Shown: positions 1 through 64,000 of the stretch, in pieces
How positions within the stretch are numbered: the first letter of the stretch is position 1
Layout of the letters: each line of letters starts with the position of its first letter
From: Lachnospiraceae bacterium
GTDB lineage: Bacteria; Bacillota; Clostridia; Lachnospirales; Lachnospiraceae
DNA length: 64,000 nucleotides
Assembly: GCA_017938315.1 (NCBI GenBank)
Contig: JAGBBV010000007.1
Location: 76,974-140,973 of the forward strand
Direction: 5' to 3'
Program-made: the position numbers and the translations under genes
Notes under the pieces: model-generated
Database searches by the model: none
Told to the model about the DNA's origin: nothing
What the model saw: the letters and a program-made list of their open reading frames with translations, nothing else

Positions 1-879
1 GATCAGCAAATTGATACAGGTAATGGTCAGGATAATAGCAAACAAAATAATTGCCGCCGCGGATGCGTAGGAAGGATATCCCCCACTGTCGCCGTAAAGC
101 ATGTCATAAACATAGCCTACAATGGTATTCATTTCCGCCGCATTCAGGTCTGTTCCAAATATGGCAACCACATCACTGTAAGCCTTAAATGCCCCGATAA
201 ATCCCGTAATCACCAGATAAAAAATCATGGGGGATATCATGGGCAAAGTAATCTTTCTGAATATGCGGAATTTGGAAGTGCCATCCACCTTTGCCGCATT
301 GTAATAATCCTGATTTACCGATGCCAGTGCCGTGGTTAAAATCAGAATCTTAAAGGGCATAACCACCCAGATGGTGTAAAAACATAGAACAAACATTTTT
401 GCCCAGTAAGGACCATCAATAAAGTCAATGGCACCACCGCCGAACCACATAATAATCAGATTAATAAAACCATCCGAGTACGCGGTCTTTTTGAACAAAA
501 TCATAAATACAAGTCCTACTGCCAGAGTATTGGTTACGTAGGGTAAAAAATAAACCGTCTGCAGGAAATTCCTGAGGGCTGTAATCGAATTTAGTCCCAC
601 AGAAATAAGTAACGCTATTATGGTGGACAAAGGCACCGTAATAATAACCAGCAGAAAAGTATTTTTAACTGCCTGCAAGAAATATGGGTCATGTAATACA
701 TAGGAATAATTATACGTACCCACACCAAAATAGGTCTGGGATGCCGAATTATATCCCTCTTCAAAAGAATAGATAAAAACATCTATCAGCGGATATACCA
801 TAAATGCTCCCAGAAAGAGAATTGCCGGTAATAGGTACAGCCAGCCTTTTAAACTGCTATTACTTAATTTTTTCATCAT
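1..879 (-). CDS. Carbohydrate ABC transporter permease (MalF/UgpA-like), truncated by window edge
   Basis: Not in the ORF track because no stop falls in the window. Translated by hand from ATG 879: MMKKLSNSSLKGWLYLLPAILFLGAFMVYPL...; multiple TM segments and EAA loop YNAAKVDGTS; frame open to base 1. Confidence 0.9.
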   Translation of the reverse strand, partial: MMKKLSNSSLKGWLYLLPAILFLGAFMVYPLIDVFIYSFEEGYNSASQTYFGVGTYNYSYVLHDPYFLQAVKNTFLLVIITVPLSTIIALLISVGLNSITALRNFLQTVYFLPYVTNTLAVGLVFMILFKKTAYSDGFINLIIMWFGGGAIDFIDGPYWAKMFVLCFYTIWVVMPFKILILTTALASVNQDYYNAAKVDGTSKFRIFRKITLPMISPMIFYLVITGFIGAFKAYSDVVAIFGTDLNAAEMNTIVGYVYDMLYGDSGGYPSYASAAAIILFAIILTITCINLLI

Positions 880-880
880 A

Positions 881-1984
881 TTAATCTGCCTCAAAATAAA
901 TTCTTTCCTCAGTTTCCTTATTGAAAATCAGTGTTTTATAAGGTTTTAATGCAAACCTTACCTTTTCGCTTCCCACATTGATATGATTTTCCGCACTGAT
1001 GATAGAGCGGACCGTTGGATTATGGGATAAAGCATGGGTGGATACCACGCTGATGTCACGTCCCATAATTTCCACTCTGCTTAAATCACAGCTAAAGGGA
1101 CCATTCTCATCAAGAATAAAGCCTTCCGGTCTGACACCTACATATACATCCTGGTCTTTCACACCTTCTACGGCAAGAACCGCTTCCTCACCAATGTATA
1201 AGGTGCTGTTCTTTACATAGCCGTCAAACACATTGATAGGTGGCGTTCCAAGGAAGGTTGCCACAAAAAGATTGATGGGATTATCATAGACTTCTTGAGG
1301 CTTACCCATTTGATGCATCACGCCGTCCTTCATTACCACAATCATATCGGAAATGCTCATAGCCTCTTCCTGATCATGGGTTACAAAGATTGTGGTTATC
1401 TGTGTTTCTTTTTGGATTCTCCTGATTTCTTCCCTGGTCTGGAGACGGAGTCTCGCATCTAAGTTGGAAAGGGGTTCATCCAAAAGTAGCACTCTAGGCA
1501 TTTTTACAAGGGCACGGGCTATGGCCACACGCTGCTGCTGACCACCGGATAATTCACTGGGCTTACGCTCCATCAGTTCATCAATCTGTACCAGCTTGGC
1601 AGCCTCCAGCGCTTTTTGGTTCATTTCTTCCTTTGTCAACTTATCTTTTCCCTTTAAGTTCTCCAAAGGAAACGTAATATTCTTTCTTACTGTCAAATGA
1701 GGATAAAGTGCATAGTTTTGGAATACAAGTCCAACGCCTCTGTTTTCCGGCGGCAGATTGGTCACATCATCATCGCCGAAAAAGATTTGACCGCTTGTGG
1801 GTTTTTGAAGACCACTGATTAAATTTAAAGTGGTACTTTTACCGCATCCGGATGGTCCCAGTAAACCAATCAGTTTCCCGTCCGGAATTTCAAATGTAAA
1901 ATCATTTACCGCAATCACTTCACCCTTTATCTTTTTATCACGATTGGGAAATTTCTTTGTCAGATTTTGTAATACTACCTTCAT
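881..1984 (-). CDS. Sugar ABC transporter ATP-binding subunit (MalK/UgpC family)
   Basis: Walker A GPSGCGKS, signature LSGGQQQR, LLLDEP, FVTHDQEEA, C-terminal TOBE-like region; start moved to ATG 1984 after GGAGG. Confidence 0.93.
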   Translation of the reverse strand: MKVVLQNLTKKFPNRDKKIKGEVIAVNDFTFEIPDGKLIGLLGPSGCGKSTTLNLISGLQKPTSGQIFFGDDDVTNLPPENRGVGLVFQNYALYPHLTVRKNITFPLENLKGKDKLTKEEMNQKALEAAKLVQIDELMERKPSELSGGQQQRVAIARALVKMPRVLLLDEPLSNLDARLRLQTREEIRRIQKETQITTIFVTHDQEEAMSISDMIVVMKDGVMHQMGKPQEVYDNPINLFVATFLGTPPINVFDGYVKNSTLYIGEEAVLAVEGVKDQDVYVGVRPEGFILDENGPFSCDLSRVEIMGRDISVVSTHALSHNPTVRSIISAENHINVGSEKVRFALKPYKTLIFNKETEERIYFEAD

Positions 1985-1998
1985 CGTATTTCTTCCTC

Positions 1999-2784
1999 CT
2001 ATTTCCACCATTCTTCCGGAATGGTTTCCCGTTCAATCACACAGTTAATTTCCTTTGCAAAAATTTTCTCACACACTTCAAAAATTTTCTTTGCATCACA
2101 TAAAATACAGTCTGCATCGCCAAACTTAACATTCTTTGTGGCACCCAAATACTCAAACGCAGGACGTAACTTGTCAAAATCTTCTGAAATCCAATTGGCC
2201 CTGACAGTATTATAGTGTCTGTGCATCTGTACATCTTTTATACTGCCATCCGGCATTACGATATGCATTAAGGTAGGTTTATCTGTCAGCCGGTCCGGTA
2301 CCTGTAAAACCTCATCCACACTGTGAATATAGGTGTTTCTGGTATGAGTCACTCCTAAAAGAAGTATCTTGGCTCCAATATCCTTAAGCCTGTCCCAGCA
2401 TCCTCCCGGGGGACAAGGTGAGGTGGCATTTTCTTCCCCTTTCAGGAAGTCTTCTGCCCCTTTCCCGTATGCTGCTATGCTGTGAGTTGGGTGTAAAGAC
2501 CTAAACACTCCTTCTCTTTGTCTGAAAATATTGGTAATGATTCCCACGCAAGATGGTTCTGTTTTGGGATCAAAGGTTCTATAGTCCTCTCCCATCTGTG
2601 CCCATGTGTGAGTGGGTGTCATAAATAAGCCATCCTTAAAATATTCCATAAAAGCATCTACCACCGTATCTGCTCCGCCGTCTACTTCTCCGATTGCCTT
2701 CATGGAGGAATGAACCAATAAGGCATCACTCTTTGCCAGTCCCATGCCGGCAATGTCCTTTAACAAGTCCTCTTTTGTGTACAT
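1999..2784 (-). CDS. AAC(3)/YokD-family (Antibiotic_NAT) N-acetyltransferase
   Basis: LLVHSSM, PTHTW, RSLHPTHSIAAYG and ILLLGV...NTYIH motifs; start set at ATG 2784 by TGAGGT RBS. Confidence 0.85.
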   Translation of the reverse strand: MYTKEDLLKDIAGMGLAKSDALLVHSSMKAIGEVDGGADTVVDAFMEYFKDGLFMTPTHTWAQMGEDYRTFDPKTEPSCVGIITNIFRQREGVFRSLHPTHSIAAYGKGAEDFLKGEENATSPCPPGGCWDRLKDIGAKILLLGVTHTRNTYIHSVDEVLQVPDRLTDKPTLMHIVMPDGSIKDVQMHRHYNTVRANWISEDFDKLRPAFEYLGATKNVKFGDADCILCDAKKIFEVCEKIFAKEINCVIERETIPEEWWK

Positions 2785-2792
2785 CACAGACC

Positions 2793-4166
2793 TCAACTTT
2801 CTTCAAACAGATTGTCTCTTGTTATATTCTTAAGCCACTTGCCACTTTTATAGTGTTTTATAACCCATGGCCATTTTACAAACTCATCCGTGCAAAGCAG
2901 GAAATATACCCAGATAACCGGAAGTTTTAATACGAAAGCCGCAAAAAAACCAAGTGGCACTGCATATACCCACATATCAATGGTATCGCAGATAAATCCA
3001 AACCGGCTGTCACCGCCTGCCCTGAAGATTCCGGCAATCAAGGTTGTATTTACCGCAGTACCCATAATGTAATAGGTGTTAATCAAAAGCATGTATTTTA
3101 AATAATGCATCGCGGTTTCTGTGAGGGTTGCATAGTGTAAAACAAAAGGAGTTGCTACCAGAACAATAAGACCTCCGATAATTCCGCTTGCAACAGTAAG
3201 CTTCATTACTTTTTTTGCTCCATCAAGTGCATCTTCCATGCGGTTTTCCCCGATGATATTACCTACCAATATTCCACCTGCGCTGGCAACACCAAAGCAC
3301 AAAATCGTTCCGAAGTTTCTTACCACAACCACAAAGGAATTAGCTGCCACCGCATCGCTTCCCATGTGTCCGATAATCACGGAGTACATTGAAAAAGCAA
3401 GTCCCCAGACAATATCATTGCCAAGTGCCGGAAGAGATAATTTCAAAAAGTCCTGGAACAACAATTTGTTCTTTACAAAAATTGCCGTCAAACGTAGTTT
3501 GATATCCTTACTGTATGCAGATACCACAAAGCATCCGATAAGTTCTATTACACGGGATATAGATGTAGCAAGCGCAACTCCTGCCACTCCAAGCTTCGGC
3601 GCTCCAAATAATCCGAAAATGAATACTGCATTTAACAAAATATTTAAGGAAAATGCCATGGTATTTAATATAGTACACACCATAACTCTTCCGATACTTC
3701 GAAGTACGGAAAGATATACTTCAATGACACCCCAACACAAATAACTCACACTGACAATACGCAGGTACTGTGCACCAAGTGTAATCAATTCCGGGTCGTT
3801 TGTAAAAATAAGCATCATCTGTTTTGGAATGAGAAACGATGCTGCTGCAAATAACACCGAACTGGTAATGGAAAAGCGCAAGGCAATCCCCTGCACGGTC
3901 TCTATCGCCTTCCTATCTCCTTTTCCGTAGTACTGGGCACAAAGCATGGTGGCCCCGGTTCCCAAACCATAAAAGACACTGAATAAAATGCCTGCATACT
4001 GGGTCGCCAGTGATACTGCTGAAATGGCTGACTGTCCCACATAATTGAGCATCACAACGTCTGCTGAACTTACCGCCGCACTTAATAAATTTTGTAACAC
4101 AATAGGAATCACAAGTTTAAATATCTGCCTGTAAAATTTATCTTTTTTAATCTTCTGTAACATCAT
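2793..4166 (-). CDS. MATE family efflux transporter
   Basis: About 12 TM segments; ADVVMLNYVGQSAISAV, AQYYGKGD, LGVAGVALAT, GIFRAGGD. Confidence 0.92.
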   Translation of the reverse strand: MMLQKIKKDKFYRQIFKLVIPIVLQNLLSAAVSSADVVMLNYVGQSAISAVSLATQYAGILFSVFYGLGTGATMLCAQYYGKGDRKAIETVQGIALRFSITSSVLFAAASFLIPKQMMLIFTNDPELITLGAQYLRIVSVSYLCWGVIEVYLSVLRSIGRVMVCTILNTMAFSLNILLNAVFIFGLFGAPKLGVAGVALATSISRVIELIGCFVVSAYSKDIKLRLTAIFVKNKLLFQDFLKLSLPALGNDIVWGLAFSMYSVIIGHMGSDAVAANSFVVVVRNFGTILCFGVASAGGILVGNIIGENRMEDALDGAKKVMKLTVASGIIGGLIVLVATPFVLHYATLTETAMHYLKYMLLINTYYIMGTAVNTTLIAGIFRAGGDSRFGFICDTIDMWVYAVPLGFFAAFVLKLPVIWVYFLLCTDEFVKWPWVIKHYKSGKWLKNITRDNLFEES

Positions 4167-4197
4167 TTATGCCTTTCTGTCTTTATGTACTCATCTT

Positions 4198-4845
4198 TTA
4201 TAAACAAACTTCAACTATTTCAATCGCTTCTTTTTGTTTCATACATGCACTTATGGCATATTCCGGTAATTTATCTATTTTTATCACCTGATAGCTGACT
4301 GTTTCGTCATGATCTTTAATCTGCTCTTTTTCCTTATCAATTGTAAAGGTATCAATTCCCTGTTTCATTCCCTGCCCGGTGTATTTTATATAACTTTCCT
4401 TGATACTCCACAATTCAAAAAACAGCTGTTCATATTGTGTATGTCCTTCTACTGATTCAAGCATTTCACATTCTTCCTTGGTAAAGAACCGTTTTGCAAG
4501 TCCTTCTTTCACTGTAACATACTGCTGCACATCAAGCCCCACCTCTTGCCCTGAAACAAGACATGCGACAACCGTTCCCGAATGTGACAGGTTAAAATAC
4601 AGGTTTTTATAATCCTTTAAATATGGTTTTCCCTGGTTCTTGTATACATATTGTAAATCCAGGACATCCTCGCCACCAACTGCCCTTTGCAAAAGATATC
4701 CTGCAAGCAAACTACGCACCCTGGCCGTAATGTCCCGGGTGCGTGTAATTTTTGACAATCGTTCACTGTCTACTTTATCTGCATATTGATTTAGAATTTC
4801 TTCCTTGTCTGCGGTAGAAAAATCTACATAATAAAGAATTGCCAT
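4198..4845 (-). CDS. Sfp-type 4'-phosphopantetheinyl transferase
   Basis: GKPY, FNLSHSG, VGLDVQ and FFELWSIKESYIKYTGQG motifs; 215 aa. Confidence 0.9.
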   Translation of the reverse strand: MAILYYVDFSTADKEEILNQYADKVDSERLSKITRTRDITARVRSLLAGYLLQRAVGGEDVLDLQYVYKNQGKPYLKDYKNLYFNLSHSGTVVACLVSGQEVGLDVQQYVTVKEGLAKRFFTKEECEMLESVEGHTQYEQLFFELWSIKESYIKYTGQGMKQGIDTFTIDKEKEQIKDHDETVSYQVIKIDKLPEYAISACMKQKEAIEIVEVCL

Positions 4846-4860
4846 TGTTACTCTCCATTT

Positions 4861-6120
4861 TTATTTGAGAGGGTTTTTATAAAATTCCTTAAAGTCATTG
4901 TAACCGTCTTTCATCAACTGCTCTTTCTGGAACTTTTTATTCTTGTTCATGCGGACTACCAATACCTGATTGCCATTCTGGCGGTCTGCCTGTGCCTGCG
5001 CAATCACTTTACACAGTTCTTCACTTGGAAGTCCCTTCTCTAATAAGTAAGCAACCTTTGCCGGCTGGGAAGGTACCTTAAATCCGCTTTCCATAAGAAG
5101 CAGGATAATTCTCTCAAAGCCGATGGAAAAGCCACAGGCCGGTACATCATTGCCTGTAAACTTACCAACCATCTTGTCATATCTTCCGCCGCCACCACAG
5201 CTTCCGCCAAACTCGGGCATGGCAATCTCAAAGATGGTTCCTGTATAGTAGGACATACCTCTTACTAAGGTAGGGTCAAATACTAATTCAAAGTCTGCAT
5301 TCTTGGTGGCTGTTACACTGTCCATAATCTCCTGAAGACCAACTCTTACTTCTTCCTCCATGTAATCTCCCAAGGTATTTGCAAGGTATGTCAGACCGTT
5401 TTCTGCATCTTCCATTCCCTTAAATAAACTTAAATATTTATCAATGCTTTCTTTTGCAAATCCACTTTCAAAAAGTTCTGCTTCCACACCTTCAAGACCA
5501 ATCTTGTCCATCTTATCAAGTGTAATAAATACGCTGTCATAAGATTCTTCTGCAAATCCGCTGTATGCTGCCATAGCTTTTAAGATTTTTCTGTCATTGA
5601 TACGGATCTGGAAGTTTTTAAATCCCAATTTACCAATGGTTGTGGTAGTGGCCAAAATCAATTCGATTTCTGCCAGATTGGAAGGTTCTCCCAAAATGTC
5701 AATGTCGCACTGCATAAACTGACGGTAACGTCCTCTCTGGGGTCTGTCCGCACGCCATACATTTCCCATCTGAAGTGCCTTAAAGGGAGAGGGCAACTCA
5801 TTGGCATGGTTGGAATAGTAACGTACAAGAGGCACGGTAAGATCATATCTAAGTCCGCCGTCCACCAAATCATTTTCACACTGTGCGGTTTCCAGATTCA
5901 GCTTCTCGCCTCTCTTTAATATTTTAAAAATCAGTTTTTCATTTTCGCCGCCCTGTTTATTGCTTAAGTTTTCAATATGCTCTACACAGGGAGTTTCAAT
6001 GGATGTAAAACCAAACTTTCCGTAGGTCTCCTTAATTACACTGATTACATAATCTCTTATCTGCATTTCTTCAGGCATAATATCCTTCATGCCTGTTACA
6101 GGTTTTTTGCTTAATGCCAT
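4861..6120 (-). CDS. hisS: Histidine--tRNA ligase
   Basis: GMKDIMP, LRYDLTVP, RADRPQRGRYRQFMQCDIDI, VRGMSYYTG, GGGGRYD, GFSIGFERI. Confidence 0.97.
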   Translation of the reverse strand: MALSKKPVTGMKDIMPEEMQIRDYVISVIKETYGKFGFTSIETPCVEHIENLSNKQGGENEKLIFKILKRGEKLNLETAQCENDLVDGGLRYDLTVPLVRYYSNHANELPSPFKALQMGNVWRADRPQRGRYRQFMQCDIDILGEPSNLAEIELILATTTTIGKLGFKNFQIRINDRKILKAMAAYSGFAEESYDSVFITLDKMDKIGLEGVEAELFESGFAKESIDKYLSLFKGMEDAENGLTYLANTLGDYMEEEVRVGLQEIMDSVTATKNADFELVFDPTLVRGMSYYTGTIFEIAMPEFGGSCGGGGRYDKMVGKFTGNDVPACGFSIGFERIILLLMESGFKVPSQPAKVAYLLEKGLPSEELCKVIAQAQADRQNGNQVLVVRMNKNKKFQKEQLMKDGYNDFKEFYKNPLK

Positions 6121-6162
6121 AGTATTTCCATCCTTAATTTCTTATTTGTCTTATCCTTTGCA

Positions 6163-6191
6163 ATTTTACACTTTTTCCCTGTTTATTGCAA
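6163..6191 (-). promoter_or_regulatory. SigA-type promoter of hisS operon
   Basis: TTGCAA (6191-6186), 17 bp, TAAAAT (6168-6163). Confidence 0.65.
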
Positions 6192-6210
6192 GTCCAAGCC
6201 CTTATTTTTC

Positions 6211-6239
6211 TTGCACTTTGAATTTTTCTATATTATAAT
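6211..6239 (+). promoter_or_regulatory. SigA-type promoter of DAHP synthase, divergent from hisS
   Basis: TTGCAC, 17 bp, TATAAT; GGGAGG RBS follows. Confidence 0.8.
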
Positions 6240-6268
6240 AATTTCGGTTTACTAAGGGAGGAACTATT

Positions 6269-7297
6269 ATGTCATTTGAATTTATACAGAAATTACCTAC
6301 TCCGGATGAAATTAGGGAACAATATCCTCTCCCCGCTCATCTGGTGGAATTAAAGAAAAAACGTGACAAGGAAATCCGTGATGTCATTACCGGCAGAAGC
6401 AACAAGTTTCTGGTCATTATCGGACCTTGTTCTGCTGATAACGAAGAGGCTGTTTGTGATTATGTCACACGTCTTGCCAAAGTAAATGAAAAAGTAAAGG
6501 ATAAACTGATTCTGATTCCCAGAATTTATACCAACAAGCCCAGAACCACCGGCGAAGGCTATAAGGGAATTGTTCATCAGCCCGACCCCGAAAAGAAACC
6601 TGACTTTTTAGCCGGATTAATTGCCATGAGAAAGATGCAGATCCGTGCCATTGAAGAATCCGGTCTGACAGCTGCGGATGAAATGCTTTATCCTGAAAAC
6701 TGGCGTTACTTGTCAGACATTTTATCTTATGTTGCCATCGGTGCCCGCTCTGTAGAAGACCAACAGCATCGTATGACTGTCAGTGGTTTTGATGTTCCTG
6801 CGGGAATGAAAAATCCTACCAGTGGCGACCTTACGGTTATGTTAAACTCTGTTTATGCGGCACAGCATCCCCATTCCTTTATCTATCGTGGATGGGAAGT
6901 ACAGACCAACGGAAATGACCTTGCCCATACAGTTCTGCGCGGTGCTACCAATAAGCATGGTCAGAACTTACCCAACTATCATTATGAAGACTTAAATCTC
7001 CTTCTTAATCTTTACAATGAAAGAGATTTGAAATACCCTACTACCATTATTGATGCCAACCACAGCAATTCCGGCAAGCAATATGAGCAGCAGGTCCGTA
7101 TCGTCAAAGAAGTAATGCACAGCCGTAAGTTAAACCCGGATATTCACAGTCTTGTAAAAGGTGTGATGATCGAAAGCTACATTGTGGCAGGTAGCCAGAA
7201 GGTAGGCGATGGTGTTTACGGAAAATCCATTACCGATGCATGCCTTGGTTGGGAAGCTTCCGAAAAGTTAATTTATGACATTGCTGATTACGAATAA
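6269..7297 (+). CDS. 3-deoxy-7-phosphoheptulonate (DAHP) synthase, class I-alpha
   Basis: IIGPCSAD, KPRTT, AIGARS, GMKNPTSG, LRGA, IDANHSNS, GVMIES, SITDACLGW; feedback isoform not assignable. Confidence 0.95.
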   Translation: MSFEFIQKLPTPDEIREQYPLPAHLVELKKKRDKEIRDVITGRSNKFLVIIGPCSADNEEAVCDYVTRLAKVNEKVKDKLILIPRIYTNKPRTTGEGYKGIVHQPDPEKKPDFLAGLIAMRKMQIRAIEESGLTAADEMLYPENWRYLSDILSYVAIGARSVEDQQHRMTVSGFDVPAGMKNPTSGDLTVMLNSVYAAQHPHSFIYRGWEVQTNGNDLAHTVLRGATNKHGQNLPNYHYEDLNLLLNLYNERDLKYPTTIIDANHSNSGKQYEQQVRIVKEVMHSRKLNPDIHSLVKGVMIESYIVAGSQKVGDGVYGKSITDACLGWEASEKLIYDIADYE

Positions 7298-7321
7298 GAC
7301 AAGTCATCATGATACAAAAAT

Positions 7322-7355
7322 AAGGCTTTGGAAATGTAATTCTTTCCAAAGCCTT
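7322..7355. terminator. Bidirectional intrinsic terminator between converging DAHP synthase and xerD
   Basis: 13-bp perfect stem AAGGCTTTGGAAA / TTTCCAAAGCCTT with A and T runs on both sides. Confidence 0.85.
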
Positions 7356-7376
7356 TTATTTATCATCATTATTTTA

Positions 7377-8261
7377 CTAGCATCTGGGATGTGCCATTTC
7401 ATATGCCTGTCTGATTTTACTGTGTTTCATGTTGGCATAAATCTGTGTGGTAGAAATGTCCGAATGTCCCAGCATTTCCTGTACACTCTTTAAGTCCGCA
7501 CCATTTTCCACTAAATGTGCCGCAAAGGAATGTCTTAAAGTATGGGGTGTAATATCGGCTGTAATACCTGCCTTTTTGGCATAGGATTTTATCAATTTCC
7601 AAAATCCCTGTCTGCTCATAGGTTCACCGGAACAATTGGCAAATAAATATCCGGAGGCAGAATCATGAATCATTGCTTCCCTGGTTCCCTCCATATATCT
7701 GGACAGGGCTTTCTTTGCTTCACTTCCAAAGGGAATCACTCTCTCTTTTGAAGCGTCCTTGCATACAATAAATCCAAGCTGCATATTGATATCACTGATT
7801 TTTAAGGTAATCAATTCACTCACACGGATTCCTGTTGCATACAGAAGTTCCAGCATCGCTTTATCCCGGATTTCTTTGGCATTATCGGCTTTCGGCTGTT
7901 CAAGCAATCTCACAACATCTTCTGTAGATAATACCTCCGGCAGTTTTTTCTCTATCTTCGGTGCCTTTAGTTTTTCGGAAGCATCCTCATTTACCAGTCT
8001 CTCCTTTAAAAGATAGTGATAAAGTGCCTTAATGGATGCAATGTTTCTTGAAATCGTAGCAGCAGAAAATTTATTTTTCTCCAAATAAAGTATATAAGAA
8101 TTTAAATTGGTTGCATTTATCTTTTTAACATCTGTAATTCCCTGCTCTTCCATAAATCGCGATACTTTCATCAAATCTCTGCGATAGGACAATTCCGTAT
8201 TTACCGATGTCTGCTTTTGATCATGCATATAGGTAATAAATGCATTAATTACTTTCTCCAT
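7377..8261 (-). CDS. xerD: Site-specific tyrosine recombinase XerD
   Basis: LLYATGIRVSEL, TPHTLRHSFAAHLVENGADL, LGHSDISTTQIY; conserved nudF-spoIIM-xerD synteny. Confidence 0.9.
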   Translation of the reverse strand: MEKVINAFITYMHDQKQTSVNTELSYRRDLMKVSRFMEEQGITDVKKINATNLNSYILYLEKNKFSAATISRNIASIKALYHYLLKERLVNEDASEKLKAPKIEKKLPEVLSTEDVVRLLEQPKADNAKEIRDKAMLELLYATGIRVSELITLKISDINMQLGFIVCKDASKERVIPFGSEAKKALSRYMEGTREAMIHDSASGYLFANCSGEPMSRQGFWKLIKSYAKKAGITADITPHTLRHSFAAHLVENGADLKSVQEMLGHSDISTTQIYANMKHSKIRQAYEMAHPRC

Positions 8262-8485
8262 ACCCCAAGTGCCTTTCCGGTAAATTATGTGTTCACATAA
8301 CTTATATCCCCTATGACAGTTTTTTCCTGTGAATTTACTGTCTATCGTTCATTATAAGCATAAAATAAGAGAAAAGCAAATATATTTTTGTTCGTTTTTT
8401 CGTATATTTTGTGCTAACAATGCCCAAAATACAACATATCGAAACAATAAAAACCTTGTGCCACTAGATGTTGAAAAAAATATTT

Positions 8486-9091
8486 TTAAAATATTTTTGC
8501 CATATCCGTAATGAGTAATGGATTTACATAACTCTCCAACACACAGCCAATAATTACCACTCCGATTATCCAGCACAGCAATAAAATATGTCTTGTATAT
8601 TGTCTCTTCCCCACACGTTGTACCGGCCATACACTTCTTGACGGAAAATATAAATAACTGCAATTTTGATAACACCAGGAAATCATCATAATTCCTGCCG
8701 GAATAAATAAAAGTTGTTGCGGAAAGAACCCTGCCAGTATCAGTAATATCCCTTTAAGTCCAAAGCGTATCACTGCTGCTGTGATTGCCATGCCCGTAAG
8801 CAGTCCATGCCATGCCACACACAGATATGCAGAAGCAATTCCCAAATAAGTGGTGGAGAGGAGTCCGAAAACAAAATAGTCCTTAAGCCGCTTGGATAAC
8901 ACATAGCGGAAAAATTTTCCTTCCTCCACTTCCAGATATTTTAACCTATTCATCGCTTCGTTATTAAATATCCCATTTTCCCCAAGCATTCTCTCGCTTC
9001 CAAAGTTCATAAATAAGGTTCCCACAAAAAAACTTATGATGAACAAATAAAACCATTTCCGGTAAACTATGGACTTCTGTTTTTGAAGCAT
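8486..9091 (-). CDS. spoIIM: Stage II sporulation protein M
   Basis: Polytopic 201-aa protein with FPQQLLFIP and CVLESYVNP; position between NUDIX and xerD as in other spore formers. Confidence 0.8.
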   Translation of the reverse strand: MLQKQKSIVYRKWFYLFIISFFVGTLFMNFGSERMLGENGIFNNEAMNRLKYLEVEEGKFFRYVLSKRLKDYFVFGLLSTTYLGIASAYLCVAWHGLLTGMAITAAVIRFGLKGILLILAGFFPQQLLFIPAGIMMISWCYQNCSYLYFPSRSVWPVQRVGKRQYTRHILLLCWIIGVVIIGCVLESYVNPLLITDMAKIF

Positions 9092-9156
9092 GCAAACCAC
9101 ACCTTTCCTACCATATCTTTATTCTCATTAAGTCTTTTCTATGTATATGAAAAACA

Positions 9157-9176
9157 GGCAGTGCCTATGCACTGCC
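9157..9176 (-). terminator. Intrinsic terminator after NUDIX gene
   Basis: GGCAGTGC-ctat-GCACTGCC perfect hairpin followed by a U run on the minus strand. Confidence 0.8.
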
Positions 9177-9192
9177 CGTCTGTTTTTTCTGA

Positions 9193-9732
9193 TTACTTAT
9201 TTATATATTTATCTTTGTATGCAAGTATCGCTGCTATGGTTTTGGAATCCTCAATCTGTCCGCTATAAATCATGGAAAGAAGTTCATCCACAGTATATGC
9301 TTTTACATCCACATACTCATCTTCATCGGTATGCTGGTTTCCGGGAGTAAGCCCCTTAGCCACATAGATATCAATTTTTTCATTGCAAAATGCCACAGTT
9401 GTCCGGATGGTAAGCAAAAGTTCTATGGTCTCTGCGGTATAGCCGGTTTCCTCCGAAAGCTCCCTGATTGCAGCATCCATAGTGGGTTCATCTGACGTAT
9501 TAAGTCCCCCTGCAGGAATTTCTACTGTCTCTCTCTCAAGAGCATTTCTGTACTGATGAACCATTACAAGCCTGCCGTCATCAAGTACGGGAACAACTGC
9601 CGCAGCACCCTTATGCTTAATAAAATCCCATTTTGCTATATTATTATTGGGAAGCTGCATAGTGTCCTGATAATATTCAATAATAGCACCCTTATGCACT
9701 AAATCTCTGGATAATCTCTTTATCTCTTCCAT
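9193..9732 (-). CDS. nudF: NUDIX hydrolase (ADP-ribose pyrophosphatase-like)
   Basis: Nudix box GG...AAIRELSEETG, QYRNA, EIPAG, IEDSKTI. Confidence 0.88.
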   Translation of the reverse strand: MEEIKRLSRDLVHKGAIIEYYQDTMQLPNNNIAKWDFIKHKGAAAVVPVLDDGRLVMVHQYRNALERETVEIPAGGLNTSDEPTMDAAIRELSEETGYTAETIELLLTIRTTVAFCNEKIDIYVAKGLTPGNQHTDEDEYVDVKAYTVDELLSMIYSGQIEDSKTIAAILAYKDKYINK

Positions 9733-9756
9733 ATTCTTATCCTCAAATATTCTTCT

Positions 9757-11043
9757 CTACATTTCGCCCAGAAGTTTATTTACACTTACCAGTTTTACAC
9801 AAAGAACAAATAAGTCTGCTGCTATCGCAAGTTCCTCCGGTGTAGGGAATGTAGGTGCGATTCTGATATTGCTGTCTTTGGGGTCTTTCTTATATGGGAA
9901 GGTAGCTCCTGCCCCTGTCATAACAACGCCGGCTTCTTTACATTTGTTTACAATCTCTTTTGCACAACCTTCCATTGCATCAAAAGAAATGAAATATCCG
10001 CCGCCGGGTTTTACCCATGAACCAATTTCAAGACCTGCAAGTTCCTTCTCCAGTATCTCAAGTACTGCGTCAAACTTAGGACGCATCACAGCCGCATGCT
10101 TTTTCATATGTTCTTTCATACCATGAATATCTTTAAAGTACTTCACATGGCGAAGCTGATTAATTTTATCATAACCGATAGTCTGAACCGTCATAGTTTT
10201 TCTGATAAAATCAAGGTTTGCCTCAGAAGACGCCACAGCTGAAATACCACTGCCGGGGAAGGTAACCTTGGATGTGGAGCAGAATTCATACACCATATCC
10301 GGATTTCCTGCTTTTGCACACTCGCTGATAATATCTAAAAGCTCCTCGCTGGTTTCTTCATATAAATCGTGAATTGCATATGCATTATCCCAGAAAATCC
10401 TAAAATCCTTTGCAGCAGGCTTTAGTGCTGCAAAACGCTTCACAGTTTCATCGGAATAAGTGATACCCTGAGGGTTTGAATACTTGGGGACACACCAGAT
10501 TCCTTTAATCGCCTCATCTTCACTGACTAATTTCTCAACCATATCCATATCAGGTCCTGTAGACGTCATGGGAATATTAATCATTTCAATGCCAAACTGC
10601 TCGGTGATGGCAAAATGTCTGTCATAACCGGGTACCGGACATAAAAATTTCACTTTATCAAGCTTGCACCAGGGAGTACTTCCCATCACACCAAATATCA
10701 TGGAACGGGCAATGGTATCATACATAATATTAAGGCTTGCATTTCCACAGATAATCACATTTTCTGCAGGAACTCCCAACATATCTCCCATCAGCTTTCT
10801 TGCTTCGAAAATACCATCCAAAATACCGTAGTTTCTGCAATCTGTTCCATCCTCTGCCTTTAATACGGAATTTTCATCCAAAACATTTAAAAAGTCCATT
10901 TCCATATCGAGCTGGGAAGCTGCCGGCTTACCACGGGACATATCAAGCTTAAGTCCTTTCGCTTTTACATCTTCGTATTCTTTATTTAACTGTTCTTTCA
11001 GTGTAAGTAATTCGTCTTTGCTTAATTCCTTATATGCCTTCAT
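9757..11043 (-). CDS. PLP-dependent aminotransferase (corynebacterial AspT-like aspartate aminotransferase family)
   Basis: LDMSRGKP, DCRNYG, VPGYDRHF, CVPKYSNP, WDNAY, STSKVT (PLP Lys), NIRIAPT. Confidence 0.85.
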   Translation of the reverse strand: MKAYKELSKDELLTLKEQLNKEYEDVKAKGLKLDMSRGKPAASQLDMEMDFLNVLDENSVLKAEDGTDCRNYGILDGIFEARKLMGDMLGVPAENVIICGNASLNIMYDTIARSMIFGVMGSTPWCKLDKVKFLCPVPGYDRHFAITEQFGIEMINIPMTSTGPDMDMVEKLVSEDEAIKGIWCVPKYSNPQGITYSDETVKRFAALKPAAKDFRIFWDNAYAIHDLYEETSEELLDIISECAKAGNPDMVYEFCSTSKVTFPGSGISAVASSEANLDFIRKTMTVQTIGYDKINQLRHVKYFKDIHGMKEHMKKHAAVMRPKFDAVLEILEKELAGLEIGSWVKPGGGYFISFDAMEGCAKEIVNKCKEAGVVMTGAGATFPYKKDPKDSNIRIAPTFPTPEELAIAADLFVLCVKLVSVNKLLGEM

Positions 11044-11152
11044 GCTGCATACTCCCTTCGGATGCTTATATAGTATCGTTGGATAATTGTATACAATCCA
11101 TTATCTTCCTACTATTGTACTATAGCATTTTAAATCCTACAAGTCATTTTTA

Positions 11153-12298
11153 CTAAATCTTTTTCCGAATATTTTTCATTTCAGTTCCCATTTTTATGCA
11201 ATTAGTACAAAAAGCAATCATTGCATAGATAACCATTCCCATAACATATCCCGGGTCATGCACCGCATTTAAATAATAATACGGTGGAAGAAGTATTTGT
11301 ACAATCCTAAGGCTCTTAGTAGATAAGAAAATGGGACATAGTATAAACATACTTAACATAAAAAACGGAATACATCCACCAAAGACTTTAGGTGTTCTCA
11401 CTATTTTTCTAAGAAACACACAAAACAGACCACAGTCAATCAGATATAACATCATAATCAGGACTTCCCACAAAAGGTTTCCTGCACTATTCATGACATA
11501 AAGCGATATTAGTACTGCAAGCGCCGGTAATGTAAGGGCTGCGGCTTCATATACATACAATAGCTTGTCTACCTTTTTTTGCTGGGTTGCCTCGAACATT
11601 CCCTGCTCTTTGTCCTGAAAGTGAAACATCACTGCGGAAAGGGCACATAGCATAATCAGAAGGGAAAGCATTCCCCGTAGTGGTGCCGTAATATAACTTT
11701 TTTCACCATCAAAATTTTCCTCATCATTATTTATGAGGCAAAAAAGATTTTCTTCCACATGCCATCTGTCATACACTTCTCTCAGTTCTTCTTCTGATAT
11801 TTCCTCTCCCAAAAGAACTTCCTTTTGTACAAAGTCTTCGTACACTGCGTATGCCACATCCGGATATATGATGCCAAAAAGTTTCATCCGGGCAAGCTGA
11901 AGCACTACATTTTCTTCCCGCTCATAAACAATGATGGCAGGCTCGTCCGTCACTTTCTCTTCTGCAAAGGTTTGGATGTTTTCTTTATAATCCTCTACAA
12001 AAATCCAAGCTGCATCAGCCCTGTTATTCTTTACTGCTTCTTTGGCTTTCTCTGCATCATCTGACATCTCAAAGTAAATAACACTCTCTTCCTCCATAAT
12101 CCTTTGAAGAAGTGCATTTACATCCTTGTCATTTTCATCTTCCGCACACAAGACGATTTTTAACACACCACTGTCCTGCGTTGAAACCATTTTGATTCCA
12201 AAACAAAAGAGGGGAATCATGCATAGTATCAGCAGAAAACTTTTTTTCTTTAAAAAGCGTTTGCACAATAATCTATAATAAAGGAAGAATTGTTTCAT
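11153..12298 (-). CDS. ABC-2 type transporter permease with large extracellular loop
   Basis: N-terminal TM, large loop, about 5 C-terminal TMs, FILCPIF; ATGA overlap with upstream permease. Confidence 0.85.
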   Translation of the reverse strand: MKQFFLYYRLLCKRFLKKKSFLLILCMIPLFCFGIKMVSTQDSGVLKIVLCAEDENDKDVNALLQRIMEEESVIYFEMSDDAEKAKEAVKNNRADAAWIFVEDYKENIQTFAEEKVTDEPAIIVYEREENVVLQLARMKLFGIIYPDVAYAVYEDFVQKEVLLGEEISEEELREVYDRWHVEENLFCLINNDEENFDGEKSYITAPLRGMLSLLIMLCALSAVMFHFQDKEQGMFEATQQKKVDKLLYVYEAAALTLPALAVLISLYVMNSAGNLLWEVLIMMLYLIDCGLFCVFLRKIVRTPKVFGGCIPFFMLSMFILCPIFLSTKSLRIVQILLPPYYYLNAVHDPGYVMGMVIYAMIAFCTNCIKMGTEMKNIRKKI

Positions 12299-13530
12299 CC
12301 GCATATCCTCCTTTTTCTAATTCCTATTGTCAGTCCTAAAAACAGAATGATATAAAGGAATATCACTCCCAGTTCCTTAAAAGGTGCTACAGATAGCATA
12401 CATTTTCCCGCATAATCCATGGAAGCCCCAGTAGGTAACCATGAGGATAGTTTTTGTATCCCTTCCGGGAAAAAGGAGATGGGATAAAAGCAACCGGACA
12501 AATAAGTTAAAACGATTGCCATCAAAAATTGTACTACGATTCCGCTAACCATTTCCGATACGGTTTCATACAAAAAATATTGCAATGCCGCAATTACCAT
12601 CATAACGGGAATTAACTGTACAGCAAACAAAAACAGCGATGAAAAGGAGTTATCTGCCCAGTTTCCGGGACAAATATCCAGCATCTTCATAATCATCATA
12701 ATGGGAAGTAACATCAGAAACACATTTACCATCATTAAAGTCAAATATGCAAGATATTCTCCCAAAACCTGAAGGGAAATCCTATATCCCCTCGCTTTTA
12801 GAAAGCCTGTTAACCCATTATTTTTCTTTACAAAAATCATACTGCAGGTAATACCCCACAGAGATAAAAACAAAATCAGAATTGCAATTATATAATATTC
12901 TGTAAGAGATAATCCGTCTGATATGCCAAATATTTTTACTCCGTACAGTTCTGTTCTGTTTAATATTATAGCAACCAGACTCATATATAACTCATTTACC
13001 TTGTCCATATATACATCACGCATTTCACGCTCTAACAGAAAGTGCTGCGTTCCGTAAATGGCATTCTGGGATTCCGTTACAGATTTGGATATCATGTCAA
13101 GGAGTTCATGAATCATAATCGTTCCCACTGCGGTAGATGCATTATTTGCCTCATAATAAATCTGCTTGTTTTCTCCCATGTTTACCGAGTCTACAAAGCC
13201 CTCCGGAATAATGGCATATGCAGTAAGTTTTCCCTGTTTTAGTTCTCTCTTTGCTTCTTCCTCTGTCATTGTCGGCAAATCAATCACAAAACGGGAAGAA
13301 TCTATTTTTTGGATAGCTGCAATTCCAAAGCCTAAATAAGACTCTTCCACATTTCCCACCAGTGCAATCCTAAGTTTTGTCTTATTCTCTGAATTTGCAT
13401 CAGCACGCTGCATGAAAAACGCCAGTAATCCGATTGCTGCTGTCAATAAGAGTGTCATGCCAAAAACAAAGGGGAACATCTTACGGACTCTTTTCAGTTG
13501 TATGAAAACGTAGGCCATAAAGTTTTTCAT
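12295..13530 (-). CDS. ABC-2 type transporter permease with large extracellular loop
   Basis: Same architecture; YLSGCFYPISFFP motif; start at ATG 13530 after AGGAG. Confidence 0.85.
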   Translation of the reverse strand: MKNFMAYVFIQLKRVRKMFPFVFGMTLLLTAAIGLLAFFMQRADANSENKTKLRIALVGNVEESYLGFGIAAIQKIDSSRFVIDLPTMTEEEAKRELKQGKLTAYAIIPEGFVDSVNMGENKQIYYEANNASTAVGTIMIHELLDMISKSVTESQNAIYGTQHFLLEREMRDVYMDKVNELYMSLVAIILNRTELYGVKIFGISDGLSLTEYYIIAILILFLSLWGITCSMIFVKKNNGLTGFLKARGYRISLQVLGEYLAYLTLMMVNVFLMLLPIMMIMKMLDICPGNWADNSFSSLFLFAVQLIPVMMVIAALQYFLYETVSEMVSGIVVQFLMAIVLTYLSGCFYPISFFPEGIQKLSSWLPTGASMDYAGKCMLSVAPFKELGVIFLYIILFLGLTIGIRKRRICG

Positions 13531-13543
13531 CTGCTCTTTTCTC

Positions 13544-14212
13544 CTACAGTTTGCCCACCAGATGATATACATCGCCGTCATATTGATAAGGTGTCAAAAT
13601 TCCGTCTTTTAAAATATACAAACTATCGCACAGCGTAAGTTCCTGCACATCGTGGGTTGCCAGCAAAATAATACCGCCTTTTGCTTTAAACTGCTCCAAG
13701 TAATTACCGATTCTGGCTTTACATACAAGATCAAGGGCAGCCGACGGTTCGTCCAATAAAAGCAGTTTGGGGTTTGAAGCTACCGCACAGCCGATGGACA
13801 GACGCTTTTTCATCCCTCCGGACATTTGGCACACGGGTATCTTGATAAAATCACCAATTCCAAGCATGGCCAAAACACCATCTTCCAGTTCTCTTTTTAA
13901 ATCTGCTTTATCATACCATAAACGCAGATTGTCCCAGGCTGTCAATTCTTCCATAAGGGGATTTCCCTGGGGTACATATCCTACAATTTCTTCCCTCAAG
14001 GTTTCCTCTTTAAGTAAATCCTTCCCATTCCAAAGGCATGTGCCGTCATCTGCCCTGTTCACACCGGCCAGAATAGAAAGTAACGTAGACTTTCCGCTTC
14101 CGTTACCTCCTAAAATTCCAATGCACTGCCCTTTTTCTGCCGTGAGATTGATTCCTCTTAGTACACTTTTCCTTTTATAGCTTTTTGTTATGCCCTGAAT
14201 TTCCAAAATCAT
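13544..14212 (-). CDS. ABC-2 exporter ATP-binding subunit
   Basis: GGNGSGKST, MSGGMKKR, LLLDEP, LATHD. Confidence 0.92.
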   Translation of the reverse strand: MILEIQGITKSYKRKSVLRGINLTAEKGQCIGILGGNGSGKSTLLSILAGVNRADDGTCLWNGKDLLKEETLREEIVGYVPQGNPLMEELTAWDNLRLWYDKADLKRELEDGVLAMLGIGDFIKIPVCQMSGGMKKRLSIGCAVASNPKLLLLDEPSAALDLVCKARIGNYLEQFKAKGGIILLATHDVQELTLCDSLYILKDGILTPYQYDGDVYHLVGKL

Positions 14213-14238
14213 TTATCCCTTCGTAATGCTCTGTTTGT

Positions 14239-16230
14239 TTATTCTCCGATATAGGTATAGATATTTTCGTATACTGTTTCTGTTCCATAATCACCTGACA
14301 AATCAACAAGATCGCCAAATTCGTCATATATCAAATAGTTTTCTTCGTCTATATATAGTTCACCATAGCTAATGGGGTGTTCAATGCTTTTGACAATATT
14401 TCCCATACAATCATATTCATATGTAAAATATTCATATACAGCTGCATCTAGGTTCTGGCAATGCAGAATCATATTCTGATTTTCGTCAAAAAATTTAATA
14501 TTCAGTATATGTCCATCTAAATAGTGGCTAATATACATTAACACATTACCGTGTTCATCATATTTATATTTGTCCACGTATGTCCATGTGGTGTCAAATC
14601 CTTCTCCCGTAGCATAGACATATCCGTCATCACTATGAGAATATGATATATTATAACCCCAATATTGATATCCATCCGGATGGTTTTCATTGATTAGTTT
14701 TCCATCTTCATCGTAGGTATAGTAGCAACATTCCATTATTTCTCCGTCACCATCATAAACTATCTTGCTCAGAACATTACCATTTGCGTCATATGTGTAT
14801 TCTGTATAGCCATTGTCAGATTGTTCTTTAATTACATTTCCCTTGGCATCATAACTATATGTCTGAGTCTCTAACACATCACCATAAGAATTCAGCCTTT
14901 CCTCTTTAATCATATTTCCCTGTTCATCATACTCATATGTATAGCTATCATCTTCTGATATTGCTTTCGCTAACCGTAAATTGGATCTTAAGTCATCAAT
15001 TTTCTCTGTAATTGCCGGATCTTCTTTGATTGCCACACTGTTTTGCAGTGCATCCAGTGCCTCTATATACAGCTCTTGTTCCATGCATTTATCTGCCTGC
15101 TTGCTATATACAGACGTCTTATATTCTATTAATGCCTCACTGCCAAGTGCTTCAAATCCTTCATCCAGCTTCATGATAGCATCTTCATATAGCTCCTGCT
15201 CTGCAAGCGCATCCGCCTGTTTACAATAAATTGTCACCTTGGCATCTGAAATTGTTTCGTCGCCGGTTACTTCCTCTCCATCATCTAACAAAAGCAATGC
15301 TTCATAGAAAGCACCGTCTTCTACCAATGTATCGGCACACTTTTTATATACCTCTGCGTAATTCTCGCAGAAAACCTCCTCTTCTGCCTCTTCGTAGCCC
15401 ATATATAAGGCATAAATGGCATCCTCATAGTAGCCTTCTTCTATATATCCTTCTGCAACAGCAATATAGATGTCCTGATATTTTTCTGCAAACTGCTCCG
15501 CATCAAAATCTTCTACTCCATTTTCCAACACCTCAATGGCATTTTCATATTCTTCTGCTTCAAGCAGATAATCAATATAACTTCCATAGACCGCCAACCA
15601 GCTATCTTTTAGTACATCTGCCTTACACTCTTTATATCCTTCACTAAATACACTGATTGCTTTTTCAAAATCATCCTTTTCCTGCAGAGCTTCCCCATAT
15701 TTTAAATAAGAAGAAATCATCGTTTCCTTCAGTTTATCTTTTGCATCATCGTCATCTTTGCATTTTTTAATTCCTTTTTCCAAAATTTTAATGGCATCCT
15801 GATACTCATCTTCCATTAAGCAAGACTGTGCAGCACCTATATAAGCTTCTGCTAATGTATCGTCACGTCCATATGCTGCTTTATAATAGCTAAGTGCATC
15901 CTTGTATTCTTCTTCCTCAAATGCCTTCTGTGCAAGTTTTAAATTTCTCCGGCTCTGATAACCATCTCCCATAAAATAAAAAACTGCCCCGCCGGCTGCC
16001 AAAAGAATTATCAGTATTAATATAACCACTGTGATAATTACCGGCTTCTTTGATTTCTTTGCAGTTATCTCTGTTTCTTTTTGCTCTGTTTCTTTAGTTT
16101 TCACTTTTTCCGGATTTGGAACATTTACACTTTCCTGATTATTTTTCGTAGCACTATTCTGAGGTGCGCCACAGGCAGTGCAAAATGCAGTATTATCCGG
16201 TAGTTCCTTTCCACATTGATTGCAAAACAT
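14239..16230 (-). CDS. Zinc-ribbon/TM protein with 40-aa TPR-like repeats and C-terminal YD repeats
   Basis: MFCNQCGKELPDNTAFCTACG; KKSKK then TM; helical repeats of 40-aa period; nine YxYDxxGN-type motifs; start at ATG 16230 after AGGAGG. Confidence 0.85.
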   Translation of the reverse strand: MFCNQCGKELPDNTAFCTACGAPQNSATKNNQESVNVPNPEKVKTKETEQKETEITAKKSKKPVIITVVILILIILLAAGGAVFYFMGDGYQSRRNLKLAQKAFEEEEYKDALSYYKAAYGRDDTLAEAYIGAAQSCLMEDEYQDAIKILEKGIKKCKDDDDAKDKLKETMISSYLKYGEALQEKDDFEKAISVFSEGYKECKADVLKDSWLAVYGSYIDYLLEAEEYENAIEVLENGVEDFDAEQFAEKYQDIYIAVAEGYIEEGYYEDAIYALYMGYEEAEEEVFCENYAEVYKKCADTLVEDGAFYEALLLLDDGEEVTGDETISDAKVTIYCKQADALAEQELYEDAIMKLDEGFEALGSEALIEYKTSVYSKQADKCMEQELYIEALDALQNSVAIKEDPAITEKIDDLRSNLRLAKAISEDDSYTYEYDEQGNMIKEERLNSYGDVLETQTYSYDAKGNVIKEQSDNGYTEYTYDANGNVLSKIVYDGDGEIMECCYYTYDEDGKLINENHPDGYQYWGYNISYSHSDDGYVYATGEGFDTTWTYVDKYKYDEHGNVLMYISHYLDGHILNIKFFDENQNMILHCQNLDAAVYEYFTYEYDCMGNIVKSIEHPISYGELYIDEENYLIYDEFGDLVDLSGDYGTETVYENIYTYIGE

Positions 16231-16254
16231 TGTTTTTTCCTCCTTTGCAAATAA

Positions 16255-16279
16255 TAGAGCCGACACAACGCCGGCTCTA
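16255..16279 (-). terminator. Internal stem-loop between the two array A genes
   Basis: TAGAGCCG / CGGCTCTA stem followed by UUAUUU on the minus strand. Confidence 0.6.
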
Positions 16280-16291
16280 CCTGGTTTCTAA

Positions 16292-18193
16292 TTAATAATC
16301 TAACATATCTACAATATCTTCTACTTCATCGATTATATCTGAAGAAACATCAGCATTTTCCATTTTTTCAATCAGGTTATCCCAATCTACTTCTTCCAGC
16401 CACTCTTCTACGTCATCTACATCCTCTGCATATATAACGTCCTTATCGTTTGGAATTTTTACAGAAGATGCTTTTCCTGTTTTGGATGTCACTGTAACCG
16501 TTCCAAGACTTTCTTCATCATATATTGCTCCGATGGCTAATTCAGCTACGCTATCAGAAGATTTTGCTTTCATGGTAATCGAAGCATCTTCAAATGCTGC
16601 GGCATACTCTGTCATGCCAATTACTTTACTGATTCCGGAGCCCATGCTGACTTCCACTTCTCCGTTTAACTGTAACTTCTTCAAATCTTCTGTATTAAAA
16701 TCTTTCACTTTAAGGTCTACCAGTGATGCGCCATTATACTTAACAGAAAATTCTCCGGTTACTTTATTTCCGCTTTCTTTTCCACTTCCCACAAGGCTTA
16801 CTGTAGTACTATACTGCTCAAAGGAATATTCATAAGCCACGTCACTTCCCTTTTTAGGCATCAGCATGCTGATGCGGGTAGTTTCTTCCCAGTAATCCTC
16901 ATATTCGATTTCTCTACCGACGATCTCACCTTTTCCGTCTACATAAACGTTCATCACTACTTCCGCATCTTCGTCAGCATAAGATTTAAGATATTCTAAC
17001 TCATATTCTATTTCTTCTAAAAGCATGTCATAGATTTCATCTTCATACATATCGTAGGGTGACAAAGATGCAAAATTGGTAATCAGTTCTTCTAAATCCT
17101 CGTCATCTTCCATTTCTTCTAAGATTGCTTCCAACATATCTACTATAGTGCCTGCATCTATGGTCACTGAAAGCTCAGTGCAGTTTTGCTTCACAGATTC
17201 CACTTTTATTGCTTTTTCATCTATAGACACATCGTCCATACATGCAATGGCTATATTCAAATATTTAGAAAGCATTTTTTCAAACTTTGCCCTGTCAGGA
17301 CATGCCTTAAGAAGCTCTGCACTTGCTTCCATCTGGTCCTGCATCATTTCTAATTCATACTCACCCAGTTCTTCTTCAAGATCAAGTCCAATATAAGTTT
17401 TAGTTAATTCGGGAATCTGTACATATGCACTTCCTTCTTCTATATCCATTATGATGTTTCCCGAAATAACATCTTCGCCATTAAGCCCAAACGTTGCTCC
17501 GAGTCCATATAAGGTGTCTTTAATCGAAGCATCAGCAGATATTTTTGCATCATCAATCCAAGACAAATCTACACCGGCAAACCCTGCCAGTTCAATCAAA
17601 TCCTTACCACCTTCATCAAGTGATACTGTCAGTTCCATGCTGCCGCCTTTATTGCTGCTATCTAAACCTTCTAAGATAGCTGTCTCATAAAAGTTACCTG
17701 CCACTGCAGTAATCTCATCTACTGTTTTTTCTTCTACAAAATGATAATAATCCTCGGGAGCAGAGAATGTCTTTTTAAAGAAGTTTGTAAAGCTTGCTGC
17801 ATTCAATAAACAAATAACAAGAACCAAAATAAGCGCAACTAAAATTCCGCCAACAATAAATACTGCCTTTTTCGAACCACCTGCTTTCTTCTTCGGTTCA
17901 GGTATTGTTTGTGCATAATTAAGAGTTTCATTCACCGCTTCTACCTGCTTTACGGTTTCTTCTGCCGCTGTGCCCGCCTCTACTACAGGTGTCTCCTCTG
18001 CTATAGGTTCTGTTTCTGCTGCAGGTGTCTCCTCTATTACAGGTTCTGTTTCTGCAACAGGTGCCTCCTCTACTACAGCTTCTGTTTCTGCTACAGGTGC
18101 TTCTGTCACAGGCACTTCTACTACAGGTGCTCCACATTTGGAACAGAATTTATTGCCTTCCTTAATTGGGTTTCCACATTTGTTACAAAACAC
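16292..18193 (-). CDS. Zinc-ribbon/TM protein with Pro/Glu/Ala/Val repeat linker and large acidic ectodomain of unknown family
   Basis: GTG start; MFCNKCGNPIKEGNKFCSKCG; EEAPVAETEPV repeats; KKKAGGSKK then TM. Confidence 0.85.
   Translation of the reverse strand: MFCNKCGNPIKEGNKFCSKCGAPVVEVPVTEAPVAETEAVVEEAPVAETEPVIEETPAAETEPIAEETPVVEAGTAAEETVKQVEAVNETLNYAQTIPEPKKKAGGSKKAVFIVGGILVALILVLVICLLNAASFTNFFKKTFSAPEDYYHFVEEKTVDEITAVAGNFYETAILEGLDSSNKGGSMELTVSLDEGGKDLIELAGFAGVDLSWIDDAKISADASIKDTLYGLGATFGLNGEDVISGNIIMDIEEGSAYVQIPELTKTYIGLDLEEELGEYELEMMQDQMEASAELLKACPDRAKFEKMLSKYLNIAIACMDDVSIDEKAIKVESVKQNCTELSVTIDAGTIVDMLEAILEEMEDDEDLEELITNFASLSPYDMYEDEIYDMLLEEIEYELEYLKSYADEDAEVVMNVYVDGKGEIVGREIEYEDYWEETTRISMLMPKKGSDVAYEYSFEQYSTTVSLVGSGKESGNKVTGEFSVKYNGASLVDLKVKDFNTEDLKKLQLNGEVEVSMGSGISKVIGMTEYAAAFEDASITMKAKSSDSVAELAIGAIYDEESLGTVTVTSKTGKASSVKIPNDKDVIYAEDVDDVEEWLEEVDWDNLIEKMENADVSSDIIDEVEDIVDMLDY
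17985..18092. repeat. Three tandem 36-bp coding repeats plus a degenerate partial copy
   Basis: Units 17985-18020, 18021-18056 and 18057-18092, consensus (a/g)caggtg(t/c)ctcctct..ta(c/t)ag(g/c)ttctgtttctgc(t/a). Confidence 0.9.
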
Positions 18194-18253
18194 TTTATTT
18201 CCCTCTCTTTCCGCAGGAATTTCTCTCCCCGATATATTTTATTATTTGTCTGT

Positions 18254-18262
18254 TTTGTCGAA
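18254..18262 (+). promoter_or_regulatory. Candidate Spo0A box (TTTGTCGAA)
   Basis: Exact match to extended 0A consensus; core about +9 to +15 from the inferred start site of the array A promoter. Confidence 0.5.
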
Positions 18263-18276
18263 CATCAACAAAATTT

Positions 18277-18305
18277 ATTATACTCAAGGTTACGCATTTC
18301 GTCAA
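18277..18305 (-). promoter_or_regulatory. SigA-type promoter of array A
   Basis: TTGACG (18305-18300), 17 bp, TATAAT (18282-18277). Confidence 0.85.
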
Positions 18306-18329
18306 TAAAATACACCATTTGTCATAAAA

Positions 18330-18362
18330 AAGAGAACCTTGAAAAACTTTCAAGATTCTCTT
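18330..18362 (-). terminator. rny terminator
   Basis: 15-bp stem with one G.U pair on the minus strand, followed by a U run. Confidence 0.8.
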
Positions 18363-18374
18363 AATTATTAATCC

Positions 18375-19922
18375 TTATTTTGCGTAATCAATTACCCTTG
18401 ACTCTCTGATTACATTGACTTTTATCTGTCCGGGATATTCTAACTCAGCTTCAATCTGTTTAGAAATATCACGTGCTAAAAGTACCATATCAGAGTCGGA
18501 TATCTGATCCGGAACTACCATGACACGAATCTCTCTACCTGCCTGGATAGCAAAAGATTTGTCTACACCTTTGAAATTGTTGGTAATATCTTCTAATTGT
18601 TTTAATCTGCTTGTGTAAGTTTCAAGTGTTTCTCTTCTTGCACCCGGTCTTGCTGCAGATATTGTATCAGAAGCTTGTACAATACATGCAATCAGTGACT
18701 GCGGTTCAACGTCGCCATGATGTGACTCTACTGCATTGATAACCACAGCAGATTCTTTATATTTCTTACAAAGTTCCACACCAAGCTGGATATGGGAACC
18801 TTCCATTTCATGGTCAACTGCTTTACCGATATCATGCAGTAAACCTGCACGCTTAGCCATTCTCACATCTAAACCGAGTTCAGCCGCCAATAAGCCGGAT
18901 AACTGAGCCACTTCTATAGAATGCTTTAATGCGTTCTGTCCGTAGCTTGTCCTAAACTTCATCTTACCAAGCAGTCTGACTAATTCGGGATGAATACCGT
19001 GAACGCCCACTTCTAAAGTAGCTGCTTCACCTTCCTCTTTAATCATTACTTCTACTTCTTTTTGCGCTTTTTCAACCATTTCCTCAATTCTTGCAGGATG
19101 GATACGTCCATCTACAATCAGTTTTTCAAGCGCAATTCTCGCTACTTCACGACGAATAGGATCAAATCCGGATAAAATAACTGCTTCCGGTGTATCGTCA
19201 ATAATTAAGTCTACACCTGTCAAAGTCTCAAGAGTTCTGATGTTTCTTCCCTCTCTACCGATAATTCTACCTTTCATTTCATCGTTCGGAAGCTGCACAA
19301 CGGAAATTGTAGTCTCAGACACATGGTCTGCAGCACATTTCTGGATAGCTGTTACCACATATTCCTTTGCTTTTTTGTCTGCTTCTTCTTTAGCACGGCT
19401 TTCCATTTCTTTAATCATGACAGCCGTTTCATGTTTTACTTCATCTTCAACAATTTTCAACAAATAATCTTTTGCTTGATCGGAGGTTAAACCTGAGATT
19501 CGTTCGAGTTCCTGTAATCTTTGCTCATTCAGCTTTGAAATTTCTTCGCGCTGTTTAGCTAAATCTTCTTCTTTAGCTGCTAAACTTGCTTCCTTCTTTT
19601 CAATCGCTTCTGATTTCTTATCGATAGTTTCTTCCTTCTGCTGAATTCTGCGTTCATAGCGCTGTGCTTCCGCACGACGTTCCTTGATTTCTTTGTCCAA
19701 ATCATTCTTAGTACGAATGGATTCTTCCTTAACTTCAAGTAATGCTTCACGCTTCTTGGTTTCAGCTGTTTTTAAAGCTTCATCGATAATCTCTCTCGCC
19801 TTATCCTGTGCACTTCCGATTTTTGCTTCAGATACCTTTTTATGGTATGTGGTGGCAATAAGCCAAACAAGCACTGCAGTGATAAGTACAGATGCGATTA
19901 CTGCTATCAAAACATCAGCCAT
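18375..19922 (-). CDS. rny: Ribonuclease Y
   Basis: N-terminal TM, coiled coil, KH domain ([14 protein letters not shown]), HD domain ([10 protein letters not shown]), [11 protein letters not shown]. Confidence 0.98.
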
Positions 19923-20018
19923 TTACAGGAGCACCTCCTTATTTAATTTTCATTGTACGCTTATCTATCTAGAATGTATGTAGTATAAACATTCTAATAA
20001 CAAATTTACAACACTTAA

Positions 20019-20047
20019 ATTTTAAACTCAAATTGATGTTATGTCAA
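20019..20047 (-). promoter_or_regulatory. SigA-type promoter for rny, overlapping the recX 3' end
   Basis: TTGACA (20047-20042), 17 bp, TAAAAT (20024-20019). Confidence 0.7.
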
Positions 20048-20651
20048 GTGAAAGTAGTCTTCTAATCGTATCAATTTGAAATCCCTTACGATATAGAAAG
20101 GCACTAAACTTTTGTTTCTCTTCAAATGTCGCTTCCGATGCACTGAAATTCTTTTTTTTCATCCAGAGAATAATCTGCTCCGGTTCCAAATCCCTGTCAT
20201 CTTCTGTGGTGCAATCATTCCAGCATTCTTCTATCATTGCTTTTTCAATTCCCTTTTGCATAAGGGTATTTGTTATCTTTTTTCTGGTCTGGTTTTCCTT
20301 ATGATATTCTATATAATCCAGTGCATATTGTCTGTCATCAAGGTATCCGAATGAGGCAACATAGGAAATGGCAATATTTGCAATTTCCTTCGGATATCCC
20401 CCTGTCACCAATTTGTCCGTTAACTGTTTGGTGGTATATGGTCTCGATTTTAACAAATTCATAGCGCGCATCTTGGCACGCCTCGGAAGCAACTCTTCTA
20501 CTATGCTTTTATAAGTGTTCTCTGAAATTTCTTCGCCTACTTTTAACCCATAGATACGCAATTCGCCTTTGTATAACACAAAGGCGAATTCTTCATCAGT
20601 TATGATTTGCACTCTGGATTTAGAAATCTCAGTTATTTTCGTAACTGTCAT
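20028..20651 (-). CDS. recX: Regulatory protein RecX
   Basis: AMNLLKSRPYT, GYLDDRQYA, LMQKGI, FLYRKGF; directly downstream of recA. Confidence 0.9.
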   Translation of the reverse strand: MTVTKITEISKSRVQIITDEEFAFVLYKGELRIYGLKVGEEISENTYKSIVEELLPRRAKMRAMNLLKSRPYTTKQLTDKLVTGGYPKEIANIAISYVASFGYLDDRQYALDYIEYHKENQTRKKITNTLMQKGIEKAMIEECWNDCTTEDDRDLEPEQIILWMKKKNFSASEATFEEKQKFSAFLYRKGFQIDTIRRLLSLDITSI

Positions 20652-20698
20652 ATAGTCCTCTTTCTGATATTTCTGTACTTAAACATAATTCTTAAGCA

Positions 20699-21733
20699 TT
20701 ATACTTCAAGATTATCCGTCGCATCGGCTGCTTTTGCACCGTCAAGTCCAAAGTGTGCACGGACTTTTGCTGTCACTTCATCGCATATAGCAGGATTATC
20801 CTTTAAATACTGCTTCGCATTCTCGCGTCCCTGCCCGATTTTATTTCCTTCATAGGCATACCATGCACCACTTTTATTAATAATGTTCACATTGGCTGCT
20901 AAGTCAAGAACATCTCCCTCATAAGAAATTCCTTCCCCAAACATAATGTCAAATTCAGCCTCTTTAAAAGGTGGTGCAATCTTATTCTTAACTACTTTTA
21001 CTCGGGTTCTGTTTCCGATAACCTCACCGCCCTGTTTTAATGACTCAATTCTTCTGACATCCATACGGACAGATGAATAGAATTTAAGTGCACGTCCACC
21101 GGTAGTGGTTTCCGGATTACCAAACATAATTCCAACCTTTTCACGAAGCTGGTTAATAAATACTACTGTGCAGTTTGACTTGCTGATAACAGCCGTTAAT
21201 TTACGAAGTGCCTGGGACATGAGACGTGCCTGTAAACCCACATGGGAATCCCCCATGTCTCCGTCAATTTCCGCCTTAGGAACAAGGGCAGCAACGGAGT
21301 CAACTACCACAATATCAAGTGCTCCGGAACGCACCATGGTTTCCGTAATCTCAAGTGCCTGTTCACCGTTATCCGGCTGGGAAATATATAAATTATCCAC
21401 ATCAACGCCAATATTCTTTGCATATACAGGGTCAAGTGCATGCTCAGCATCTATAAATCCTGCAATACCGCCATTCTTCTGTACTTCAGCGATCATATGT
21501 AAAGTAACCGTAGTCTTACCACTGGATTCAGGACCATAAATTTCGATGACTCTTCCTTTGGGAATACCACCCAGTCCAAGGGCAATATCAAGACTAAGGG
21601 AACCTGTAGGGATTGTCTCTATGTTCATCTGTGCTGCAGGGTCACCTAATTTCATAACCGCACCCTTTCCAAATTGTTTTTCAATCTGTCCCAGTGCTGC
21701 GTCAAGTGCTTTTAACTTTTCATTCTTTTCCAT
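20699..21733 (-). CDS. recA: Recombinase A
   Basis: [56 protein letters not shown]. Confidence 0.99.
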
Positions 21734-21756
21734 AAAATATGCTCTCCTTTTGATAG

Positions 21757-21768
21757 GAACATTTGTTC
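21757..21768. promoter_or_regulatory. LexA (Cheo/SOS) box 1 of recA
   Basis: GAAC-ATTT-GTTC matches the Gram-positive GAAC-N4-GTTC consensus exactly. Confidence 0.9.
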
Positions 21769-21774
21769 TATTAA

Positions 21775-21803
21775 AGAATAAAACAAATGTTCGGTTTTGT
21801 CAA
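21775..21803 (-). promoter_or_regulatory. recA SigA promoter with LexA box 2 in the spacer
   Basis: TTGACA (21803-21798), 17 bp, TATTCT (21780-21775); AAAC-AAAT-GTTC at 21781-21792. Confidence 0.8.
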
Positions 21804-22018
21804 CTGTTTTTTATTTCTTTTTTATGTATTTTAATATAGCACGCTTATTGTCCAATAAATCTCCCTCATAGGCATCTCCTCCCTTCCTCCTTATTTTTGC
21901 TTTGGATTGTTGGCTGAAAATGCCGGATATGCAAAGCAGATGGTCTTCGATGTCACCGGAAATGTAACATCTGATTCTATGATTTACTGTATCATATTAT
22001 CCCATATTCCGCAACAAA

Positions 22019-22059
22019 AAAGCAGGCTGCCATCCCGCCTTGGAATCACATCCTGCCTT
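22019..22059 (-). terminator. Terminator after the Asp-rich membrane protein gene
   Basis: Long imperfect GC-rich hairpin (GCAGG/CCTGC core) followed by a U run on the minus strand. Confidence 0.6.
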
Positions 22060-22068
22060 CATTTTCCA

Positions 22069-23025
22069 TTAAAACTGCTGTTGATATTTTTTATAGTCAG
22101 AATAGGTAACCGTCACCCATCCATCATAATAATTAAATCCAATTTCCATACCCAGTGGCGTATAGAAGGCAATCACCGTCGATTCATCACTAAGGTACTC
22201 TGTAATCTCCTGATCAGACATATCGGAAATGGAATCAATCAGTCCGTTTTGCCGTTCGCAACGTTTTCTAAATTCAATAGAGAACTCATCATCTACTGAG
22301 AAAAACTGGGAATTTTTAAGTACCATACCTGTTTCCATGTCAATGTTTACAGGCACCACATAGCTCTCAAAGTAATCTCCGTTAAGATAAGCATACTCCA
22401 CATAAGCAACACTAAGCACTTCTTCTGACATATAGGTAACATATGCATACGCTGTAAAAGTATATTCTCCGCCGCCCAGGTAACCTGCTACGTCATTAAG
22501 GTAATCTTCGACTACAGCTATTTCACCTTGTATGGCATTATTAACTCTCTCCTCATCGATAGAATCACCGGAGACTACCGGATAAGTAACATCCATGGAA
22601 ACATATCCGTAATCTTCCATAAAATCATCACTCTCGTAAGTATCAAACTCCACACGATAAGACAAATCATCTCTTACAGCGTCTTCAAATTCATAATATT
22701 CGTTTTCAAAATAACTATACACATCGTCATCATCGTCGTCGTCCCAATCAGGATCATCCGACCAGAAGTCATCTTCTTCGTCATCCCGGTCGTCGTCCCG
22801 GTTTTCGTCAAAGTCTTCATCAAAGTCGTCGTCCCAATCTTCATCCCAGTCTTCGTCAAAATCATAGTCAAAGTCTTCTTCATCATTTAAGATTTCTGCA
22901 GCATCCATCAAAAAATCTGTTATCTGATACACGCTGACCATAAATGAAACAATCAAAGCAACACCGATTCCAAAACATGCAAATATGGTTCCTACTATTT
23001 TACCGGTTGTCCATGGTTTCTTCAT
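22069..23025 (-). CDS. Single-TM protein with Asp-rich repeat stalk and probable DUF4163/DUF3298-like (PdaC/RsiV-like) C-terminal domain
   Basis: N-terminal TM; residues 48-101 D/E-rich; SMDVTYPVVSG...RVNNAI, VLSVAY, VNIDMETG typical of that fold (recognised by eye). Confidence 0.65.
   Translation of the reverse strand: MKKPWTTGKIVGTIFACFGIGVALIVSFMVSVYQITDFLMDAAEILNDEEDFDYDFDEDWDEDWDDDFDEDFDENRDDDRDDEEDDFWSDDPDWDDDDDDDVYSYFENEYYEFEDAVRDDLSYRVEFDTYESDDFMEDYGYVSMDVTYPVVSGDSIDEERVNNAIQGEIAVVEDYLNDVAGYLGGGEYTFTAYAYVTYMSEEVLSVAYVEYAYLNGDYFESYVVPVNIDMETGMVLKNSQFFSVDDEFSIEFRKRCERQNGLIDSISDMSDQEITEYLSDESTVIAFYTPLGMEIGFNYYDGWVTVTYSDYKKYQQQF
22723..22884 (-). repeat. Low-complexity Asp-aromatic tetrapeptide repeats
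   Basis: DFDYDFDEDWDEDWDDDFDEDFDENRDDDRDD...DWDDDDDDD; about 12-bp periodicity in DNA. Confidence 0.85.
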
Positions 23026-23076
23026 ACTGTCCCCTTCATATCTTCCTCTTAAAACACAATTACTGCTATAGTTCCA

Positions 23077-23547
23077 CTACTTTTTCATGCAGTCCAAAAG
23101 CTGCTTGAGCGCCTTTTCTGTAGTCTGTCTGCGTATGGCAAAACGATCCCCGTCAAAATGATTCTCCGTCACCGTCACTTCTCCGCTAACATAACATCCT
23201 ATGTATACAAGTCCTACCGGCTTTTCTTTTGTTCCACCGCCCGGCCCTGCGATTCCTGTTACTGCCACCGATACATCTGCTCCGGCTGCTTTTGCGGCTC
23301 CTTCTGCCATCATGTAGGCCACTTCCTTGCTTACAGCCCCTTTAGTCTTTAGGACCTCTTCATCTACGCCGAGCAGTTTGCTTTTGGCGTGATTTGCATA
23401 AGTAATATAACCTTCCTCATAAAACTCTGAAATACCTGCCACATTTACCAGTTCCGATGCAATCATGCCCCCGGTACAGGATTCTGCTGTTGTAAGCTTA
23501 TATTTCTTTTCGGAAAGAAGTTCTACGATTTCTTCTGCAAGACCCAT
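23077..23547 (-). CDS. cinA: CinA C-terminal domain protein (NMN deamidase, PncC-like)
   Basis: TTAESCTGG, YANHAK, GAVSKEVA, TGIAGPGGGT, KPVGLVY; lacks the N-terminal MocF domain. Confidence 0.9.
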   Translation of the reverse strand: MGLAEEIVELLSEKKYKLTTAESCTGGMIASELVNVAGISEFYEEGYITYANHAKSKLLGVDEEVLKTKGAVSKEVAYMMAEGAAKAAGADVSVAVTGIAGPGGGTKEKPVGLVYIGCYVSGEVTVTENHFDGDRFAIRRQTTEKALKQLLDCMKK

Positions 23548-24080
23548 TATTTAGTCTCCTTCATAACTTCCTTATTCTTCACAAGATAATCAATCAAAGA
23601 TACAACTGTTAAAATAACTGCAATCCAAGTCACAATATCCGTTACTATCTGTAAAACAGGAAGATTTGCAATCATAAGGCATACCGCAATAATCTGGAAT
23701 GTGGTCTTAAATTTTCCCCAATAACTTGCCGCAATGACAACGCCATTATCGGATGCAATAAGTCTGAATCCGCTAATGACAAATTCTCTTGCAATAATTA
23801 AAATTACCATCCAAGAAGGAATTCTCTCAAGTTCCACCAGACAAATCAGTGCAGAACATACAAGCAACTTATCTGCGAGGGGATCCATAAACTTACCGAA
23901 ATTGGTTACCAGATTATGTTTTCTGGCAATATATCCATCCAGAAAGTCCGTTAAACTTGCCACAATAAAGATGGCAAGTGCAATCCATTTATCAATGGGC
24001 GTAATGGGCACTAATAAAAACACAATGAAAAAAGGAATTAAAATCACTCTAAAAATTGTCAGTTTGTTGGGTAAATTCAT
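23547..24080 (-). CDS. pgsA: CDP-diacylglycerol--glycerol-3-phosphate 3-phosphatidyltransferase
   Basis: MNLPNKLT, TDFLDGYIARK, FGKFMDPLADK. Confidence 0.96.
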   Translation of the reverse strand: MNLPNKLTIFRVILIPFFIVFLLVPITPIDKWIALAIFIVASLTDFLDGYIARKHNLVTNFGKFMDPLADKLLVCSALICLVELERIPSWMVILIIAREFVISGFRLIASDNGVVIAASYWGKFKTTFQIIAVCLMIANLPVLQIVTDIVTWIAVILTVVSLIDYLVKNKEVMKETK

Positions 24081-24097
24081 CTTTATCTCTCCTTTTT

Positions 24098-25423
24098 TTA
24101 TTTTACAGGCTCCCCTATCAAATCATATTCATGGGAACCTGTCACTTTTACTTTCACGAAATCACCGCTCATAAGACTTCTGCCTGTTTGCAAGAACAAA
24201 TAGCCATCCACTCCCGGCGCATCTTTATAGGTTCTGGTGACATAAACATCGTCTTCTGCTATCTTTCCTTCTACCATGACTGTTAAAATTTTACCTTTCA
24301 TGGCATCCGCCGCTTCAAAAGCAATTTCCTGTTGAAGCTCCATCATCTCTTCCTGCCGCGTTGCCTTTATCTCATCATCAACCTGATCGTCCATGCCTGC
24401 TGCAGGTGTATCTTCCTCCTGGGAATAAGTAAAAACTCCAAGGCGGTCAAACTCCATCTCATTGACAAATACCATTGTTTCTTCATGATCTTCATCTGTC
24501 TCTCCCGGAAAGCCGGTGATAAAGGTAGTCCTGATACAAATATCGGGAATCTCTTTCCGCAGTTTTACAATCAAATCACCTATCTGCTGTGTATCAGTTC
24601 TTCTTCCCATGCGTTTTAACACTTTATCGCTTCCGCTCTGGATGGGAATATCTAAATAATGGCACACTTTAGGTAGCCTCTTTATGGTTTCAATGAGTTC
24701 ATCCGTAATCTCTTCCGGATAACAATATAGGATTCTAATCCATTGTAGTTCTTCTATCTCGGAAAGCTTTTCAAGAAGCTTTGGCAAAATCTTCTCTCCA
24801 TATAAATCCATGCCGTAAAGGGTGGTTTCCTGGGCAACCAATATCAGTTCCCTAACGCCTCCCTCTGCCAGGGTTTTTGCCTCTGCAAGAAGTGTTTCCA
24901 TAGGAACGCTTCTGTAATTTCCCCTGACTTTCGGAATGATACAATAAGTACAATGTTTATTACAGCCTTCTGCTATCTTAAGATAAGCATAATGTCCGCC
25001 GGTAGTTAAAATTCGTTTTTTACCGCTGACCGGTGCCTTATCCAAAGTTTCTATATGATTGCTGCCTTTTCCGGCAAGAACTTCATCCAGTGTCTGTGCC
25101 ACCACATCAATGGCAGAAGTTCCAATGATAGCATCTACTTCTTCAATTTCTTCCTGTATTTCTTCCTGATAGCGCTGTGCCAGACATCCTGCCACAATCA
25201 GGGCTTTTATCTGCCCGCTTTTTTTCAGTTCTGCCATTTCCAGAATGGTATTGATACTTTCTTCCTTGGCATCATTGATAAAGCAACAGGTATTTACAAC
25301 AACCGCTTCTGCCTGGGTTTCATCATCTGTGAAGGAATAACCTTTTTCTGCAAGCATTCCTATCATCATTTCCGAATCCACCAGATTTTTATCACATCCC
25401 AGTGAAACAAATAAAACATTCAT
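24098..25423 (-). CDS. rimO: Ribosomal protein uS12 methylthiotransferase
   Basis: SLGCDKNLVDSE, NTCCFI, radical SAM EGCNKHCTYC, C-terminal TRAM domain; rimO-pgsA-cinA synteny. Confidence 0.95.
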   Translation of the reverse strand: MNVLFVSLGCDKNLVDSEMMIGMLAEKGYSFTDDETQAEAVVVNTCCFINDAKEESINTILEMAELKKSGQIKALIVAGCLAQRYQEEIQEEIEEVDAIIGTSAIDVVAQTLDEVLAGKGSNHIETLDKAPVSGKKRILTTGGHYAYLKIAEGCNKHCTYCIIPKVRGNYRSVPMETLLAEAKTLAEGGVRELILVAQETTLYGMDLYGEKILPKLLEKLSEIEELQWIRILYCYPEEITDELIETIKRLPKVCHYLDIPIQSGSDKVLKRMGRRTDTQQIGDLIVKLRKEIPDICIRTTFITGFPGETDEDHEETMVFVNEMEFDRLGVFTYSQEEDTPAAGMDDQVDDEIKATRQEEMMELQQEIAFEAADAMKGKILTVMVEGKIAEDDVYVTRTYKDAPGVDGYLFLQTGRSLMSGDFVKVKVTGSHEYDLIGEPVK

Positions 25424-25466
25424 TCTTATTGCTCCTTTTTACGGAAATAGCTCCGTTCTTATATAA

Positions 25467-25493
25467 ATGGCGACCGTATCTTCCGGTCGCCAT
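25467..25493 (-). terminator. Stem-loop between rpoZ and rimO
   Basis: ATGGCGACCG / CGGTCGCCAT 10-bp perfect stem; weak U tail. Confidence 0.6.
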
Positions 25494-25502
25494 CAAACTG
25501 TT

Positions 25503-25736
25503 TTATTCTTCATCTGACAGGATTTTAACTTTTCCCTGATTTAATTCTTCTACAGCAATGGATAAAGGTTTGATTTCCTTAGACTGTACTAGGGGTTCTT
25601 CTCCGCCGATAATCTGGCGTGCTCTCTTGGAAGCAGCCATTACGATAGAATATCTGCTGTTTACAACAGGTGCTTCGCCCTGTTCCACTTCGCTGTTTAC
25701 TACTTTCATTAAGTCTGAATAAGATGGATGTAACAT
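25503..25736 (-). CDS. rpoZ: RNA polymerase subunit omega
   Basis: MLHPSY, SRYSIVMAASKRARQI, KPLSIAVEEL; follows gmk. Confidence 0.93.
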   Translation of the reverse strand: MLHPSYSDLMKVVNSEVEQGEAPVVNSRYSIVMAASKRARQIIGGEEPLVQSKEIKPLSIAVEELNQGKVKILSDEE

Positions 25737-25759
25737 ATTTTTCTCCTTTCATGGAACGC

Positions 25760-26386
25760 CTATTTTGCAAAGGCTTCCAGTTCCTTTCTCATTTTTTCAA
25801 TTAAGTCCCCACACCTGTCCGGGGTATCATGTGCCGCCATAATCACGCTATGCATGTGTCTGACACATTCCTCTAAATCATCATTGATTACAATGTAATC
25901 ATACTCTTCTATTCCTTCTGCTTCTTCAGCTGCCCTCTTAAGACGTTTATCAATGACTTCTTTTGTCTCGGTGCCTCTGCCTTCGAGTCTTCTTCGAAGT
26001 TCCTGTGCATTTGGCGGCATCACAAAAAGAAGTAGTGCTTCCGGGAACTGTTTTTTCACCTTTAAGGCTCCCTGTATTTCAATCTCAAGGATAACATCTT
26101 TCCCCTTTTCAAGCTGCTCTTCCACGTATGCTTTTGGTGTTCCGTAATAATTGTCACAGTAAGAAGCATACTCTACAAGTCCGTTTTCTGCAATCTGTTT
26201 TTCAAATTCCTCGCGGCTTACAAAGAAATATTCTCTTCCGCTTACTTCTCCGGGTCTGGGATTTCTTGTCGTCATGGAAACAGACAAAGCATAATTTTCA
26301 TAGTCACTGACAAGACGTTTCATCAGTGTACCCTTTCCTGCTCCCGAAAAACCGGAAACTACAATCAAAATTCCTTTACGCTTCAT
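25760..26386 (-). CDS. gmk: Guanylate kinase
   Basis: [32 protein letters not shown]. Confidence 0.97.
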
Positions 26387-26636
26387 TGTCCTCTTTCCCT
26401 TCTGCCTGTGCTCTCTGGGCTATGGTCTCCGGCAATAATGCGGACAAAACAATTTGGCTGTTTTCCATCACCAGAACCGCTTTTGTTTTTCTTCCCTGGG
26501 TGGCATCGATGGCACTACCTTCTTCCTTGGCCTTCTGCACCATACGTTTTACCGGTGCGGAATCGGGACTTACAATGGCAATAATCCTGCCTGCATTTAC
26601 AATATTGCCAAACCCAATGTTAATCAGCTTGTTCAA
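26376..26636 (-). CDS. remA: Extracellular matrix regulator RemA (DUF370)
   Basis: [27 protein letters not shown]. Confidence 0.93.
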
Positions 26637-26653
26637 GGCTTACCTCACTATCT

Positions 26654-27532
26654 TTATTCAATATTCTGAATCTGCTCTCTGACTTTTTCAATTTCTGTCT
26701 TTAACTCAATAGCACGATTGGAAATTTCCAAATCATTTGACTTGGATAAAATCGTATTGGCTTCACGGTTCATTTCCTGTGCAATAAAGTCAAGCTTTCT
26801 ACCGATGCTGCCGCCCGCAATAAGAGTTTCCTTTGTGGTTTCAATATGGCTTCTTAGGCGCACCAGTTCTTCATCCACGCATACCTTGTCTGCAAAAATA
26901 GTCACTTCCATTAATAATCTGTTTTCGTCTACCTTTGCATCCTCTAAAAGTTCTTTTACTTTATCTTCTAATTTCTGCTTATATTCCGTAATAATCTGAG
27001 GGGAACGTTCTGTGATAAAGTCAACATGGGAAAGCATACCGTCCAGCTTGTCAATCAAATCGTTCTTTAAATTATTTCCTTCTTTGATTCTGGTCTGTAC
27101 AAAGCCTTCCGATGCACCTTTGATTGCTTTATCAAGGAGCTGCCATAAAGCTTCTTCGTCAATGGTCTGCTCTTCCATGGTAAGCACTTCCGGATATCTG
27201 GAAAGACCTGATACTCTTACGTCATTATCCAGTTCAAAATCCTCTGCCATCTGCTTTAAATAGCCCATGTACTCTGCAGCCAGTTCTTTATTATACTTTA
27301 CGCAGACATTGGATTCGGTGAAATCTTCATAGGTAATGAAAATATCTACCTTACCTCTCTGAATATAGTTTTTCAGTTCACTTCTGATTGCTGCTTCAAA
27401 AAAATTCAGTTTCTTTGGCATCTTGATATTTACATCAAGATATCTGTGATTTACGGACTTCATCTCAACCGTAATTTTACGTTCTGCTTCCTGTATCTCA
27501 CATCTGCCGAAACCGGTCATACTTTTTATCAT
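26654..27532 (-). CDS. yicC: YicC/YloC family endoribonuclease
   Basis: MIKSMTGFG, SVNHRYLD, EELVRLRSH, GRKLDFIAQEMNREANTI, EQIQNIE. Confidence 0.96.
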   Translation of the reverse strand: MIKSMTGFGRCEIQEAERKITVEMKSVNHRYLDVNIKMPKKLNFFEAAIRSELKNYIQRGKVDIFITYEDFTESNVCVKYNKELAAEYMGYLKQMAEDFELDNDVRVSGLSRYPEVLTMEEQTIDEEALWQLLDKAIKGASEGFVQTRIKEGNNLKNDLIDKLDGMLSHVDFITERSPQIITEYKQKLEDKVKELLEDAKVDENRLLMEVTIFADKVCVDEELVRLRSHIETTKETLIAGGSIGRKLDFIAQEMNREANTILSKSNDLEISNRAIELKTEIEKVREQIQNIE

Positions 27533-27614
27533 GCCGTTACTCCTTCATACCTTCCAAAAGTATCGTGCAGCACGATCCAACTATCGAATCCCCCACCTCT
27601 GCACATTCCATACT

Positions 27615-27643
27615 ATTATAGAATAAGTGCCTAAAAACGTCAA
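27615..27643 (-). promoter_or_regulatory. SigA-type promoter of yicC-remA-gmk-rpoZ operon
   Basis: TTGACG (27643-27638), 17 bp, TATAAT (27620-27615). Confidence 0.82.
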
Positions 27644-27650
27644 GGTTTGC

Positions 27651-27679
27651 TTGTTTGAAAACACAATTTGGGTTATACT
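27651..27679 (+). promoter_or_regulatory. Candidate SigA promoter of rqcH
   Basis: TTGTTT, 17 bp, TATACT, then AAAGGAG RBS. Confidence 0.55.
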
Positions 27680-27701
27680 TAGCAGGAAAGGAGTTCTGAT
27701 T

Positions 27702-29459
27702 ATGGCTTTTGACGGAATTACAGTGGCCGCCGTTGTTTCTGAATTACAGGAAACCCTCGTGGGCGGACGTATCTATAAAATTGCACAGCCCGAAAATGAC
27801 GAGCTGTTACTTACCATAAAAACAAAAGACGGTGGACAGACAAAGCTTCTGCTTTCGGCAGGTGCTTCTCTTCCCCTTATTTATCTGACGGAGACAAACA
27901 AGCAATCTCCCATGACTGCTCCCGGCTTTTGTATGCTTCTTCGAAAGCACCTGCAAAATGGCCGCATTACTGATGTTACCCAGCCGGGGCTTGAGAGAAT
28001 CGTACAGATTCATGTGGAGCACTTAAATGAAATGGGCGATTTATGCCGCAAAATTCTTGTTATGGAAATCATGGGCAAGCACAGCAATATTATTTTCATA
28101 AACGGTGAAGATATGATTATCGACAGTATCAAGCACATTTCCGGCATGGTCAGTTCTGTGCGTGAGGTTTTGCCCGGAAGAGATTACTTTATTCCTATGA
28201 CACAGGATAAAAAAGACCCGCTTACTGTTACGGAATCTGAGTTTAAAGAAATGATTAGCAGTAAATCTACTGCGGTCTATAAAGCACTTTACACCTCATT
28301 TACCGGACTGTCCCCGCAAATTTCCCAGGAAATCTGTGCGGCTGCCCTTGTTGACGGAGAGGCATCTACTGCTATCTTTTCAGAAACTGCTGACGGAAGA
28401 AAACTTTTAGATGGACTATACCAGGCTTTTGATAAGATTATGTCCTGCGTAAAGGAACATAAATTCTCCCCCGGAATCATTTATGAAAATGGTGTCCCTG
28501 TGGATTTCTTTGTGATACCACCGGTTTCCTATCCACAAGAATCATTACGCCCGTTTACATCCATCTCCACTCTTTTAGAGCAGTATTATTCGGAGAAAAA
28601 TACCATTACACGTATCAGACAAAAGTCTGTAGACCTTCGCAAGATTGTTCAAACTGCACTGGAGCGTAACATTAAAAAATACGATTTGCAAGTCCGCCAG
28701 ATGCAGGATACGGAAAAGAAAGATAAATATAAAGTTTATGGGGAATTATTAAATACTTACGGTTACGGCGCATCTCCCGGTGCCAAATCCCTTGAGGCAC
28801 TAAACTATTACACCAATGAAATGATTACCATTCCTCTGGATCCGCAGCTTACTACTACGGAAAATGCGAAAAAATATTTTGATAAGTACAATAAGTTAAA
28901 ACGTACCTATGAGGCACTTTCCAAACTCACGCTTGAGGTTAAGGCAGAAATCGACCATTTAGAATCCATTCAGAACGCTTTAGATATTGCCCTTCTCGAA
29001 GAAGATTTGACACAGATTAAGGAAGAACTGATTGAGAGCGGCTATATTCACCGTAAAGGCGGCAATAAAAAGGTAAAAATCACCAGCAAACCTTTTCACT
29101 ATATCAGCAGCGACGGCTTTCATATGTATGTTGGCAAAAACAACTACCAGAACGAAGAACTGACCTTTAAATTTGCAAACGGTGGTGACTGGTGGTTTCA
29201 TGCAAAGGGTATGCCCGGTTCCCACGTAATTGTCAAAACAAACGGTGAAGAACTTCCCGACAATACTTTTGAAGAAGCTGGCCGCCTGGCTGCCTACTAC
29301 TCCAAAGGAAAAGGTCAGGAAAAGGTAGAAATTGATTATGTAGAAAGAAAGCATGTGAAAAAGCCTAATGGCAGCAAGCCCGGATTTGTGGTTTATTATA
29401 CGAATTACTCTATGATGATTGACAGTGATATTTCTAATATAAAAATGGCAGAGGGATAG
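27702..29459 (+). CDS. rqcH: Ribosome quality control protein RqcH (NFACT/FbpA family)
   Basis: MAFDG, PGFCMLLRKHL, EIMGKHSNII, VGKNNYQNE, WFHAKGMPGSHV, KPNGSKPGFV; start moved to ATG 27702. Confidence 0.95.
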   Translation: MAFDGITVAAVVSELQETLVGGRIYKIAQPENDELLLTIKTKDGGQTKLLLSAGASLPLIYLTETNKQSPMTAPGFCMLLRKHLQNGRITDVTQPGLERIVQIHVEHLNEMGDLCRKILVMEIMGKHSNIIFINGEDMIIDSIKHISGMVSSVREVLPGRDYFIPMTQDKKDPLTVTESEFKEMISSKSTAVYKALYTSFTGLSPQISQEICAAALVDGEASTAIFSETADGRKLLDGLYQAFDKIMSCVKEHKFSPGIIYENGVPVDFFVIPPVSYPQESLRPFTSISTLLEQYYSEKNTITRIRQKSVDLRKIVQTALERNIKKYDLQVRQMQDTEKKDKYKVYGELLNTYGYGASPGAKSLEALNYYTNEMITIPLDPQLTTTENAKKYFDKYNKLKRTYEALSKLTLEVKAEIDHLESIQNALDIALLEEDLTQIKEELIESGYIHRKGGNKKVKITSKPFHYISSDGFHMYVGKNNYQNEELTFKFANGGDWWFHAKGMPGSHVIVKTNGEELPDNTFEEAGRLAAYYSKGKGQEKVEIDYVERKHVKKPNGSKPGFVVYYTNYSMMIDSDISNIKMAEG

Positions 29460-29476
29460 CAAAATGCTATCCCTCT
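29450..29476. terminator. Terminator between converging rqcH and array B
   Basis: AGAGGGATAGCA-aaa-TGCTATCCCTCT 12-bp perfect stem. Confidence 0.8.
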
Positions 29477-29484
29477 TTACTAAA

Positions 29485-31353
29485 TCATTGTTGCATGTTA
29501 TCTTTTAATTCTTCATCTGCTTCCTCCCAGGAAGACCAGTTATCCGGCAAAATAAACATTATCCCATCTGCCATTGTCGTAAAGATATCTGCCTCATACA
29601 AATCTTCCCAGTTTATGATATCTTCATTTAGCGAATACTTTAAACTGCCGCCTCCTAAATATGTGCCGCTATCAGGTAAAAAGCAGGATACGGATTGATT
29701 TTTTGCAGCCCACTTTATTTGTTCATTTATCTCTTCACAGTGGTTCTTCCACCCTTTCTCTGAATCACTGTCAAAAGCAGTCATGGGCAATACCACACTT
29801 CTTAAATTGGGAAGTGCCAATACTTCTTCTGCTCCAACTAATTCATCCGGTCTCATCATTGTCGCAATATATAATACTTCCAGATTCTTTAAATAGGCCA
29901 GCTCACTAATATCCAATTCATCTGCATATGTTTCATTATTTGTATCAAAAAAAAGATATTCCAAATTCTCACATTGTGAAATATATTCAAAGGTTGTAGG
30001 GGCAGAGTTTGATATACATAATAATGTTTCTAAATTAGGAAACCGCGAGATTCCTTCATAGCTTAACGGTACTGTACAGTTCACTCTTAAAAACTTAAGA
30101 CTTTCCAGGCTTTCTCCTTCCTCTTCAAAGTATTCTGCCACAGCCTTATTCTTATTCCCTATTATGGAAAGCTCCCGCAGCTTGCTCATACTATCCAAAA
30201 AAACAGGCTCTCCAAACTCACAACTATCAATAGAAAGTTCCCTAAGCTGTACAAGCTCTGAAAGCTCCTCCTCATCAAATTCAAGTCCATAGAAATTTAA
30301 GGAGAAAAGCGACTCAATTTCCACTAAACTATTAAGGTTCTTTACTTTCAGTATCGACTCCTCTTCCCGCTCCCAAGGATTTTTTCTACTTACCACAGTT
30401 AATGTTTTCAGCTCTTCAAATTTCGAGAACAGTTTCATGTCTATGGTTCCAGCCAAACATTCTATATAGATATCTTCCATATCTGCAGGTAATTCCTCTA
30501 TATAGTCTTTTAATCCCTCTTCATTTTCTACAGACAGTCTATAGGTAATATTATCTTCCACACCTGTATATTCATCATATTGATACTGCCAATAATCCAA
30601 ATATTCTTCCATATCTGCATTCCCTGTTGTAGTATGAGCCTGTATCATCTGTCCAAACACAGCTGTATCCCACTTATCCTCAATGGTAATTTCTTCCTTA
30701 TGGTCAGTCAGAAATTTCTGATGCTCTTTTGCAACCTGATAGCCCAAATCAATATATTCCAGTTTCGGTAACTGCCCTATCATTTCTCCCAAATATTTAT
30801 AGCCCATTGGGAATTGTCCAAAATAATTAGTATATCCCGGATTATACCTAACCGATAAATTCTCCAGTTCCTCACACTGTGTGATTACATCCAGATTAAC
30901 CAGTATATCCCGCTTTAAATCATTATCAATCATCAAAGTATGTAAGCCTGTCATATACTTTAAGTCACACAGATCCACATAATTCATGGGAACACTTATC
31001 TGATCATACATTGGTTGCCCAAATATTCCCATATCCAAATCGCAGTCTATCAAGAGTTCTTCAATCCCGGCACATTCCCGTTCGGTTATAGGTTCCTGCG
31101 CCTCCTTACCTAAGGTAAGACGCACACATCTCTCTACCAGAGGGTCCTGGAATTCTACTTTTTTGTTAAGCAGCATATATCCTAATACCACGCATACAAC
31201 TAAAAGCATGATTACTATACATACAATCATCCCTTTTAAGATGCCTTTTTTTGCATCTTGCATTGATGTGCTTGCATCCTCTATCACTGTCCCGCAACTA
31301 GGGCAAAAATGAGTGCCATCCTTTAGTTCCTTTCCGCACTGCCTACAAAACAT
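29485..31353 (-). CDS. Zinc-ribbon/TM protein with leucine-rich-repeat ectodomain
   Basis: MFCRQCGKELKDGTHFCPSCG; TM; LRR cap FQDPLVERCVRLTLGK; LxxLxxLxL repeats such as LSELVQLRELSI, LDSMSKLRELSI, LAYLKNLEVLYI. Confidence 0.88.
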   Translation of the reverse strand: MFCRQCGKELKDGTHFCPSCGTVIEDASTSMQDAKKGILKGMIVCIVIMLLVVCVVLGYMLLNKKVEFQDPLVERCVRLTLGKEAQEPITERECAGIEELLIDCDLDMGIFGQPMYDQISVPMNYVDLCDLKYMTGLHTLMIDNDLKRDILVNLDVITQCEELENLSVRYNPGYTNYFGQFPMGYKYLGEMIGQLPKLEYIDLGYQVAKEHQKFLTDHKEEITIEDKWDTAVFGQMIQAHTTTGNADMEEYLDYWQYQYDEYTGVEDNITYRLSVENEEGLKDYIEELPADMEDIYIECLAGTIDMKLFSKFEELKTLTVVSRKNPWEREEESILKVKNLNSLVEIESLFSLNFYGLEFDEEELSELVQLRELSIDSCEFGEPVFLDSMSKLRELSIIGNKNKAVAEYFEEEGESLESLKFLRVNCTVPLSYEGISRFPNLETLLCISNSAPTTFEYISQCENLEYLFFDTNNETYADELDISELAYLKNLEVLYIATMMRPDELVGAEEVLALPNLRSVVLPMTAFDSDSEKGWKNHCEEINEQIKWAAKNQSVSCFLPDSGTYLGGGSLKYSLNEDIINWEDLYEADIFTTMADGIMFILPDNWSSWEEADEELKDNMQQ

Positions 31354-31379
31354 ATGTTTTCTCCTTTTTTTACTATTGT

Positions 31380-33572
31380 CTATTCATCTGCATGGAAATA
31401 AAAATTCTCATCAAAGTATCCGGATAAGCTAAATCCGTCATCCTTGCTTACTTCCACTTCCCAGAATTCTCCGTTGTAGGTAACATCCCAATATATATTT
31501 TGGAATTTACTGTCTTTTCCAATAAAGCTAAAGGTCTCACCGTTCTTATTTGCTTCATCTGCATCCAGTGTCAATACATCACCTAAAATTTCGTTTCCGT
31601 AATAATTTCCTGTATCAAAGTTTTCATCAAGCACAGTGCTTCCACTTATAGTTTCTTCCGTTCCGTCTATAGGATATATAATATCATCATCATATAACTG
31701 CGAAGTGGTCACTCCATCTTTCGTAGTTGTCAGCCTCCAATGTCCTGCATCTTCGTCCCACTCCAAATCAAATTTTGCATCTGTTCCGGTGGCTATGTAA
31801 TGAAGGGATGTCTTGTTGGTATTATCTACAAAGTTCTGTAAACACCACCAAACATCACTTTCCGATGCATATTCCTCATAAACGATTTCTTCGCTGGCAA
31901 CTGCCGCCTCACCAAAAAGATAAACTTCCGGTGCATCTGCAATATTTCCAAGTATTTCTCCGTTTGTCATAGGCTGATAATTATATGTATGATTATATTC
32001 TATAATGTCAAAAATATCATATACTCCGTCACTTCTCTTTGCATAAATTTTTCCATATGCATATCCATAGCTCTCATAATCACCGTCTAATGCAACACTA
32101 CCATCTACGAAAGAATATAGTTTTCCATCTTTGTTGTAAAATACGTCTACTGCCTCATTTGCATCATTTACTTCCACTACACTGTCACCGTTTATGTAAT
32201 GAATATTATAATTAAACCCGGTACAATTGCCTTCTTCATCGTATTGAGCTTCGCGCTCGAAACTACGTATTCCATAATGCATATTTTCAGGATGATCGAA
32301 CGAATCCTCGACCTCTGATATATAATAAATACCATTTTCATCATAGTAATACCTTGTCAGATAATCGGATGACGCAATCCAGAAAATGTTTCTGTGCCGA
32401 TCAAACTCATAGTAATCATCTGATACATGTAACACATCACCTTTTTCATTAACCAGACAGTTCCACTTACTATAATCCTCATAATTGAAAATATGAAACC
32501 GGAAATATCCATCTCCCGCGTCTTCCAAGTCTATCTCATAACCATTACACTCGCTTAAATAAGAAAACAATGGATTACCCATTTCATCATATACCGTACA
32601 TTCCCCTACATTTGAAGCATTAAAATGTTCACTCTCTATTCCCGTATCTACCATTATTCCAAAATAATTATCAAATTTTTTTATGAATTCGGCTTCTTCT
32701 TCGATTTTCTTTATTACATTACCATCGCTATCATATAACTCTACACCGTCTTCTGTTTCAAAATACAAATTATTACTTTTACCGATGCAGTTACATCCCA
32801 CAAAATCTACAGCCTCCTCCAAGGGCAAATTGGGAATAATCATACCATTTTTTAAATTTATCACTCCGAGCAAGTTATACTCTTCATCCTTAATCCAGTG
32901 AAACGGACAACCATGGTCAAAAGAAGAATACGATATTTCTCCCGCTTCTTCCGTAAACAATTCACTAGTATCTAACAATAATTCTCCGTCTGAATTATAA
33001 TAATAAATATTATCATCTGTTCTTACGGTAAGTATATCATTTCCCAGATATTGATGAGACATCTTAGGGGAATCACATATTTTCTCACCTTGCCAATCAT
33101 ATATTGACCAATCTAAACTCCTAAACAAACACTCGTCAGAAAACATATAATCATCTACGCCCGACACCGCAAATTCTCCCACCTTCTTCACGGTCAGGAT
33201 ATCTGACTGATACTCTAACGGTTCCCAATTGTCATTACCGTTTGTATCATTATCTGCTGATGCATGTCCTTCTGTATCATTTTCAGTCTCTTCACCATTC
33301 ATAATATCTTCTTCCTGTGAAGATTTGTTTCCACTATCCGGCTTTCTGCTCAGTGTCATACCAAAAGCAGTCCCTGCACCTACCAGGGCAAGAATTGCCA
33401 CTAAGCCAATAACCATGCCCTTTTTCGATTTCTTTTGTTTCACGGGTTCTGGGGTTGTCTGGACACTGTTTTCCACAGTCTTTTCTATTTTATTCTCTTC
33501 CACCGCACTTCCACAATTGGGGCAAAAACGGATTCCTTCCTTTAGTTCCTTTCCACACTGTCTGCAATACAT
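31380..33572 (-). CDS. Zinc-ribbon/TM protein with WG-like beta-repeat ectodomain and duplicated C-terminal domain
   Basis: MYCRQCGKELKEGIRFCPNCG; KQKKSKK then TM; repeated (Y/L/V)(Y/D/N)xxG(E/N/D) blades. Confidence 0.8.
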   Translation of the reverse strand: MYCRQCGKELKEGIRFCPNCGSAVEENKIEKTVENSVQTTPEPVKQKKSKKGMVIGLVAILALVGAGTAFGMTLSRKPDSGNKSSQEEDIMNGEETENDTEGHASADNDTNGNDNWEPLEYQSDILTVKKVGEFAVSGVDDYMFSDECLFRSLDWSIYDWQGEKICDSPKMSHQYLGNDILTVRTDDNIYYYNSDGELLLDTSELFTEEAGEISYSSFDHGCPFHWIKDEEYNLLGVINLKNGMIIPNLPLEEAVDFVGCNCIGKSNNLYFETEDGVELYDSDGNVIKKIEEEAEFIKKFDNYFGIMVDTGIESEHFNASNVGECTVYDEMGNPLFSYLSECNGYEIDLEDAGDGYFRFHIFNYEDYSKWNCLVNEKGDVLHVSDDYYEFDRHRNIFWIASSDYLTRYYYDENGIYYISEVEDSFDHPENMHYGIRSFEREAQYDEEGNCTGFNYNIHYINGDSVVEVNDANEAVDVFYNKDGKLYSFVDGSVALDGDYESYGYAYGKIYAKRSDGVYDIFDIIEYNHTYNYQPMTNGEILGNIADAPEVYLFGEAAVASEEIVYEEYASESDVWWCLQNFVDNTNKTSLHYIATGTDAKFDLEWDEDAGHWRLTTTKDGVTTSQLYDDDIIYPIDGTEETISGSTVLDENFDTGNYYGNEILGDVLTLDADEANKNGETFSFIGKDSKFQNIYWDVTYNGEFWEVEVSKDDGFSLSGYFDENFYFHADE

Positions 33573-33587
33573 ATTCTGTCCTCACTT

Positions 33588-35030
33588 TCATTCTCCTACA
33601 TATTCACTGTAACTAGATTCATGTAGCGTAAGCCAATCAATTTCTCTTTTTTCCATACACTCTTCTTTCATTCCATTATCCTGCATATTTGACTTAATCA
33701 ATAAGTCAATATCTTCTTTTGAGCAAAAAACTATTCCCTTCTCTTCCAGCAGTTGTATAAAGCTCAAACATTCTTCTTCATAATCATAGTCAAGCTCATA
33801 CGTATGGAAAATTCCGTCCCCTATGTAATAAGTAGCTATACAAAGTTCATCATTTTCCTGTTCATAATCAAAGCACTCTTCATAGGCCTCATAATCAATT
33901 TCTCCGGCCCACATACCATAATTGTGAGAAGCACTATAAACCTCTTTACACCTGCCATCTTCACCAATTAAGCTATAGCTATCATACATGGCACCGGCGC
34001 CACCGCTTCCTAAGTATTCCACAAGTCCATAATGATAAAGTTCTAAGATACCTCTCGCATAATGAAACCCTGCATAGCAGACACTGAGTTCACCATCTTC
34101 ATATCTGATAACAAAAGTCATATTGCTGTCATCATCATCGCAGTAATAATCAAGGCCAACAAAACGAAGTGCTAAATCAGGTACCCCATCCTTACCACAA
34201 TCAATGAAAGAATACTGTATACTGCTTAGTGTCTCATCCGAACCAGAATAGTCCAAATATTCTGCTTGTAGCATTTCAAGTATATCCTGCATGGCAACCC
34301 TGTTATTTGCATCCATATAGCCGTCAAAATTACCCGTTACATCGTTTGAAACACAAGCAGAAGTATTGCCTTTCAAAAAATCATCATATAAATCCAGAAT
34401 TTCCTCTTCCATTATTCTCTGTGGTGTTTCCTCAGATTCCCCTGTGCCCGTCTCTGCCGGTATCTCTTCCGCAGCAGCTTCTTCCGTGCGCTCCTCTGTC
34501 AGTACCGCTTCCGCCACTAATTCTCCTGACACCCCCGGTTTCTCATCGCGGTTTTCCTGCATTTTCTTTATCGCTTTTTTTATTTTTGGGGAGTCTGTTA
34601 TTTCATAGCCTTCCTCTAAAATTTCTGTCGCCTTATCATACTCTCCCATTTCTTCATAAACATCAGACAGTAACAAATATGCGACTTCATCTTTCTCACT
34701 TAACTTGATTGCCTTCTTAAGTTCTTTCACTGCACGGTCAAATTTGCCTTCCTCCGCATAAGATTCAGCCTCTTCAATATAAGTTGCATATTCACCGGTT
34801 TTTTTTGCCCGGGCAGTCAAAAAAACAATTGCTCCTATAAGCACTGCTAAAATAATAACCGCAACGACTATTAAAAGAACTTTCCACAATTTTCCTGTTT
34901 TTTTCTTTTTTACCGGAAGTTCATCCCGGGCCGGCATGGTCTGCACACTTCCTTCTGCTTTATGGCCGCAAGCAGCACAAAACATTGCTTCATCCTGCAT
35001 TTGATTGCCACATTTACTACAATATTTCAT
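33588..35030 (-). CDS. Zinc-ribbon/TM protein with TPR and acidic C-terminal domain
   Basis: MKYCSKCGNQMQDEAMFCAACG; KKKKTGK then TM; TPR FDRAVKELKKAI...AYLLLSDVY; DCGKDGVPDL loop. Confidence 0.85.
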   Translation of the reverse strand: MKYCSKCGNQMQDEAMFCAACGHKAEGSVQTMPARDELPVKKKKTGKLWKVLLIVVAVIILAVLIGAIVFLTARAKKTGEYATYIEEAESYAEEGKFDRAVKELKKAIKLSEKDEVAYLLLSDVYEEMGEYDKATEILEEGYEITDSPKIKKAIKKMQENRDEKPGVSGELVAEAVLTEERTEEAAAEEIPAETGTGESEETPQRIMEEEILDLYDDFLKGNTSACVSNDVTGNFDGYMDANNRVAMQDILEMLQAEYLDYSGSDETLSSIQYSFIDCGKDGVPDLALRFVGLDYYCDDDDSNMTFVIRYEDGELSVCYAGFHYARGILELYHYGLVEYLGSGGAGAMYDSYSLIGEDGRCKEVYSASHNYGMWAGEIDYEAYEECFDYEQENDELCIATYYIGDGIFHTYELDYDYEEECLSFIQLLEEKGIVFCSKEDIDLLIKSNMQDNGMKEECMEKREIDWLTLHESSYSEYVGE

Positions 35031-35065
35031 TGTAAAAAACTCCTTTGTTTACGATTAACTCCCAT

Positions 35066-36214
35066 CTATTCTTCTAGAAAAAATGCATCAATTCCGTTTG
35101 CAATTCCTGCAACAATCTTCAACTGATATTCCTCTGTTGCCATCAACTCATCCTCTGTAGGATTTGTCATATACCCCATTTCCACAATGGTTACCGGCAC
35201 CTGGCACCAGTTAATGCCACTCATGGTGTCTGTTTCCCAGACACGCTCTCTTCTTGCACCTGTTGCCGCCACCATTTCGTCCAACACATAAGTAGATAGT
35301 GCCTTACTCTTGCTATATAATTCTGCATTATAAGGATTGGACGAGGTCTGGCATATGGTCATGGAACCACTTACCGACGAATTGGTAGAACCGTTTGCAT
35401 GAATTCTGACAAACGCATCTGCCTGATTGGAGTTTGCAATCTCTGCTCTTTCTGCGTTACTGATGTTGATATCATTGGTTTCCCTGCACATGATTACCTG
35501 ATATCCTCTGGCTTCCAATTCCTCTTTCAGTTTTAGGGAAACTTCCAATGTCAGTTCATATTCCGGCTTTCCCGTAGAAACTCCCGATGTTCCCCCTGCC
35601 ACCTTGGCTTTCATTTCCGTAGCACCGGGACCCACAGGTTCTTTTTCGGAATTTCCTTTTTTCTGGTGACCTGCATCAATCACAACAAGTTTTCCTGTTA
35701 TCTCTATTTTTTCAGTGGTTAAATAATCCTCACTGATAAATCCTTCTTTTCCATTATACCGGACAAAATACCAGCCATCACAGTGACCATGTGCCTGTAC
35801 CTGCACATTTCTCGGCAGGGTATCAATAATGTCTGAATCAGTGGAATTTGATACCCGGAAATTCACCTTGTCAGTGGTATAATACGCAGTTTCCGGAATT
35901 TCCTCTATGACAGGTTGCTGCTGTTCTTCCTGCGTCTGTTCTTCATCTGCTGTAGTTGCCTCTTTTGTTTCGCTCTCCGGTGCTTCCGCATCCGGAACTT
36001 CGTCCGCCAAACCGGCAGTCACATCAGCAGTTGCCTCTTCCTTTTTGTTTTCCACGCTTTCCGGCTCTTCTATAGAATTATCTTCGCTTTCCTGTGGTAT
36101 CTCTACCGTTTCTACTTCATAGGATGCTTCAGAATCTTTTTCGGCACAACCGGTCACCAAAAATGCTATGCTTATGCATAGGCAAACCAATGCAGATTTT
36201 ATTTTTGTTTTCAT
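35066..36214 (-). CDS. Lipoprotein SH3b + N-acetylmuramoyl-L-alanine amidase (Amidase_3)
   Basis: Lipobox LVTGC; SH3b VNFR...[19 protein letters not shown]; zinc ligands IDAGHQ, EYEL, RIHANG; catalytic VEMGY. Confidence 0.93.
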
Positions 36215-37128
36215 CGATAGCCCATCTCTTTCTCGTACTCTACAATCAAATCTCTGTTTGCAACTTCCACATCGCTTAACATAGATTCTTTAAAATCTGA
36301 CGCATCTATGGTTCCTTTATACCAGCTACATCCGTCAAAGTAGTTTTGTAATGATTCATCCGTAAAGCGTCTACCATGGCGTGCATACAATTCATTTCTT
36401 GCAAGTCTGCACTCATCTGCGGTGAGACCTTCCAAATCATCCATGGTTAAATATTTTACATCGCTGTCCTCTAAAATATATTCAGACTCTTCTTCCTCTT
36501 CAACGGCTTCCACATCTGCTTCTTCTACAGCTTCTTCGTAATCTTCTTCCATATCTGCTTCTTCTACAGGTTTAGCATCTGCTTCTTTTACTGCCTCTTC
36601 CTTTATGTCTTCAGCCTCTTTGGCTTCTTCCTCTTCGGCTTCTTCCTCTTCGGCTTCTTCCTCCGGGATTTCTTCTTCGGCATCTTCTTCCTCTTCTACT
36701 TCCTCTTCATCGCTGTCGATGTCTACTGAAATTCCTATGGCTTCATATATTTTTTCTTTTCCGCCTTTTATCCAAAACTCCACAAGAGAAACTCCAATGA
36801 GTGCCAGAATAATGACGGTTAATACGATAATCAGCGCAACAATAACACCTATTCCTTTTTTCTTAGCAGGCTTTTGCACATCTACCGGCTGTGCAACAAC
36901 AGGCTGTACATTCTCCGGCTGCGCATTAACAGGCTGTGCACTAGCAGGTTGCACGTTCTCCGGCTGTGTATCAACGGGTTGCACGTTCTCCGGCTCTGCA
37001 TTTGTAATTGGTGCCTCAGTTACCTGTTCGCTTACCGGCTGCGCGGGTGCACTTTTTACCACCGCTCCACAGCTTGTACAAAACTTTACACCATCTCTGA
37101 GTTCCTGACCACATTGTGTACAAAACAT
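36211..37128 (-). CDS. Zinc-ribbon/TM protein with poly-Glu stalk and YARHG domain
   Basis: [21 protein letters not shown]; QPENVQP repeats; KKK then TM; [15 protein letters not shown]. Confidence 0.92.
36481..36717 (-). repeat. Glu/Ala-rich low-complexity stalk with 15-bp tandem units
   Basis: [15 protein letters not shown]; ttcttcctcttcggc repeated on + strand. Confidence 0.8.
36883..36996 (-). repeat. QPENVQP / QPV linker repeats
   Basis: Three copies of (E/Q)PENVQP with QPV spacers. Confidence 0.85.
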
Positions 37129-37129
37129 C

Positions 37130-38989
37130 CTAATTTTCTCCCTTCAATTCAAGCCTTTTCTTTTTGTTTCTTTTTGCCACCAGTATGGTAATCACAATAC
37201 TGATCAGCAGTATCAATATGCCTGCAACTGATGCAATTGCAAAGATTCTTTCTATCTTGAGGTATTGTGCTGCTTTTGTTGCAGATTTTTCTGCTAATTC
37301 TAAGTATTTCATAGAATTACTAAACCGGTATCTTATGATAAACTGCAAGACGCAAACTGCTTCTGCAACTGCCACCAAAATATCCCATAAAACAATTGGC
37401 CATGTACGGTACTTCTTAGGTGCATTTTTATCCGGCTTCTTCATGACAAATAAGGCTATCATGATAATAACCATGCTGGCAAGCAGCGTCACTAATAATG
37501 GCAACAGCTCTGCCAATCCGATTTTGCTAATGACGCCACCTACTAAGTCTGACCCTTTATATAAAGTCAACACCATTTTTGATGTATTGCCGTTTACGTC
37601 TTCTGCTTCTAACTCAATTAAGTTCTCACCCATGGACAACACGGCGTTATATGTAAAGTTACCATTTTCATCCGGCGTTATGGTCTCTCCTGCAACACGG
37701 AGAACATTTCCACCTGATATTTTTCCGATAATCGCTGCACTATCTGTATAGAAGGTCTTTCCATCCAAATCCTCATACAGCTTAATTTCCGGCGGAATGA
37801 AATCACAGTAGACTTCGGTATCTACAATGTAGGTTATTAGGTCATCCGTTTCCATTTCCGCATAGATGGTATTCATACCTTCTATAAGGTCAAATGAAAC
37901 TTCTCCCTCACCACTCACCTGATACATGCTATCCACGCCATTTACGTTCACATTTAACATGCGTTCTTTTTGAGCACTGTACTTCAAAACCGCTTGGGAG
38001 GAATTGGTTACCTCCGGCGTTATCATGGTCAGCGTCTCTTCCGTTAGGGAAATTGTTTTTATCTTTTTGGAAGACCTAATGTTATCGTCTGTATAAGATA
38101 AAACAATTTCAAGTGCTGTCGAATCTTCCGGGAACATAATACTATCTTGTGTTGCATTTTTTCCCCACTCTGCTTCATATATCATTTCGCCTGCTACTGT
38201 TGCTTTAATCTGATAAGCATCCGCTCCCCAGCCTACATAATCTTCCCAGTCTATCCGGCAAAGCAGATTATCCCTATCCACTTTTACTTTGAAATTTTCA
38301 ATTACCTGCGGCTCATTTGGGTTATCATAATCAAAGGCTTCCGATAACATGGTGTCAAATACTTCCGCATATCCGTCATCATAATATACTTCCAGGCGCA
38401 GTACATAATTATCTCCGGATAGTCCACTCATTTTGACAGTAGTTTCTGTATCTTCGCCTGACTTGGCACTACCCTGCGTAAGTAACGTAACTGCATCTGT
38501 ATCTGTTGTACTGACAGCATACAATTCATAATTGTAATAAATATCTGCGGGCTCATAATCAGCACGGAAAGCGGCTGTCATTTTCCCATTTTCACCCTCT
38601 GATACATTCAAATATTGAATCCAAAGTCCATTATTCTCTTGCACAATATCATAGGTGATCTCGCTGTTTCCTTTTAAGTCATATTCTACCTTCCATGTTC
38701 CGGCTTTTGCATCCTTAATGCGGTAAGTACACCACAGTTCACCCGACGCATATTCTACATCACTGTCCCCATTTGTTTTCCTCTCCCCGGATGGTGATAT
38801 AAATGTAATATCTACTACTTCTTTATCAAATGTAAAGAGAACCGTTAAATCTCCCTGTGTATCGGTAGTCACTATTTCTGCCTGTTTGGGTGCAGCCTGT
38901 ACAAATACAGCATTCATCCAAAAGGATAAACACAGTACCAATATCTGTATCCATATTCCAATTTTTCTTTTCATCGACGTTCTCATCAT
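37130..38989 (-). CDS. Exported multi-Ig/beta-sandwich protein with C-terminal TM helices
   Basis: Signal peptide ending VQA-AP; beta-rich domains, e.g. PPEIKL...DENGNFTYNAVLSMGENLIELEAEDVNGN; three C-terminal hydrophobic segments. Confidence 0.75.
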   Translation of the reverse strand: MMRTSMKRKIGIWIQILVLCLSFWMNAVFVQAAPKQAEIVTTDTQGDLTVLFTFDKEVVDITFISPSGERKTNGDSDVEYASGELWCTYRIKDAKAGTWKVEYDLKGNSEITYDIVQENNGLWIQYLNVSEGENGKMTAAFRADYEPADIYYNYELYAVSTTDTDAVTLLTQGSAKSGEDTETTVKMSGLSGDNYVLRLEVYYDDGYAEVFDTMLSEAFDYDNPNEPQVIENFKVKVDRDNLLCRIDWEDYVGWGADAYQIKATVAGEMIYEAEWGKNATQDSIMFPEDSTALEIVLSYTDDNIRSSKKIKTISLTEETLTMITPEVTNSSQAVLKYSAQKERMLNVNVNGVDSMYQVSGEGEVSFDLIEGMNTIYAEMETDDLITYIVDTEVYCDFIPPEIKLYEDLDGKTFYTDSAAIIGKISGGNVLRVAGETITPDENGNFTYNAVLSMGENLIELEAEDVNGNTSKMVLTLYKGSDLVGGVISKIGLAELLPLLVTLLASMVIIMIALFVMKKPDKNAPKKYRTWPIVLWDILVAVAEAVCVLQFIIRYRFSNSMKYLELAEKSATKAAQYLKIERIFAIASVAGILILLISIVITILVAKRNKKKRLELKGEN

Positions 38990-39000
38990 GTCACCTCAAA

Positions 39001-42000
39001 CTAAGTTAATATACCGCTTTTATCTTTTTTAATTCTACCCTTCTCATTGATGTAATAGAAATCGCCTTTCACGTTTCCATCACTGTCCTGACTCCTGTAT
39101 CTGAAGATAAACTGAAGTTCATCATTATGATTCTTATAAAAACCAACTGCATAGGTTCCTTGTTTTTTTTGACCGGCACTAAACAGCCACCATTTAATAT
39201 CGCAGGCTGCCAGTCCTTCGTATACTGCTCCTACAAATCTGGTATGGGCATTCAGTTCACCGGAGCCTGATAAATCTAAGGAAATTTCTTCATTTTCACT
39301 CTGCCACATTAATCCGGTTTTCAGTTTTGCCCTAAGACCTTTTACTGCTTCATTGTCTAATTGAAGTAACGAGTTGGTATAATCAAAATTACCGATTTGT
39401 ACCTCTGCCTGTGCCAACTGGATTTTCGTTAGAAATACCAGTTTTGCATTTGTTTCAATTTGGAACGGACTTAAACATAAGGATGCAGTTGTATCGGGCA
39501 TAGACAATATGCTGAGATTTCCTACAAATTTTTCCAACTGGGGCAGGTATTCTTTTACTTTCATACTGGTAATGGAAACGCCGCCCGTCAGTTTTATCTT
39601 TTTCCAGTCACCACTGGCAACTGCATCGTGAATATTAGATGCTCCAAACATAAAATCATTGAATTCCAGAGGTATCGCTGTTTTTAATTTTATTGAATTT
39701 CTTTTTCTTGCTTTTAAACTCACTGAATCCAATTCAAGGTTATCTTTCCATGTTGCCTCTGCACTGAGTCCCGTAGAAGTCTTTTCCAAATCCAGGAAAT
39801 TTAGCATAACAGAAGCACTGACAGAATATTCTTCTTTCAAAGTATTGATTTTCAATCCCGCCTTACCGTTAAGCCATACAGGAACGCTGATAAAGGCAAC
39901 CTGCTTTGCATCATTTTTATCAAACTCTGTTCCCAGTTCTGCCTCTGCCACCATGCCAACGTTCTTGTCGGTAACCTTCACTTCTCCTTTTAAGTCAAAG
40001 CTCAGCACCTCTTTTTTGCCACTGTCTCCAAATATTTTATCTTGGAAAGGCAGTTCCGGTGTTGCATTATCGTAATACAGACTTATATTGTCAGGATAAA
40101 GCCTAACCACTACTGTCTTAAACCGTGCGAGACTGTATATTGCCCAAACGCCTATCTCGATATCGTCTACTGCATAGTTGTCGTAATCGTATAGGTTTTG
40201 TTGATCATTATACAATGTAAAATATGGTAATGCCGGAAGATCAATGGAAATTCCCTTCTGTGCAATCTTTTGTCCGAAACCGGTTGCCGTAGCAGTATCA
40301 TATTGCACATAAGAGCCACTCAGATCACTTACTTTTATGGAATAACTTTCTTTTACATCACCTACTATATTCACATCTCCCTTAAAATGCAGCCAACCAT
40401 TCATGGTTACATTTCCTCTAAGGGTCCGGTTATCAATATCATTTTCTATTATTTCAGATGCAGTAAATACATATGGTCCAAAAACAATCTTCTTTTCACC
40501 GCATTTCGCAATTACGGAGAAACCATTTTCCAGTACTTTCCGTTTTCCGTCTATGCTGATTTCTACATTGTATTTACCTACTGCCACACTTGCAGGTATT
40601 GTAAGCTCGTAGGTCTCTGCATCTACATAAGTAGCTGTTACGGAATAATCAATATTGCCGTTGAGCTTTACGGATATTTCACTATCTTTATTAAATCCAC
40701 TGCCCTTTAAGCGGACAGTTGTATCCTGCATACCTTTATAAATATATCTTGGAGACATTCCCTGAATGCTTAGTTCATTGCTAACAGCAAGTCCCTCTCC
40801 TGTTTCCCCTTCTCCTTCGCCTTCTAAGGAATAAGTCTTTACATCACGAAGATTTTCATCCGGCATGGAAATTTCCAGTGTACGCCCTGTCATGGTGATG
40901 GTGTCTTTTGCCTGATAGGTGATTTCATACTGATTATAAACCTGTGCATGTAGCAAATCATAAAAGGACGACAAGCTGGAACTGTCTGATACATAAAGGA
41001 ACTCACCATTACCACTTCCCGCAATGGTGCTTAAATAATTGGTATCCACACTTGTTCCAAGACCCATGGTATAAACAGTGATTCCCTTTTGCAGGGCACG
41101 GTTTCCGATTTCCCTATAGATTGTCTCTGCATCCCTGGCATAATTATCCTGTCCATCTGTCATTAAGATAAGGACATTATTGTCCTCCGGCTCTGCCGAG
41201 AAACCATCCAAACAGTTTGTAACCGCTGAGAAAATGTCTGTACCGCCGGCTATTTGCATATTTTGGGCAAACGCAATCAGTTCATCATCCGGCGTTCCGA
41301 AAAACTTTGTATCAACAATGGTATCATCAAAGGTAACCACTGCAATATCTTCATTTGCATTCTTATCCGTAATAAAGGTAACCACCGCATCCCTTAAATC
41401 CTGGATGTTTCCGCTCATACTGCCGGAGACATCACAGACAAGCATGATGTTGGAGCCTTCATAATTGATCTTCTTAAGTGTAAAATCAGAAATTTCTGCA
41501 CCGCAGTCGTACACTTTCAGTGCTGCCTTAATTTCATTTACATCCGTCAGATAATCACTGTCTATCTGTACTGTAGATACAATCTTTTCAAAACCGGAAG
41601 CATCAATTTTGCCGATAGAAATAGCACTTTTAACCCGGCTCACATAATCAACGGTAGTCCTTGTAAAGTCAACAGATTTTTCCTCCTCTTCTATCGGAAT
41701 CTGGTTTTGAGGAGAAACAATACTTTCAACATTTACTGTCAGGGAATGATCTAACACGTTTTCCACATAGGTAGAAACATTTTTAATGTTTTCTTTATCA
41801 TTTTCTTCATCGTTACTGATGACTGTAATAATCTGTGACATTGCGGAAACATAACTGTCATCTTCACATTCCGGAGAACTGTAGATAGCTGTACTCAAAT
41901 AGGAATCGGTAGATGTTTCATTACCGAAATAGTTTTCTATCTTTGCAAGTTCCAGATATACCTTCGTTGCATCTGTACCCGCTTCCTCTTTTGCAACATC

Positions 42001-43128
42001 TGTCAGTTCCTCCTTTACGGATGTAAGAACCGGATCTTCTAACTGTACACTAATGGCCTCAATACGTTCTTTAAATGCTTTCTTTTCCTGCTTGTTTAAA
42101 TCATCTGAATTATCTTTATAAATTGCAGACAGCTTATCCTCTATCATATCAGCATTTTGGTTGTCAATCTTTTGATAGTCCTCTGAAAAATCAGATTCCT
42201 TGACTAAACCACTCATATATAATTCAGCTACTACCATCAGTTCGTGGTAAGAAGCTTTTTCTTCCAATTTTTCTGCTATCTGCTCATAATCACCGCTTAT
42301 CACATATGCTTTGATACGTGCTTTTTCCACACATTCCATCGCCAGATATTCCGGTGCATTACTTTCTATATCTTCAAAAGTTCTGCCATATCTGCGCAGA
42401 TCCTTTTCTTTTTCTTCACTTTCCTCTTCCGTTGCGTAATTATTTTCTGACACATCATCATATACTTCTAAAATGCCTGCTACTGCTTCTGCACAGTCCG
42501 AGCACTCATCAGTAATACTGTACCTGTCTTCTATGGCATTTTTGATATCTCTTCTAATATCATCAATTGTTTTCTGTTCACTCTCTTTGATATCCTCGTA
42601 TACACTTTCTGTGTATCCATAGTCTTCAATATTTTCCCCAACAGACTTTAAATAATCTATCATAACAAGGTCTGCTGTGCTGTTATTCCATTTTATGTCT
42701 ACAAATACAACTTCCTCTGCATCTGCAGAAATTAATTCTGTATTTTCACACAAATATCGATATAAGCCGTGGGCACTTTCAAAGTCCCCTTCCAGAACTG
42801 CAATACGTGCTGTCAGCAGTCTGCACTCATCATTATATCCGTATTCACTGCTATATTGTTCTAAAACCTCAATGGCTGCGTCATAGGCGCCTTCTTCTGC
42901 AAGGGCATTGGCAAATGCCATCATTTTCTTTTCAGACATCTGCACCTGCATGCCGCCTTCCTCCATGAGAGCGGTGCCACCGAAAAATAAGGATATTCCG
43001 CAGCCTGCCATAAGCAGCAATGTTGAAAAAATCGCACTAAAACAAAACGCCCGCCGCTTTATTAGTAAAATAATTGCAACCAACGCTCCCGGTAATAATC
43101 CTAATCCTATTTGCAACCAAATATTCAT
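39001..43128 (-). CDS. Large membrane-anchored vWA domain protein (TM-TM, helical/TPR-like region, vWA, IPT/TIG-like, beta-rich C-terminus)
   Basis: Intact MIDAS: VCDVSGSM, GGTDI, LMTDGQD, VYTMGLG; IPT-like IQGMSPR...LKGSGF...GKYNVEI. Confidence 0.85.
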   Translation of the reverse strand: MNIWLQIGLGLLPGALVAIILLIKRRAFCFSAIFSTLLLMAGCGISLFFGGTALMEEGGMQVQMSEKKMMAFANALAEEGAYDAAIEVLEQYSSEYGYNDECRLLTARIAVLEGDFESAHGLYRYLCENTELISADAEEVVFVDIKWNNSTADLVMIDYLKSVGENIEDYGYTESVYEDIKESEQKTIDDIRRDIKNAIEDRYSITDECSDCAEAVAGILEVYDDVSENNYATEEESEEKEKDLRRYGRTFEDIESNAPEYLAMECVEKARIKAYVISGDYEQIAEKLEEKASYHELMVVAELYMSGLVKESDFSEDYQKIDNQNADMIEDKLSAIYKDNSDDLNKQEKKAFKERIEAISVQLEDPVLTSVKEELTDVAKEEAGTDATKVYLELAKIENYFGNETSTDSYLSTAIYSSPECEDDSYVSAMSQIITVISNDEENDKENIKNVSTYVENVLDHSLTVNVESIVSPQNQIPIEEEEKSVDFTRTTVDYVSRVKSAISIGKIDASGFEKIVSTVQIDSDYLTDVNEIKAALKVYDCGAEISDFTLKKINYEGSNIMLVCDVSGSMSGNIQDLRDAVVTFITDKNANEDIAVVTFDDTIVDTKFFGTPDDELIAFAQNMQIAGGTDIFSAVTNCLDGFSAEPEDNNVLILMTDGQDNYARDAETIYREIGNRALQKGITVYTMGLGTSVDTNYLSTIAGSGNGEFLYVSDSSSLSSFYDLLHAQVYNQYEITYQAKDTITMTGRTLEISMPDENLRDVKTYSLEGEGEGETGEGLAVSNELSIQGMSPRYIYKGMQDTTVRLKGSGFNKDSEISVKLNGNIDYSVTATYVDAETYELTIPASVAVGKYNVEISIDGKRKVLENGFSVIAKCGEKKIVFGPYVFTASEIIENDIDNRTLRGNVTMNGWLHFKGDVNIVGDVKESYSIKVSDLSGSYVQYDTATATGFGQKIAQKGISIDLPALPYFTLYNDQQNLYDYDNYAVDDIEIGVWAIYSLARFKTVVVRLYPDNISLYYDNATPELPFQDKIFGDSGKKEVLSFDLKGEVKVTDKNVGMVAEAELGTEFDKNDAKQVAFISVPVWLNGKAGLKINTLKEEYSVSASVMLNFLDLEKTSTGLSAEATWKDNLELDSVSLKARKRNSIKLKTAIPLEFNDFMFGASNIHDAVASGDWKKIKLTGGVSITSMKVKEYLPQLEKFVGNLSILSMPDTTASLCLSPFQIETNAKLVFLTKIQLAQAEVQIGNFDYTNSLLQLDNEAVKGLRAKLKTGLMWQSENEEISLDLSGSGELNAHTRFVGAVYEGLAACDIKWWLFSAGQKKQGTYAVGFYKNHNDELQFIFRYRSQDSDGNVKGDFYYINEKGRIKKDKSGILT

Positions 43129-43152
43129 TGCACCATCTCTCCCTCAAAAAGA

Positions 43153-43182
43153 AACCTCCCCGTGCACATACACGGAGAGGTT
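43153..43182 (-). terminator. Internal terminator-like stem-loop in array B
   Basis: AACCTC-C-CCGTG / CACGG-A-GAGGTT (G.U pair on minus strand), followed by UCUUUUU, about 25 nt before the vWA start. Confidence 0.7.
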
Positions 43183-43234
43183 CATTACTTTCATATCTTC
43201 GTAGCAACAGCCGCTTTCCGTACGACTCTACAAA

Positions 43235-43897
43235 TTAATAATTTAAACTACCGTAATGGATTTTCCAACCGCCGTCTTCTTTCACCATAATCAAGTCTTC
43301 TACATTATAGGAACCTGATTTCTTGGAGCCCTTAACGGTTATCTTTAAGTCAACCTTTACAACTTTCTTAATATCGCTAAAGTCCATATCATAGTTGTCA
43401 ACCATAGCTTCTTCAAGGTCTTCCATATTTCTCTTGGAAAGTTCTGTCTCATCAGTGATTTCATAAGAAATTTTCTTGATGTTTTCTACCTTGTCTTCAT
43501 ACTTGTCAAGCACGCTGTCAATAGCATCTTCATAATATTCTTCGAAGTCATCACCGTACCATGCTTCATTGATTTCATCACTGATAGAGCTTGAAAGAGC
43601 TATTAATGCATCTGTATCATCATCTTCTAATGCCTTTACCATTTTATTAAGGGTACCCTTATAACCGGTAAAGTTACTTGCTATATTAACAACTACTACA
43701 AGTGCCACAATTGCAACAATCGCAATTGCAATGAGTGCAATAATGATATTATTGTTTTTCTTTTTTCCTTCATCCGCTGCAGGTGCTGCTGCGGGTGCCG
43801 GATTTACGTTTGCCCCTGCCACAGGTGTACCACACTGTCCACACACCTTATCTTCATCGTTCATCTGAGAACCACAATTAGAACAAAACTTAGCCAT
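43235..43897 (-). CDS. Zinc-ribbon/TM protein with small NTF2-like (DUF4878-like) ectodomain
   Basis: MAKFCSNCGSQMNDEDKVCGQCG; GKKK then TM; ends IMVKEDGGWKI; start at ATG 43897 after GGAGG. Confidence 0.8.
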   Translation of the reverse strand: MAKFCSNCGSQMNDEDKVCGQCGTPVAGANVNPAPAAAPAADEGKKKNNNIIIALIAIAIVAIVALVVVVNIASNFTGYKGTLNKMVKALEDDDTDALIALSSSISDEINEAWYGDDFEEYYEDAIDSVLDKYEDKVENIKKISYEITDETELSKRNMEDLEEAMVDNYDMDFSDIKKVVKVDLKITVKGSKKSGSYNVEDLIMVKEDGGWKIHYGSLNY

Positions 43898-43912
43898 TTT
43901 TACTTCCTCCAA

Positions 43913-44323
43913 TTAAAAATATTTATTTACAATCTGATCAACAACAGGAACTGCAACTGTACCCTGATTTAAAGCTTTCATACCTAAAAGAAGGAACAGA
44001 CATGTTCTGATGATATCAATTGCTTTTGTAATAACACTGATGATTGCGCTAAGAACGCCATAGTTAAAGGATCCCTTAAATACTGCCACCAATGAGTTAA
44101 CCCAGGACAATAAGTCGGGAATCAAACCGATTACTGCAAGAATGAATGTAATGGAAACCATTAACACTGCCGCTTTAACGGCTGCTCTCTTTAACCATTC
44201 ATTTTCTTCAAATAAAAGAACATAGCCAACTAATAAAATAACAGGAGTATATCCTCCGAATAATGCAGCGAAATAAATTGCTGCTCCTAAAAGTCCAACT
44301 GAAATTCCTAATTTTGCTTTCAT
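43913..44323 (-). CDS. Small polytopic membrane protein of unknown function (DUF4870-like)
   Basis: Hydrophobic 136 aa; LLFEENEWLKRAAVKA; VPVVDQIVNKYF tail. Confidence 0.7.
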   Translation of the reverse strand: MKAKLGISVGLLGAAIYFAALFGGYTPVILLVGYVLLFEENEWLKRAAVKAAVLMVSITFILAVIGLIPDLLSWVNSLVAVFKGSFNYGVLSAIISVITKAIDIIRTCLFLLLGMKALNQGTVAVPVVDQIVNKYF

Positions 44324-44369
44324 TTGTTTTCCCTTTCTCTATCTTTCGTTTTTTATTATTTTTACCGTT

Positions 44370-44825
44370 TTATACCGGCTTGCCGCAGGATGTACAGAAT
44401 TTACTGCCGGGTGCAATCACTGCTCCACAATCCGCACAATGTACTTCTGCTGCTACAGGTTCTGCTGCAGGTTCTGCCATCTTTGTTCCGCATACAGCAC
44501 AGAAAAGCGCATTATTTGCAACTTCTGCTCCACATGTAGGACAATTAGACACTCCCTTTAATTCCTTTACATTATTGCGGTATTCTTCTACCTTATCCTG
44601 GGAAGCCTTTAAAAGATCTAAGAGCTCTTTGAAATTTTCATCCGCAGACTCTCCAAGAACCTCCACATACTTCTTTCCGATCTGTTCATAAATACCGGTA
44701 ATCTTTTTTTCTTCGTCATTAATCAAAGAATTAAATTTTGCGACATCTGCCATATCCTTGCCTTTTTTAAGTGCTCCCTGGCTGGCATCAGAAATGGTTT
44801 TGCCCATGTTGTCTAAAAAACCCAT
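44370..44825 (-). CDS. Soluble helical/coiled-coil protein with C-terminal double zinc ribbon
   Basis: No TM; CPTCGAEVANNALFCAVCG and CADCGAVIAPGSKFCTSCG; AGGAGG RBS. Confidence 0.88.
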   Translation of the reverse strand: MGFLDNMGKTISDASQGALKKGKDMADVAKFNSLINDEEKKITGIYEQIGKKYVEVLGESADENFKELLDLLKASQDKVEEYRNNVKELKGVSNCPTCGAEVANNALFCAVCGTKMAEPAAEPVAAEVHCADCGAVIAPGSKFCTSCGKPV

Positions 44826-44859
44826 ATCGCCCTCCTATGTATACAAAAACTTTACGAAA

Positions 44860-44888
44860 ATTTTATCATTTTTGTAGATTTATGTCAA
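44860..44888 (-). promoter_or_regulatory. Strong SigA-type promoter of array B
   Basis: TTGACA (44888-44883), 17 bp, extended -10 TGaTAAAAT (44868-44860). Confidence 0.85.
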
Positions 44889-44914
44889 TATGACGCACAA
44901 TTTAGGTAATACAA

Positions 44915-44953
44915 AAAGCATAGCTGCCTCATTAGATAAGACAGCTATGCTTT
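44915..44953 (-). terminator. Terminator after the coat-like genes
   Basis: AAAGCATAGCTG / CAGCTATGCTTT 12-bp stem, U run on minus strand. Confidence 0.8.
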
Positions 44954-44976
44954 ATGCTCTGTTTTTTATGATACTT

Positions 44977-45237
44977 TTATAATGTTTTTTCTGTAAACAG
45001 GCTCTTTACATGATCCACTTCTTCCTGTGTTGCTTTGGAAGCAGGAACATAATAAGATTTATCTCTTGCAATCTGGAAAATCTCTTCCTGTGACTGCTCA
45101 CAGGCATTTCTAAACTGCTTTAATGTCTGCTTTAATTCTTTATTTTCTGTCTGCGCAATCATTTCACCGAAACGAACCAACTCTCCATTGATACCTGCAA
45201 GTGTATCTGATACCATTGTCTTTTCATTTAACTGCAT
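44977..45237 (-). CDS. Spore coat protein, Coat F-like
   Basis: LNEKTMVSDTL, TENKELKQTL, IARDKSYYVP pattern of small Coat_F proteins. Confidence 0.7.
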   Translation of the reverse strand: MQLNEKTMVSDTLAGINGELVRFGEMIAQTENKELKQTLKQFRNACEQSQEEIFQIARDKSYYVPASKATQEEVDHVKSLFTEKTL

Positions 45238-45250
45238 ACTGTTGCCCTCC

Positions 45251-45436
45251 CTACTGTAAAAACTTCATCAGTGTATTTTTATTGTCCATAGCGGACTGTG
45301 CACCTTTTTCGAAAAACTGCTTTACTTTAGGGTCAGTCGCTTCGCATGCGTACTCTTTTAATTTGCAATGTGTTGTGTCGTAGCCTGTCATTAAATGACG
45401 GATGTTCTGCAAGTCAAGTTCTGATAAATTTGCCAT
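45251..45436 (-). CDS. Small helical protein, probably spore-coat associated
   Basis: LSELDLQNIRHL, ATDPKVKQFF; GGAGG RBS; paired with the Coat F-like gene. Confidence 0.6.
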   Translation of the reverse strand: MANLSELDLQNIRHLMTGYDTTHCKLKEYACEATDPKVKQFFEKGAQSAMDNKNTLMKFLQ

Positions 45437-45490
45437 AAAAAACCTCCTGAAAAATATTCACTTACAGTGGTATTATTTCCAGAAGGTTAT

Positions 45491-47155
45491 TTATTTATTC
45501 TCATTCTTTTCTTTTTTATTTTTTAGAATCCCCATCTTTTTTGCCAAATGGATTAACATGTATCCTTTCGGCATGCTACGGAGTTCCTCTTCATTTACAG
45601 CTCCGAGGCGGATTACCAGTACAAAATAAATTGGCACCGCAATACCAATTGCCACTGCCAATGCCACTATATTAACCGGCAAAAGTGCGTAAATGCCATG
45701 ATATACTCCCAGTGCAACGCCGCCCATAATGGCTGCTGAAAAAAAGGGTCTTGCAAAAGTTCTATCCAAATCCTGTCTGTATTTTATTGCCTTTTTTATG
45801 GAAAAAGCATTTAATACGCTGACTAATAATGCGTAACAAACCATTGCAATAATGTAATAATATGGTCCGTAAGTCTCGTCACAAAACATAATCATAACCA
45901 TAAGCACCAATGTTTGAACCACCAGCGCAATTGCTGCATTGATTACCGGACTGTTTAATTTACCTACCGACTGAAGAACCGCATTGGATATGGTGGACAT
46001 GCCATAAAACACTACACTGATTGCCAATACCGCCAGCAACGATGAGGCCAAATCGATAGATTCCTTTTGGGGATATAAAACCCACATAATAGGCTTGGCA
46101 AGCACACCAATGCCTACCGCCGCAGGAATGGACACCAGCATGGTAACTTTCATGGACTTGGCAATCTTCTTTTTCACCCCATTTAAGTCTTTCTTTGCAA
46201 AGTCTCCGGAAATTCCGGGAATTAAGGCTGCCGCCATCGCAGAAGATAAGGCAATGGGAATATTCGATACTTTAACAGCCTTTCCGGCAATTCCCATCTG
46301 GGATGCCACAAGTGTATCTGCAAGACCTCTTTCCCCCATCATCACATTTTGATAGATAGTCTGGTTAATAAAGGTATTGGCATTATAGATAAATGTACTT
46401 AAAATAAATGGTGTCACCACCGTGATAATCATTTTAAAAATCTCTCCGTAGGAATCTTCTTTATCACTGCGGTCTTTTTCAATTCTCTTATGAATCGTTT
46501 GTTTATTTAAACAGTAAACACCAAACATAAATAACAGTGCAGCAAGAACTCCCACTCCGGTACCTACCGCACCACCTGCTGCACCATAGGATAGTTTTTC
46601 ACTTTGGGGCAAACCGGAAAATTGTTTCACCAAAAAGTATGCCATCAAAATGCTAAACAGCGCGTTTAAAATCTGCTCTACTATCTGAGATACAGAGGTT
46701 TGTATCATGGTCTTATGTGCCTGAAAATATCCTCTGAGCACACCTAAAATTCCACTAAAAAAGATAACGGGAGCCAGAACCATAAGGGGTAATCTGGCAT
46801 ACTCTACCTGTACCAAAAGTCCCGCTCCAAAAAACACAAATAAGCTGGCAATACCACCTACTACCAGCACATAAACAAGTGCACATTTAAAAATACGATG
46901 TGCATTTTTATATTCTTTTAAAGCAAGTTTCTGGGCAATTACTTTGGAAATAGCTGAAGGAATGCTATAGGAAGACACCAGCAGAACAATGACATATGCA
47001 TTGTATGCCATGCTGTAATATCCAAATCCCTCATCACCCAGAATCGCCGCCATCGGACTGTTATATAACAATCCAATAATGCGGACGATGATTCCGGCCG
47101 TAGCCAGAATCCCCGCCTGCAATATGATTCCGTCATTTCTCTTTTTCGTGGACAT
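45491..47155 (-). CDS. MurJ/SpoVB-family polysaccharide or lipid II flippase
   Basis: IIVRIIGLLY, SSYSIPSAISK, LRGYFQ, SQIVEQI, GAAGGAVGT; about 14 TM. Confidence 0.88.
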   Translation of the reverse strand: MSTKKRNDGIILQAGILATAGIIVRIIGLLYNSPMAAILGDEGFGYYSMAYNAYVIVLLVSSYSIPSAISKVIAQKLALKEYKNAHRIFKCALVYVLVVGGIASLFVFFGAGLLVQVEYARLPLMVLAPVIFFSGILGVLRGYFQAHKTMIQTSVSQIVEQILNALFSILMAYFLVKQFSGLPQSEKLSYGAAGGAVGTGVGVLAALLFMFGVYCLNKQTIHKRIEKDRSDKEDSYGEIFKMIITVVTPFILSTFIYNANTFINQTIYQNVMMGERGLADTLVASQMGIAGKAVKVSNIPIALSSAMAAALIPGISGDFAKKDLNGVKKKIAKSMKVTMLVSIPAAVGIGVLAKPIMWVLYPQKESIDLASSLLAVLAISVVFYGMSTISNAVLQSVGKLNSPVINAAIALVVQTLVLMVMIMFCDETYGPYYYIIAMVCYALLVSVLNAFSIKKAIKYRQDLDRTFARPFFSAAIMGGVALGVYHGIYALLPVNIVALAVAIGIAVPIYFVLVIRLGAVNEEELRSMPKGYMLIHLAKKMGILKNKKEKNENK

Positions 47156-47176
47156 TGCTTTTACGCTCCAAAATAA

Positions 47177-48625
47177 TTAGCCTATCAGCCAGTCATACAT
47201 CTCCTGATATTTCTTTGCTGATGCATTCCATGAAAAATCTGCCGCCATGGCGCGGTCAATAATTTTATTCCATTCTCTTTTCTTTTCATAATATATTTTC
47301 TCGGCATAGTAAATGGTGCCAAGCATTTCATGGGCATTATAATTAGTAAAAGAAAATCCTGTTCCGCTGCTCTCATATTCATTATACGGCTGCACGGTAT
47401 CCTTTAACCCACCGGTTTCCCTTACAATGGGAACTGTTCCATAACGAAGGCTCATTAACTGGCTTAGGCCACAAGGTTCAAACAGGGAGGGCATTAAAAA
47501 TGCATCACAAGCCGCATAAATTTTATGGGACAAAGCCTCTGAATAAAATATGTTCGCAGAAACCTTGTTATTATACTTCCAGTCAAAGTGACGGAACATA
47601 TTTTCATACTGTTCTTCACCTGTACCCAGTACTACAATCTGCACGTTGCTCTGGCAAAGCTCGTCCATAACATGGGCGATTAAGTCAAAGCCCTTTTGGT
47701 CTGTTAACCTTGAGACAATACCAATCATAAACTTCTTATCATCCTGCTCAAGACCAAGTTCAGCCTGCAGGGCACGTTTATTTTTTATTTTTTCCTTTCG
47801 GAAATTCATGGCATTGTATTTATGTTCAATATAAGGATCTGTTTCCGGATTGAAGTCATCTGTATCAATACCATTTACGATGCCTCTAAGGTCATGGCTT
47901 CTGGCACGGAGAAGTCCATCCAGATTCTCTCCATAAAAGGCTGTTTTGATTTCTTCTGCATAAGTATCACTAACAGTGGTGATTGCATCCGCATAAACAA
48001 GACCGCCCTTAAGCAGATTTGCATCCTTAAAGGCTTCTAACTTGTCCGGTGTGAAATAGTAATCAGGAAGCCCTGTGATATCCTGCACTTCCTTCACACT
48101 CCATTTGCCCTGAAACTTCAGGTTATGAATCGTCATAACGGACTTAATGCCCCGATAAAATTCATTGCCCTGGAATCTCTCTTTTAAGTAAACCGGAATG
48201 AGACCTGTCTGCCAATCGTGGCAGTGAATCACATCCGGTCTGAAATCAATCACCGGCAAAATGGATAATGCTGCCTTGGAAAAGAATGCATATTTTTCAA
48301 TTTCAAACAATGCATTATCACTGTAAGGCTTGAATCCCGTAAAGAACATTTCATTATCTATAAAATAATATTTTACCCCATCCACTTCGGCATACATTAC
48401 GCCGACATACTCATTTTTCCAATGGAAATCCATATAAAAATGAGTGACATAACTAAGTTTATCCTTCATCTCCTGTTTCATGCAGGAGTACTTGGGAAGG
48501 ACTACCCTGACATCGAAATAATTCTTGTCAATACACTTGGGAAGTGAGCCGACAACGTCTGCCAATCCTCCTGTTTTGATAAACGGAACCCCTTCCGATG
48601 CGACAAAAAGAATCTTCTTCATCAC
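47177..48625 (-). CDS. glgA: Glycogen synthase
   Basis: KTGGLADV, HCHDWQT, TIHNLKFQG, GIVNGID, MPSLFEPCGLSQL, RETGGLKDTV. Confidence 0.97.
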   Translation of the reverse strand: MMKKILFVASEGVPFIKTGGLADVVGSLPKCIDKNYFDVRVVLPKYSCMKQEMKDKLSYVTHFYMDFHWKNEYVGVMYAEVDGVKYYFIDNEMFFTGFKPYSDNALFEIEKYAFFSKAALSILPVIDFRPDVIHCHDWQTGLIPVYLKERFQGNEFYRGIKSVMTIHNLKFQGKWSVKEVQDITGLPDYYFTPDKLEAFKDANLLKGGLVYADAITTVSDTYAEEIKTAFYGENLDGLLRARSHDLRGIVNGIDTDDFNPETDPYIEHKYNAMNFRKEKIKNKRALQAELGLEQDDKKFMIGIVSRLTDQKGFDLIAHVMDELCQSNVQIVVLGTGEEQYENMFRHFDWKYNNKVSANIFYSEALSHKIYAACDAFLMPSLFEPCGLSQLMSLRYGTVPIVRETGGLKDTVQPYNEYESSGTGFSFTNYNAHEMLGTIYYAEKIYYEKKREWNKIIDRAMAADFSWNASAKKYQEMYDWLIG

Positions 48626-48691
48626 AAATCCTCCAAAACATTAATAGTCATAAAACCATTATACAACAAGCAATCACGCAATTAAAGAGAA

Positions 48692-48729
48692 AAATTTCGG
48701 CAATCAGATATTTCTGTCTGCCGAAATTT
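48692..48729 (-). terminator. Hairpin after the Spo0A-like gene; arms contain TGCCGAA
   Basis: AAATTTCGGCA / TGCCGAAATTT 11-bp stem plus inner CAGA/TCTG. Confidence 0.7.
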
Positions 48730-48757
48730 CAGTTTCTATCATATATTCTTTTCTCTA

Positions 48758-49276
48758 TTATCTGTACTGCAATCTGATTTTATCTGCAATCAGTGCAATA
48801 AATTCAGAATTGGTGGGTTTCCCCTTACCTGTATTTATAGTATATCCAAATAAATTATCTAATGTTTCCATGCGTCCTCTGTTCCATGCAACTTCTATGG
48901 CATGGCGGATAGCTCTCTCCACACGGCTTGATGTGGTCTGATATTTTTCTGCAATGGTAGGATAAAGCACCTTGGTGATAGAACCCAGCATATCTGCTTC
49001 CTTCACTGACATCATAATCGCTTCCCGTAAGTACTGATATCCTTTTATATGTGCCGGCACGCCTATCTCATGTATCATATCTGTTACGTCTTTTTCTAAG
49101 TCAAAGGTAAGAGGCGTCTCTGCCGCTTTCATTTCTTTTCCGGATTTTTCTTCTCCTCTTAATTCTGAAGGTACTGTAATCATAATCTGAAATTCTCTGT
49201 TCATCTGTAAAAGGCTTTCGAATAACATCTGTACCTTTTCCGTATCCTTCATTGTCGTCAAATTTAGCTGTTCCAT
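48758..49276 (-). CDS. Spo0A C-terminal DNA-binding domain protein lacking a receiver domain
   Basis: [62 protein letters not shown]; only about 60 unrelated N-terminal residues. Confidence 0.93.
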
Positions 49277-49317
49277 CAAAAGTTCCTCCATTTTTTCACA
49301 AATACTGCTACGAAACT

Positions 49318-49346
49318 ATTATAAGGAACATGATATGCCCATTCAA
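49318..49346 (-). promoter_or_regulatory. SigA-type promoter of the Spo0A-like gene
   Basis: TTGAAT (49346-49341), 17 bp, TATAAT (49323-49318). Confidence 0.75.
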
Positions 49347-49376
49347 CTGTCATTTATCGCGCTTGTCTCGCACTCT

Positions 49377-50420
49377 TTATCTTAATTCATAAGAAATTCG
49401 CATTTTTCCGTCTTTTCCTTCTATGTTTGCAACACTTCCTGTCACAAACGGCATGGCAGGAGGCAGGTGTCCTAAATCTGCGTCCATAAATACAGGAACC
49501 TTATACTCCTTTGCAATACCAAGCACGGCTTCATACTGATCAAGTCCCATCATTTCCTCACCGTTTAAGGGTCTTCCGATGACAAATCCTTTTACATGGC
49601 AAAACCAGCCTGCTTCTTTCATCTGCCACATCGCTCTTCGTATACTGAATACATTTAAGTCACAGGCCTCCAAAAACCAAAGAATACCGTCCTCTTTATA
49701 CTTCTCTGTAAATTCTTTTACCTTGTCGAATTTCGTGCCTGTCAAATTAACGAGACAGTCCATGCAGCCGCCTAAAAGTCTGCCTTGCATCTTACCACAG
49801 CTTACTTCTTCCATAGTATCATCTTTCGGCATAAAGATTTTCACTTCTGTTTTTTCTGTACAATGATATGGCAGCAACGGATGTTCTGCGTCTTTTAATC
49901 CTTCTTTTTCCCACAAATCATAACTTTCAAAAGTAAGCTTTTGTCCTTTCAAAAAGTCAAACATATCACTGATAGACGGATGCCACGGCTCCATTCCATA
50001 CGCTGCTGCACAAGGTCCGTATAAAGATGCGGTATCGCAAATTGTCGCCAATAGGAAGGTCATGTTTGTGTTGTCGGAATATCCGGCATACCACTTAGGT
50101 TCTGCTGTTTTTAATGCATCAAAATCCACCCTGCTTATGGTTTCACACATGAGTTCCCCACCACCACAGGATATCAAAATGTCATTATCTTTGCTGCAAT
50201 AGTAATCAGCAAGCTCCTCTCCGCAAGCATTGGGTGTATTGCTGATGCCAATTCCGCATCCTTCATAGCAGTTAGGACCCACATCTATCTGATAGCCCAT
50301 TTGTTTCAATTTTTTCTGTGCATTTTGAAATGCTGATTTATATGGTTCTATATTGCACCCGAAAGCAGGTGCTACAAAGCCGATTGTTCCGTTTTCTTTT
50401 AAAAATTTAGGATATTTCAT
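49377..50420 (-). CDS. S66 family LD-carboxypeptidase (LdcA/MccF-like)
   Basis: Triad motifs GYSDNT (Ser), FLEAC (Glu), DLGH (His); GRLLGGC. Confidence 0.9.
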   Translation of the reverse strand: MKYPKFLKENGTIGFVAPAFGCNIEPYKSAFQNAQKKLKQMGYQIDVGPNCYEGCGIGISNTPNACGEELADYYCSKDNDILISCGGGELMCETISRVDFDALKTAEPKWYAGYSDNTNMTFLLATICDTASLYGPCAAAYGMEPWHPSISDMFDFLKGQKLTFESYDLWEKEGLKDAEHPLLPYHCTEKTEVKIFMPKDDTMEEVSCGKMQGRLLGGCMDCLVNLTGTKFDKVKEFTEKYKEDGILWFLEACDLNVFSIRRAMWQMKEAGWFCHVKGFVIGRPLNGEEMMGLDQYEAVLGIAKEYKVPVFMDADLGHLPPAMPFVTGSVANIEGKDGKMRISYELR

Positions 50421-50444
50421 AAATAAGCTCCTTAATGTTACACA

Positions 50445-50470
50445 AGCCCCTGTCGTCTTTGACAGGGGCT
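50445..50470 (-). terminator. Hairpin after glnA
   Basis: AGCCCCTGTC / GACAGGGGCT 10-bp perfect stem; weak U tail. Confidence 0.65.
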
Positions 50471-50487
50471 CGACTGATTACTGTTTT

Positions 50488-51912
50488 TTATAAATTATAA
50501 TACTTCTCAAATTCAGCAGGATGAGGAATGGCTGCCATCTGGCTACATTCTGCTCTCTTGGTCTTAATAAAGTTCTTTAAGAGTTCTTCCGGGAACACGC
50601 CGCCTGCGGTCAGGTAATCATGGTCTGCCTCAAGTGCATCCAGTGCCTGCTCTAATGAGGTGGGAAGTCCTTTCAGTTTCGCTTTTTCTTCATCTGATAA
50701 ATTATATAAGTTCATATCGTAAGGTCCCCATCCGTTTTCATGAGGATCGATTTGGTTCTTGATACCGTCAAGACCTGCCATTAAGATTGCTGCATAGCAG
50801 AAATAAGGATTACAGGTTGCATCGGGATTACGAAGTTCAAAGCGTCTCATCTTGGGAGACTTCGCATATGCAGGAATACGGATAACCGCACTGCGGTTTG
50901 AGGTAGCATATCCTACAGTAACCGGTGCCTCAAATCCGGGAACCAATCTCTTAAAGGAGTTGGTGCTGGGGTTTGTGATTGCACATAAGGATGCAATATG
51001 TTTTAATAAACCGCCCATGAACCAATGTGCTTCCTTACTTAAGTTGGAGTAACCGTTATCATCTGAGAATACCGGCTGATCATCCTTGAGAAGCAACATA
51101 TGTACATGCATACCATTACCTGCTTCACCGTATACGGGCTTGGGCATAAAAGTTGCTGTCTTGCCATATTTCATGGCTGTGTTGTGAATAATATATTTAA
51201 TCATCATGGAAGCATCTGCCATCTTAGACATCTGTCCAAGCTGAGGCTCGATTTCAAACTGTCCTGCAGCTCCTACTTCAGGATGATGATACTTAATCGG
51301 GATACCCATTTCTTCCATAAGCATACACATTTCACTTCTGCATTCGTAGCTTGCATCGTAGGGCTTTGCTACATGGTAAGCTTTCTGCTTGGGAACAACA
51401 CATCCCTTACCATCTACATCCCCGTTCCAGTATGCCTGATTTACATCCAGAGACATTCCGATGGAATTGGGTGCTACCTGCCAGCCTACCTGGTCAAATA
51501 AATAAAATTCAAATTCAGGAAGAATGAGCATGGTATCAGCAATACCGCTGTCCTTCATATACTGTTCAGCAGCCAGAACGATATTTCTGGGATACTGTGA
51601 AAGAGGACGATTCTCGGGATTATCGATAATCATCGCATTTCCTGTCATGGATAAAGTAGGAATTTCGCAGAAAGGATCGATGCAGGCAGTATCCGGATCG
51701 GGGATAAATACCATATCACTCTTTTCTACAACTGCATATCCATAGTTTGATGCATCAAAACCGATGCCGCTTTTCATGGTTTCTTCCGAAAAATTTTTTG
51801 CCGGAATGGTAACATGGCGGAACTGTCCGTTAATGTCAACCATTTTAAAGTCAACCATTTTAATGTCTTTTTCACGGATAAGTTCCATGATGTCTTGTAC
51901 TGTAGTTTTCAC
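50488..51912 (-). CDS. glnA: Type I glutamine synthetase, beta-like
   Basis: GFDASN, PEFEFY, ATFMPKP, GNGMHVH, NSFKRLVPGFEAP, NRSAVIRIP, ELRNPDATCNPY; GTG start. Confidence 0.96.
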   Translation of the reverse strand: MKTTVQDIMELIREKDIKMVDFKMVDINGQFRHVTIPAKNFSEETMKSGIGFDASNYGYAVVEKSDMVFIPDPDTACIDPFCEIPTLSMTGNAMIIDNPENRPLSQYPRNIVLAAEQYMKDSGIADTMLILPEFEFYLFDQVGWQVAPNSIGMSLDVNQAYWNGDVDGKGCVVPKQKAYHVAKPYDASYECRSEMCMLMEEMGIPIKYHHPEVGAAGQFEIEPQLGQMSKMADASMMIKYIIHNTAMKYGKTATFMPKPVYGEAGNGMHVHMLLLKDDQPVFSDDNGYSNLSKEAHWFMGGLLKHIASLCAITNPSTNSFKRLVPGFEAPVTVGYATSNRSAVIRIPAYAKSPKMRRFELRNPDATCNPYFCYAAILMAGLDGIKNQIDPHENGWGPYDMNLYNLSDEEKAKLKGLPTSLEQALDALEADHDYLTAGGVFPEELLKNFIKTKRAECSQMAAIPHPAEFEKYYNL

Positions 51913-51950
51913 TTATGTAACCTCCCAATAGGTTTTTTCTTAACAGTATA

Positions 51951-51980
51951 ATTATATCCTCAACCGCTATAGCATGTCAA
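51951..51980 (-). promoter_or_regulatory. SigA-type promoter of glnA
   Basis: TTGACA (51980-51975), 18 bp, TATAAT (51956-51951). Confidence 0.7.
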
Positions 51981-52001
51981 ACAAAATACGCCATGGCAAT
52001 T

Positions 52002-53390
52002 CTATAAAATTGCCTTCTTTTTCCATCTTCCCGCTTTGTAGAATATGGTGGTAAGAAGTGCTCCCACAATCCACGCCGCAAGGAGTGAAATCTGGATACA
52101 TTCACTACGACCGAAAGGTAGTTCAGGTGTTCTTGTCAGATAAGAGATTCCGTAAGCAATGGGCACACGGATAATTACCGTGGTGCAAAGAGAAATCCAC
52201 ATGGGCGTTACGGTATCCCCTGCACCGCGCATTACACCTGATAAACTCTGGGTAACCGCCATTGCTATATATCCAACCGCCAAAATACACATCATATAAT
52301 AACTAAGATCTACCAATTCCTGTGTATTGGTAAAAATCCCCATTAAACTCTTGCCAAACAGTAAAATCACCCCGGTAATAATTGCAGAACATGCCACAGC
52401 AAGAATGGTTCCCTGCTTAGCGCCCTGCATAACACGGTCATATTTCTTTGCCCCCACATTCTGTCCCGCAAAAGTGGTTGTGGCCGTACCAAACGAAAAG
52501 TTCGGCATCATGGCAAAACCGTCCACACGCATAACAATGACATTTGCAGCAATAAACATCTCACCGAAGCTGTTAGTCAAAGACTGCACGATAATCATCG
52601 CGGAGGAAAAAATAGCCTGGGTAAGCCCTGAAGGAAGTCCTAATCTTACCATCTGTATGACATGCTCTTTTGCCATTTTAAGTTGCTTGAGTCCTAAATC
52701 AAACACTTCCCTCATGTGCATCAGCTTCCACAAGCAAAGTACGGATGAAATAGCCTGGGCAATGACTGTAGCCAAGGCTACGCCTGCTACTCCCATGTCA
52801 AACTGTGCCACGAAGAGAATATCTAAAATAATATTTAATACCGTTGCAATAAGTAAGTAGATTAATGCGGAAAAAGAATCTCCCATCCCCCTGAGGATAC
52901 CGCTTAGGATATTATAATAAGCCATTCCTGCTCCGCCGTAGAGCATAATCACCAAATAGGATGTACAGTCATCTAATATACTTTCCGGTGTATTTAACAT
53001 CTGCAACAAATCTCGTACAAAGGGGGGTGCCACTATCATTAAAAATAAAGACACAATTGCCGTGAGTGTAATACAGGTTCCGATTGTTCCCGATAATTCT
53101 TCTCTTGCCTTTGCTCCGAAATACTGGGAAACCATGATTCCCACGCCTGCAGATATTCCTACAAATAAAACTAAAAGCATATTAAAAAGTGGTGCCGCAC
53201 TTCCAACTGCAGCCAGGGCATTGTCACCTACATAATGTCCTACCACAATGCTGTCTACCGTACTGTATAATTGCTGTGCAATATTTCCGATTAACATGGG
53301 AATGGAAAATATTGCAATGCTTTTCCAAGGAGTACCTACCGTCATATCCGTAGGTTCAAATAATCTTTTCACGTTTATCATTTCTGTCAC
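52002..53390 (-). CDS. MATE family efflux transporter
   Basis: DMTVG, QQLYSTVDSIVVG, SQYFGAK, LRGMGDS, GVAGVALAT, GQNVGAK, GVMRGAGDT. Confidence 0.93.
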   Translation of the reverse strand: MTEMINVKRLFEPTDMTVGTPWKSIAIFSIPMLIGNIAQQLYSTVDSIVVGHYVGDNALAAVGSAAPLFNMLLVLFVGISAGVGIMVSQYFGAKAREELSGTIGTCITLTAIVSLFLMIVAPPFVRDLLQMLNTPESILDDCTSYLVIMLYGGAGMAYYNILSGILRGMGDSFSALIYLLIATVLNIILDILFVAQFDMGVAGVALATVIAQAISSVLCLWKLMHMREVFDLGLKQLKMAKEHVIQMVRLGLPSGLTQAIFSSAMIIVQSLTNSFGEMFIAANVIVMRVDGFAMMPNFSFGTATTTFAGQNVGAKKYDRVMQGAKQGTILAVACSAIITGVILLFGKSLMGIFTNTQELVDLSYYMMCILAVGYIAMAVTQSLSGVMRGAGDTVTPMWISLCTTVIIRVPIAYGISYLTRTPELPFGRSECIQISLLAAWIVGALLTTIFYKAGRWKKKAIL

Positions 53391-54145
53391 ATTTTTCCCT
53401 TCTGCCGCTCAAAAAAGTCATCAATTGCCTGAACAATTTGTCCCGGCTCCATTGTTTTTAATAAATACCCCTCCGGTTTCAGTGCCGTAACACTCATGAC
53501 GCTTTCCTTATCATTTTTATTGGTCAGGAAAATAACCGGCACATGAGAAAACTCTGATTCGGAACGAATCATTTCCAAAACCTGTCTTCCGTCACAAATC
53601 GGCATTTCATAATCAAGGAGAATCAAATCGGGATGATTTAAAGATAAATATTTTATTGCCATTGTACCGGAATTGGCTAAAATCACCTGATACTTATCCT
53701 CCAGCCATCCTTTTACATTTCTAAGTACTGCACCGGAATCATCCACCACTAAAATTTTATGTTTGAGAAGATTGGAATTCTTCTCTAAGTACTCATTCAC
53801 ATATTCCACTACTTCATTTACATTAATGGGACGCAAAAAATGCTTAGTTACGGACTGCTTTAATATTATCTTTTCTGCTTCTTCTATTTGTTCTGCATCT
53901 CCAATAACAATAATAGGAATATTATCTTCGATAGCTTTATCCTTCAAATAGACAAGCATCTGTCTTTCAATCAATAATGCTTCCTCTGCATATATTATAA
54001 ACAGTTGCATAGTTTCTTCAAATTTTTCTACACTGTCTAAATCAGTACCTATTTGAAACACTTGATGCCCGCAATTTTTCAAATGATTTACTAACGAAAG
54101 TGAAATAAAGCTTTTGTTTTCCGATACTAATAAAATATTTGCCAT
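53387..54145 (-). CDS. Response regulator with degenerate N-terminal and canonical C-terminal receiver, no output domain
   Basis: C-terminal ILVVDDS...LILLDYEMP...YLLK; N-terminal REC-like fold lacks the phospho-Asp; start at ATG 54145 after GAGGAG. Confidence 0.8.
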   Translation of the reverse strand: MANILLVSENKSFISLSLVNHLKNCGHQVFQIGTDLDSVEKFEETMQLFIIYAEEALLIERQMLVYLKDKAIEDNIPIIVIGDAEQIEEAEKIILKQSVTKHFLRPINVNEVVEYVNEYLEKNSNLLKHKILVVDDSGAVLRNVKGWLEDKYQVILANSGTMAIKYLSLNHPDLILLDYEMPICDGRQVLEMIRSESEFSHVPVIFLTNKNDKESVMSVTALKPEGYLLKTMEPGQIVQAIDDFFERQKGKM

Positions 54146-54168
54146 CACATTACTCCTCTTTTGTAATC

Positions 54169-56643
54169 TCATGTTTGTTTTAAGAGTGTCATCATCTCTT
54201 GTGTAATACAAAGAATGTTTTCCATGGCAACATCTGCCATATATGCCCGCAGTTCATCCATCAACGCCATGCACTCTCCCGGCAAATAACATTCTTCCAG
54301 ATTTTTCATCGCCTCATCGGCCACATCCAAATCAAATGCTTCTATTGCTTCTTGAATACCCTGCAGATACTGTATTATTTCGTCATTCGAAGCTTCTCGT
54401 TTATTTGCATCCTGCATCTTACCATATGGCTTTAATATTTCTTTATAACGCCTAAAGAATACAAGCACTTCAGGTGTTTTATTATGTATAGCCTCCTTAT
54501 CTCCTGCATTGCCATACTGTTCCAGTTGTGAAAACTGATTCGACAATTCCATTGCGCCTATCATTCTTGCCGTATTCTTTAATGCATGGACTTCTATAGT
54601 ATAATCCTTTATCAGATTATCCGCTACACACTTTTCAATCTTAACAGCTTTTTGGTCGATTAGTTTGTAAAAATCGCCCATAAGATTCATCCATAATTTT
54701 GTGTTTCCCGTATTACGGATTCCTTCTTTTTCATCAATCCCTTCGATTTTTACCAAATTTGTTTGTTCAAATTTTCGTACTTTTTCTGCATCTTTAAGTG
54801 CTTCATCCACATCTTCCTGTATCACTATTAATTCCTTAGGCAGCCATTTTAAAAGTACCGTACAAACTTGCTTCATATCGATGGGCTTTGCAACAAATCC
54901 GTTCATTCCCGACTCCAAAAACAGCTTTTGTGCATCTTGGACGGCATTTGCAGACAACGCAATAATGGGCAGGTCACGATAATAATCACCTTCCATACTT
55001 CTAAGTTCCTTCGTTGCCTCTATTCCATCCATAACAGGCATCATATGATCCATGAAAACAAGATGGTATTTTTGCTCCCGAATCATAGCAAGCGCCTTCT
55101 TTCCATTTTCAGCAACGTCCATTTGCATTTGAAGAGGCTCTAATAATCCTGTTGCAACTTTTAAATTGATAGAGCTATCGTCTACAATCAAAATCCTTGC
55201 TTTTGGTGCCGTAAAATTCGTAACATTCCTGTGCGTCTCTTCCGCAATTTCTGCGGCCACTAACTTCTGCTTTATTGTAAAGAAAAACTCGCTTCCTACT
55301 TGGTATGTACTCTGTACTTCCAGCTTTCCACCCATCATTTCAATTAATTGACCGGAAATTGACAACCCAAGCCCTGTGCCTTCCTTACCTCTGTTTTTCT
55401 TAACATCAACCTGTCGGAATGCCTCAAAAAGTTTCTGCAAATCTTCCTGTCTGATACCTTGACCGGTGTCTGAAACGGACACATGCATGGAAATTTCGTC
55501 TTCTGACAAAAATTTTGTTGTAATACAAAGTTTTACATATCCCTGATCGGTAAACTTTACCGCATTATTCAGTAAATTGATAATTACCTGTCTGATTCGT
55601 AAACCATCGCCGTAGAGTTTATCAGGTAATTCTTCATCTATCTCAAATAAATATTCTATAGGCTTATCGCCGATACGATTTTGAATAATCATACGAATGT
55701 CGCTAATCATGGCACGAATATCATAAATATCCTCCACCAGTTCCATTTTTCCGGCTTCAATTTTGGATATATCTAAAATGTCATTTATAATTGCCACAAG
55801 TGCATTTCCTGAACTTCTGATATTGGCAAGATATTCTTTTTGTTCTTCTGACATATCTGTTCTAAGTAAAATCTCTGACATCCCTACAATTGCATTCATT
55901 GGGGTACGAATCTCATGTGACATGTGGGATAAGAAAGTTGACTTTGCAGCATTTGCTTCATCAGCCTTCTCTTTTTCTTTTTGAACCTGTTGCACCAAAA
56001 CAATATCCGGATTTTCCAAGGTTAAATAGAAGGATAAATTGAGTAACATAATACCCATTCCGCTAACCAGCGATAACGGATTTAGCGCCTGATAAGCAGA
56101 TACAACAAATTCAATTCCTATCGCTATGCTGACAGCCATTTTCTTTTTGGGATGAACCTGCTTACGATATTTTATCATCAAGAAAATTACCAAAAACAAG
56201 TATAAGCCAACTCCTACATAAGCCATATATGCTGCCGGACCGTATGAATAGTTACCTTTTTCTGTTTGTACATATTCGATTGGCAAAAAAAGCACCCCGA
56301 GAAGCACCAAAACTAACGATGTAATATTAATGGGTGTCCGTCCACGTTTATAGGTATCCGTTTCTGCACAAATCAATAGTTTTACATAACAATATATAAG
56401 ATAAAAGACAATCGTCATTGTACCGATAAATATTCGGTGAAAAATATCATTTAACCAAATAGGTATTGTATTTAAATTATTTACGGTATAAATAGTTACT
56501 CCGTCAAACACAAGGTGTACCATTGAAACAATCAGTAATATGGAAAAACATCTGTGAAGACTTGTCTTTTCTCTTTTGGCAGAAAAATATAATATTGCCA
56601 TAAATGCAACTACCACAAAACACGCTACTTCCATTCGAATCAT
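54169..56643 (-). CDS. Hybrid sensor histidine kinase (polytopic sensor, HisKA, HATPase, REC, Hpt)
   Basis: SHEIRTPMNAI, NLLNNAVKFT, DTGQGI, GTGLGL, VFMDHMMP, VHALKNTARMIGA. Confidence 0.93.
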   Translation of the reverse strand: MIRMEVACFVVVAFMAILYFSAKREKTSLHRCFSILLIVSMVHLVFDGVTIYTVNNLNTIPIWLNDIFHRIFIGTMTIVFYLIYCYVKLLICAETDTYKRGRTPINITSLVLVLLGVLFLPIEYVQTEKGNYSYGPAAYMAYVGVGLYLFLVIFLMIKYRKQVHPKKKMAVSIAIGIEFVVSAYQALNPLSLVSGMGIMLLNLSFYLTLENPDIVLVQQVQKEKEKADEANAAKSTFLSHMSHEIRTPMNAIVGMSEILLRTDMSEEQKEYLANIRSSGNALVAIINDILDISKIEAGKMELVEDIYDIRAMISDIRMIIQNRIGDKPIEYLFEIDEELPDKLYGDGLRIRQVIINLLNNAVKFTDQGYVKLCITTKFLSEDEISMHVSVSDTGQGIRQEDLQKLFEAFRQVDVKKNRGKEGTGLGLSISGQLIEMMGGKLEVQSTYQVGSEFFFTIKQKLVAAEIAEETHRNVTNFTAPKARILIVDDSSINLKVATGLLEPLQMQMDVAENGKKALAMIREQKYHLVFMDHMMPVMDGIEATKELRSMEGDYYRDLPIIALSANAVQDAQKLFLESGMNGFVAKPIDMKQVCTVLLKWLPKELIVIQEDVDEALKDAEKVRKFEQTNLVKIEGIDEKEGIRNTGNTKLWMNLMGDFYKLIDQKAVKIEKCVADNLIKDYTIEVHALKNTARMIGAMELSNQFSQLEQYGNAGDKEAIHNKTPEVLVFFRRYKEILKPYGKMQDANKREASNDEIIQYLQGIQEAIEAFDLDVADEAMKNLEECYLPGECMALMDELRAYMADVAMENILCITQEMMTLLKQT

Positions 56644-56682
56644 GTCTTATCCTCCGTTTTTTCTACACCCGGCTTTTCTTTC

Positions 56683-56711
56683 ATTTTACGTGAAAACAAT
56701 AGATTAATCAA
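56683..56711 (-). promoter_or_regulatory. Candidate SigA promoter of the kinase-regulator-MATE operon
   Basis: TTGATT (56711-56706), 17 bp, TAAAAT (56688-56683). Confidence 0.6.
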
Positions 56712-56721
56712 CCTACATGAC

Positions 56722-57153
56722 TTATATTACTTTTTTCTGATATTCTCTCAATTTCTTATTAAAACGTTTTGCACTTCTTGAATCATTTACCCATAAAACA
56801 ACATACACTGCCACAAAAACCACTGCTATTCCTAATATTAAAGAAATTGCCACTTTGAATGGAAAAATAATACCTTCCACATAATTTAGTCCAAACACCA
56901 AGCATTCTATCAATAGCAAATGAATCCCCCTACGTAGCAGTGTTTCTTTAATAGTTAATTCCCTTTTTGACCAAGTCACAAACCCAAATAAAACAGAGCA
57001 CAGCCCCATAATAGGCGGTGCAAAAAAAGCATGATAGGTTAATTTTTCATCCGGAAAAAACAACATTCCCATAGTTCCCTCCAATATGGTAATGCATGCG
57101 GTACTGACAAAAAAAGCCATCATCATTTCCGATAGTTTTGACTGTCTATTCAT
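56722..57153 (-). CDS. DUF3021-like membrane protein (putative LytTR inhibitor)
   Basis: Four TM segments, RRGIHLLLI, W..D...A..FN..L tail; overlaps the LytTR stop. Confidence 0.75.
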   Translation of the reverse strand: MNRQSKLSEMMMAFFVSTACITILEGTMGMLFFPDEKLTYHAFFAPPIMGLCSVLFGFVTWSKRELTIKETLLRRGIHLLLIECLVFGLNYVEGIIFPFKVAISLILGIAVVFVAVYVVLWVNDSRSAKRFNKKLREYQKKVI

Positions 57154-57601
57154 CCTTGCCACCTCCCATAACAATTTTCTTTACCTGATTTGCATACTGC
57201 CTCGAAATCATTAATTTCTCACCATTCTTCATATGCGCAAAAAATCGGCCGCTCATGGCAGGACTGATGCTGTCAAGAAGCATTAGGTTAAGCACTACTG
57301 ATTTTGAGCATCTGACAAAATGATAATTACTGTATGCTTTTTCCACTTCATAAAGACGCATTTTTATTTCATAAACCTGCTCCTTCGTATAGGCAAACAC
57401 CTTTTCATCCAGTGCCTCAAAATAATATACGTCTTGCAAATGAAATTGCTTTCTGTGCTGCTCTTCTGTAATTCCGGAAAGTTCCGTTCCCTTTCCCATC
57501 ACATAAGCCTCGATATCCCTGATATCCGGAGTAACTTGCGTGCACTCAATAATAACCTGTTCCTCATCTTTGTTTAAAATCTTTTTGATGCTTACCCGCA
57601 C
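57146..57601 (-). CDS. Stand-alone LytTR-family transcriptional regulator
   Basis: VYYFEALDEKVF, RLYEVE, FVRCSKSVVLN, LMISRQY; no receiver domain. Confidence 0.9.
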   Translation of the reverse strand: MRVSIKKILNKDEEQVIIECTQVTPDIRDIEAYVMGKGTELSGITEEQHRKQFHLQDVYYFEALDEKVFAYTKEQVYEIKMRLYEVEKAYSNYHFVRCSKSVVLNLMLLDSISPAMSGRFFAHMKNGEKLMISRQYANQVKKIVMGGGKDE

Positions 57602-57628
57602 TTTTCATTCTCCCCTCATCCTGATTGT

Positions 57629-58717
57629 TTAATATACTTCTTTCAGTACATCTAATGAGCCTTCCCCTTTTAAATAATAATCAAAAAAGGTAAGGACTAC
57701 TTCATTTACATTTTCCATGCATTCCCTTGCATCCACACTGCCGACGCCAAGTAACTTTGCCAAAACCGGTGAAAAAAGCGGCAAATCCGTAAAATTCAAA
57801 TGTCCTGCATCTTCAAATATTATTTCCCGATAATCTGCTGCATTTTGACCCACATAATCATTAACATACACCCAGCCTTCATGTTCTTTGGTAAGTGTAT
57901 CAATGTCTTCTCTTACCGCTCTTGAATTGATATCCAGAACCGGTACGGGATAAGGCTCCTCTTCATATATCTCGTAGCCGTTTTCAAATCCCACATACTC
58001 CCCTGCCATAGTACCTTCCAAATCAATGACTGCATCAATGTCCGCACGCTCTCTGCCAAGTTCTACTGCTGTGGCACCACCCATGGAATGTCCCATAAGG
58101 CCTATCTTATCTGTAGCAATTGACACAAACGGCCCTTCCACTTTCTTAGCTGCCAACTCTAAAATAGTATCCACCACAAAATTCATATCCGCAGAGCGGG
58201 TTTTCATCCATTCCACACTGAATTCATATACACCTCTCTCTGCTTCCTCTGTGTAGTCTTCTCCATTATCCGCATATACCTTGGTCATAAAGTCCATATC
58301 TACCATAGTGGTTTTTCCGTTTGCATCCTCCACAAACATGGCATGATAAGGGTGTCCTATACTTGCTACCACATATCCATGAGAGGCAAGTTCAGTATAG
58401 GTGGAATTATTGCTGTCAATGACGCCGAATGCACCATGGGAAAATACAACCAGCGGATAGTTTCCTTCTTCTTTAGGATACCAAAATTTTACAGTAAGTG
58501 CACGTTTTTCTCCTGTATCTGCGAAAGTTTCTACTCTGCTTTCATCTTCCCATGTATAAAGAGAAGTTTGCACTTCATGATTCCCCGTCACTTTAAGCGG
58601 CTCAAATTCCGGAAATATAATCTTGGGAATTGTTATGTACATAATGAGTATCAGTATAATAATGATACCTGCCACAATGCCTGCTGCCTTAAGTCTTTTT
58701 TTCATCCTTGTATTCAT
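57629..58717 (-). CDS. Membrane-anchored alpha/beta hydrolase (PAF-acetylhydrolase/chlorophyllase-like)
   Basis: N-terminal TM, PLVVFSHG, LASHGYVV, nucleophile GHSMGG, AGHLNFTD. Confidence 0.85.
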   Translation of the reverse strand: MNTRMKKRLKAAGIVAGIIIILILIMYITIPKIIFPEFEPLKVTGNHEVQTSLYTWEDESRVETFADTGEKRALTVKFWYPKEEGNYPLVVFSHGAFGVIDSNNSTYTELASHGYVVASIGHPYHAMFVEDANGKTTMVDMDFMTKVYADNGEDYTEEAERGVYEFSVEWMKTRSADMNFVVDTILELAAKKVEGPFVSIATDKIGLMGHSMGGATAVELGRERADIDAVIDLEGTMAGEYVGFENGYEIYEEEPYPVPVLDINSRAVREDIDTLTKEHEGWVYVNDYVGQNAADYREIIFEDAGHLNFTDLPLFSPVLAKLLGVGSVDARECMENVNEVVLTFFDYYLKGEGSLDVLKEVY

Positions 58718-58751
58718 TTTTTCATCCTCCGTTTGTTGATGTGCTTACCGT

Positions 58752-58816
58752 ATCATATATTTTCTTTAAAAAAAATACTCGAAAGGATAAGTTGCATTTT
58801 GAAAGGATGAAATGCA
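58752..58816 (-). promoter_or_regulatory. Activator-type promoter with tandem direct repeats (putative LytTR sites)
   Basis: Repeats 58781-58796 and 58801-58816 are 13/16 identical with 20-bp period; they abut a weak -35 (GAGTAT), 17 bp from -10 TATGAT. Confidence 0.6.
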
Positions 58817-58843
58817 AAGAAGCCGCAAATTTGCGACTTCTTT
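58816..58843 (-). terminator. Terminator after the FtsX-type permease
   Basis: Minus strand AAAGAAGUCGCAA / UUGCGGCUUCUUU with one G.U pair. Confidence 0.7.
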
Positions 58844-58853
58844 CCAAATCTTT

Positions 58854-61373
58854 TTATTCTCTGTTCTTAAGTGCCTCTGCCAAATTAACCCTCTTTAATC
58901 TTCCCAACAAAATTTCATTAATGATAAAATATAGCAGGAGTACTGCAGCATAAATAATTGCATACATTTGCCATGGGAATGCAAGTTTCATAGCACAGCC
59001 CACGTTGGCAACCATCATGGGATACATGATATCCATACATTTCTTTGCAAGGGGAATGCAAATAGCAGCTCCAATAGCAATCACATAGAAATTTCCGTTT
59101 AAATAAAGCTTCTTTATTTCTCTTGGACGATAGCCAAATACTTTTACCATAGAGATATGAAATGCACAGCGGTCTATCATAACCTTCATCATGAGATACA
59201 TAACTACCACAAAGATTAAGATTGGAAAAATTGTCATCATGGTAATCATAGGTGTCATTTCATTAATAAATACATCTGCTGCCTTTTCAATATCTTTTTT
59301 CGTAGTTATGGCATACAAGCGTCCAGATTCTATATCCAGTTTCCGGTCTGCAAACACCTGATTATAATAGGTATCACTTTCACCGAACATTTCTCTCATA
59401 TGATCAATATCCATAAACACATAAAAGCTGGTAGAATACTGTGCAATATCTTTGACGGTAAAAGCATAGTGAGTCTCTGCCTCTTCATCCTCTACCACCA
59501 ACACTTCTCCTTCGCTGATTTCAAATTTCTCTGCCATGGCTGATGAAATAACAACCTCATTCTTACTATCTGTCAGTTCTACATCAAAGAATGGATTTTC
59601 CTTAGTGATTCCTAAAATTGTTACCTCAAGATTATATCCCTGATTTTCCTTTTTTGTACTTTTTGAAAAAGCCTCATATCCTCCCTCAGGAACTGTTTCT
59701 TCAGGATATTTGTATGTATAGAGATATTCAAACTTTGTATCAGCTTTATTCGACTTGCTGATGTGCTCACACATGACATAGCAGTTTAAACCGAGCATCA
59801 ATATCAAAAGCGAAATAAACATACCTCCCACAACCGTCAATGAAGTTCTTGCTTCGCGTAGCATCTGTCTGATACGGAAAGTTGCAATAAATCCCATCTT
59901 CTCTAATTTGATTTGACTCATATTGCCATTTTTCTGTTCATTACGAAGCATTTGCAGTGCCGGCTTATTTAATTTCTTACGAATTACCAAAAAGTTTACA
60001 ACAGCTGAAAGTACCGGCGGCAATACCACTCCATATACAAGCAGATATTCTTCATATATCGTTTCCATTTGCGGAATGGAGAAATAAGCATAACAATTTC
60101 CGGTAATCGTACTTTCTCCTATTGAGCCAAAACCAATCAAACTGCCTATCACACCTGCAATAAGCGTAACTGCTACAGGCAGACATAGATAATGCAGTAT
60201 CAATTCATTTCTTTTCACACCTAATGCATACAGCGCCCCTATTGTGCTGTTTTCTTTTTCGATTCCATAAACAACAAATACGGAAATCACATAAGCAAAC
60301 AATACTAAAACAATGGCTCCGGCTATAATACCTCCATATTTATTAATCATTTGGTCTTCAGCAGCCGCACCTATTCTGGGGTTATCTTCCGCTTCTAAAA
60401 AGAGCGTCAAATTGGATATTTCCAAATCAAAATGTTCTTCCAAAAACTTATCTGTCTCATTTTGCAGTTCTTCAATACCGTCTGCTAACTCTCCTGCACC
60501 GTCTTTTACATTTGCAATTCCCTCATCAAAAGGTACTATACCTGTCTGAATATCTGCCAGATCATTAAGGGCATCATAAAGCTCTGTTGAGCCATCCTTC
60601 AGCTTTTCAATCCCCTCTTCCAATTCATTCTTATCTTCCGTCTGTTCTTTCCAATATTCCTGAAAATAAGCATCTTCTATCTCTTCTGCATCGACTTTCA
60701 GGTCATTTAATTTATCTTTTAGCTCTTTGTGGGTAAGCTTACCGTTTAGATGATATGCGTATACATATTCTTCTGCTTTTACACTTTTTCCTTCCTTAAG
60801 AAGTTCCTCATAAGCTTCTACTGTTACAAATGCTGTGCCAAACTGCAGGCTGTTAACGCTACTGTCGGAAAAATCTTTATAAGGGGCTTCATAATCAGGG
60901 CTACATCCGATTCCTACAACTTCATAATCCTTTCCCCCTATTTTGATTACATTCCCCGGCTGAAGTGCATGTTCATCCGCATAGCGGCGCTCTAAAACAA
61001 TCTCCGAATCACTTTCCGGTGCTCTTCCTTCTACCAGCTCCACAAGATTAATCTGTTTTCTATTCTTGAACACTCTGACTGTACTTTCATCTTCCATTTC
61101 ATAATCCAGATAAAACTGTTCTTCCAATGTGATGCCGGATTCGCACAACTTATCTTTCTCTACATTTGTCAGTGGCATAAACAAGGTAAACTGACCGTCT
61201 TCCAGTTGATTTCTCACAGCAGTTTTTTCAGAGCCTATAATAATAGTATCTGCTGTTCCGATAAGCGAGATAATAATATACATGCATAATACAATCACGG
61301 CACCTAATGCCAGGTAGCGCACAAAGTTTTCCTTTAAATCTCTTACTATTCTTTTCCTCAATACTTTCTGCAT
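58854..61373 (-). CDS. FtsX/MacB-family ABC transporter permease
   Basis: Two FtsX modules: IGALYALGV and ISMVKVFGYR; large extracellular domains. Confidence 0.9.
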   Translation of the reverse strand: MQKVLRKRIVRDLKENFVRYLALGAVIVLCMYIIISLIGTADTIIIGSEKTAVRNQLEDGQFTLFMPLTNVEKDKLCESGITLEEQFYLDYEMEDESTVRVFKNRKQINLVELVEGRAPESDSEIVLERRYADEHALQPGNVIKIGGKDYEVVGIGCSPDYEAPYKDFSDSSVNSLQFGTAFVTVEAYEELLKEGKSVKAEEYVYAYHLNGKLTHKELKDKLNDLKVDAEEIEDAYFQEYWKEQTEDKNELEEGIEKLKDGSTELYDALNDLADIQTGIVPFDEGIANVKDGAGELADGIEELQNETDKFLEEHFDLEISNLTLFLEAEDNPRIGAAAEDQMINKYGGIIAGAIVLVLFAYVISVFVVYGIEKENSTIGALYALGVKRNELILHYLCLPVAVTLIAGVIGSLIGFGSIGESTITGNCYAYFSIPQMETIYEEYLLVYGVVLPPVLSAVVNFLVIRKKLNKPALQMLRNEQKNGNMSQIKLEKMGFIATFRIRQMLREARTSLTVVGGMFISLLILMLGLNCYVMCEHISKSNKADTKFEYLYTYKYPEETVPEGGYEAFSKSTKKENQGYNLEVTILGITKENPFFDVELTDSKNEVVISSAMAEKFEISEGEVLVVEDEEAETHYAFTVKDIAQYSTSFYVFMDIDHMREMFGESDTYYNQVFADRKLDIESGRLYAITTKKDIEKAADVFINEMTPMITMMTIFPILIFVVVMYLMMKVMIDRCAFHISMVKVFGYRPREIKKLYLNGNFYVIAIGAAICIPLAKKCMDIMYPMMVANVGCAMKLAFPWQMYAIIYAAVLLLYFIINEILLGRLKRVNLAEALKNRE

Positions 61374-61374
61374 C

Positions 61375-62076
61375 TTACAGGTCCTCCAATTCCATGGCCG
61401 GTACTCTTACCTCATTGTGATATTCCTTACTAATTTGACCGTCCTTTATCCGGATAACCTTATGTACCATATTCTTTATAGAATTATTATGAGTGACAAT
61501 TAACATCGTTGTTCCATACTTTTCGTTTACTTTTTCAAGTAATGCCAGAATGTCTCTTGACGTTTTGGAATCAAGTGCACCTGTAGGCTCGTCACACAAA
61601 AGTAACTTTGGATTTTTAATGAGTGCCCTTGCTATGGCACATCTCTGTTGCTGTCCACCGGAAAGCTGTGACGGAAACTTATTCTTATGCTCTGTAAGTC
61701 CCAGTGTTTCCAAAAGCTCATCCATATCCAGCGGACTTTTTGAAAGGTATTCGCAAACCTGAATATTTTCTTTTACGGTCAGATTGGGAATCAGATTATA
61801 AAACTGGAAAATAAAGCCCAAATTTTCTCTTCTGTAATCGGACAATTTATCAGGTTTCATACCTACAATTTCCTTTCCATCCACCTTAATACTTCCAAAG
61901 TCCAAAAGGTCAAGACCACCGATACAATTTAAAAATGTGGATTTACCGGAACCGCTGGTTCCTTCAATTACACACATCTCTCCCTTTTCCACACCGGTTG
62001 TAATCCCCTTAAGTACCTGAATGTAACTGCCTCCTTCTCCATAACTCTTTTTCATGTCCTTTACTTCTAAATACAT
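61375..62076 (-). CDS. LolD/MacB-type ABC ATP-binding protein
   Basis: GTSGSGKST, GFIFQFYNL, LSGGQQQR, LLCDEPTGALD, VTHN. Confidence 0.93.
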   Translation of the reverse strand: MYLEVKDMKKSYGEGGSYIQVLKGITTGVEKGEMCVIEGTSGSGKSTFLNCIGGLDLLDFGSIKVDGKEIVGMKPDKLSDYRRENLGFIFQFYNLIPNLTVKENIQVCEYLSKSPLDMDELLETLGLTEHKNKFPSQLSGGQQQRCAIARALIKNPKLLLCDEPTGALDSKTSRDILALLEKVNEKYGTTMLIVTHNNSIKNMVHKVIRIKDGQISKEYHNEVRVPAMELEDL

Positions 62077-62108
62077 ATCTTTTCCCTTTCTATTTTAGTT
62101 TTTTCTTA

Positions 62109-62131
62109 TTTACATAACACTGTTATGTAAA
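62109..62131. promoter_or_regulatory. Palindromic operator, likely TetR site, upstream of the ABC exporter
   Basis: TTTACATAACA-C-TGTTATGTAAA: perfect 11-bp arms. Confidence 0.8.
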
Positions 62132-62162
62132 TGTTATGTTTATGGGACTGATTTCTCAGTCC

Positions 62163-62789
62163 CTATTTTTTCAAAAATAATCCATACCATCCTGCCATCA
62201 TATAAACAAGTGCCTGGGATATAAAACGCATGGCCTCTTCTTCATCCTCTATATGCGTTATTGCATAGATAAAAGCATCTATCTGTTCATGGGAAAGCCA
62301 ATGAATAAACTTATCGTCCACAATACTTCCCGGATTTGCTTTTTGCATGGCATCCGCCATTTTCCTGTAATGCTTTTCGGCTGTTTCAATAAATACGTCT
62401 GCTATATTTTCCAGTTTTGTCCCCTGACATTTGGTTAGTATAAACAATACTTCCTCTCTATGCAGATACATATGATGAAGTAACTCTTTTGCAACACCAA
62501 AGTCCTTTTGATGATCTACTGCATCAGGTGTAAGCGATGCACCGGATGCAACAATGTCATTTTCCTCTTCAAAATGAGATTGTATAATCCGGGAAATGGC
62601 GTTCACAGTTTCTCTCGTTACCGCATCAAACAAATCTTCCTTGTCCTGAAAAAAGAAATATAACGCTCCGGTAGTAACACCTGCATTTTTACAAATGTTG
62701 CGGAGAGAGGCTTTTAAATACCCTTTTTCCATAAATTCTTCTCTGGCACTATGAAGAAGCTTGTTCCTGGTTTCTTTATCCTGCTTCAA
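62163..62789 (-). CDS. TetR/AcrR-family regulator
   Basis: AREEFMEKGYLKASLRNICKNAGVTTGALYFFFQDKEDLF; TTG start at 62789 after GGGGTG. Confidence 0.92.
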   Translation of the reverse strand: MKQDKETRNKLLHSAREEFMEKGYLKASLRNICKNAGVTTGALYFFFQDKEDLFDAVTRETVNAISRIIQSHFEEENDIVASGASLTPDAVDHQKDFGVAKELLHHMYLHREEVLFILTKCQGTKLENIADVFIETAEKHYRKMADAMQKANPGSIVDDKFIHWLSHEQIDAFIYAITHIEDEEEAMRFISQALVYMMAGWYGLFLKK

Positions 62790-62811
62790 GTAATCACCCC
62801 ATAAAAATAAC

Positions 62812-62867
62812 ATAACAGCGTTATCTGATAACACTGTTATGTTACTATAACATTGTTTTTTTGTCAA
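62812..62867 (-). promoter_or_regulatory. tetR promoter overlapped by three ATAAC-N3-GTTAT-type operators
   Basis: Sites 62812-62824, 62828-62840 and 62847-62859; TTGACA (62867-62862), 17 bp, TAACAT. Confidence 0.78.
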
Positions 62868-62886
62868 CTTCTTTTTTATAATTTTA

Positions 62887-64000
62887 TTATGCGCCTAATT
62901 TCCAGCTACCGGCAATCTCACGTGCATTTACAAAACGCTTATAAATGCCATCATGCTTCATCAATTCTTTATGATTTCCCTGCTGAACAATTTGTCCTTT
63001 ATCGACTACTAAAATCTGATCTGCATTTCTGACCGTTTTTAATCTGTGTGCAATCATTAAAATTGTTTTTTCTTTTGTAAGTGCATCTATTGCCTCTACC
63101 AAATCCTTTTCGTTTTCCGGATCTACATTAGCTGTTGCTTCATCCAATATTATAATCGGTGCATCCTTCATAATCGCCCGTGCAATGGAAATTCTCTGTT
63201 TTTCACCACCGGATAAGGATGCTCCACCCTCACCGATTACCGTGTTGTAACCTTCCGGTAATTGCATAATAAAATCATGACAGCAAGCTTTTTTTGCTGC
63301 TTCAACAACCTGCTCCATAGGTGCATTTGGCTGTCCAAACCGGATATTATTAGCAATTGTATCCTGAAATAAATATACATTTTGAAAAACAAAACTGAAA
63401 TTTTTCATCAAGGAATCCATGCTGTATTCTTTCACATCTTTACCGCCAAGCAATACTCTTCCTTTATCAACATCCCAAAATCTTGCAATCAGATGACAAA
63501 GTGTTGTCTTTCCACCTCCGCTTGGACCTACAATCGCCGTTGTTGTCTTCTCCGGAATATGTACACTCAGGTTATTAATAATCGTCTTTTTATCATAAGA
63601 AAAGGAAACATTCTCCACATCAATATCATAATTCTTCGGTCCGATATCTTTTCCTTCAATGTCCATTGCTTCCAAATTCAATATTTCTTTTGCCTTTTCG
63701 ACAACAAAATCAACTACTCTAAGCAGGGAAGAAAACATACCTGCATTATCAAGACTTGTATACATAATAAATGCACTGACCATCATAACAATACATTCTG
63801 AAAGAACCATACTGCCATCTATGAAAAATAAAATTGACATAGCACACATTAGCACACCGATAGCCTTAGCGATAAAGCTCTGTAATGTGATAAACGGAAT
63901 CACTTTCAATTCAATTACAAAATTACATACAGAATTATTATCAATGGCTTTGTATAACTCTCTGCTATGCTTTCCTGACAGATTATACGCCTTTACCTCT
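62887..64000 (-). CDS. ABC exporter, fused permease/ATPase, 5'-truncated by window edge
   Basis: Frame open to the window end (EVKAYNLSG...); GPSGGGKTT, LSGGEKQR, ILDEATA, IAHRL. Confidence 0.92.
   Translation of the reverse strand, partial: EVKAYNLSGKHSRELYKAIDNNSVCNFVIELKVIPFITLQSFIAKAIGVLMCAMSILFFIDGSMVLSECIVMMVSAFIMYTSLDNAGMFSSLLRVVDFVVEKAKEILNLEAMDIEGKDIGPKNYDIDVENVSFSYDKKTIINNLSVHIPEKTTTAIVGPSGGGKTTLCHLIARFWDVDKGRVLLGGKDVKEYSMDSLMKNFSFVFQNVYLFQDTIANNIRFGQPNAPMEQVVEAAKKACCHDFIMQLPEGYNTVIGEGGASLSGGEKQRISIARAIMKDAPIIILDEATANVDPENEKDLVEAIDALTKEKTILMIAHRLKTVRNADQILVVDKGQIVQQGNHKELMKHDGIYKRFVNAREIAGSWKLGA

Follow-up and report, generated by a model that had tools for sequence, protein, structure and literature searches.

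A ten-gene envelope cluster of a gut Lachnospiraceae bacterium as a probable mosaic of separately conserved modules

With a probability of about 0.6, the ten-gene cluster analysed here is no single dedicated machine: evolution has assembled it, as a mosaic, from envelope modules that are each conserved on their own, behind one conserved promoter. An obligate ten-subunit complex built on its vWA protein (g4) is unsupported, because the vWA gene has a linked amidase gene in no more than two of 37 vWA-seeded loci (L001 and L005; g4 identity 78% and 57%) and because neither g4 nor its neighbour g5 lies beside the amidase in any of 46 amidase-seeded metagenome loci. About 120 related loci were compared; the sets include redundant and related genomes, and the counts and the Fisher test given below ignore phylogeny.

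Organization of the cluster

The host is an uncultured gut Lachnospiraceae, and the cluster covers 15.3 kb of the window, the stretch of 64,000 nucleotides that was analysed. As the earlier note had described, it consists of ten tightly packed, co-oriented ORFs:

44915-44953, minus strand: terminator of the upstream CotF-like genes, 18-pair hairpin then TTGTATTA (-24.6 kcal/mol)
44860-44888, minus strand: g1 promoter, sigma-70-type with extended -10 (TTGACA-17 nt-TG-n-TAAAAT)
44370-44825, minus strand: g1, soluble protein of 151 aa, helical region at the N-terminus, two zinc ribbons (DZR) at the C-terminus
43913-44323, minus strand: g2, membrane protein of 136 aa, 3-4 predicted TM segments
43235-43912, minus strand: g3, zinc ribbon, one TM, ectodomain of about 150 aa
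43142-43183, minus strand: terminator-like hairpin (43183-43152) and U-tract inside the 106-bp g3-g4 gap; stem of 13-14 bp with 7 G-C, then CTTTTTGA
39001-43128, minus strand: g4, surface protein of 1375 aa with a vWA domain
37130-38989, minus strand: g5, 619 aa, signal peptide, about five Ig/FN3-like beta-sandwich domains, three C-terminal TM helices
36211-37128, minus strand: g6, zinc ribbon, one TM, acidic linker, YARHG domain
35066-36214, minus strand: g7, lipoprotein (lipobox LVTGC), acidic linker, SH3_3, Amidase_3 (N-acetylmuramoyl-L-alanine amidase)
33588-35030, minus strand: g8, zinc ribbon, one TM, TPR repeats, 300-aa C-terminal region
31380-33572, minus strand: g9, zinc ribbon, one TM, 650-aa ectodomain
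29485-31353, minus strand: g10, zinc ribbon, one TM, LRR-like ectodomain
29450-29476, minus strand: end terminator, hairpin of 12 pairs with 6 G-C, then GCCATTTTTA (-19.2 kcal/mol)

Co-orientation is uninformative, because 50 of the 52 ORFs of the window lie on the minus strand. The gaps from g1 to g10 (46, 0, 106, 11, 1, -4, 35, 15 and 26 bp) are short, as previously noted, with 106 bp as the single large one. The g2-g3 gap becomes 15 bp if g3 starts at the ATG at 43897; this start is likely, and the g3 orthologues found immediately 5' of g4 in L001, L002, L005 and L024 start at residue 6.

The products are supported as envelope proteins, and most of the domain labels proposed earlier stood: DZR in g1 (Zn_Ribbon_1 and DZR exceed the Pfam cut-off; no TM segment predicted), vWA in g4, Ig-like/Glucodextran_B in g5, ribbon-YARHG in g6, SH3_3 and Amidase_3 in g7, ribbon-TPR in g8 (TPR_19, TPR_2, Zn_Ribbon_1), and Zn_Ribbon_1 in g3 (30.5 bits), g9 and g10. 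Other labels did not hold as well. The LRR matches of g10 fall below the Pfam gathering scores (LRR_14, 30.1 bits, cut-off 40; LRR_4, 25.2 bits, cut-off 27), the NTF2-like ectodomain of g3 rests on weak SnoaL_3/DUF4878 matches (E 0.03-0.13), and the "WG" label of g9 is without support, its ectodomain matching no known family and its ribbon alone being recognised. No match was found for g2 in Pfam or NCBIfam, nor any family for the C-terminal region of g8.

Transcription signals

The strong extended -10 promoter claimed for the cluster was recovered as the best match of the region (11 of 12 positions plus TG), its -10 ending 35 nt from the g1 ATG. Since a match of 11/12 has a chance expectation of 0.65 per region and is not rare by itself, the promoter is made credible by its position and conservation: L001 and L005 keep it 5' of their g1 orthologues, and L024 does so in a looser form. 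On its 5' side the cluster is bounded by the terminator of the CotF-like genes. At the other end, the terminator already reported was confirmed, and it is kept in L001 despite the absence of g10 there. The sole RNA run with any signal yielded a few short contigs.

The claim of a single operon needs qualifying: the one conserved 5' promoter stands, but a conserved terminator-like hairpin, overlooked by the earlier note, lies between g3 and g4. The hairpin lies 22 nt 5' of the g4 ATG and is more stable (-22.6 kcal/mol) than that of the end terminator; the fold of the 106-bp gap has a z of -3.7. It is kept in L001, L002 and L005, and in these and the window, four species in all, every stem position is paired (100% of cells). 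Genes g1-g3 make up a short leader unit, closed by this conserved predicted intrinsic-terminator hairpin, which is probably an attenuator separating them from g4-g10. Because the 22 nt left between hairpin and g4 give no room for a promoter, g4-g10 would be transcribed by read-through only, and hence at a lower level than g1-g3. The hairpin could instead stabilise the g1-g3 mRNA without terminating it, or g4 could be driven by a promoter so far unrecognised.

The g4-g5 pair

From its N-terminus, g4 comprises a TM hairpin, a TPR-like helical region, the vWA domain (Pfam VWA, 57 bits), an Ig-like domain and a beta-rich C-terminal domain of 500 aa. The MIDAS is complete, with D566, S568, S570, T630 and D658 invariant in 15 sequences. 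Foldseek matches of the AF2 model (pLDDT 77) were confined to the vWA domain, and the C-terminal 500 aa gave no significant match in Pfam or PDB; this domain is confined to proteins of this architecture of about 1350 aa (203 representatives). The g5 model (pLDDT 83.5) retrieved only generic FN3/Ig/MG strings.

The g5 gene follows g4 in all of the loci L001-L037 with downstream DNA (23-82% identity), and in L152, which carries the most distant g4 (26% identity), a 179-aa ORF stands between the two. TG-extended sigma-70-like promoters were found immediately 5' of g4 in eight loci (L011, L012, L014, L016, L017, L022, L025, L035). The g4-g5 pair is therefore the sole universally linked pair of the cluster and a free-standing unit in many species.

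Two known groups resemble the pair. In fold, complete MIDAS and predicted extracellular location, the g4 vWA domain is like those of the vWA/MIDAS adhesins (pilus-tip, LapA vWFA, ANTXR2, ITIH), but g4 lacks an LPXTG motif, has a TM hairpin at its N-terminus as anchor and a multi-Ig membrane protein as partner, and sortase and pilin genes are missing from the cluster. The Bat (Bacteroides aerotolerance) proteins BatA, BatB and BatD also include membrane-anchored vWA proteins with TPR regions, and the g4 vWA domain superposes on BatB (3ibs) and on 4jdu with a target-normalised TM of about 0.7. In BatD, a signal peptide is followed by a beta-rich ectodomain and by TM helices at the C-terminus, a layout that g5, adjoining a vWA protein, resembles. 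However, g5 has no BatD Pfam match, no MoxR AAA+ or DUF58 gene occurs in the cluster, and g4 is about four times larger, carries the family-specific C-terminal domain and belongs to a monoderm. On this architecture, g4 would be held in the membrane by its TM hairpin, the MIDAS-competent vWA and the novel beta-rich domain facing outside. By domain analogy, g4 and the Ig-domain stalk g5 may form a metal-dependent binding or adhesion complex.

The g6-g7 module

The g6 and g7 genes overlap by 4 bp. Pfam recognised YARHG (72.8 bits) and Zn_Ribbon_1 (35.8 bits) in g6, and Amidase_3 (140 bits) and SH3_3 (38.6 bits) in g7. Alignment of g7 with Rv3717 (4m6g) showed conservation of the GH, PE, H(A)xG and (V)E(x)G motifs, which we take to be the zinc ligands and the catalytic Glu. 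Although g7 thus shares the catalytic domain and the conserved metal-binding and catalytic residues of CwlD, AmiA/B/C and Rv3717, it scored under the cut-offs of these families (CwlD, 84.8 bits against 221). Amidases of the Amidase_3 type can depend on partners, as in CwlD-GerS and AmiA/B/C-EnvC/NlpD. The candidate partner of g7 differs from these, being a YARHG protein and not of LytM or GerS type.

The linkage of ribbon and amidase genes expected by the earlier note was found: a ribbon gene, mostly ribbon-TM-YARHG, directly adjoins the amidase in 25 of the 46 amidase-seeded loci. As g4-g5 is missing from these neighbourhoods, g6-g7 is an independent module that occurs elsewhere without that pair. 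The YARHG domain has been proposed to bind peptidoglycan, and ribbon-TM-YARHG proteins, whose architecture is identical to that of g6, to be membrane-tethered transcription factors (Coggill and Bateman 2012, PMC3355149); an amidase is unmentioned in that paper, whereas here the ribbon-YARHG gene adjoins an SH3-Amidase_3 gene. This adjacency in many loci, together with the translational overlap, favours a role as amidase partner over one as transcription factor. Judged from gene order, a dedicated amidase regulator beside g7 is plausible; g6 may position or control the lipoprotein amidase on peptidoglycan.

The variable tail

An orthologue of g8 was seen only in L001. This closest relative (78% g4 identity, syntenic flanks) lacks the segments corresponding to window positions 33585-31569 and 31374-29475; g9 is reduced there to its last 65 or so codons and g10 is absent. 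Both genes are therefore dispensable, and g8-g10 form a lineage-specific, variable tail that can be lost.

Zinc-ribbon partners and a possible sensory array

Ribbon genes adjoin g4-g5 in eight of the 37 vWA-seeded loci and are the sole flank family recurring across unrelated g4-g5 loci. They make up 12 of 104 near and 5 of 285 far ORFs (odds ratio 7.3, Fisher test with kinship ignored). In P0109, P0145, P0155, L029, L034 and L036, the g5 relative carries this ribbon as a fusion to its cytoplasmic C-terminal tail. Orthologues of g1, looked for like the ribbon genes within 10 kb of each locus, so that copies farther off would be missed, adjoin g4-g5 in L001, L005, L024, L034, L150 and also beside the most distant g4, in L152 (31% identity, E 2e-31); g2 was seen only in L001 and L002. 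Double-ribbon proteins of the g1 type and ribbon-TM proteins are thus recurrent, facultative partners of g4-g5, in varying order. TcaA (Staphylococcus aureus teicoplanin-associated membrane protein) likewise combines a zinc ribbon at its N-terminus with one TM and an extracellular domain. The first 70-110 residues of its model are matched by g3 and g8, but the scores of 31.8 and 25.5 bits lie under the cut-off of 550, and the ectodomains are unrelated.

The layout shared by g3, g6, g8, g9 and g10 (ribbon, one TM, variable repeat ectodomain of TPR, LRR-like or YARHG type) may suggest an array of one-component TM sensors with variable ligand-binding ectodomains, in which the cytoplasmic ribbons would pass signals to DNA, in the manner of membrane-tethered regulators, or to g1, with g4-g5 and the amidase as targets or neighbours. 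Rows of three to five ribbon genes in L076, L077, L090, L124, L132 and L144, a further ribbon array in the window at 14239-18193 and the transcription factor proposal cited above agree with it. However, apart from its zinc knuckles the ribbon of about 22 residues shows nothing recognisable as a DNA-binding or anti-sigma domain, no sigma factor or regulator is found among the ten genes, and structural-looking g5 relatives bear such a ribbon on their tails. We consider such an array unlikely.

One complex or several modules

The earlier note had read the ten products as one envelope complex, with a vWA scaffold, ribbon receptors and an amidase that opens peptidoglycan locally, and had itself named conserved linkage of the vWA, amidase and ribbon genes as a test. 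The one promoter, the short gaps with their 4-bp overlap, the order of g1-g7 kept in L001 and L005, and the enrichment of ribbons beside the vWA-Ig pair, including their fusion to g5, are consistent with this proposal. The linkage test nevertheless failed, the vWA and amidase genes being together in L001 and L005 alone (2/37 and 0/46 loci). Moreover, a relative with 78% identity does without g10 and most of g9, g4-g5 often stands alone with its own predicted promoter, and a conserved terminator hairpin separates g1-g3 from the rest, all of which makes a single complex decidedly improbable. A sporulation or germination cluster, with a CwlD-like amidase acting on the spore cortex and the other genes coding for spore-envelope proteins, is suggested by the CotF-like and SpoVB/MurJ-like genes immediately upstream and by the weak CwlD match, but is highly improbable given how far that score lies under its cut-off, the vegetative sigma-70 type of the promoter, the different genes flanking g4-g5 in nearly all other loci, and the SH3 domain and lipobox of g7, which to our knowledge CwlD does not have.

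In the mosaic reading, the g6-g7 pair would serve ordinary wall remodelling, independently of the vWA pair. The cytoplasmic zinc ribbons and g1 may offer a common docking element by which some single-pass proteins are grouped with g4-g5. Since g1-g7 are kept together in L001 and L005, the modules may be functionally coupled in this particular lineage.

Organization of the gene cluster

The cluster comprises ten genes, numbered from g1 at the promoter end to g10. Several of their products carry a short N-terminal zinc ribbon (hereafter ribbon), in most cases followed by one transmembrane (TM) segment and an ectodomain (ribbon-TM proteins).

Genes of the cluster (position, strand, gene and predicted product)
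44825-44370, minus: g1, soluble protein with a helical N-terminus and a double zinc ribbon
44323-43913, minus: g2, small multi-TM protein with no family match
43912-43235 (probable ATG at 43897), minus: g3, ribbon, one TM segment and a small ectodomain with weak SnoaL_3/DUF4878 matches
43128-39001, minus: g4, TM hairpin, TPR-like helices, vWA domain, Ig-like domain and 500 residues without family
38989-37130, minus: g5, signal peptide, Ig-like domains (Glucodextran_B) and three C-terminal TM helices
37128-36211, minus: g6, ribbon, one TM segment, acidic linker and YARHG domain
36214-35066, minus: g7, lipoprotein with SH3_3 and Amidase_3 domains
35030-33588, minus: g8, ribbon, one TM segment, TPR and 300 residues without family
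33572-31380, minus: g9, ribbon, one TM segment and 650 residues without family
31353-29485, minus: g10, ribbon, one TM segment and LRR-like ectodomain, with matches under gathering scores

An earlier note had read these genes as one operon encoding a single envelope complex that opens the cell wall. The physical arrangement on which it relied was borne out: the genes are co-oriented, and their junctions from g1 to g10 measure 46, 0 (or 15), 106, 11, 1, -4, 35, 15 and 26 bp, that is, gaps of -4 to 46 bp and one of 106 bp. Co-orientation itself carries no weight, since 50 of the 52 ORFs in the window lie on the minus strand. The proposed promoter, TTGACA-17-(TG)TAAAAT at 44888-44860, is the top sigma-70-type match in the region. 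By itself an 11/12 match is expected 0.65 times by chance in a region of this size, and the call is supported by position and conservation rather than by match score alone: the element sits between g1 and the terminator of the upstream CotF-like genes, and it is kept before the g1 orthologues of two loci of g4 relatives (L001 and L005) and, more loosely, in a third from Fusibacter (L024). The end terminator is present at 29476-29450. As for the domain labels, the LRR-like matches of g10 lie below gathering scores, and the WG label of g9 found no support.

The window belongs to the core chromosome of an uncultured Lachnospiraceae from the gut (about 39% GC); recA, rny, gmk, glgA and an NFACT gene lie on it. 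Its closest genome is a Lachnospiraceae MAG (locus L001), and its DNA was found in gut, faecal and sheep metagenomes. Three minus-strand genes directly precede the cluster at 44977-45436 and 45491-47155: one with a CotF domain (86 aa), a 61-aa ORF without family and one for a MurJ/SpoVB-like flippase. Their own terminator (44953-44915) sets them apart from the cluster. A second array, Array A (14239-18193, minus strand), encodes two further ribbon-TM proteins directly downstream of rny, one of 675 aa with TPR and an RHS repeat and one of 633 aa without ectodomain family. The 64 kb thus hold nine ribbon-bearing proteins, seven in the cluster (g1 included) and two in Array A. PADLOC defence models gave only chance-level matches (E >= 1e-4), on low-complexity or ribbon stretches, and thus no defence system.

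A conserved hairpin between g3 and g4

The single operon of the earlier note needs qualifying by a terminator-like hairpin that the note missed. The 106-bp gap between g3 and g4 contains a hairpin, GAACCTCTCCGTG-TATG-TGCACGGGGAGGTTTC, followed by TTTTTGA (43183-43152). It ends 22 nt before the g4 ATG, immediately 5' of the g4 ribosome-binding site, and surpasses the end terminator both in stability (-22.6 versus -19.2 kcal/mol) and in its U-tract. The same hairpin recurs at this position in L001, L002 and L005 (g4 protein identity to the window 55-78%), making four species in all; 48 of 48 stem cells are paired over the four sequences, one position appearing as G-C, G-U and A-U. A scan of the whole window with Rfam returned no family, so that the hairpin does not correspond to any riboswitch or leader already known. 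Since the space between hairpin and g4 is too small for a promoter, g4-g10 would be reached by read-through in this lineage.

The public sequencing runs that matched the window were DNA metagenomes (24) except for a metatranscriptome and a run of unknown type (X26). Those two provided only a few short contigs, at very thin coverage. One low-identity contig of X26 joins position 39706 to 44414, skipping 4707 bases; with 22 letters on its shorter side, this join is probably a chance or chimeric match.

At another g4 locus, L035 (1291-1423), a promoter of its own (TTGACG-17-TATAAT) precedes g4, and a leader hairpin with T-tract comes next, 36 nt before the start codon. In view of this leader, a terminator-like element 5' of g4 may be a wider regulatory theme that extends beyond the g3-g4 boundary.

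The g4-g5 vWA-Ig pair

More than 80 full-length relatives of g4 were found in the protein collection. A genome scan seeded with g4 yielded 37 loci with near-full-length or truncated relatives (30-78% identity), from Lachnospiraceae, Acetatifactor, Merdimonas, Oribacterium, Ruminococcus sp. Marseille-P6503, Fusibacter and MAGs labelled Clostridiaceae or Acutalibacteraceae, against which all window proteins were run by tblastn and phmmer. In every one of these loci with downstream DNA, g5 follows directly 3' of g4. A TG-extended sigma-70-like promoter stands right before g4 in seven loci (L011, L012, L014, L016, L017, L022 and L025). Because many loci have such a promoter of their own, gene order and promoter predictions indicate that g4-g5 stands as a unit of its own in most lineages.

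In the cultured Oribacterium asaccharolyticum ACB7 (L015, 10001-14157), g4 is split into two ORFs (256 and 1119 aa). Two MAGs of Acetatifactor/Lachnospiraceae (L009 and L010, around 14100-15900) match g5 by tblastn but lack an intact ORF for it. Pseudogenes or assembly errors may account for these cases. In the most divergent g4-g5 locus (L152), two VanY (D-Ala-D-Ala carboxypeptidase) ORFs at 6882-7675 lie about 330 bp upstream of g4; here too a cell-wall enzyme stands beside the pair, of a different family from the amidase of the window.

The vWA domain of g4 scores above its Pfam gathering threshold (PF00092, 57.3 bits versus a cut-off of 23.8), and PDB profile and fold matches agree. Its MIDAS motif (DxSxS...T...D) is complete, with D566, S568, S570, T630 and D658 invariant in 15 sequences, down to 27% identity. 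Besides the vWA domain, a model of residues 480-1375 (pLDDT 77) contains a small beta domain and an Ig-like domain, and long antiparallel strands (11-20 residues) abound in its C-terminal region. Fold matches of this model in PDB and BFVD all fell on the vWA domain (ANTXR2, ITIH1, BatB, LapA vWFA), and profile searches with the C-terminal 500 residues gave nothing significant in PDB or Pfam; the best profile matches, to FapA (E 0.015), DUF6603 (0.0014, one member) and a YdbH-like protein (0.25), were taken as chance. These 500 residues occur in 203 proteins of a library of 1.84 billion representatives, nearly all of 1300-1450 aa with the domain at the C-terminus. By these searches, the domain is a narrow family of fixed architecture. 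For g5, an AF2 model (pLDDT 83.5) places about five beta-sandwich domains (residues 35-478) between the signal peptide and the three TM helices; Foldseek returned only generic strings of FN3, Ig and macroglobulin domains.

The Bat aerotolerance operon includes MoxR AAA+ and DUF58 genes, whereas neither domain occurs in any of the ten products, and g5 has no match to the BatD family, Glucodextran_B being its sole Pfam match at E <= 0.01. Unlike a sortase-dependent vWA pilus adhesin, g4 ends in ...KKDKSGILT, without LPXTG or hydrophobic tail, and no sortase domain is encoded in the cluster. Neither g3 nor g8 gives a full-length match to TcaA, their scores being 31.8 and 25.5 bits against an NCBIfam cut-off of 550. 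Every recognisable domain is a known one, databases name the proteins just 'VWA domain-containing' or 'hypothetical', and the literature searched (zinc ribbon/YARHG/von Willebrand, TcaA and Bat proteins) does not describe the g4-g5 family.

The ribbon-YARHG/amidase pair

The Amidase_3 domain of g7 scores 140 bits, and its GH, PE, H(A)xG and (V)E(x)G motifs, which we read as supplying the zinc ligands and the catalytic Glu, are conserved in an alignment to Rv3717 (4m6g). Scores of g7 are far under the cut-offs of the Rv3717 and AmiA/B/C families. A sporulation reading, prompted by the CotF and SpoVB neighbours, was rejected. One reason is the score of g7 against the equivalog of CwlD, the spore cortex amidase (84.8 bits versus an NCBIfam cut-off of 221.55). 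In g6, Zn_Ribbon_1 spans residues 2-22, the TM segment lies near residue 100 and YARHG spans 216-300; it thereby has the N-terminal ribbon, single TM segment and C-terminal YARHG of an architecture published in 2012 together with a peptidoglycan-binding hypothesis, in a paper that never mentions an amidase (PMC3355149).

A metagenome scan with g7 gave 80 loci, 46 of which are at least 8 kb long and hold a g7-like ORF; many share species, leaving about nine independent arrangements. A ribbon gene directly adjoins the amidase in 25 of the 46, most with a detectable YARHG. The YARHG gene is found upstream of the amidase, the arrangement of the window, or downstream of it, where it encodes a 600-aa double-ribbon-YARHG protein. 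Six loci (L076, L077, L090, L124, L132 and L144) have three to five ribbon genes in an array, and the arrays of L124 and L132 include a g1-like protein. That ribbons and amidase belong together, as the earlier note held, is therefore supported.

The linkage of vWA and amidase genes, which the same note expected to be conserved in other genomes, was not: g4 or g5 was found in none of the 46 amidase-seeded loci, the only trace in shorter ones being a weak match limited to the vWA domain (L099), and g6 and g7 occur in just two of the g4-seeded loci, L001 and L005. On the linkage criterion that the note itself had set, the ten-subunit wall-opening complex thus does not hold up. It might still exist as a lineage-specific arrangement, given that g1-g7 are kept together in L001 and L005.

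Zinc ribbons around the pair and variable genes

The ABC transporters and small membrane proteins flanking g4-g5 proved lineage-specific, and ribbons are the sole flank family recurring across unrelated loci of the pair. Within two genes of g4-g5, 12 of 104 co-oriented ORFs have an N-terminal ribbon, versus 5 of 285 elsewhere in the same loci (odds ratio 7.3, p = 1.4e-4, uncorrected for relatedness). Among the 37 g4-seeded loci, g1 was found in L001, L005, L024 and L034, and a g3-type ribbon gene immediately 5' of g4 in L001, L002, L005 and L024. Four g1 relatives of at least 50% identity have a longest contig equal in length to that of a g4 homologue, and in L150, retrieved as a g1 relative, the gene order from g1 to g4 is that of the window. 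Even where g4 is most divergent (P0086, 26% identity), the locus holds a g1 orthologue of full length (31% identity, E 2e-31) and another ribbon gene downstream of the pair. The same ribbon (e.g. FCEQCGKEVQKDLKFCTNCG) is also fused to the C-terminal tail of g5, past the third TM helix, in P0109, P0145, P0155, L029, L034 and L036; TM order and the positive charges of this tail suggest that it is cytoplasmic. Judged from gene neighbourhoods and fusions, the connection between ribbons and pair is real but facultative.

More distant g1-like proteins (25-28% identity) precede ispD/ispF and were set aside as unrelated to this system. Their genes in L147-L149 (8001-8591, 5453-6043 and 7582-8196) lie directly 5' of ispD-ispF on unrelated Clostridia contigs, a different, conserved context for small double-ribbon proteins of the g1 type.

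Among g4-seeded loci, g8 was found in L001 only. This locus has 89% DNA identity and fully syntenic flanks, yet it is without window positions 33585-31569 and 31374-29475. Most of g9 and all of g10 are gone, and the last ~65 codons of g9 and the end terminator are kept, so that L001 19520-19795 corresponds to window 29475-33585 by two clean deletions in L001 or two insertions in the window. The difference looks like recent flux of gene content among ribbon genes.

Discussion

Comparison of loci shows that the cluster is a mosaic of four parts. Genes g1-g3 form a leader unit ending at an attenuator-like terminator, g4-g5 an autonomous vWA-Ig surface pair, g6-g7 an independent ribbon-YARHG/amidase wall module, and g8-g10 three variable ribbon proteins. 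Attenuation at the g3-g4 hairpin, MIDAS-dependent surface binding by g4-g5, a docking role of the ribbons and control of the g7 amidase by YARHG are functions that we infer for these parts.

One reading goes further. The short cytoplasmic zinc ribbon might be a docking tag, and through the ribbons g1 might gather interchangeable single-pass proteins with TPR, LRR-like, YARHG or NTF2-like ectodomains around the vWA-Ig pair, the ribbon-YARHG/amidase pair being one plug-in module. We regard this as unlikely, with roughly one chance in eight.

The g4-g5(+g1) module, the orphan C-terminal domain of g4, the ribbon-YARHG/amidase neighbourhood and the ribbon-g5 fusion appear to be new in the literature searched. 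The pairing of ribbon-YARHG genes with an SH3-amidase lends gene-neighbourhood support to the 2012 hypothesis that YARHG acts on peptidoglycan, and the N-terminal zinc ribbon of Firmicute membrane proteins, very common but unexplained, becomes a possible interaction tag. The cluster also illustrates that a shared promoter and tightly packed genes do not amount to evidence of a single machine. Lachnospiraceae are dominant commensals of the gut, and next to nothing is known of their surface biology. The analysis defines a conserved surface module of two genes, which encode a 1375-aa MIDAS protein and its multi-Ig membrane partner; it comprises about 200 sequence clusters in Clostridia and includes a C-terminal domain of 500 residues that matches no known family. 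If the docking-tag reading were true, Clostridia would possess a modular, swappable surface platform for reception or adhesion, unlike any described so far.
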